DNA from: an uncultured bacterium
GTDB taxonomy: Bacteria; Zixibacteria; MSB-5A5; UBA10806
Reading direction: 5' to 3'
Length of the DNA stretch: 32,582 nt
Assembly: GCA_965541585.1 (NCBI GenBank)
Contig: CBEUCH010000025.1
Coordinates: 1-32,582, forward strand
Below are positions 1 to 32,582 of this stretch, one piece after another. A program made the position numbers and the translations under genes. The number at the start of each line of letters is the position of its first letter. The stretch's first letter is position 1. A model generated the notes under the pieces. The model saw only the letters and a program-made list of their open reading frames with translations. It was not told the DNA's origin and did no database searches.

Positions 1-972
1 CGGTACTGGTGGTTGGCCCGGAATCCAATCCGGACGGGATTGTTTTTGTGCTTGCTGCGGAGGAACCTCATTTCGGCACCATATCCGGGACTATTTTTGG
101 TGAGACCCCGGACGGTGAGCAACGTCTTCATTTTGCCCATGTGATAGCCTACAGAGTCGGTATGGAGGAGCCGGTTGCCGATGCCGGCACCGACGAGTTG
201 GGCAACTATGTACTGGAGCTCCCTCACGGCGAGTACCATGTCCGGGCCGGAGCCGAAGGGTATATACCGGAGTGGTACGACAACGTTTCGCATCGAGAGG
301 GGGCCACGGTACTGGTGGTTGGCCCGGAATCCAATCCGGACGGGATTGTTTTTGTGCTTGCCCCGGAGGAACCCCATTTCGGCACCATATCGGGTACTGT
401 TTTTGGCGAATCCCCGGACGGTGAGCAACGTCTTCACCATGCCTATGTCATCGCCTACAGTGTCGGTATGGAGGAACCGGTTGCCGATGCCGGTACCGAC
501 GAGCTGGGCAACTATGTACTGGAGGTTCCACACGGCGAGTACCATGTCAGGGCCGGAGCCGAAGGGTATATACCGGAGTGGTACGACAACGTTTCGCATC
601 GAGAGGGGGCCACGGTACTGGTGGTTGGCCCGGAATCCAATCCGGACGGGATTGTTTTTGTGCTTGCTGCGGAGGAACCTCATTTCGGCACCATATCCGG
701 GACTATTTTTGGTGAGACCCCGGACGGTGAGCAACGTCTTCATTTTGCCCATGTGATAGCCTACAGAGTCGGTATGGAGGAGCCGGTTGCCGATGCCGGC
801 ACCGACGAGTTGGGCAACTATGTACTGGAGCTCCCTCACGGCGAGTACCATGTCCGGGCCGGAGCCGAAGGATATTTACCGGAATGGTATAACAACGCCC
901 AGCATCGTGAGGAGGCCACAACACTTGTAGTCAACCAGGAATCCAATCCGGACGGGATTGTTTTTGTGCTTG
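1..972 (+). repeat. Intragenic tandem repeat, 306-bp unit, about 3.2 visible copies
   Basis: cggtactggtggttggcccggaatccaatcc recurs at 1, 307 and 613; a diverged partial copy runs to about 972. Confidence 0.95.
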
Positions 973-1256
973 ATCCTCTGAGGAACACGATCGGCCAGAA
1001 CTACCCCAATCCGTTCAATGCCCATACGATTGTGTCATTCAACCTCGCCGATCCCGCGGAGGTTGAATTGACGATTTTCAATATCTTCGGGCAGATGGTC
1101 ACAACACTGGCTGACGGTTTTTGTCAAGCGGGCAGCCACGAGATTATCTGGGATGGGCGAAATACTAACGGAAATCCTGTATCATCTGGAGTCTACTACT
1201 ATCGCTTGAAGATTGGTGAGAACTCCGAAACCAGGAGAATGACTTTATTAAAATAA
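1..1256 (+). CDS. 5'-truncated secreted protein with tandem ~102-aa carboxypeptidase-regulatory-like (beta-sandwich) repeats and a C-terminal FlgD-Ig/T9SS type A sorting-like domain
   Basis: Frame is open from the window edge. Repeats GTISGT..GTDELGNY.L..PHGEYHVRAGAEGYIPEWYDN. C-terminus QNYPNPFNA..IFNIFGQMV..WDGRNTNGNPVSSGVYYYRL..RRMTLLK is the typical FlgD/Por-secretion tail. Confidence 0.85.
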   Translation, partial: VLVVGPESNPDGIVFVLAAEEPHFGTISGTIFGETPDGEQRLHFAHVIAYRVGMEEPVADAGTDELGNYVLELPHGEYHVRAGAEGYIPEWYDNVSHREGATVLVVGPESNPDGIVFVLAPEEPHFGTISGTVFGESPDGEQRLHHAYVIAYSVGMEEPVADAGTDELGNYVLEVPHGEYHVRAGAEGYIPEWYDNVSHREGATVLVVGPESNPDGIVFVLAAEEPHFGTISGTIFGETPDGEQRLHFAHVIAYRVGMEEPVADAGTDELGNYVLELPHGEYHVRAGAEGYLPEWYNNAQHREEATTLVVNQESNPDGIVFVLDPLRNTIGQNYPNPFNAHTIVSFNLADPAEVELTIFNIFGQMVTTLADGFCQAGSHEIIWDGRNTNGNPVSSGVYYYRLKIGENSETRRMTLLK

Positions 1257-1581
1257 GACTGCATTAGGGATATACAGCATAAAATACATTTGCAGATCTT
1301 TTAAGACGCTCTGGCTTCCGCCGGAGGCGATGACATACCAGTCGATAGAGTAATTCTAGGTGGAAGCGGCGCCCGCCAAAAGGATCAGCCCTGCGAGTAT
1401 GATTACCACTCTCATCTGTTATTCTCCCTGTTCAAATTCGATGCTGTTTCGAGGAGATCATTCCTGCAGGTCATCACGGGTTGTCTTATGGACAACCTTC
1501 GTCGACTGCCCCGTCGCAGTCATTATCTACGCCGTCAACTTGGCCTCCGTAATCCGCTTTTCAGGAATCTGGTTTATCTCA

Positions 1582-3675
1582 TCATTTAACATCTGAATAC
1601 TTAACGGCATCTTCATTATCACCGACGTTGTGATGCGTAGCATTTATGGTACGAATCAGACCTTTCAATTCAGAAAGTTCTGATTTCAGAGCGTCTATTT
1701 CGGTATCCTGTTTCTGAGTAATTCTATAGAGGGATTTGATGGCCGCTAAGGCTACTCCGTCAGCGTCAATCGCTGTGATAAATCTATTATCCTCACCCAC
1801 GCCGAAAGCCGCATAGAAATCCTGCGCCATCGGACCGATATGTTCTATATCAGGATCCTGTGTCTTATAGCTCCATCGGCTGATGCTCAAACGATCTAGT
1901 TTTTCAAGAATTTTCTTTCCGTCAACAGGGCGGATGTTACGCTTAACGTTTATGTCGGAAACGCTCGCCCATGACCCGCCTCCGGCGGCTAATGTAACTC
2001 CTGTACTCAGGTTGCTACTTGAGTAAATCCTTGCTCCGCCAGCAGACCGTACGCTGAATTGATTATTGGCTGATGAATTGAAGTTCGATGTATTGCTGTT
2101 ATCCGATAATACTATTGACCCTACATGCTGCGCGTTTGCCCTAAAACCGGCCGCAAGCGAAAAATCGCCGGTTGCCTGATTGAACTGGCCTCCGGGGATC
2201 GTCGCGAAAGCACCACTGGCAACGTTGCTATGCCCTCCTCCAATTGTCGCATAATATCCTGACGCGTTATTTTGGTAACCGCCGGCGATTGTTGCAGCGA
2301 TTTGACTCGCGTCATTACTATATCCACCTCCTATTGTCGCTACCTGCCCGGACGCTTCGTTAAGTTGTCCTCCGCTTACTGTAGATGCCTCTCCTGTAGC
2401 GATGGTTCGATTCCCCCCGCCTACGGAGGAATAATTCCCGTTCGCCGCATTAGAATCAGCCGTAAGGGAGCCGCCGCCCCCTGCTACCACGGAATACAGT
2501 CCGCGAGCGCGATTATTCTTGCCACCGGCTATAGCGGAGTATTGCCCTTCGGCGATATTTATTTCGCCTCCGCCAACGGAGGCCTTGTCTCCCGTCGCAA
2601 AATTTGTTAGCCCACCTCCGATCGCTGAAAACGGCGCTGTAGCATTATTGGAATTGCCACCGCTTATCACAGCGTTAGCTCCACTGGCAGTATTGGACGT
2701 ACCGCCGCCGACGGCAGCGAAATTTGCGTTGGCAGAGTTTCCCTGACCTGCGACAAATGCCGCGGTTCCGGAGTTGCTGTTTGCGGAGCCGATTCTCGCC
2801 TTCCCGCCAACCACTATATCTCCGTTTACGTCCAATTTTTCCGATGGGGATGTTGTCCCGATGCCCACGTTCCCTGAAACTCCCGAGTACATGTCAATCC
2901 CAGAAATAATCCAATCGGAATCACCGCCTGATCCGGTTTCATCATTACTCACAGTCCATCCAATGCCATCCCACTTCATTACCTGTCCTTCTGAGGCGCC
3001 GTTCTGGTTTACATCCTCAAATAGAATCGTACCGTTCTGTATTTCAGAGCTGGTTATTGTCGGAGGATTATTCTCATCTGTAATCGGAACCCACTGTCCG
3101 GCATGGGCGTAATATGCTCTGCCCTCGCCGTGAACGTGAGCGAACATACCGTGATAAGTAGATGCAGAAGGTAGATCGCCGAGAGTAGAATAAAAGAATC
3201 TTACTTTACTCTCCACCCCTGTTACGTCGATGGCACCATCAACCGCGAGATCGCCTCCAATCGTGCCTCCTGAAGCCCCGTCAACAGTCGATATACGCTG
3301 GGCGAAAGCAGCAGAGGCTATTCTGGCGCGCGGCGTTAGCTCTGCATCCTCTTCCACCTGCACGCCCAGCCATAAGTTTGGATTTTCAAAAACTATGTCG
3401 TCCAAAGGATTTGGAATATCGTCACCGAGCAAAATAGTGAATAACCCCTCTTGATCGGGCGTTACCGGATATGTATCCTCCCAGATAAGCGTCCCCCCCG
3501 ACTCAGCATCCCAGATCCTAAATGTTACGTCCACGGCAGATATAACCGGATTACCGTCGGAATCAGTCAGCTTACCCTGAAAGCTGATTATCCCGGGGGC
3601 GCCGGCAACAACAACAGAAATCATTGTAGCCACAGCGACTATAATAGTGCCTGTCTTATATGCTATCCTTCTCAA
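1582..3675 (-). CDS. Secreted tail-fibre-like protein with YadA-head-like 14-aa repeats and a C-terminal peptidase S74 intramolecular chaperone
   Basis: Signal peptide, then ISFQGKLTDSDGNP N-domain; GNVGIGTTSPSEKLDVNG motif; many A.G..A.I.GG..N repeats; WASVSDINVKRNI..W.YK..HIGPMAQDF S74 signature followed by a coiled coil. Confidence 0.85.
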   Translation of the reverse strand: MRRIAYKTGTIIVAVATMISVVVAGAPGIISFQGKLTDSDGNPVISAVDVTFRIWDAESGGTLIWEDTYPVTPDQEGLFTILLGDDIPNPLDDIVFENPNLWLGVQVEEDAELTPRARIASAAFAQRISTVDGASGGTIGGDLAVDGAIDVTGVESKVRFFYSTLGDLPSASTYHGMFAHVHGEGRAYYAHAGQWVPITDENNPPTITSSEIQNGTILFEDVNQNGASEGQVMKWDGIGWTVSNDETGSGGDSDWIISGIDMYSGVSGNVGIGTTSPSEKLDVNGDIVVGGKARIGSANSNSGTAAFVAGQGNSANANFAAVGGGTSNTASGANAVISGGNSNNATAPFSAIGGGLTNFATGDKASVGGGEINIAEGQYSAIAGGKNNRARGLYSVVAGGGGSLTADSNAANGNYSSVGGGNRTIATGEASTVSGGQLNEASGQVATIGGGYSNDASQIAATIAGGYQNNASGYYATIGGGHSNVASGAFATIPGGQFNQATGDFSLAAGFRANAQHVGSIVLSDNSNTSNFNSSANNQFSVRSAGGARIYSSSNLSTGVTLAAGGGSWASVSDINVKRNIRPVDGKKILEKLDRLSISRWSYKTQDPDIEHIGPMAQDFYAAFGVGEDNRFITAIDADGVALAAIKSLYRITQKQDTEIDALKSELSELKGLIRTINATHHNVGDNEDAVKYSDVK

Positions 3676-3778
3676 GATTGCCTCCTACGTATCGAGTTAG
3701 TTAAATAACGTCATTAATCAAAAACGTATACCATTAATTTATTATCTTAATACTTAAGCCATCGGTATTCTCCATAGC

Positions 3779-6634
3779 CTACCTGCCTGCAACATACATT
3801 TTATCACGTATGACTTCATGGTTTTCAAATCCTAGTCGAAGGCCGTTTATCATGTAGTCGAAAACGATGTCATCATCGTTGGGATTCAATGCTTTAACAA
3901 TTAGCTTCTCGGGGGTAACACTCTCAACATATAGCATGGATTGAACGGGACCCCGGGGAGTAATCTGGGCTGTCAGGCCTTCCTCGCTTGTAACGAGCGA
4001 AAAATGTTCGGGGAGATCAATTTCGGCAGAGCCATTTCCCAACCTTGCGGAACCTCTTACATAAGTACCGGCTTCGCCCCCTTCGAGAGAAATGTAGAAT
4101 ATCTCTTTGTCGGTATCAGTGGGGTGATCCTGGACGAAGAGCTTTGCTCCGGTAGCTGTTATATCTCCGTTCACGTGAAGAGTGCCGGGACCCGGGCCCC
4201 CGACACCCACTGTCAGATCGGAATTAACTGTTACAGGATTGTTGCATGTCAAGGTACCGTTAACCGTAGTAGGGCAATCAAGAGTGGCTGTGGAGGTAGC
4301 ATCGCAGCTTAGCGATGATCCGCTTAAAGCAAGTGAGCCGCCGCCGGTAACTGTCAGGCTCGCGGCGTCAATGTTAGTGCTGGATCTTATCGAAACCGAA
4401 CCGCCTGTACCGATATAAACCGAACCGAAATCGTTATCACTGCAGGTCAAGCTTGCGCCGCCATTTAACGTTAAAGACCCGCTACAGGTGGTCGATCCGG
4501 CAAGTTCAGCAGATCCGTCGCATCTCAAAGTGGTACCCGAAGCCAAAGTCACCCTGGGGCTGGGTGAGGCGTCAAGAGTCACATCATCGGTAGCGTCATC
4601 GTTCATATCATATGTAGCGCTGCCGCTACAGCTCGTACCGCCGGAAGACGTAAATCCGCCATAACACGTAAATCCGCCGGAAACACTGACCGTACTTCCG
4701 TATGTCGCGGACCCGGAAACGTCACAGGTAGTTAATGATGCAGGACCGTCGCAGACTAATGATGTGCCACTGGAAAGGACCAGGCGATTACTCGGACTTG
4801 ACGTATATCTTACATCGGAAGAACCATCGTCATCGAGATCGTAGGTGACAAGATCCGAGGAACTAATATCGATACTTACCGCATCGTTGGTAGAAGGCCG
4901 CGTAAAAGTCAGGCTGGTGGGATTGGCCCTGAACTCATCCGCCAGGGAGCCTGTCAATTGAATTCCGTCGGCATTGTAAACGGCATCGGTTCCGGAAGCT
5001 CCCAAAACTAATGTCAGACCGTCCGTTCGATGCAGCCGGGCTTGATCGCCGGTGGTAAGGTTATCTAAAGTCAGGTCATCGACAGTGCATCGCGCTATCT
5101 CGTTGCCAGCATTCCTGATCAACTCCAGATCTTCCGCGGTTAACTCTCCCAAAAAGTTGCCAACTCCGCTTATCTGAACTCCATCAGCTCTTACTCTTGC
5201 TATCTCCAGGGTAGAACCGTCAACGACCAAAACACCGTCGGTCCGATGCACCCTGACCTGGTCTCCAGTGTCTAAATCATCTAACGTCAGCTCATCGACA
5301 GTACATCGCGCTATCTCGTTACCGGCACTGCTGATCAGTTCCAGATCCTCCGCCGTCAATTCCCCAAGAGTATTACCCACGCCGCTTATCTGAACTCCAT
5401 CGGATCTTACCCTTGCTATCTCCAAGGTAGAACCGTCAACGACCAAAACACCGTCGGTCCGATGTACCCTGACCTGGTCTCCGGTGCTTAAATCGTCTAA
5501 GGTCAGATCATCGACAGTACATCGCGCCGTCTGATCCCCGCCGGAGTCAACCGTCAAACTTATTACTTCTACGCCGTTCAATGCGGCCGCCCTTAATATT
5601 CTCGATTCCCCATTAAGGACCACCAGTTCATCGCGCAATGTTACAGGGGCGGATATATCCACAACGTCTCCGGCGTTTACCGTAAGAGGGCCCGCGCCTG
5701 TCAGTTCAAGCGATACAATTTCAACGTCGACCGCCTGCAGGCCGTCACGGAGAATCACCGGGCCATCCACGTCAAGTTTGGCGGCAGGAGTCGATGTGCC
5801 TATACCTACATTATCCAAGTTATCCGATAATCTCACGACTGAACCGTCATCCACCCATCCGCCTCCGGATCCTCCGGCAGCTGTCGTTTGCAGTGTTCCG
5901 TCCGGAAACCTGATTCCATCGACACCGGGCGTTCCGGCGACGTGAAGTTTGGCGGATGGAGTATCGGTGTTGATTCCAACGTTGCCGTCGTCATCCACCG
6001 CGATCGCAAGATTGCCGTGAGCGTTCAAATTGAGCTTACCGTCAATGTCTATGATAACCATAGCGAAAAGAGGTTTGATCGTTAAACCGGCCTGAATTTC
6101 AGGTGGGGTTTCCAACTGAATCCAGGGAAAATCCTCGGTATCTACAAATACTTCAAACTTGGCGTCAGGGTTGTCGATTCCGATGCCGACTTTGCCGTTG
6201 ATGGCAAGATCGCCTTCGAGCGTCCCTCCTGAAGCCCCGTCTACGGTATTTACCCTCAATGAATAAGGTACAGACACCAGTCGGGCGCCGGGCGTAAGAG
6301 GCGGATCGGTCTCAATTGTAATTCCCAGATATAATTCTTCGACCTCGAACATAGAATCGGGGAGCGGCGTTATCGATCCTAAAAGGACATTCAACTTACC
6401 TTCAGTCACGACTAAGCTAATATGATCCTCGGTCCATAACCAACCGCTCGATCCGTCCGGCGTGCTCCATCCGGCAAACGTAATATCGAAATTACCGTCA
6501 AGTGGTGTACCTTCGGAATCGAATAACATTCCCTGGAAGTTGATTAATCTGGGTACGTTTTCGGAAAATGACATCGAAAACGTCATGGCTAGAATAATCC
6601 CCGCTGCAATCAAAGTGAATCGCTTCGTACTCAT
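3779..6634 (-). CDS. Secreted tail-fibre-like protein with 72-aa internal repeats and a non-S74 C-terminal module
   Basis: Signal peptide, INFQGMLFDSEGTP N-domain, VGIGT..P.AKL motifs; C-terminus AKLFVQDHPTDTDKEIFYISLEGGEAGTYVRG. Confidence 0.8.
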   Translation of the reverse strand: MSTKRFTLIAAGIILAMTFSMSFSENVPRLINFQGMLFDSEGTPLDGNFDITFAGWSTPDGSSGWLWTEDHISLVVTEGKLNVLLGSITPLPDSMFEVEELYLGITIETDPPLTPGARLVSVPYSLRVNTVDGASGGTLEGDLAINGKVGIGIDNPDAKFEVFVDTEDFPWIQLETPPEIQAGLTIKPLFAMVIIDIDGKLNLNAHGNLAIAVDDDGNVGINTDTPSAKLHVAGTPGVDGIRFPDGTLQTTAAGGSGGGWVDDGSVVRLSDNLDNVGIGTSTPAAKLDVDGPVILRDGLQAVDVEIVSLELTGAGPLTVNAGDVVDISAPVTLRDELVVLNGESRILRAAALNGVEVISLTVDSGGDQTARCTVDDLTLDDLSTGDQVRVHRTDGVLVVDGSTLEIARVRSDGVQISGVGNTLGELTAEDLELISSAGNEIARCTVDELTLDDLDTGDQVRVHRTDGVLVVDGSTLEIARVRADGVQISGVGNFLGELTAEDLELIRNAGNEIARCTVDDLTLDNLTTGDQARLHRTDGLTLVLGASGTDAVYNADGIQLTGSLADEFRANPTSLTFTRPSTNDAVSIDISSSDLVTYDLDDDGSSDVRYTSSPSNRLVLSSGTSLVCDGPASLTTCDVSGSATYGSTVSVSGGFTCYGGFTSSGGTSCSGSATYDMNDDATDDVTLDASPSPRVTLASGTTLRCDGSAELAGSTTCSGSLTLNGGASLTCSDNDFGSVYIGTGGSVSIRSSTNIDAASLTVTGGGSLALSGSSLSCDATSTATLDCPTTVNGTLTCNNPVTVNSDLTVGVGGPGPGTLHVNGDITATGAKLFVQDHPTDTDKEIFYISLEGGEAGTYVRGSARLGNGSAEIDLPEHFSLVTSEEGLTAQITPRGPVQSMLYVESVTPEKLIVKALNPNDDDIVFDYMINGLRLGFENHEVIRDKMYVAGR
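5017..5527 (-). repeat. Intragenic tandem repeat, 216-bp (72-aa) unit, about 2.4 copies
   Basis: ARCTVDDLTLDDL.TGDQ.RVHRTDG occurs three times; cgcgctatctcgtt at 5091 and 5307. Confidence 0.9.
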
Positions 6635-6697
6635 GCGATATCTCCTTCATGTTGTGTCCTGCGGCATTTAACTAAACTGCGGACACGATGGATGTTT

Positions 6698-9238
6698 CTA
6701 TCGAGCCCTTGCCTCTGTCCAAACGGCTTTCTTTGTATTGTCTTCCGAGGATGCCAGGGAGCGAACAAGATCCCTAAGTTCCCGGATTTCAGCTCTGAGT
6801 TGATTATTCTCCTCGATTTTTTGTTCCAGGCGATCGATTTTTTCCTGCTGCTTTTTTATAGCCTCAACTAACAGAGGAGTTATTTTCGCGTAGTCGACAG
6901 AGTAATAACCATCTTTCCCCTTTGAAACGACTTCGGGTAAGACCTCTCTTATATCCTGTGCGACGAACCCAACCTGCCTTTTCTCAGCAAACTGTCGATC
7001 AGGGAATTCATCAACCCGCCAGTCGAATTGCACGCCGTTAAGCTTTCTAATCTTCTCAACGGGGTCGGGTATCGGTGTGACGTTCTTTTTGAATCGCCTA
7101 TCCGAGCATGATAAATATCCTGCAGCGCATACATCGCCATCGACGTATAGTCTATACCCGGGGCTTAAAGCACCAACACCAAGCATCGCCCCCGGATCAA
7201 GGGCTAAGGCCCCGCCGCCACGGGATGAGAGTTCTCCCAGAGGCGATACGCTGAAGGTTGTTCCAGTGGGATCGGAAAATTGTAGACCATTGTAATTATA
7301 ATCGAATTCATAAGGCGCACTGTATACTCGGTAACCCTCGGAGGTCGATTCTGTGGAATCGCCTGGCTGCGCCGCATTTGATCTGGTCGTTCTTATAAGC
7401 CGATCGATGCTGTCGTAGGCGTAGGTGCATGTCCAATCATCGTCGAAAATAGCGTCATCCGGTCTGAATGCTAACCGCGGCTCGGCCGATCGCAGGCTCA
7501 AAGCTACTATTTCCGTTTGAATCTGGCCTAAGGGTTCGGTCCATAAGGCGATTCTACCGCCACCACCACCACCCGAGCTAATACTCACACCGTCTAAACC
7601 ACTGGAACCTATATTCGAAACGGTCAGGGTGGATGAACTCGAACCGACATCTATCGATACACCATCCTCACCACTGGAACCGATATTGGAAACCTTTAAT
7701 AGCGCACCGCTTTCGGAAACGCTTCTTGAGATCCTGTAATCGACATCGAAGAACGAATCGACTACGAAATCGCCGTTACTGCCGTAGCGAGCCGTGGTAA
7801 AGGGTATTCCGTCGCTTCCGGTTCGAGTGAAAAGGACCTCAGTGGCATCGGCATCCATCCTGTAAGTGATATCGAAAAATGAATCAACCACAAAAGTTCC
7901 GCCGCCAGAAGCGTCAGCTTTTAGCCCGCTGGAAAAAGAATCGGTCCCATCGTCGAATGAACATATGGCCTCCGCTAATGAAACGGTAGCTTTGTCACGC
8001 TTTCTTACTGTTGTAGCGGCGTCTGAAACCTCCAGGGAGGAAAGAGCGCCCTGGTCGGACACGCTTCTTGATATCCTGTAATCTACATCGAAGAACGAAT
8101 CAACGACGAAATCACCGCTCTTTCCGTAACTTGCTGTCGTATCCGGTTGACCGTCGGAACCTTCACGGGAAAAGGTCATCTCGCTCGTATTCTGATCGCA
8201 CCTGTAGGTAATATCGAAAAATGAATCGACCACAAAAGTTCCGCCGCCGTTGTTGTCCGCGCGTAAACCAACAGAGGAACTGTCAGGATCGTCGGGGCCC
8301 GCGGCTCCGATATTTCGGATTATGGCCAGAGCGGTATCATGGGCTTTGAGATCCAAAGTTGATCCGTTGCTGTCGACATCTATGCTGACTCCGTCCTCCC
8401 CGCTGGAACCGATGTTCGATACGGTCAAATGTCCGCCGGAAGCATCGGCCGATGAGTTCACCGCGGAAAGCGCTCCAATATCCTCATGCTCGATACCGCA
8501 TGTGGCGGCGCCATCATCGACACCAATAGAAACACCATCCTCCCCGCTTGAACCTATGTTGGAAACAATCAGGTTCGATGAATTCGAACCGACATCTATT
8601 GATACACCATCCTCTCCGCTGGAGCCTAAGTTGGAAACACGCAGGTTAGCCCCTGTTTCGGTAGCGTCCAAATCAACCCTGTAAGAGATATCGAAAAACG
8701 AATCGACCATATACAGACTCGAACTGCTACCGTTGGCGTTTAATACAATACCGGGATTATCCGGGCTGGTACTTCTGAGCGAAAGCTCCACAATTTCGGT
8801 TTCTATTTTAAGCTGGCCCGGCTCCGTTTTGATGTTGTCACCGTCGACTCTCTCGGCGATCCTCGAATACGGGACGCTATTGAGCTGAAAACGGGGCGTC
8901 ATGGGAGAATCACCGGCAACCTGTGTTTGAAGATAGACGGTCAGGTTATCGCTTGATAATTCGTCAATGGGTATAGGGGTAACACTGCCCAGGGCGACGT
9001 TGAACATTCCGTCCGTGACCTGAACATCCTGAGTCTCAGACCATAACTCCGTTCCCACGTCAGGATCATCCCAGAGGCTGAACGTGATAGAATAGCTGTC
9101 ATCCGGCGGCATTCCGCCGTCAATCATCATCAGGCGCCCCTGGTGGCCTATGAATAATGGTACGTCGGCTGTAGCCAGCGGGGTCAGAGCGGCCACCGCG
9201 AAAAGTACGGTAACCAGTGATAACATTCTGGCGTTCAT
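6698..9238 (-). CDS. Secreted mosaic-repeat protein with a C-terminal peptidase S74 chaperone
   Basis: Signal peptide, IGHQGRL N-domain; 5x VDSFFD[IV]xYR and 5x VSN[IL]GSSG[EL]DGVSI motifs; SCSDRRFKKNV..GFVAQDI..PEVV..VDYAKITPLLVEAIK S74 domain; AGGAG RBS. Confidence 0.85.
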   Translation of the reverse strand: MNARMLSLVTVLFAVAALTPLATADVPLFIGHQGRLMMIDGGMPPDDSYSITFSLWDDPDVGTELWSETQDVQVTDGMFNVALGSVTPIPIDELSSDNLTVYLQTQVAGDSPMTPRFQLNSVPYSRIAERVDGDNIKTEPGQLKIETEIVELSLRSTSPDNPGIVLNANGSSSSLYMVDSFFDISYRVDLDATETGANLRVSNLGSSGEDGVSIDVGSNSSNLIVSNIGSSGEDGVSIGVDDGAATCGIEHEDIGALSAVNSSADASGGHLTVSNIGSSGEDGVSIDVDSNGSTLDLKAHDTALAIIRNIGAAGPDDPDSSSVGLRADNNGGGTFVVDSFFDITYRCDQNTSEMTFSREGSDGQPDTTASYGKSGDFVVDSFFDVDYRISRSVSDQGALSSLEVSDAATTVRKRDKATVSLAEAICSFDDGTDSFSSGLKADASGGGTFVVDSFFDITYRMDADATEVLFTRTGSDGIPFTTARYGSNGDFVVDSFFDVDYRISRSVSESGALLKVSNIGSSGEDGVSIDVGSSSSTLTVSNIGSSGLDGVSISSGGGGGGRIALWTEPLGQIQTEIVALSLRSAEPRLAFRPDDAIFDDDWTCTYAYDSIDRLIRTTRSNAAQPGDSTESTSEGYRVYSAPYEFDYNYNGLQFSDPTGTTFSVSPLGELSSRGGGALALDPGAMLGVGALSPGYRLYVDGDVCAAGYLSCSDRRFKKNVTPIPDPVEKIRKLNGVQFDWRVDEFPDRQFAEKRQVGFVAQDIREVLPEVVSKGKDGYYSVDYAKITPLLVEAIKKQQEKIDRLEQKIEENNQLRAEIRELRDLVRSLASSEDNTKKAVWTEARAR

Positions 9239-9410
9239 GTTGGTTCTCCTTTTGTTGGGTTCTGAGTAATTTTTAATGAGTTCAAAATCAGTTTCGCAGA
9301 CAATTTCAGAAAAAACATTAGCGCCACGAGCCTGAGCCGGGCGCTTACATCTTCTTCAGTTTTCGAATTCTATCGCTTCAACACCTACCGATTTCTTTAG
9401 AAGCGCCTTT

Positions 9411-9440
9411 AATATAGACTCTATAGGTCAATTATGTCAA
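9411..9440 (-). promoter_or_regulatory. Putative sigma70 promoter for the three-gene tail-fibre-like cluster
   Basis: Minus strand TTGACA-N18-TATATT about 170 bp upstream of the 9238 start. Confidence 0.5.
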
Positions 9441-9764
9441 GTTAAAACTGGTAATAATAGTCATTAGTGACCACCTTTAGACGGCAGATGATCATCGTCG
9501 CCACGAAGACGTGATCATAAGCCATCTATAAGAATATGAAATCTTAACCAAGCCGGCTGAGGCGATCCGGGCCGGCATCCCTTTATCAGACTGGTTCTTT
9601 GGTTAATGTGTTTCCGGAAAGAGAATGGAGCCTGGCTGTGTCGGAAGCCATCCATCCACAAAGAAACTTGACTTTCTCTCTGGCTGGGCTAACTTATACT
9701 ATGGCAAAACTATTAAGGGCTGTTCAAACCCGGATTTCATTTTTTAGATAAAGGGGAGTGTTAA

Positions 9765-10202
9765 GTGAAAGTAATAGACATACTCAGGGAAAAGAAATCT
9801 GGAGTAAAAACTATTTCTCCTGATAAGTCCTTAAAGCAAGCATTGAGATCCATGATGCAAGACAAGGTGGGATCTTTGATAGTCACGGAGCGCGAAAACA
9901 TCCCGTTAGGTATAATAACCGAACGAGATATTCTCCGATATATAGATCGTGTGGATAATTGGGAGAAGACCGTTATAAGCGACGTCATGACAAAGAAACT
10001 CATAATCGGTTTACCCGATGACGATGTCGAGGTCATAATGGAGTTTATGACAAAGAATTACTTCCGTCACGTTCCAATCCTCGATGAAAAAAAATTAGTG
10101 GGTATAATCTCCATCGGCGATATTATCAAGGCACAGCTGCAGGATATCAAAACCGACAACCGATTTCTCAGTGACTATATTTCAGGGAAATATCCAGCGT
10201 GA
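9765..10202 (+). CDS. CBS domain pair protein
   Basis: VGSLIV..GIITERDIL..VISDVMTK..FRHVPIL..LVGIISIGDIIK; RBS AGGGGAG before GTG. Confidence 0.92.
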   Translation: MKVIDILREKKSGVKTISPDKSLKQALRSMMQDKVGSLIVTERENIPLGIITERDILRYIDRVDNWEKTVISDVMTKKLIIGLPDDDVEVIMEFMTKNYFRHVPILDEKKLVGIISIGDIIKAQLQDIKTDNRFLSDYISGKYPA

Positions 10203-10628
10203 TTACGGTGGTAGTTCGAACTGCCATTATTGTAATCAGACTCCTAGAGCTCGAGAATCATCTTGATTTATGAGTTTGTTGGAACGTCCACCAACACCTG
10301 AAGCCATCCAAACACAGAGAAGCTTAACTTCCGATATAGCAGGACTAACTTAAAATATAGTACTACTAGCAGATCAGAGATTCGAACCTTCGCCGCGAGG
10401 CTTCTACTTTTCCTGATCACAGATTTTGTTAATCCGTTGAACGATAACCCATTACGCCGCCGCACAGGGATTTATCCCAATTCTGACGTCACTTTTCGAA
10501 AACTGAGAAAAGCCATTGAATACTGGCGGATGCATGACCGGGCGCAGTGCCTAAGTTAATGGTAATACTTAAGTTAAAAAGGCGACCAAACGATCTCACA
10601 TTTTTATGACCATTATCATGAAATTCCC

Positions 10629-10657
10629 TTGACACGAAGTAGGTGTGAAAATATAAT
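10629..10657 (+). promoter_or_regulatory. Consensus sigma70 promoter of the GntR gene
   Basis: Perfect TTGACA-N17-TATAAT. Confidence 0.85.
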
Positions 10658-10679
10658 TGTTATAGTTGATCTATTACAA
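10657..10679. promoter_or_regulatory. Palindromic GntR (YtrA-type) operator, probably autoregulatory
   Basis: TTGTTATAG-ttgat-CTATTACAA inverted repeat (1 mismatch), fitting TGTnnTA-N7-TAnnACA, lying between the -10 box and the RBS. Confidence 0.65.
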
Positions 10680-10687
10680 GGAGCAAA

Positions 10688-11626
10688 GTGGATCTTTTTG
10701 TTAATCTTACAAGCGGAGTCGACCTTCACCTTCAAATCAGGAAACAGATTGAATATTACATTACGGTTGGCGAGCTCAGAGTTGGAGATCGTCTGCCGCC
10801 AATTCGGGAGTTGGAAAAACATCTTGGGGTAAATAGGCACACTATCCGAAGGGCGTATCTGGATCTGGAAAAGCGGGGTCTTTTGCGGGTGCGGCGCGGC
10901 AGCGGTGTAACCGTGGCCGCAGGTTTCTCCAGTGCAGAGAGTAGAAGGCGAGCTCCAAAGATCGGCGAACTCATCGAGACGACTTTGGAAAAAGCAGCCG
11001 AGATGGGTTGTCCGCCGATCGGATTTTCAAAGATCTTGAAAAAGAAAGCCTTAGAGCTGGATCGCCGGTACCCATCCATTGCGTTTGTGGAATGCAGCAG
11101 CGCCCAGGCCAATGATCTGGCAATGGCGTTGGAAACCCACCTGGGACAGGCCGTAATGGGTGTAGATCTTAATGCAGCAATCGAAGATGAATCTGTGGTG
11201 CCCGGAAGCGTGCGGTATGTTGTCGTTCCGGCTTTCCATGCAGACCAGATTCAGGGAGTATTACGGAAAAGGGACGTCCGGATTCTTACCGTCCGAGTTG
11301 AGGTAGGGTACCGGTTCAGGTCCATGGCCGCGAAACTGCTGCCGGTAGAACGTCCATGCGTAATTCTAAGAGATCAGGATTCAAAAGCCCTGATGCCCAA
11401 GGTTGTAAACGAGACTCTCCGCCTGGGAGAAGAGATTATTCCGGTGTTAATGAGCGATGAGAAAGAAGTTAATAACATAATCAACCGTTCTGACATCGTT
11501 TTCTTTACAGCGCCGTGCCGGAATTTCGTGGAAAATGAGGTGCCGGCCGGAAAAAAAAAACAGGAGATACTATTGGAGTTCCCATCTGACGCTCTGGAAC
11601 TGGTGGTGAAAACGACTGGCGCCTGA
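10688..11626 (+). CDS. GntR-family transcriptional regulator (YtrA/PlmA-like wHTH with an extended C-terminal domain)
   Basis: QIRKQIEYYITVGELRVGDRLPPIRELEKHLGVNRHTIRRAYLDLEKRGLLRVRRGSGVTV; RBS AAGGAG before GTG. Confidence 0.92.
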   Translation: MDLFVNLTSGVDLHLQIRKQIEYYITVGELRVGDRLPPIRELEKHLGVNRHTIRRAYLDLEKRGLLRVRRGSGVTVAAGFSSAESRRRAPKIGELIETTLEKAAEMGCPPIGFSKILKKKALELDRRYPSIAFVECSSAQANDLAMALETHLGQAVMGVDLNAAIEDESVVPGSVRYVVVPAFHADQIQGVLRKRDVRILTVRVEVGYRFRSMAAKLLPVERPCVILRDQDSKALMPKVVNETLRLGEEIIPVLMSDEKEVNNIINRSDIVFFTAPCRNFVENEVPAGKKKQEILLEFPSDALELVVKTTGA

Positions 11627-11848
11627 AAACAATTTGACAGAATGGTAAACGCACGGGGAAAAAAGTGTTAAGTACCCTTGTTATCAAAAAAGTCGACACG
11701 ACCGAGCGCATAACAATGGATCTAACTTCAAAATATCACAGTAAATCGAAACCATTCAAGAAGAAAGGAGAAGCTGGAGGCAAAACAACGATAATTCTCA
11801 GCGTTCATTTGAGAGACGATACTAAGCTTATTTAGGAAGGTTTGTAAC

Positions 11849-13237
11849 ATGAAAAGTAGTAAGAGATTCTTTAAGCTCTTGATGGGAACAGTATTTCTGT
11901 TGTCATTCATACTAACGCTTGTACTGGTTTCATACCAGCCGGGAGAAGCTATTCCTGCTTTTGCCCGCAAGTACAGAACCAGCTGTACGACCTGCCATAT
12001 TGCCGTGCCCAAACGCAATGCTTTCGGCGAGGCTTTTCGGAGGAATGGTTACTCCATGCCCGAAGGCGACCAGATGTTGATCAAACAGGAGCCGGTGTCG
12101 TTAGGAGCTGAAGCCTGGAAAGAGGCTTTTCCGGATGCGGTCTGGCCCGGTCTTCTCCCCGCCGAGTTTCCTATTTCAGCATACGTTCACCAACGGTTTG
12201 TAGCCGAATTTGGCGACTCCAAAAAGGGTAACCAGGTTGAATTCGATATGCCCCATGAGCTGGAAATATTCATGGGTGGAACGTTTGATGAATCTTTCTC
12301 GTTTTTCGGGGAGTTTGTACTATTCGAAAAGGGGAAGAATAATCAGGTTGGAGGTCCGGGACTAAAACGATTTTTTTTCCAGTTAAACGATCTCCTTGGC
12401 CCCAAGGATGCTTTCAATATCAGGTTAGGCCGAATAGAACCTGGTATTACAGAAGGTCTGGTTGACAACCAGAGGGTCATGCTGGAACACGCTACCACGC
12501 TTGATTACAAAGCCACCGGAAAGTGGCGCCCCAGAGACCAGCAGTCAGGAATTGAATTCAACGGTATTGTCAACCATCGCTTCCAGTATGCAGCCGGTGT
12601 AGTTAACGGCGAGAAAGCAACGATCTCTGATGCGACCGATGAAAAGGACGCTTACGGACGAGTGGCTTTCAAAATTGGCGGGCTGGGACTGGACGGTTAC
12701 CAGCCGCAGGAACTTACTGAACTGAAGGAAAGCGATAACTGGGCCGACAATGCGGTGACCGTTGGCGCATATTCGTACTTTGGGAACAACGAGTCAGAGA
12801 CTGCCGATATTGATAATGACTTCACTCGTTTTGGATTCGACCTTCATATCAACTATGACCGTTTTGATATGTATAGCGGCGCGATAGTCGGCAAAGACAA
12901 GAATCCATCTGGACTGGATGACACCTACACAGACGATCAAAGAGAGCTCAACAGCCTTGCCTGGTTTGTTGAAGGTTATTACACGGTCTATCCGTGGCTA
13001 ATGCCTGGTTTACGGGTTGGATCTGTCGCTTCTGATCAGAATGATGACGACAAAGACAAATACATGACGTTTTCACCAAATCTTACAATGATGGCACGAG
13101 CCAATGTCAGGGTAACACTTGAAGCCCTGTTAAAGGTAACAGGTGACAAGACTGTTGGTGGCGTTACCGTGGAACCCACAGGTGCTGACGAGGAAAAACT
13201 TAAGTGGATCAAAGCAAACATAATGTTTGTATTCTAA
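11849..13237 (+). CDS. cyc2: Cyc2-like fused monoheme cytochrome c / outer-membrane beta-barrel porin
   Basis: After the signal peptide: AIPAFARKYRTSCTTCHIAVPKRNAFGEAFRRNGY, the Cyc2-type AxPxFARxxxxxCxxCH..P....G..F...GY head. The rest is amphipathic beta-strands ending in C-terminal Phe (NIMFVF). Confidence 0.75.
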   Translation: MKSSKRFFKLLMGTVFLLSFILTLVLVSYQPGEAIPAFARKYRTSCTTCHIAVPKRNAFGEAFRRNGYSMPEGDQMLIKQEPVSLGAEAWKEAFPDAVWPGLLPAEFPISAYVHQRFVAEFGDSKKGNQVEFDMPHELEIFMGGTFDESFSFFGEFVLFEKGKNNQVGGPGLKRFFFQLNDLLGPKDAFNIRLGRIEPGITEGLVDNQRVMLEHATTLDYKATGKWRPRDQQSGIEFNGIVNHRFQYAAGVVNGEKATISDATDEKDAYGRVAFKIGGLGLDGYQPQELTELKESDNWADNAVTVGAYSYFGNNESETADIDNDFTRFGFDLHINYDRFDMYSGAIVGKDKNPSGLDDTYTDDQRELNSLAWFVEGYYTVYPWLMPGLRVGSVASDQNDDDKDKYMTFSPNLTMMARANVRVTLEALLKVTGDKTVGGVTVEPTGADEEKLKWIKANIMFVF

Positions 13238-13290
13238 CAATCCATCTAAACTGAAACGAGGTTTATTCTTAAGCGGTTCAGGAAAGCTGG

Positions 13291-13320
13291 GAGGCAGACT
13301 TTATTAGGATAGTCTGCCTC
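13291..13320 (+). terminator. Stem-loop downstream of the cytochrome-porin gene (terminator or mRNA stabiliser)
   Basis: GAGGCAGACT-ttattaggat-AGTCTGCCTC, perfect 10-bp stem; weak U-tract. Confidence 0.55.
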
Positions 13321-13835
13321 TCCCTCAATTTTGGATAGTAAGAAAGAGGGCGAATCTTCCTCCCTGAATCTTGCCTGATCAATTCGACACCAAATAATGG
13401 TGGAAACCGGAACTGGCTATGAGATATCCAGGTAGAAAGCCCATCTTCCGAAATGAGACCGCTCCCGTCATCCAAGGAGTCGATCGCCATATATCTGTTT
13501 CACTTAGAGCATCAAAGGGGAAAACATCCCAAAACTGCAAATGAATGATAACCTCTTGTCGATTAAATAGCTCCACATTGCCTGGTCCGATTCGGATAAT
13601 CCGATTATAACGATAATAACGACAATAACTATTCTTGACAATTTCCCTCATTTTCATTTAATTCTGTATCATGAGAATGACGGAGGTGGCCGTAGTTTGC
13701 CAGTTGAGTGTTTCTCTTTTTCAGGTTTTGACAGAATTGTAATGTTTCACGGGGATTTTCCATAAAAATAAATGGTCGATTATATTAGGGGACGATTAAG
13801 GGTATGAAAATTCAAGAAGGGCGGGACTTTTCAAA

Positions 13836-14447
13836 ATGAAAAATCTTGTAGCAGCGCTTTTTTTGGCTACAATCGGCCTCACCGCCGTTAGTGCCGACGA
13901 GGTCGAAGACACCAAGAAACCGGCCGGGACAATTAGCGGGACAATCAAAGCGAGGGGAGTGAGAGATGCCAGAGACGTTGTGGTTTATCTGGAGAATGTA
14001 GAGGGAGTTTTTGAGCCCTCTGAGGAAAAGCCGGTTGTTGACCAAAAAAATCTGGTCTTCATACCTCATATTCTCCCTGTATTGATGGGAACAACGGTCC
14101 AATTTTCCAACAGTGATAGTGTTCAGCATAACGTGTTTTCTCCGTCCAAATGCTGCAAATTCAATCTGGGGACTTATGGTGCGGGAATAGTCCGCGAGGT
14201 TACGTTCGACAAAACAGGCAATGTTGCTCTGCTCTGCAATGTCCACGCGGAGATGTCGGCATTTGTCGTGGTTTTGCAGAATCCATATTTTGCTTTGACC
14301 GGCCCGGATGGCATTTTTACCATCGAAGATGTTCCTCCCGGCACTTATACATTAAAAACCTGGCACCAAAAACTGAAAAAAAAGAAACAAGAAGTGACCG
14401 TAATCGGGGGCGACAGTGTTGCTGTCGATTTCAAACTTTCACGATAA
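13836..14447 (+). CDS. Periplasmic cupredoxin (type-1 copper) domain plus carboxypeptidase-regulatory-like domain protein
   Basis: Signal peptide; DQKNLVFIPHIL..GTTVQFSNSDSVQHNVFS..CNVHAEM (H..C-x2-H-x2-M ligands); C-terminal DGIFTIEDVPPGTYTLKTWH. Confidence 0.85.
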   Translation: MKNLVAALFLATIGLTAVSADEVEDTKKPAGTISGTIKARGVRDARDVVVYLENVEGVFEPSEEKPVVDQKNLVFIPHILPVLMGTTVQFSNSDSVQHNVFSPSKCCKFNLGTYGAGIVREVTFDKTGNVALLCNVHAEMSAFVVVLQNPYFALTGPDGIFTIEDVPPGTYTLKTWHQKLKKKKQEVTVIGGDSVAVDFKLSR

Positions 14448-14657
14448 CCATCGATTATTGTCATATAGAAAAGCAATAAAAATGAAGGACAAAAAAACTA
14501 CGAAGCGGATTTTCCTGAAGAAGATTGATGTGGTAATCTGCAGGATACCGTGATAAGATACGGGTTCTACTCAAGCAAGGGATCGTCCGGTTCCACGCTA
14601 GGGAAACGCAAGGGAACAATCCCTCGTGAATAAACATTAAGAATGTGGTAGACGGAA

Positions 14658-15215
14658 ATGCAGGACGCGGAAAAAGCTGAAGAAACGAAGGAGACTTCGA
14701 CTCTCGATCGATTGTCGGAGCGTATCGAACCTCGTCGCAAAATATTGCGTCGTTTAGGGTGGGCCGGGGTCGCAGCCTTTTTACTCGGAAATGTTATAGC
14801 CTCCCTCCGATTTTTTTACCCCCGGGTCCTGTTCGAACCACCCTCGCGTTTTAAGGTCGGAAAACCCTCCGCATATTCGCTGGGTTCGGTAAATACACAA
14901 TACAAAAATAAGCAGAGGATCTGGATAATTCGGAGGGAAGACGGTCGGTTTTTCTGCCTGCATGCGAGATGCCCCCATCTCGGTTGCACTCCCAACTGGT
15001 TGGAGACCCAGAACAAATTCAAATGCCCCTGCCATGGCAGTGGATTTTATCGCGGCGGAGAAAATTTCGAGGGCCCTTCTCCCAGACCCCTCGACAGGTT
15101 CAAGATGAGCCTTGCTGACGACGGGCAGCTGGTTGTGGACAAAAGTGTCATCTTCAAGGGAACAGCAGGATTTGATTCGGATAAGCGTTATCCCCAGAGC
15201 CTGTTGGAGGTTTAA
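14658..15215 (+). CDS. petC: Rieske [2Fe-2S] subunit of a Rieske/cytochrome b complex
   Basis: Tat-like PRRKIL plus TM helix; CPHLGC and CPCHGS boxes; GPSPRPLDR. Confidence 0.95.
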   Translation: MQDAEKAEETKETSTLDRLSERIEPRRKILRRLGWAGVAAFLLGNVIASLRFFYPRVLFEPPSRFKVGKPSAYSLGSVNTQYKNKQRIWIIRREDGRFFCLHARCPHLGCTPNWLETQNKFKCPCHGSGFYRGGENFEGPSPRPLDRFKMSLADDGQLVVDKSVIFKGTAGFDSDKRYPQSLLEV

Positions 15216-15218
15216 CCT

Positions 15219-15509
15219 ATGACTCCTGCAGATAGAAACGGCAGACGACGAAAGAGGCCGACCGCCGTTATCGACTCCACCGGGTGCACGGGCTGCCAGG
15301 TATGCGTCGCTGTATGCCCCTCCAAATGCATAACGATTAAAGAATCGGAACTGAACCTCAACGGGATCGCGGAGGTAGATCGGGAAATTTGCAATGGGTG
15401 TTATTTCTGCGCCATTGATTGTCCCTGGGGGACTATCTCGATGGTCAATCCTGACGGCTCGCTGGCCGACTACAGCAGGAGTTTGAGAAAGGCCCGGGGC
15501 TATGTATAA
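15219..15509 (+). CDS. 2x[4Fe-4S] dicluster ferredoxin
   Basis: CTGCQVCVAVCP and CNGCYFCAIDCP; starts 3 bp after the Rieske stop. Confidence 0.92.
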   Translation: MTPADRNGRRRKRPTAVIDSTGCTGCQVCVAVCPSKCITIKESELNLNGIAEVDREICNGCYFCAIDCPWGTISMVNPDGSLADYSRSLRKARGYV

Positions 15510-15551
15510 GAGACAGCCGGGTGCAGACTATTTTCCCCGGGGGAATGAATT

Positions 15552-16337
15552 ATGAAAAAATGGATCGAGCAAATTCAAAAAAACGAAATCTGGAAATCCG
15601 TCTTCCGGCGAACCTATAAAGACACTCGGAGAAATCGCGCGCTGGCAATCTTCGGGAACGTCTTCCTGCACCTGCATCCCGTCAAAATACGGGAGAGCGC
15701 TGTCAGATACAGATACACCTGGGGGATGGGCGGAATAACGTTTCTCCTATTTATTATTCTGACGATTACCGGAATATACCTGATGTTTTATTATCATCCT
15801 TCGGCCGATCAGGCTTATGCGGATATGAAAGACCTGGAGTTCCACGTGCCCTTCGGGATGTTTCTCAGGAATATTCATCGCTGGGCCGCTCATCTAATGG
15901 TGATCACCGTAATGATTCATATGTTTCGCGTATTCATGACAGGGTCATACAAATCACCCCGACAATTCAACTGGGTGATAGGGGTTGTGCTTCTGGTCCT
16001 CACGCTTTTACTGAGCTTCACGGGTTATCTCACGCCCTGGGATCAACTCGGTTTCTGGGCTATCACGGTGGGCACTAATATGGCCGCCGGCACCCCGTTT
16101 ATAGGCTTTGAAGGGCCTTTCAGCGAGGCTCTGGGCGTGACTCCCTATAATGATATCCGGTTTGCGTTACTGGGAGGATCGTCTGTCGGAGAAAACGCCC
16201 TGTTGCGAGCTTATATCTGGCACTGTATCGGCATCCCGGTTCTGGCCGGCATCTTCATGATCGTTCATTTCTGGAGAGTGAGAAAAGACGGCGGTATATC
16301 GGGACCCAAGCAGCCTCCTTATATAAATGGCAGTTAA
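15552..16337 (+). CDS. petB: Cytochrome b6-type N-terminal subunit (split cytochrome b)
   Basis: [56 protein letters not shown] heme ligands, GISGP. Confidence 0.95.
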
Positions 16338-16355
16338 GATCCGGAGCGCTATGGT

Positions 16356-17240
16356 ATGGAACACTTTGTAAAGATAATCTCCAAACCGGACAATGTCGCC
16401 ATCGTTATTATGCTCATCCTGGTGGCTTTTTACACCTGGTGGGCTTTTCGGCAAGCTTTAGCTAACGATCGACGTAAGCAGTCGGGAGGTGCTGTTGATG
16501 GCGAGAACGATAAAAGGATCGATTCCTCGCCGAATCTGGTGCGCATCGAAATGCTGGTGGCGATGGTCGTGATTGCCGGGCTTATGTTCTGGTCTGTGGT
16601 CCTGGACGCTCCCCTGGAGGAAATGGCCAATCCCACCGTGACGCCGAACCCGGCAAAAGCGCCCTGGTATTTCCTGGGGCTTCAGGAAATGCTCGTCTAT
16701 TTCGACCCCTGGATCGCCGGCGTAATTCTTCCGATGTTGATTGTTCTCGGCTTAATGGCGATTCCGTATCTGGATATAAATCCTAAAGGAAACGGCTATT
16801 ATACTTTTTCGGAACGCAAGTATTCGATTCTGATTTTCTGTTTCGGATTTCTTATACTCTGGATTTTTCTGATAGCTATCGGTGTCTTCATGAGGGGTCC
16901 CGGATGGCTCTGGTTCTGGCCATGGCAGGAATGGGACCACAACCGGATAGTCTACCAGCCTGTTGCCGATATGACTCAGCTTATCGGAATTGATTCGCGT
17001 TCGCTGGCAGGGTTCTTTCTGGGAGGAGCCACTGTCTTCCTCTATTTCGGACTGGGAATGATTTTGCCATATTATTATTGGAAAAGAAAGCATGGCGATT
17101 TTCTAAAGAAGCTGGGTTTGACCCGCTACCTGATAATCGGGATACTATTCTGGATTATGATAGGACTTCCGATCAAAATACTATTGAGGCTGAGTTTTAA
17201 CATTAAATACATCTGGGTTACGCCCTGGTTCAATATATAG
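16356..17240 (+). CDS. petD: Cytochrome b subunit IV-like protein with extra TM helices
   Basis: APLEEMANPTVTPNPAKAPWYFLGLQEML (PEWY-equivalent loop), IPYLD; multiple TM helices. Confidence 0.85.
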   Translation: MEHFVKIISKPDNVAIVIMLILVAFYTWWAFRQALANDRRKQSGGAVDGENDKRIDSSPNLVRIEMLVAMVVIAGLMFWSVVLDAPLEEMANPTVTPNPAKAPWYFLGLQEMLVYFDPWIAGVILPMLIVLGLMAIPYLDINPKGNGYYTFSERKYSILIFCFGFLILWIFLIAIGVFMRGPGWLWFWPWQEWDHNRIVYQPVADMTQLIGIDSRSLAGFFLGGATVFLYFGLGMILPYYYWKRKHGDFLKKLGLTRYLIIGILFWIMIGLPIKILLRLSFNIKYIWVTPWFNI

Positions 17241-17276
17241 TTCTGATGGCGACGCGAAAGCGTTGGGACTTGTAGA

Positions 17277-19844
17277 ATGAATAATAATAACCTTGCGAAA
17301 GACAGGGCATCGGTAGAGAAAGCCGGAAGGGAACAGCCCTATTCATTATACTTCTTTGTCCTGAGTTTGGTGATATTCGTATTGTCCATATGGGTGATAT
17401 GGTTCGAGACCGTGCAACTGCGGCCATGGAAAGGTTACCAGAAACAATACTACCAGTTGAAGCGGGAACAGCTCGAGGGTGAGTACGATAAGATTCTGGA
17501 TGAGTATCGCTCGCCCGAGGTCCAGCGGAGACGAGCCGAACTGGAAATGCAACTCAAAGAGCTCAATGAAGACTTCCAAAGAGCGGAACTTCAGCGAGAA
17601 TATAAAAAGACTGAAGAGGATCTGGAGGATATTCGCAAGGAGCTTCTTGACAACCGGGCGGATTTCCGCGCGGCGAGAGGAAAATTTCTTGAGCTCGAGT
17701 ACCTCTATTACAAACACCAGCGGGAGGAAGACAAAGCAAGAATCGAGGAACTCAGAGACAACATTGCAGCAATCGAAAACGACAGGGAATCATTACAGGC
17801 TCGAGAGGATTCATTAGCTCTAATCTTGTCAGGATTTACCGAGGAATCGGAAAAAGTTGCGGACGAGTTGGAATTTCTGGAGTCTCCCGTAAAGGAATCG
17901 AAACAAGCCTTCAAAGGTCTGGATGATATTCCCATCGAAATTAAGCAGGTTTATATGCAGGATATTAATAAGGCGGACCGCTGCCAGTCCTGTCATATTG
18001 GTATCGACGTCCCCGACAGGGTCTCCAACCAGCATCCTTACACGCAGCACCCGGCTGGATATATATATCTTGAAAAACATTCCGTAAATGAGTTCGGATG
18101 CACTTTCTGTCACAGGGGGCAAGGGCGTGCTACATCCTCACCGGACAAAGGCCACGGATGGGTTGAACACTGGGAAGACCCTATGCTTGTCGGCGATTGG
18201 ACACAGGCGACCTGCGAGAATTGTCATGGCGATATTCGACGCCTCAAGGGGGGCGATCTTATTACCAGAGGATCGGAATTGGTGGAGAGATACGGTTGCT
18301 ATGGCTGTCATCAGATTGCCGGGTATGAGGACTTAAGGAAAGTCGGGCCCGATCTGACCGAAGTAGGCCTGAAAGTCAATTTCACATGGCTTGTCGACTG
18401 GATACAAGATCCCAAGCAATACTTTGAGACCGCTCGCATGCCGAAGTTTTTGTTCTCTCAGGGAGAAGCCGAAGGCATCGCTGATTACCTCTTCAGCATG
18501 ACCCAGGAGTTCAGAGCCGATGAATCAACCGGAGATATCGATTGGGATCTGGCCGATGCCGGAAAGGCATTGTGGCGGAAGTCCAGATGCTCTATCTGTC
18601 ATGCAACGGGAGGCGTCGGCGGCGCTCACCGTGATGTATACGCTCCCGACCTGGGGAAGGTCGGAAGTAAAGTAAACCGCGATTGGCTCTATCGATGGAT
18701 AAAGGATCCCAAAGAGCATTTTCCTACGACCAGGATGCCGCGATTCCGATTTCCCGACGAGCAAATAAAAGCTTTGGTGGAATTTGTCATAAGCGAATAT
18801 GTCAACTGGGACTTTGAGCCACAATATACCGATTCTGTCCTCATAGACGTTGAATCGATCAAGAGAGGAAAAGAACTGATTCAAAAATACGGGTGCTTTG
18901 GTTGTCATAACGTCAAGGGCATGGAGGAGATGAAGAAGATCGGGCCTTTCCTGCGGCAGGAAGAGGTATCCTATCTAAGAGTAGCTGAAGTGCAGGAGAA
19001 AATCGGATCCGAACTATCGTCAATAGGAAGCAAGCCTCTGGAGCAATTTGATTTCGGGAAAATGGCAACGGAGATTCCGCACGATCGGATAAGTTATCTG
19101 CAGCAGAAGTTAAAAGATCCGCGCAGTTTCAGAGATGATCTGAGGATGCCAAACTTCCAATTTTCTGAAGAGGAAACCGAAGCTCTGGCGGTTCTGCTCG
19201 TCGGCTTTACGGATGCGAATATACCGACGCGCTTTAAGGTACCGAAGGAACCCGCTGAATATCAGCCAGTGGGTGAGATTGCCAAGATTATGAACGATGT
19301 GAAATGCTTGAATTGTCATCGCATCAAGGGAAACGGCGCCGACTTTGCCCCCGATCTTTCCATCGAGGGAAGCAAAGTTCAAGAGAAGTGGCTCCGCGAT
19401 TTTTTGAAGAAGCCGGATATTATCCGTCCCATGCTCAAGCAGATGCCGCGATTCAATCTCGATTTCGACCAACGGATGATGCAGGGCAACCTGACATTCG
19501 TGGAAATCGAAACGCTGGTTCGATTTTTCAAGCAGGTGCTGGTTTCAGAGAATATATCTGAAACTCTTCCCGAGAGCGATCTCAGCTTAAAACAACAGCT
19601 TAATGCCGGGAAAATATTATACGAGGAGAAGGGTTGCGAGGCGTGCCATCAGATCGCCGGCGCTGGCGGGGCCGTAGGGCCCTCCCTTACAGACGTCGGC
19701 AATAGACTAACGGAAGGCTATATCTATCAACATCTGGAGAATCCCCGGGCGCTGACGCCGGATATTGTGGAGCCGGATTATGGTTTCACAGAGGAAGAGA
19801 GAATCAGTTTAACCCGATATATGATGTCGCTGAGACAGGAGTAG
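17277..19844 (+). CDS. Membrane-anchored octaheme cytochrome c with a long coiled-coil stalk
   Basis: N-terminal TM helix, ~170-aa coiled coil, then 8 CxxCH: CQSCH, CTFCH, CENCH, CYGCH, CSICH, CFGCH, CLNCH, CEACH, with repeated GP.L..VG.K..W..DP..MP class-I domains. Confidence 0.93.
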   Translation: MNNNNLAKDRASVEKAGREQPYSLYFFVLSLVIFVLSIWVIWFETVQLRPWKGYQKQYYQLKREQLEGEYDKILDEYRSPEVQRRRAELEMQLKELNEDFQRAELQREYKKTEEDLEDIRKELLDNRADFRAARGKFLELEYLYYKHQREEDKARIEELRDNIAAIENDRESLQAREDSLALILSGFTEESEKVADELEFLESPVKESKQAFKGLDDIPIEIKQVYMQDINKADRCQSCHIGIDVPDRVSNQHPYTQHPAGYIYLEKHSVNEFGCTFCHRGQGRATSSPDKGHGWVEHWEDPMLVGDWTQATCENCHGDIRRLKGGDLITRGSELVERYGCYGCHQIAGYEDLRKVGPDLTEVGLKVNFTWLVDWIQDPKQYFETARMPKFLFSQGEAEGIADYLFSMTQEFRADESTGDIDWDLADAGKALWRKSRCSICHATGGVGGAHRDVYAPDLGKVGSKVNRDWLYRWIKDPKEHFPTTRMPRFRFPDEQIKALVEFVISEYVNWDFEPQYTDSVLIDVESIKRGKELIQKYGCFGCHNVKGMEEMKKIGPFLRQEEVSYLRVAEVQEKIGSELSSIGSKPLEQFDFGKMATEIPHDRISYLQQKLKDPRSFRDDLRMPNFQFSEEETEALAVLLVGFTDANIPTRFKVPKEPAEYQPVGEIAKIMNDVKCLNCHRIKGNGADFAPDLSIEGSKVQEKWLRDFLKKPDIIRPMLKQMPRFNLDFDQRMMQGNLTFVEIETLVRFFKQVLVSENISETLPESDLSLKQQLNAGKILYEEKGCEACHQIAGAGGAVGPSLTDVGNRLTEGYIYQHLENPRALTPDIVEPDYGFTEEERISLTRYMMSLRQE

Positions 19845-19849
19845 ATGTA

Positions 19850-20251
19850 TTGAAAAGGCATTGCTTTTTTATATTAGCGCTCGTACTTGCTGCTCTCAAC
19901 TGCTCTGAAAGCCACCATCCGCCCTCGGGCGAAAGCTCAAGAACAGAGAGCTTTTCAGTCAGAGAGGGAGGACGCTTATATAGCCGTTATTGCTCTCCTT
20001 GTCATGGAGATTCCGGCGATGGCTTCGGAAAATACTTCGGCTATGGGCAGAAGACCCAGCCCCCCGATTTTACCGCGCCCGATTTCTTTGAGAGTAGAAA
20101 CGACTCGCTGCTAATTCTGGCAATCAGTGAAGGTTCCATAGCCCTCGGAAAATCCAACCTCTGCCCTCCCTGGGGGAAAACGATGCGAAGAGAGGAGATA
20201 ATGTTTATCATAAATTATATTAAGAAATTCAAACCATTGAATGACCCGTAG
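19850..20251 (+). CDS. Monoheme c-type cytochrome, probable lipoprotein
   Basis: Hydrophobic leader ending LAALNC; YCSPCHGDSGDG; PPDFT; CPPWG in place of the usual MPxW. Confidence 0.85.
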   Translation: MKRHCFFILALVLAALNCSESHHPPSGESSRTESFSVREGGRLYSRYCSPCHGDSGDGFGKYFGYGQKTQPPDFTAPDFFESRNDSLLILAISEGSIALGKSNLCPPWGKTMRREEIMFIINYIKKFKPLNDP

Positions 20252-20385
20252 ATTCTGAAAGGGAGTACTTTCCTGGTTTTCTTTTCTATCACAACCGCAA
20301 ATTATCTCAATCTCTTCAATAGCCTCTCAAGTACTTCCGCGCTATTCCGATAAAATTCTATAGCTTGCAACAGGAGGATGAGATC

Positions 20386-21129
20386 ATGAGTAAAATCTCT
20401 CGATGTTATTCAAAGAATAGAATAAGAGTTTGTGCATATTCACTTCTTACATTGGCTATTTCCGCTTCGGGATGCGACGACACGACTGTTGCCAGCAAAT
20501 ACCCTATCAGTGATGCCTGGCTAACCGTAAACGTGAAAACCGCTGACTTAGACACCCTCTCTAATTTTTCCTCCGGCCCGGATGTCCATCGTTCACAAAA
20601 ATCGGCGGCCTTAGTCGACAGCCTTACCATGACCTCCGCAAAAATTGTAATGGGTCGAATCAGGTTTAAGAGCGTAGACGGGGACAGCCTGGATTTCCGT
20701 TCAGATGATCCGGTAATAGTAGATATTGACCTGACTGGCGTTGCGCAAAGCCTGGGGACAGTACAGATTCCTTCGGGAACCTATGATGAAACCCGGTTTC
20801 GCATCGAAGATCTGGACAGCACGGCTGGAGACATATATTGGAACAACCCTCTAATGCAAGATCTGAGCATTAGAGTAGAAGGTTTCTTGAATGGAAATGA
20901 GGATAGCTCATTTGTGTGGACGGCGGATTTTGACGAGGAGCAAATACACGAATTCAATCCGATTGTAATCCAACCCGCTGACACAGTAGAAGTTTCTTTT
21001 ATCTTCGATACCAATCAGTGGTATTCCGATGGCATTGGGGGTTTTCTGGATCCAAGAGACGAAGGTTCACGGTCGATGATCGAGGATAATATCAAAACCA
21101 TATTTGATGTCCGTGAAGACAACCAATAG
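20386..21129 (+). CDS. Putative lipoprotein (DUF4382-like beta-rich domain)
   Basis: AGGAGG RBS before ATG 20386; lipobox-like ASGC; PSGTYDETRFRI motif; acidic. Confidence 0.6.
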   Translation: MSKISRCYSKNRIRVCAYSLLTLAISASGCDDTTVASKYPISDAWLTVNVKTADLDTLSNFSSGPDVHRSQKSAALVDSLTMTSAKIVMGRIRFKSVDGDSLDFRSDDPVIVDIDLTGVAQSLGTVQIPSGTYDETRFRIEDLDSTAGDIYWNNPLMQDLSIRVEGFLNGNEDSSFVWTADFDEEQIHEFNPIVIQPADTVEVSFIFDTNQWYSDGIGGFLDPRDEGSRSMIEDNIKTIFDVREDNQ

Positions 21130-21181
21130 TGTTTTGAATCTGTGCTGAAAATTCACGTCCTATTTGCCGACATCTACGATT

Positions 21182-23107
21182 CTACTGCGAACTTCTCGGT
21201 TTGATGATCTCGTCGAGCCACTGTCGCTGCTTACTGTCCGGGACGATACTCAGATACCGCAAGCCTCCCTGATACTGAAGGGTTGCCTGATCCAGCGACT
21301 CGCCGCGCTGCACAAGTAGTGTAATCTCACCGGTTTTCACTGCATCACGAATCGCTTTCTCCAGCCGATCCATGCTAAACGTCTTAGCGTTGACACCCAG
21401 AATATTCATTCCGGTGTAGAGGCCAGCTTTATCGGCCGGACTGCCCGGAACTACCTGCAGGATTCTATTATCTTCGTCCTCAACTGCGAAACCGATCGAT
21501 TCATAGAAATAGCGGCGTTCTCTGCGCGACTCGAGGTCACTCAAAGCCTTGGGTTTTTCGGTGGTGTAAGCGAACTTGTAGCCGGCTGCAGCCAGCGGAG
21601 ACTCATCGAGTTTCTCGCGTGTGCGTGAGATTCTCTCGATAAACAGGGAATCCCAGGCGAAGTCGGCCAGCTCTGTAAGCGCCGACACCATGTCACGTTT
21701 CTCAAATGAGATACTGTGTGCTTCTGGGTCGCCTGTGCCGAAGAATGATCTGCAGAAATCGTCGAGACTACGTTTACCGCTCGACAGCTCACGGATTCTG
21801 GAATCGACCTCGAGCCAGAGTAATGCCCCTTCGGAGTAGTAGTCTGCTCCGCGACGATGGAATGACCAGCTTTCCGAACCTCCCCAGATTGTGTGCGTCG
21901 TAACAGCTACATCCCTGAGAGGCCTCCATTGTCTGCCCGCGGTGTGCCGCAGATTTCCCCAATCAAGTGTCCATTGCTGTTTGAAGTAATCCGCCGACAT
22001 CAAACCCGACCGAGCGGCCAACATCATGCCGAGGTAGTCGGTCAGGCCCTCATAGACCCAGAGCAACTCCATGTTCATCGGGGTCTGGTAGTCAGGAGTA
22101 TTCATCCCCGCCGGACGCCGATACTTGCCGCACCAGGTGTGCACAAACTCATGCGGTAACAAACCCTGGAGAGAATATGAGGTCTTGCCGTATTCTTTCA
22201 GTGCCTTCACGTCGACACTGTTCGCGCTGGAGTTCCGATGTTCCAGGCCATAGTGTTCTACAGAGTCACTGACCAGCACCAGGAAGCCATAGGTATCAAA
22301 GTGGCTGCGCCCGAAGAGTGCCTCGGTTTCGTAGACAAGCCGACTCCAATCTGCAAATGCCGAATCAGCAAGAGGCAGGAGAACCTCTTCATCTACTGCG
22401 ACATGGACGAAATATTCAGCCGCGGCGGTGGATGCAATCTTATAAGTATTTAAGTACGCTCCACAGATGACCGGGAAATCGATGAGTTCCTCATAACTGA
22501 CCATCTCGAAAACCAGGGTATCGCCACGACGCTCTTTGAAAGGCATACCTGTCGCATAGCGCCAGCCATCCGGGATGATGAGCCGGGGTTCCACGGTCAA
22601 ATCCCTGCAGACAGAACCCTCGGGATAGACCGATACAGTATTCCAGTTGATGACCGCCAGGGTCGGTGTGCTTTCGCTGTCCGAACCCCAGGAGAGGTCG
22701 GTCGGCTGACTGCAAATATACGATAGATTGATCGTAACCGGGCTTTTGTTCCGTGAACCGAAGACATGAAACCGGAAGGGGTCGGTGTAATCCCGTTCCC
22801 ATAGCAATCGGGAACCGGAACCGTCGAACGCTCTGAAGCCGGCCAGATTCTCAATAGGGCCGCAGGGGCCGTGCATACCCGGAAGCCACTTGGGATACAG
22901 AAGCGTCAGGGTATCAGAGACGGCCTCCATAGTGATCGTACTATGGATCAGGTTGCGGCTAATCTCAGTGGCGTCCAGCGTGATCTGCAGCTGGTTTGCG
23001 GATGAATCTGCAAACGATGTCTCTGCGTGACAAATGCAGGCCAGCAAAGCTACGGGCAATATCGACCTGGCTAAAGAATGGCCCCAGTAAAGGCTCTGGC
23101 ATTTCAT
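21182..23107 (-). CDS. M61 family glycyl aminopeptidase-like metallopeptidase with C-terminal PDZ domain
   Basis: PKWLPGMH, GLEHRNSS, HEFVHTWCGKYRRP (HExxH), LLWVYEGLTDY, YYSEGAL; PDZ VVPGSPADKAGL. Confidence 0.93.
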   Translation of the reverse strand: MKCQSLYWGHSLARSILPVALLACICHAETSFADSSANQLQITLDATEISRNLIHSTITMEAVSDTLTLLYPKWLPGMHGPCGPIENLAGFRAFDGSGSRLLWERDYTDPFRFHVFGSRNKSPVTINLSYICSQPTDLSWGSDSESTPTLAVINWNTVSVYPEGSVCRDLTVEPRLIIPDGWRYATGMPFKERRGDTLVFEMVSYEELIDFPVICGAYLNTYKIASTAAAEYFVHVAVDEEVLLPLADSAFADWSRLVYETEALFGRSHFDTYGFLVLVSDSVEHYGLEHRNSSANSVDVKALKEYGKTSYSLQGLLPHEFVHTWCGKYRRPAGMNTPDYQTPMNMELLWVYEGLTDYLGMMLAARSGLMSADYFKQQWTLDWGNLRHTAGRQWRPLRDVAVTTHTIWGGSESWSFHRRGADYYSEGALLWLEVDSRIRELSSGKRSLDDFCRSFFGTGDPEAHSISFEKRDMVSALTELADFAWDSLFIERISRTREKLDESPLAAAGYKFAYTTEKPKALSDLESRRERRYFYESIGFAVEDEDNRILQVVPGSPADKAGLYTGMNILGVNAKTFSMDRLEKAIRDAVKTGEITLLVQRGESLDQATLQYQGGLRYLSIVPDSKQRQWLDEIIKPRSSQ

Positions 23108-23158
23108 ACATACTCCTTTCGGGAGATTGCTAAAGCAGGTAACTTTTCGTCTTGATAC

Positions 23159-23275
23159 TTACCCACCGGCGCCGATCTTCTCGATGATTTTATAGTGGGA
23201 GATCATTGTCCCTTTGGATATGGGAACGTAGGATCGAGTGTTGTCCATCCCATTTTCATGGGGCTCAGATATCAA
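23159..23275 (-). pseudogene. Truncated 5' remnant (38 codons) of a Ser/Thr kinase paralog
   Basis: Translates MISEPHENGMDNTRSYVPISKGTMISHYKIIEKIGAGG-TAA, 36/38 aa identical to the N-terminus of the kinase starting at 29107. Confidence 0.85.
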
Positions 23276-23331
23276 CACAAACTCTCCGTATTCGTTTTAT
23301 CAAATCAGAAATATATATAAATCTGCCTGTC

Positions 23332-23360
23332 ATAATAGGCTGTAATTAGCGTAAAGTCAA
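23332..23360 (-). promoter_or_regulatory. Sigma70 promoter of the kinase remnant, likely also driving the M61 gene
   Basis: TTGACT-N17-TATTAT; homologous to 29164..29192. Confidence 0.65.
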
Positions 23361-23492
23361 TATTTATCTGCGGTGCCGTTCCCCGCAGCAAATACTATCC
23401 AACTACAATGAAACTTGATATTAGCTATTGCGGGACTGAATCAAAATGTGGTATAATTAACAGGAAAGATCAATTGCAACCGGGAGGACACC

Positions 23493-23834
23493 ATGGCGCA
23501 CACATCCAGAGAAGAAAATGGGATTGTGATCTTCGAACTTGAGGGTAAAATCATGGGGACCCCGCAAGATAATTATTTGATACTCGATAAGATCTATGAA
23601 TTCATCCAGCAAAACAAGTTCAAGGTAGTTATGGATTTCTCAAATGTAGATTGGCTGAACTCCAGGGGCATAGGCATTTGTGTTACGACCATCACTGCGC
23701 TGCGGAATAGGGACGGTGATTTAAAATTAGCCTGCCTCAATGAAAAAGTGGAATCTCTTTTGAGAAAGATGAAGATGTTCAAGATATTCGATGCCCATAA
23801 GACAGTGGGTGAGGCAATAAAGAGCTTTCAATAG
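23493..23834 (+). CDS. STAS-domain anti-sigma factor antagonist
   Basis: VVMDFSNVDWLNSRGIG (phospho-acceptor Ser motif), GDLKLACLNEKV; GGAGG RBS; TG-n-TATAAT upstream at about 23450. Confidence 0.9.
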   Translation: MAHTSREENGIVIFELEGKIMGTPQDNYLILDKIYEFIQQNKFKVVMDFSNVDWLNSRGIGICVTTITALRNRDGDLKLACLNEKVESLLRKMKMFKIFDAHKTVGEAIKSFQ

Positions 23835-23907
23835 CTTGTACAGTATTAATGAGGTCTCTATTGTGCTTAATAGTGATCGATAATCGCGGGATCGGTGCCG
23901 TCCTCGC

Positions 23908-26544
23908 TCAGGAACCGTTCGGCAAGGCATACCTCTTTACTAACGCCTGGTAGCGCGGATCATCGCGGAAGGGATCGATCCAGTGTTTGAATTTCAACGT
24001 GTTCACAGTTATATAGGTCTCCAGGGAGAGTACAAGTTCAAGTTCGTCAATCGCTTCGTCGTATCTTCCGCAATTAGCATAAATCCTGGCCATGACCATG
24101 GCCGTGCCCTCGACAGAATGTCAGGGGGTACACTCGGAAATTTCCACCAGTTCTTTTTCTCTTAAACCGCATTCAATCGCATTCTCGCAATCTCCAACAA
24201 ACGAAAGCAGTAAGCCTCGCCATCCGAAAAAGTCAACTTCATCCGAATACAGCTCCGATTGTTTTTTTGCTAAATCGTCATAACCTTCGAGAATATCCAG
24301 GTGACTGAGATAAGTGGAGGGTAGGCCATGAAATAAATTAGATTTGGTCGTATCTGCGCTTTGCTTATGTAAGAAGTCAGCTATGATCGAATCAGTTTGT
24401 ATGTCATGCATATATTTCGATAGCGAGTAATTCCTGATAACGAATTTCGTCGTATCACAGTGCTTGAGCGCCTCGCTTATTACCGGCCTGACTTTCTCTA
24501 TATTTCCATATCTGGCGATCAGACAATCGATCTTATCTTCGTAATAATCTTGGGCTTCCGGGTTCAAGGCGATGGCGCGATTAATAGAATGTTCTGCCTC
24601 CTCAAACCTGCGAAGAGATTGCAGTAGGTAAGCGAGTCTGGCATGTCTTCTGGCGTTTAAAGGGTCGATTTGAGCTGCCTTTCTTCTGTTCAGAAGGGCT
24701 TCTTCGAGTTTCTCTTGATCTATCTGTACTTCTGATATCGCGTCGAGTAGTTCAGGGTCATTGGAAAGTCCGGCTTTTGCCGTTGAATAGTGTTCGAGGG
24801 CCATATCATCATCGGCTTCAACAAGATAGTAGTACTGTCCCAGCGCCAGATGTCCTTCCGGAAGTTCCGGTTCAAGCTCCAGAGCTCGCTTCGCCGCTTC
24901 CAGCGCGGTTTTGCCTCTTTCCGATTCAGGAGAAAGACCGGCCCCACTGGTGTAAGCCTCCGACCTAAGCGCATGAGCCAGCGCGAAAGAAGGGTCAAGA
25001 GCAACGGCGCTGTCCAGTGCGGCTTGAGCGCTCCGAGAATCCGAATAATCAATCCATCGCCTAATTTTTTGAAGCGCTTTAAGATAAAACTGGTATGCCT
25101 CAGGATTTTCGGTTGGTATTTTGGCCAGGTTTTGCCGGTCCGATTCAAGCAGGGTCAAACCGAGTTGTTCAACGATCTTTCCGGCGATATCGGCCTGAAC
25201 GGCGAATACCTCCATCAAAGCCCGTTCGTAGTTATCGGCCCATAAATGACGATCATCAGCGACTCGAATCAACTGGGGTGTGATGCGTACCTTTGATTGA
25301 TCGCCGGTTTTACTCCAGCGGACAGTGCCTTCAAGGATGTACGCTACTCCAAGTTCCGCGCCGATTTCCTTAAGATTTTTATCGGTTGTTTCGTATTTCA
25401 TGGAACTGGTTCGTGATATTACGCCCAATCCTTTAATCCCGGCCAGGCGTGATGTTATCTCGTCGGTCATACCATCGGCAAAGTAGTCATCCTCCGGTGA
25501 GCCGAGATTATCAAACGGCAGTACGGCAATCATGGGGACAGTATCCCCTGACTGCGATCTGTCACTCAAAGGTCTGTATACCGTGTATAAGATAGCCGCA
25601 ACCACGACCACCGCAACAGCGGCTATCCCAACGATGAGCTTTGTCTTCTTCGGTTTAGTAGTCGCTATCCTCGAGTAGCCAGATTGCGATGAGTCATACA
25701 TCAGACGTTTCAGGTCGGCTATTACCCCTTCGGCTGATTGAAATCTTAGTTCTTTATCCTTCTCTAATAACTCAAAAACTATCTCCTGCAGCTTCTCCGG
25801 AACGTCCGATCTATACCGGGCCAGCGGCTCGGGAGTGTCCTCCATGATGGCCTTGAGGGTGGCTCCCTCGTTATCCCGTTTAAACGGTGTCCGCCCGGTT
25901 ATCAGCTCATAGAGAACAACACCGAGTGAGAACAGATCGGAGCGATGATCGATGTCTCTACCCGAAACCTGTTCCGGCGACATATAGGAGATTGTGCCGA
26001 GCGTCGATCCCGTCCTTGTAAGCTTATCATCTCCCTTAGCCACGGCCAGCCCGAAATCGAGCAGACGTACACGCTCCTGTTTATCGACTACGATATTGGC
26101 CGCCTTTATATCACGATGGACAATGCCCGCTCGATGCGCTTCTCCCAGGCCCTGGCAGATTTGAATAGCGTATTCAACTATCAGGTCGAACGGGAGCGGT
26201 TTATCATGGCGAATATCATGTAGAGACTTACCCTCCACAAGTTCCATAACATAGTAGGGTCGCCCATTGAATTCACTGACATCGTGGATGCTAATAATAT
26301 TGGGGTGATTGAGCCTAGCTATGGTTCGGGCTTCGCGCAGGAAGCGGGTTTGAATCTCCTGATCGGGCGTCAGGTGCGAGGGAAGAAATTTTATAGCTAC
26401 CTTGCGCTTGAGCTTGGTGTCCTCCGCCAGATACACTTCCCCCATCCCCCCAGCACCGATCTTCTCGATGATCTTATAATGAGAAATCATCGTCCCTTTG
26501 GATATAGGTACGAATGAGCGGGTGTTGTTGTCGTTATGCTTCAT
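23908..26544 (-). CDS. Ser/Thr protein kinase + TolB-N-like + TPR protein with an in-frame UGA (24121-24123), probably selenocysteine in a CxxU motif
   Basis: Kinase motifs GAGGMGEVY, VAIK, HRDIKAAN, DFGLA, YMSPEQ; IAVLPFDNL; TPRs. ORFs 24121..26553 and 23908..24099 share a frame, separated only by TGA; readthrough gives ..ISECTP(U)HSVEGTAMVMARIYA..DPFRDDPRYQALV. Confidence refers to the readthrough model; the kinase call itself is very secure. Confidence 0.75.
24083..24120 (-). promoter_or_regulatory. Putative bacterial SECIS element
   Basis: Right after the UGA: CAUUCUGUCGAGGGCAC-GGCCAU-GGUC-AUGGCC-AGGAU. 6-bp stem with a GGUC loop starting 23 nt after the UGA. Confidence 0.65.
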
Positions 26545-29107
26545 TATTATCACCGAATTTGTTCATTATCGCTTGATAACGCGGGTGATCGCGAAGGGAA
26601 TCCCACCTCGGGTCAATTCGCAACAGATGAATAGAAAACCAGGATGGAATTTCTAAAAGACACTCGATACATTCGAGGGCTTTATCATATTCCCCTATTA
26701 AAGTATATGAAAACGCCTGATCTTCAACGCGGAAAGGACCTATAACGGCGTTTTTCGATACGGGGATAATTTCAACGGCCTTTTTGCTGCTGGTGATAGC
26801 CTTATCCTTTTGCCCGAGTCCGGCATAGGCTATTCCCAGCGAGCTATAAACTCGATCATCATCCGGTCGCTTTTCCATCTCTATTTGCAAAAGTCCGAGA
26901 GCTGATTCGTATAATTCGCGAGAACGATTCGCATCGTTCATAAGCCGGTAAGTATGTGCCGCCAATTGATCTTTGGTGATATAGTACCACTGGCCCTCAT
27001 CGAAAACCGCATCGCCCTCATCTAATACTCTAAGTGCTTCATTATAATTTCTCGAAAAGAGCTCAAGTCGATATAATTCGAAAAGAATAGCGGCCGGTCG
27101 TTTTAATTTGCGGTCTATTCGTCTTGGCATAGCCTCCAATGTAGCTCGACCGCCTTGAATATCGCCGTTATGCAGCCAGTAATTCCAAGCCTTGCAGATG
27201 TAAACTAATGTTTGGTCGGGAGCTATCGATATGGAACGATCATAATAGTTATCCGCTTCCCTGTATTTTCTCATTATCATATAGGCGCATCCGATCTCGT
27301 GAGCCACTGAAGCGTCCCGCGGACTCAATTCAAACGCCTTCTTATAATTATCAACAGTTTCGTCGATCCTGCCCTGCCGCTTGATAATAGCGGCGACGAC
27401 GGCCAATATCCTGGTGTCGTTTGGCAAATCTCGTTCAGCAATAGCGAATTCTTTAAGCGCTTTTTCATAATCCTGATGGCACCAATGATGATAATAGCCT
27501 AAAGCCAGATGAACGTCAGGCAACGCGGGTTGCAGTTTATATGCTTGCTCGATCGCTTTCTTTGCTCTTAAGATGCGGTCATCCGTTCGATCATATCCGT
27601 GAAAAAATAAAGCCGAGTGAACCCTCGAAAGATCCGCGAAGGCCAACGCGAAATCGCCGTCAAGTTCAACCGCCCGTTCAAACATTTGAACAGCCAACCG
27701 GAAATCATCTTCGGCGTAATCCGGCCGCCCCGCGTACTCCAAACCACGGAGATAAGCTTGATAAGCGTCGAGATTAGACGTTGGCTTAGCTTCTACAATT
27801 CGACGTTCAGGTTCCAATAAAGCTATATTCAATTGTTCTATAACCCGCTCGGCAATTTCCGATTGAACATCGAAGATATCGTCCAATACACGATCATAAC
27901 GTTCGGACCAGAGATGTGTATCGTCAGAGACTCGGATGAGCTGAGGAGTGATACGTACGCGGCTATCACCAGGGCTCTTGCGATTCCAGCGTACGGTACC
28001 TTCAAGAACATAATCAACCCCCAGATCAGAGGCTATTTCTCTAATGCTCATCCTTTTTTTCTTATATTTCATCGCGCTTGTGCGGGATATGACGCCTAAT
28101 TTGCGGACCGCCGCTAATCGGCTGGTAATCTCCTCGGTCATACCATCCGCAAAATACTCTTCGTCGGGAGGCCCCAGGTTGTCAAAAGGCAAAACGACAA
28201 GCATTTTAAGCTCTTTAGAGAATTGGGAAGAGACTTTAGATTTTGATTGATGGTGTTTTAAATCCGCCAAGAGATCGACTGCGCTTTGATATCTTGAATT
28301 AATATCTTTTCTAAGCGCCTTTTGAATAATTCGATCAAGCTCCGCCGACACGTTAGCCTTAAACCTCGCCAGAGGTTCAGGATCCGAATTGAGGAGCGCA
28401 TGATTGACAGCAGCCTCGCTATCACCCCTGAATGGGGGGCGTCCTGCTACCATCTCGTATAAAATTACACCAAATGAAAAAAGGTCCGACCGTTGATCGA
28501 TATCCATTCCCTCGATTTGATCCGGTGACATATAGCCAATGGTTCCAAGAGTCGAACCGGCCATAGTAAGTTTCTCAGACCCTTGAATAGCCGCCAGACC
28601 AAAATCAAGTAGTCTAGGGCGACCATCGGCGTCTATTACTATATTTGACGGCTTAATGTCCCGATGTATGATCCCAGCCTGGTGCGCTTTGCCTAGTCCC
28701 TCACATATCCCGATGGCAATTTCGACAATCTTCGATATTGATAGCTCATCGTCTTTAATCACTTCTTTCAATGCCCTACCTTCAACATGCTCCATGGCAA
28801 AGTACGGGCGGCCGTTATAATCGCCGACCTCATAGATGGTCACGATATTGGGATGATTCAACCTGGCTACCGCTTGCGCCTCTCGCTTGAAACGCTTACG
28901 ACAATCCTCCTCTTGGCAAAGATGAGGTGGGAGGAATTTGAGGGCTACTTTGCGGTTGAGTTCGGTATCCTCGGCCAGATACACCTCCCCCATGCCACCG
29001 GCACCGATCTTCTCGATGATCTTATAATGAGAAATCATCGTCCCTTTGGATATAGGTACGTAAGATCGAGTGTTGTCCATCCCATTTTCACGGGGCTCAG
29101 ATACCAC
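26534..29107 (-). CDS. Ser/Thr protein kinase + TolB-N-like + TPR protein
   Basis: GAGGMGEVY, VALK, HRDIKPSN, DFGLA, YMSPDQ; LVVLPFDNL..ADGMTEEITSRL; TPRs; C-terminal DPRWDSLRDHPRYQ. Confidence 0.95.
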   Translation of the reverse strand: MVSEPRENGMDNTRSYVPISKGTMISHYKIIEKIGAGGMGEVYLAEDTELNRKVALKFLPPHLCQEEDCRKRFKREAQAVARLNHPNIVTIYEVGDYNGRPYFAMEHVEGRALKEVIKDDELSISKIVEIAIGICEGLGKAHQAGIIHRDIKPSNIVIDADGRPRLLDFGLAAIQGSEKLTMAGSTLGTIGYMSPDQIEGMDIDQRSDLFSFGVILYEMVAGRPPFRGDSEAAVNHALLNSDPEPLARFKANVSAELDRIIQKALRKDINSRYQSAVDLLADLKHHQSKSKVSSQFSKELKMLVVLPFDNLGPPDEEYFADGMTEEITSRLAAVRKLGVISRTSAMKYKKKRMSIREIASDLGVDYVLEGTVRWNRKSPGDSRVRITPQLIRVSDDTHLWSERYDRVLDDIFDVQSEIAERVIEQLNIALLEPERRIVEAKPTSNLDAYQAYLRGLEYAGRPDYAEDDFRLAVQMFERAVELDGDFALAFADLSRVHSALFFHGYDRTDDRILRAKKAIEQAYKLQPALPDVHLALGYYHHWCHQDYEKALKEFAIAERDLPNDTRILAVVAAIIKRQGRIDETVDNYKKAFELSPRDASVAHEIGCAYMIMRKYREADNYYDRSISIAPDQTLVYICKAWNYWLHNGDIQGGRATLEAMPRRIDRKLKRPAAILFELYRLELFSRNYNEALRVLDEGDAVFDEGQWYYITKDQLAAHTYRLMNDANRSRELYESALGLLQIEMEKRPDDDRVYSSLGIAYAGLGQKDKAITSSKKAVEIIPVSKNAVIGPFRVEDQAFSYTLIGEYDKALECIECLLEIPSWFSIHLLRIDPRWDSLRDHPRYQAIMNKFGDNNEA

Positions 29108-29163
29108 TACCGACTCTCCGTGACAATATCAGCCAATTGGAAAAAAGCCACATCTGCCTATCA

Positions 29164-29192
29164 ATAATAGAGGGCGATTAGCATATAATCAA
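29164..29192 (-). promoter_or_regulatory. Sigma70 promoter of the kinase pair
   Basis: TTGATT-N17-TATTAT, conserved in the duplicated copy at 23332..23360. Confidence 0.65.
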
Positions 29193-29702
29193 CGTTTATC
29201 TGAGATGCTGTTCCTTGCGCAAGGTCATCATGGTAATGTCATTGCTATGCAGGTCTCCTACCATGGTTCCGAGTAAATTTATAAAACAAAACTGGCGCAG
29301 GGACAAAAATCCCGATACGAGGATTATCATTCACTTGTTACAAAAACGAATTACATAATTTAATAGAAATTCACGTGCAAAATAACCTCTCAGAAAGTGA
29401 TAATCGTTAAGACGTATTCTTATAACCTATTATAAAACAACAGATTACAGGGGGGAGGTCGAACCTCCTCACCCCCATTGTCTCGCAACGAGTTACACGT
29501 ACTGTGCTGAAATCGTGCTGGAAATTTCCTCAGATTTGCCTAGATTTTATGCCGCTTGAACTTTGGGCGGGCATAAAGAAGGCGAAAATCCTAATCAAAC
29601 TTGGACTATTAAACGGGGAGCAGAACACTGGGATAAAGAGACAGGTTTATCTCGACAGGCTTAACCCCACAAAAAACCCGACCTGCTATACCGCGATATT
29701 TT

Positions 29703-30617
29703 CTACTCACGCCTGGTCAATTGCTCTTCCATCCCCCCGGTATCGCCGGTGTTCTCTTTCCCGGCCGCCCGAAGAGAAGGAAGATACCGGCTGAAGGAAT
29801 CCATACCGACAAGCATTATCTGATTTTCATAAAGAAACGTCGGAGAAGACGTAATCTTAAGTTCTCTTGTAAGGTCAAAATCTTTCCCCAATAAAGTCAA
29901 CCCCTCGTTAACATGCGTTGAAACGCTGTCGGCATCGATTCCCAATGCCTGGAAAGCCTCGTTGGTAGCCTTGCCCTCACGAAACAGCTTTTGATATTGC
30001 CGGAATTGATCCGGGTAATATTTCTGAATAACGATCTGCCGGATATCCTCTCTTATTCCACCGGGGCCGTACCGGGAATCAATTCCGTAATCACGAAAGA
30101 TCGTCATGTACCGGCAATGAACATCGAAGGCATCCGGCTGCTTTTCCAGGTATCCAGACAGTTGCCTCATAGCGTCATTGCCATGAGGGCAGTAACTCAT
30201 CAGAAAAAGATCGATCCGGTCGGGCGTACGCTCCCGGTTGAAGAACATAACGCCGCCCGGCATAACCACATCCTCGGGAATAATATATTCACCGTTCTTC
30301 CTGCCTATTATTCCGTCCCGCGCCAGCTCCAGAAATTTATCATTGGTCTCAATCTGTTTGTTGAATGTTACGTAGGGAACGAACTCTATCCCTAGCCGTT
30401 CGATCCATTTTTTGGCCTCCTTGGAACGGTAATCGATCTTTTCGCCCTTTACGTCGCCGATTACATTCCGGATGCCTTCCTCCAGCGCCAGGGCTGGGCC
30501 TTCAATTGCCTCCGATGTAATCATAATATACTCGATGGGCTTATCCCCGGCAAACAGTGGTGGAGTGATCCATGAAATCAACACCACTACAAGAATAAAT
30601 TCTACTAACCGTTTCAT
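29703..30617 (-). CDS. Secreted thioredoxin-fold (DsbA/GILT-like) protein
   Basis: Signal peptide; IDLFLMSYCPHG (SxC in place of CxxC); REDIRQIVIQKYYPDQF; cis-Pro loop ITSSPTF; AAGGAG RBS. Confidence 0.7.
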   Translation of the reverse strand: MKRLVEFILVVVLISWITPPLFAGDKPIEYIMITSEAIEGPALALEEGIRNVIGDVKGEKIDYRSKEAKKWIERLGIEFVPYVTFNKQIETNDKFLELARDGIIGRKNGEYIIPEDVVMPGGVMFFNRERTPDRIDLFLMSYCPHGNDAMRQLSGYLEKQPDAFDVHCRYMTIFRDYGIDSRYGPGGIREDIRQIVIQKYYPDQFRQYQKLFREGKATNEAFQALGIDADSVSTHVNEGLTLLGKDFDLTRELKITSSPTFLYENQIMLVGMDSFSRYLPSLRAAGKENTGDTGGMEEQLTRRE

Positions 30618-30784
30618 TAATCCTTACTCCTTTTCTTGTTTAGTTTCTCTCCCGCTTTACGGGATTCCTCGCAATGACGGTTTTTTCATTACATCTTACT
30701 CCTTTTCTTATCGGGTTTCTCTCGGGCTTCTGTCGGCTTGAAATCCAATCTACTTTGCCAATTAGCGGAGTGAGACAATAACCT

Positions 30785-30816
30785 TGCAGGATGGGCCTTA
30801 TTCTGCCCATCCTGCA
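30785..30816. terminator. Strong stem-loop downstream of the S74 gene (terminator or REP-like)
   Basis: TGCAGGATGGGC-cttattct-GCCCATCCTGCA, perfect 12-bp stem 10 bp after the stop at 30827. Confidence 0.6.
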
Positions 30817-30826
30817 TCTGCATTCC

Positions 30827-32582
30827 CTACTGTCCCTGTTGCACCGAGGCTGATCCAAGAGTCAAATTGCTCTGTTCCTCCAGCGCTGAAAGGCGGGCCT
30901 CTATCGATCTGACTATCCCCTGAAGCGTCTGGTTCTCCTGTTCGAGTTCCCCGACCCGGTTCTCCTGAGACTCACTTTCTTTTTTCAATCTCTCATTTTG
31001 CTCTGTCAGCGCGATGTTTTCTGTATTAAGCTGTTTAATCGCTTCAATCAAAAGGCCGGAAGTTTCACCATAGTTTATTCCATAATAACCGTCAGCAGGA
31101 TTCTTAAACACCAACTCAGGCATAACTTCCTTAACTTCCTGAGCGATCATTCCGGTCATTCTTCGCCGATTCTCTTTGTCGTTTTTCCAATTAAAGGTGA
31201 TACCGCGCAGCCTTAACACCTTGTCCAGGGCGTTCTCGATAGTGGTAACGTTTTTCTTTAGCCTTGAATCCGACGTAGCTGTCGTTAGAGTACCGTCTAC
31301 AGTTTGATTCACCGGCGCAGAATACGCACCTGCTGCAATTGATCGGATACGCGCGTTTCCATTCACATCCAAGGTTGTCGACGGACTCGCTGTATTGATG
31401 CCAACAGAACCGGTAGCAGTACCCTGGAGTATCAAATCACCCGTTCCTTTGGCGTCTATTCCGAAATCTATGTTTGCATCATCCCCGGTAGCGTCGAGTT
31501 GCGGGGCATTACCCGTAGCAGCATTGGTTATGGTCAGTTCATTCACAGCCGAACCCGTCTCGCTAAACTTTATCAGTTCAGCCGTTCCGTCCCCAATGGC
31601 ATTCCCGTTCACATCCATTTGCCCGCCTAATTGTATAGTTTTGTTAGTAAGAGTCTCTGTGCCTGCCAGCGTGGCTATGGTTCCGTTATAGTTAGGGACG
31701 GTCAGAGTCCTGGTAGTACTGGTGGTTATGCCGGAAGTCTCGATGGCCAGAATCTTGGTGGGATCGGCGTTATCGTAAACGGTGAAAGTGTTGTCTGCAA
31801 AATCACCGGCGTCCACATAGGCTTTGATGGACTGCTGTGTGGCCAGCTGGGTGGCGCTGTTGGAGGACATATTATCCTCATCCAGAACGGCGCTGCCCGA
31901 AACCGAGGTACCCAGGACTGGCGTATTAAGCGTCGGACTGGTGAGAGTCTTGTTGGTAAATGTCTCCGTTCCTGCAACTGTTGCTATGGTTCCGTCATAA
32001 TCAGGAACGCTCAGAGTCCTGGTATTGAGGGTGGTTATACCGGAGGTCTCGATGGCCAGAATCTTGGTATTGTCAACATTATCGTAAACTGTGAAAGTGT
32101 TGTCGGCAAAATCACCGGCCGCAGCCTGGTTATCCACGTAGGCTTTGATGGACTGCTGTGTGGCCAGCTGGGTGGCGCTGTTGGAGGACATATTATCCTC
32201 GTCCAGAACGGCGCTACCCGAGACTGAGGTACCCAGGACTGGCGTATTAAGCGTCGGACTGGTGAGTGTCTTGTTGGTAAAGGTCTCCGTTCCGGCAACT
32301 GTGGCTATGGTTCCGTCATAGTCGGGGACGCTCAGAGTTCTGGTATTGAGGGTGGTTATACCGGAGGTCTCGATGGCCAAAATCTTGGTGGCGTCGGCGT
32401 TATCATAAACGGTGAAAGTGTTGTCGGCAAAATCACCGGCCGCAGCCTGGTTATCCACGTAGGCCTTGATGGACTGCTGGGTGGCCAACTGCGTGGCGCT
32501 ATTGGAGGACATATTATCCTCATCTAGAACAGCGCTACCCGAGACCGAGGTACCCAGGACTGGCGTATTAAGCGTCGGACTG
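30827..32582 (-). CDS. 5'-truncated tail-fibre-like protein with 107-aa repeats and a C-terminal peptidase S74 chaperone
   Basis: Frame open to the window edge; VGINTASPSTTLDVNG; TATSDSRLKKNV..GITFNWK..GMIAQEVKEVMPELV..INYG..LLIEAIK followed by a coiled coil. Confidence 0.85.
   Translation of the reverse strand, partial: SPTLNTPVLGTSVSGSAVLDEDNMSSNSATQLATQQSIKAYVDNQAAAGDFADNTFTVYDNADATKILAIETSGITTLNTRTLSVPDYDGTIATVAGTETFTNKTLTSPTLNTPVLGTSVSGSAVLDEDNMSSNSATQLATQQSIKAYVDNQAAAGDFADNTFTVYDNVDNTKILAIETSGITTLNTRTLSVPDYDGTIATVAGTETFTNKTLTSPTLNTPVLGTSVSGSAVLDEDNMSSNSATQLATQQSIKAYVDAGDFADNTFTVYDNADPTKILAIETSGITTSTTRTLTVPNYNGTIATLAGTETLTNKTIQLGGQMDVNGNAIGDGTAELIKFSETGSAVNELTITNAATGNAPQLDATGDDANIDFGIDAKGTGDLILQGTATGSVGINTASPSTTLDVNGNARIRSIAAGAYSAPVNQTVDGTLTTATSDSRLKKNVTTIENALDKVLRLRGITFNWKNDKENRRRMTGMIAQEVKEVMPELVFKNPADGYYGINYGETSGLLIEAIKQLNTENIALTEQNERLKKESESQENRVGELEQENQTLQGIVRSIEARLSALEEQSNLTLGSASVQQGQ
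31640..32582 (-). repeat. Intragenic tandem repeat, 321-bp (107-aa) unit, about 3 visible copies
   Basis: aatcaccggc at 32431, 32110 and 31801 (spacings 321 and 309; the last unit lacks NQAA). Confidence 0.95.

Follow-up and report, generated by a model that had tools for sequence, protein, structure and literature searches.

The bacterial selenoproteins described so far are overwhelmingly redox enzymes, and fdhF of Escherichia coli is the type case of a bacterial SECIS element with a loop similar to that reported here. The Selenoprotein O-like protein adopts a protein-kinase-like fold and is the only kinase-fold entry in the catalogue of prokaryotic selenoprotein families considered below. 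Among Hanks-type kinases, PknG of Mycobacterium tuberculosis combines TPR motifs with a CxxC rubredoxin redox-sensitive element that is thought to tune activity. A 2026 study by Deng et al. in Cell Rep reportedly presents unvalidated candidate selenoproteins from groundwater MAGs. The published bSECIS consensus comprises an apical loop opening with GG, a UGA-to-loop spacing of 16–37 nt and an energy limit of −7.5 kcal/mol (PMC13188914). The catalogue of 119 prokaryotic selenoprotein families in the same source (2026; Table 1) includes the Selenoprotein O-like protein (PF02696) and a CxxU-bearing family of the envelope or receptor type that is not a thioredoxin-fold enzyme; neither a protein kinase nor a TPR receptor is among its entries. 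The CxxU family has Cys-containing homologs according to the part of PMC12013277 that holds its Table 3. That paper also states that selenoprotein families usually are marked by Cys homologs and that standard selenoprotein finders need Cys-containing homologs, so that the design of such finders would cause them to overlook a family lacking Cys forms. A literature search returned no selenoprotein Ser/Thr kinase; the family list of BSepDB (PMC13326102), Haft and Tolstoy 2025 and Deng et al. 2026 lay outside its scope, and the latter two could mention the family.

The window analyzed here is a whole stretch of 32,582 nt. It carries a kinase ORF that begins with ATG at 26544 on the minus strand and reaches its first in-frame TGA at 24123..24121, which is codon 808; the same frame continues for 70 sense codons and closes at a second TGA at 23910..23908. 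The internal TGA very probably is a selenocysteine (Sec) codon, decoded through SelB and a downstream hairpin, within a single 878-residue membrane receptor kinase. The features of the locus are as follows.

23908..26544, minus strand: whole gene with the internal TGA decoded, 878 residues with U at 808, terminal TGA at 23910..23908
25732..26478, minus strand: Hanks-type Ser/Thr protein kinase domain, residues 23–271 (Pfam PF00069)
25576..25638, minus strand: single predicted transmembrane helix, residues 303–323, LIVGIAAVAVVVVAAILYTVY (Kyte-Doolittle)
25135..25533, minus strand: juxtamembrane module LPFDNLG...YFADGMTDEITSRL..., kept in paralogs
23911..25107, minus strand: TPR superhelix sensor region, of which the 70-codon tail forms part (Pfam TPR families and AlphaFold2)
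24121..24132, minus strand: C-T-P-U motif, with Cys805 at 24132..24130 and the probable Sec codon TGA at 24123..24121
23911..24120, minus strand: 70-codon tail, whose translation requires decoding of the TGA, TPR end-cap …DPFRDDPRYQALVKRY… (NCBIfam NF047558)
24088..24103, minus strand: SECIS-like hairpin GGCCAU-GGUC-AUGGCC, 17 nt from UGA to stem and 23 nt from UGA to loop
26534..29107, minus strand: upstream adjacent kinase-TPR paralog of the non-Sec type, lacking a transmembrane helix; 11 nt at its 3′ end are shared with the start of the Sec gene

The kinase domain scored 180.3 bits against PF00069 (Pfam gathering cut-off 31.7), which identifies it as Hanks-type, and the translation contains the catalytic motifs GAGGMGEV (Gly-rich loop), VAIK, HRDIK, DFG and SPE. 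PF07714 also was among the Pfam matches of this kinase and PF02696 was absent from them. The top 19-residue Kyte-Doolittle window of the transmembrane helix reached 2.81. A Pfam search of the juxtamembrane module gave nothing above threshold: LpoB alone appeared, at E 0.17, and the module belongs to no recognized family in that search. The AlphaFold2 model of the C-terminal 311 residues is all-helical (pLDDT 87.1, pTM 0.86), and Foldseek comparison with the PDB retrieved generic TPR superhelices only. The C-T-P-U motif lies in the loop joining model helices 219–235 and 244–257, a loop which is modeled poorly (pLDDT <50 at residues 238–240 of the model). The end-cap profile NF047558 (TPR_END_plus; cut-off 32) stayed below threshold in the tail of this gene with 27.9 bits and reached 40.7 bits in the C9 paralog. 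The adjacent paralog aligned over its full length with the read-through protein at 40% identity with the tail covered; it reads V-S-K-N-A-V-I-G-P at the site aligned to C-T-P-U and has a gap opposite the transmembrane segment of the Sec gene. These results bear out the preliminary description, which had reported an in-frame TGA completing C-T-P-U ahead of 70 further codons, an extension aligning with the C-terminus of the adjacent paralog, a hairpin with its loop 23 nt past the UGA, and a Hanks kinase with one transmembrane helix followed by a TPR sensor: the sequence is as quoted there, the alignment runs end to end, the hairpin occupies 24103..24088, and Pfam, Kyte-Doolittle and AlphaFold2 analyses recover the architecture.

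The identity of the internal stop was compared across 48 distinct homologous kinase genes from the phylum, which were collected by searches that were not selective for stop identity. The stop is TGA in all 48 genes and TAA or TAG in none, and a Cys codon occupies position −3 in every one. Among the 47 genes with a complete tail, 45 have an open frame of 63–74 codons past the TGA. The genes are spread over eight of the 20 families of the phylum that were sampled. The tail is under purifying selection: over its 70 codons, comparison with the ortholog in genome G140 gave pN 0.12, pS 0.70 and dN/dS ~0.07 with synonymous sites saturated. It is very unlikely that the TGA is a true stop, with the kinase ending at Pro807 and the last 63–70 codons forming a separate small TPR-cap peptide that arises by termination and reinitiation at one of the two AUGs of the hairpin. 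Two in-frame AUGs do lie within the conserved motif (A-M-V-M-A), a Shine-Dalgarno-like GAGG is placed 8 nt ahead of the first AUG in this gene, with UGAGGA 13 nt ahead in the common form of the family, and public gene calls stop at the TGA in 7/7 relatives that were retrieved by a word search of 5.8 billion proteins. However, the terminal stops of these genes are divided among all three codons (22 TGA, 13 TAG and 10 TAA; n = 45), and similar drift would be expected of an internal codon that served as a plain stop; long-ORF stops in this genome likewise number 511 TGA, 489 TAA and 438 TAG. Moreover, the segment that separates the TGA from the AUG is conserved at the protein level: the stretch H-S-V-E-G-T-A is identical in this gene and the G140 ortholog despite synonymous changes, and uninterrupted non-Sec homologs have a G-P that lines up with the one following U in the common form. 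Reinitiation also is at odds with one homolog that lacks an AUG (V-Q-V-L-A) but still has a hairpin, with the unequal GAGG-to-AUG distance in the two forms of the family, and with compensatory changes in the stem, of which start codons give no account.

The sequence around the TGA is GAG TGT ACC CCC TGA CAT TCT GTC GAG GGC ACG GCC ATG GTC ATG GCC, and the predicted hairpin has a 6-bp stem of −7.9 kcal/mol. The bSECIS criteria were applied in a separate implementation of the consensus (PMC13188914, section 5), and the element falls within it, with a 4-nt loop starting GG, a 6-bp stem, a spacing of 23 nt and the energy given above. The hairpin in isolation is weak evidence: the 67-nt stretch that contains it folds with z = −1.0 against shuffles, among the 511 long ORFs of the same genome that end in an ordinary TGA, 16 also have a qualifying hairpin at that stop, and the common hairpin of the family scored alone gives −5.2 kcal/mol, which is weaker than the −7.5 limit. 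It is the conservation of the hairpin that speaks against chance. A 16-nt motif, GG[TC]CATGGTCATGGCC, occurs at just two sites in the 3.52-Mb genome, each right after the in-frame TGA of such a kinase, and has 53 matches across the phylum versus three for a reversed control pattern. The same 6-bp hairpin with loop GGUC or GGGC follows the TGA in 47/48 homologs, and the remaining gene, that without an AUG, has the alternative hairpin GGUCCAG-GUU-CUGGCC. Sequence conservation in this alignment is inflated, as an exact hairpin pattern was what first located ~30 of its 48 hairpins. The consensus structure from RNAalifold is this hairpin and no other, 99.3% of cells are paired compared with 2–64% when the partners are slid, and the covariation score of 0.116 (0.066 when shuffled) was attained by none of 500 shuffles. 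Pair 1–16 is GC in 42 homologs, AU in three, UA in two and GU in one, and pair 3–14 is UG in 41, CG in five and UA in two. A conserved GACC after the UGA is a separate observation; it possibly pairs with GGUC.

The selA, selB and selD genes and tRNA-Sec (selC) all are located on contig C11 of this genome with scores above curated cut-offs; the tRNA scored 75.6 bits and was assigned anticodon tca by ARAGORN. The selD gene has its own in-frame TGA with an apex containing GGUC 33 nt past it, and the genome also encodes a Prx-like protein with U-x-x-C, which indicates that Sec is in use. A Sec-type formate dehydrogenase was sought in this genome for SECIS comparison and was not found. As SelA is present in 271 of the 285 genomes of the phylum, co-occurrence of SelA with the TGA kinases is uninformative. 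This machinery bears on read-through without Sec, by leaky termination or by a near-cognate tRNA (Trp or Cys, for example), stimulated by the hairpin and yielding a mixture of truncated and full-length protein. Sequence data speak to in-frame translation of the tail and do not give the identity of the inserted residue, and the lack of Cys homologs is unusual for a selenoprotein. Nevertheless, read-through of this kind is highly improbable when a complete SelB system resides in the genome, the hairpin matches the SelB-type consensus with a loop that opens G-G at the right distance, and the invariant Cys at −3 forms the classic CxxU motif; nor is reassignment of TGA seen, as SelA, SelB and other genes are free of in-frame stops. 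That the gene instead is a pseudogene or artefact, in which a formerly continuous kinase frame was broken by a nonsense mutation specific to the strain or by an assembly error, is scarcely credible given the same TGA in every homolog over eight families and the low dN/dS of the tail at synonymous saturation, although two of the 48 homologs look damaged (L022 with TAG 35 codons past the TGA; L042 with a frameshift-like tail) and the ortholog in genome G007 is without the loop. Assembly error is unlikely since the TGA is common to an ortholog from another family and since ~90% identical contigs from two other metagenome studies, which cover 24016–24399, have no difference at 24088–24123 among the differences listed. 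The 11 listed sequencing runs each contained only 4–6% of the sampled words of this stretch, and assembly of four runs produced short contigs of relatives only, none spanning the whole stretch.

With the TGA read as Sec, counterparts with Cys were expected from the preliminary description. That expectation failed: no Cys-for-Sec homolog was found in this phylum or among close database relatives, and in all six non-Sec homologs examined the Cys position is occupied by Asp and the Sec position by Asp or Tyr. The pattern TGYCAYTGGTGHGGNCC, which specifies C-H-W-(TGA/TGY)-G-P and thus allows TGH at the Sec position, matched 42 TGA sites and one TGT site and yielded no Cys homolog. The TGT match and one TGA match of TGYCAYTGGTGHGGNCC were rejected as family members, being chance matches outside kinase genes. 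Separately, a DNA scan of a wider collection for W-U-G-P plus hairpin had L110 as its sole match; this site is outside any kinase and was set aside as a chance match. The remaining expectations of the preliminary description fared better. It had proposed that absence of selA, selB, selC or selD, loss of the TGA among homologs or loss of the hairpin would count against Sec; all four genes are present, the TGA is retained in 48/48 homologs and the hairpin is kept with compensatory changes, and thus each test came out in favor of the selenocysteine reading. It had also suggested that standard gene callers would split the gene; every database relative retrieved is cut off at the TGA. Most likely, the gene is a divergent member of a receptor kinase family in which Sec is conserved and which routinely is truncated at the UGA by public gene calls.

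The commonest form in this family is C-H-W-U-G-P with the hairpin 11 nt past the UGA. The gene in the window fits neither the motif C-(H/F)-(W/L)-U-(G/S)-P nor the 11-nt spacing: it and the G140 ortholog, which belongs to another family of the phylum, have C-x-P-U-H-S-V-E-G-T with 17-nt spacing, a form seen in no other genome. The C-H-W-U-G-P kinases, for example the second copy in this genome (G000:C9:95927-98620), share with the present gene the kinase domain, transmembrane helix, juxtamembrane module and TPR region, as well as the TGA position, Cys at −3, hairpin core and 63–74-codon tail. They differ in that C-T-P-U-H-S-V-E-G-T replaces C-H-W-U-G-P-x-x here, and in stem pair 3–14 which is C-G in this gene and U.G in the C-H-W-U-G-P kinases. 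Two inserted codons in this gene lengthen the distance from UGA to hairpin from 11 to 17 nt, and the variant shows that a two-codon change of this distance is compatible with retention of the element. In a quick maximum-likelihood tree, this gene, the G140 ortholog and the loop-deleted G007 ortholog grouped together (support 100) within the Sec-type clade (support 98), and 15 non-Sec sequences lay beyond one single branch (support 99). A strong transmembrane segment is present in 6/6 Sec-type genes examined, and among four non-Sec paralogs of this genome one has such a segment, which is weak. The G007 gene, the closest ortholog from the same family, is 70% identical over the C-terminal 111 residues with the entire 14-residue loop deleted, and so one lineage or more can dispense with the Sec loop. 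The gene in the window represents a derived offshoot within the larger C-H-W-U-G-P kinase family. The selenoprotein-kinase reading of the preliminary description is supported, with the correction that the gene is a derived C-x-P-U-H-S form with 17-nt spacing and is atypical of its family.

Under the selenocysteine reading, the hairpin 17 nt past the UGA, with its GGUC loop, would recruit SelB with Sec-tRNA(Sec) on arrival of the ribosome, Sec would be inserted at residue 808 and translation would continue for another 70 codons. The product would consist of a cytoplasmic Hanks kinase, one transmembrane helix, and an outward-facing juxtamembrane module and TPR superhelix. The structural model suggests a surface-loop position for Cys805-x-x-Sec808, three residues ahead of the third-last TPR-type helix. 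The Cys/Sec pair may act as an extracytoplasmic redox-reactive or metal- or metalloid-reactive switch, either by alternating between selenenylsulfide and selenol/thiol states or by chalcogen ligation, and the switch could alter sensor conformation or partner binding and thereby kinase output. Candidate reactants of the loop, all outside the cytoplasm, are oxidants, reductants, polysulfides and soft metals or metalloids. A broader proposal, that these proteins are selenium-dependent signaling receptors in which the outward Cys-x-x-Sec loop senses and its state is relayed across the membrane to the Hanks kinase with sulfur being no substitute, is tentative and at present rather doubtful. If the loop does exploit Sec chemistry beyond that of sulfur, the absence of a Cys form would be explained. 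Synthesis of the full-length receptor would be tied to selenium supply: as the final TPR cap depends on UGA decoding, receptor completeness also would report that supply. C-x-x-U-H furthermore is the c-type haem attachment pattern with Sec for the second Cys, and a covalent or axial haem or metal site therefore may exist.

If the reading is correct, selenium biology would extend to bacterial signal transduction, with Sec conserved in the sensor domain of transmembrane Ser/Thr kinases, and a single residue would provide a handle on what otherwise opaque TPR sensor kinases detect. The family also exposes a blind spot in annotation, since its proteins end at the UGA in public gene calls. The sister lineage shows that loss of the loop is possible. 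Like genes decoded by SelB and SECIS, the gene has an in-frame UGA and a small stem-loop within the ORF whose loop opens with GG at a spacing of 16–37 nt. Unlike the usual cases, the host is a signaling receptor kinase rather than an oxidoreductase, no Cys homologs were found, and a short hairpin of 6 bp also encodes A/V-M-V-M-A. The CxxU-bearing envelope or receptor-type family of the catalogue likewise places CxxU outside a thioredoxin fold, but its fold and family are unrelated and it has no kinase output domain. The Selenoprotein O-like protein is a member of a different superfamily, whereas Sec here probably resides in the TPR sensor, far from the catalytic domain. Finally, PknG is soluble, has four Cys residues that ligate metal N-terminal to the kinase domain and contains no selenocysteine, whereas the present gene is predicted to encode a transmembrane receptor with Sec.

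The minus-strand kinase-TPR gene (the Sec gene) opens with ATG at 26544 and runs to an internal TGA at 24123..24121, which is codon 808. The sequence around this apparent stop is identical to that quoted in the preliminary description, which also had the same frame staying open for 70 further codons: 70 sense codons indeed follow, and end at a second TGA at 23910..23908. The principal features are as follows.

Residues 23-271, minus strand: protein kinase domain (Pfam PF00069, 180.3 bits against a cut-off of 31.7)
Residues 303-323: strongly hydrophobic transmembrane helix (Kyte-Doolittle 2.81)
24103..24088, minus strand: hairpin GGCCAU-GGUC-AUGGCC, 17 nt from UGA to stem and 23 nt from UGA to loop

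The translation displays a glycine loop and VAIK, HRDIK, DFG and SPE kinase motifs, and TPR families were detected by Pfam C-terminal of the kinase domain. The alignment claimed with the adjacent paralog, located directly upstream (26534-29107, minus strand), proved to span the entire read-through product at 40% identity, including the tail downstream of the internal TGA as far as …DPRYQA…. In contrast to the Sec gene, the paralog possesses neither TGA nor Cys at the site aligned to CxxU, and also lacks the transmembrane helix. The original observation was confirmed and the selenoprotein reading of the gene is supported.

When the last 178 residues were searched against 40 relatives, in-frame TGAs were recovered at the matching alignment position, both in relatives from two other families and in another kinase encoded by the window's own genome (G000). 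All TGA-bearing matches in this search read C-H-W-TGA-G-P-x-x-V-M-V-M-A, with the motif GGTCATGGTCATGGCC commencing 11 nt after the TGA, an arrangement termed here the common form.

G000:C9:95927-98620 (locus L039, 1428-4121): second Sec-type kinase, common form, …DDCHW-U-GPGSVMVMAY…, hairpin 11 nt after the UGA

This second kinase has a 67-codon tail and a transmembrane helix. The 16-nt motif (GGY variant) occurs just twice in G000, in these two genes, and 53 times across the phylum, in 45 of the 285 genomes, compared to three matches for the reversed control; the 30 loci fetched comprised 23 such kinase genes and seven chance matches. A protein-based search, which selects for neither hairpin nor stop, produced matches in 126 of the 285 genomes. 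Among its best 30 loci, 24 carried C-(H/F)-(W/L)-TGA-(G/S)-P and the remaining six were uninterrupted, with D-A-(L/F/I)-(D/Y)-G-P in the same columns. Non-Sec relatives have Asp at both the Cys and Sec positions.

Conservation of the TGA among homologs, proposed earlier as a check, was complete: in 48 compiled distinct Sec-type genes the internal stop is TGA and never another stop, and Cys is present at -3 in every case. Terminal stops of these genes are mixed (22 TGA, 13 TAG and 10 TAA; n = 45), as are those of long ORFs in G000 (511 TGA, 489 TAA and 438 TAG). The frame after the TGA is open for 63-74 codons in 45 of the 48; one of the other three runs off a contig end and two look damaged. 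The damaged genes, L022 (G036:C41; TAG 35 codons past the TGA) and L042 (G047:C4; frameshift-like tail), could reflect decay of the copy or faulty assembly. A Cys-for-Sec form was not found in the phylum sample, in which the pattern C-H-W-x-G-P yielded 42 TGA and one TGT; the TGT match and one TGA match were rejected as chance matches. At this site sulfur apparently does not take the place of selenium.

The hairpin lies at 24088-24103 with its loop 23 nt from the UGA, as originally described. The bSECIS consensus given in a 2026 review (PMC13188914) has four criteria that include a stem of 4-16 bp, a UGA-to-loop distance of 16-37 nt and an energy of ≤ -7.5 kcal/mol. Scored with our own implementation of the published criteria, the hairpin of the Sec gene lies within this consensus on all four (GGUC loop, 6 bp, 23 nt, -7.9 kcal/mol), and that of the common form on all but the energy, which is just -5.2 kcal/mol when taken alone. 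As the local fold scored z = -1.0 against shuffles and, of the 511 long ORFs of G000 with an ordinary terminal TGA, 16 carry a qualifying hairpin, the structure by itself is no proof beyond chance, and it is conservation that settles the matter. The 6-bp stem was the sole structure returned by RNAalifold for the 48-sequence alignment, with 99.3% of stem cells paired versus 2-64% when the 3′ partners were slid. Stem pair 1-16 is GC in 42 sequences, AU in three, UA in two and GU in one, with zero mismatches, and its substitutions lie at third positions in the flanking codons, where they are synonymous; pair 3-14 is UG in 41, CG in five and UA in two. The covariation score of 0.116 exceeded that of shuffles (0.066) and was equaled in none of 500. 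Sequence conservation is overstated, as the exact motif had served to retrieve approximately 30 of the 48; every hairpin variant was contributed by the protein-based search. GGGC replaces the GGUC loop in three genes, and one homolog that encodes V-Q-V-L-A, with no AUG, still folds as GGUCCAG-GUU-CUGGCC with a bulged U. After the UGA of the common form, Gly is nearly always encoded by GGA and UGA-GGACC is nearly invariant (columns 16-20 of the alignment of Sec-type homologs). The GACC complements the GGUC of the loop and 5′ arm, making alternative pairing or a pseudoknot possible.

The Sec gene itself departs from the common form: it reads C-T-P-U-H-S-V-E-G-T-A-M-V-M-A, with two extra codons between U and hairpin, and its stem pair 3-14 is C-G. 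A phylum-wide query with its C-terminal 111 residues (E ≤ 1e-18) gave 17 non-self matches, 16 with TGA. The best, in genome G140 of another family, is 79% identical, with C-S-P-U-H-S-V-E-G-T, 17-nt spacing, an identical hairpin and synonymous differences directly around the TGA. Over the 70 codons of the tail, pS was 0.70 and pN 0.12 (dN/dS ~0.07), a ratio that shows the tail to be translated in this frame and under selection. Two other metagenome studies supply contigs of ~90% identity across 24016-24399; among the differences listed, none falls at the TGA or hairpin. Sec-type kinase genes number at least five in G140; four are arranged as two tandem pairs, in one of which a C-H-W-U-G-P gene lies directly upstream of the C-S-P-U-H-S ortholog.

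G140:C27:2000-9000 and 209000-216000 (L078, L079): Sec-type loci
G140:C26 (L119): Sec-type locus

The second-best match, from G007 in the same family as G000 (L020, G007:C123, about 9505-9987), is 70% identical and lacks 14 residues in a clean deletion that takes out Cys, Sec and hairpin and leaves the remaining protein; here the Sec loop has been lost naturally. A quick maximum-likelihood tree placed the Sec gene and the G140 and G007 genes together (support 100), nested in the Sec-type clade (98), with all 15 non-Sec sequences beyond a single branch (99). The simplest history is one origin of the Sec loop in a D-x-x-D-type ancestor, followed by remodelling in the lineage of the Sec gene and deletion in G007.

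The genome (3.52 Mb, 40 contigs, estimated 98% complete) encodes the decoding machinery whose presence had been proposed as a check: tRNA-Sec (75.6 bits against a cut-off of 47; anticodon tca by ARAGORN), selD, selA and selB all reside on contig C11. Besides the kinases, G000 has two other selenoprotein genes, this selD among them.

G000:C11:72796-73734: selD, own in-frame TGA, …ACAGUASKL… (ACAG-U-ASKL)
G000:C16:77651-78010 (L140), minus strand: selenoprotein Prx-like thiol:disulfide oxidoreductase, FFASW-U-PVCGPE

A hairpin with loop GUC (…CCAGGUCCUGG…) lies 33 nt past the UGA of selD. From the C11 machinery and these two genes, it follows that the organism uses Sec. Of the phylum's 285 genomes, 271 contain SelA, as do 194 of the 198 rated high-quality.

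The C-terminal 311 residues were modelled by AlphaFold2, from 46 aligned sequences, as an all-helical TPR solenoid (pLDDT 87.1, pTM 0.86) for which Foldseek matched generic TPR superhelices only (consensus TPR, OGT, PEX5). Model residues C238-T-P-U241 (protein residues 805-808) occupy a loop between helices 219-235 and 244-257, with Sec three residues ahead of the helix start; the loop is poorly defined (pLDDT < 50 at 238-240). With its cut-off at 32 bits, the NCBIfam model TPR_END_plus fell short on the tail (27.9 bits) and scored 40.7 bits in the C9 kinase. The paralogs share the kinase, juxtamembrane and TPR layout. A strong transmembrane segment (1.94-2.81) is present in all six Sec-type genes readable at full length, two in G000 and four in G140; among four non-Sec paralogs of G000, from contigs C25 (the window) and C28, three lack such a segment and in the fourth it is weak (1.57). 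Thus, Sec may go with an outward-facing sensor. With the N-terminal kinase cytoplasmic and a single transmembrane helix, topology rules imply that the Sec loop should face outward.

Elsewhere in the window, a CarboxypepD_reg-repeat protein (9-1256, plus strand) ends in a type IX secretion sorting domain (Por_Secre_tail/CHU_C), which hints at an FCB-group-like envelope. In each of three large minus-strand proteins of 697, 846 and 561 residues (1582-3675, 6698-9238 and 30827-32512), a Peptidase_S74 'chaperone of endosialidase' domain sits close to the C-terminus, as it does in self-cleaving proteins of the tail-spike or fibre-like type. A respiratory cluster (15552-19844, plus strand) encodes cytochrome b in two pieces, N- and C-terminal, and after it an 855-residue multi-haem cytochrome c with FixO-like and cbb3-type domains.

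Decoding of the TGA as Sec is well supported, about as far as sequence can take it. Read-through of the TGA without Sec is still compatible with these data, and has in its favor the absence of Cys forms and nothing else. The most serious rival, in which the TGA is a stop and translation reinitiates at AUGs within the motif, could draw on the GAGG upstream of those AUGs, but fails because the internal stop is exclusively TGA, the codons between UGA and AUG are conserved as protein, the G-P aligns with that of uninterrupted homologs, an AUG-less variant exists and the stem covaries. A pseudogene or assembly error is excluded for practical purposes by conservation and dN/dS. In the Sec reading, the hairpin would recruit SelB and Sec-tRNA(Sec) to the UGA, and insertion would generate one 878-residue protein. 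The Cys/Sec pair could act as a selenenylsulfide/selenol switch, or as a soft-metal or metalloid ligand pair, whose state in the extracytoplasmic TPR sensor would alter partner binding or conformation and hence kinase output.

In public databases, every protein record of a close relative stops at the TGA and carries the plain name Ser/Thr kinase. Table 1 of the 2026 review (PMC13188914) gives 119 prokaryotic selenoprotein families and subfamilies, with neither a Hanks kinase nor a TPR receptor among them; no selenoprotein model in NCBIfam release 20 matches the Sec gene or the C9 kinase, and the full-text literature searched contained no selenoprotein Ser/Thr kinase. According to the deep-Sep paper (PMC12013277), its filter demands Cys-containing homologs and so would hide this family. 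The Sec gene is a divergent member of a conserved, uncatalogued family of receptor Ser/Thr kinases predicted to contain Sec. Whereas the common form C-H-W-U-G-P has no His after U, unlike CxxCH, the C-x-x-U-H of the Sec gene and its G140 ortholog (24118-24132, minus strand) resembles the haem-attachment CxxCH of c-type cytochromes, with Sec in place of the second Cys.
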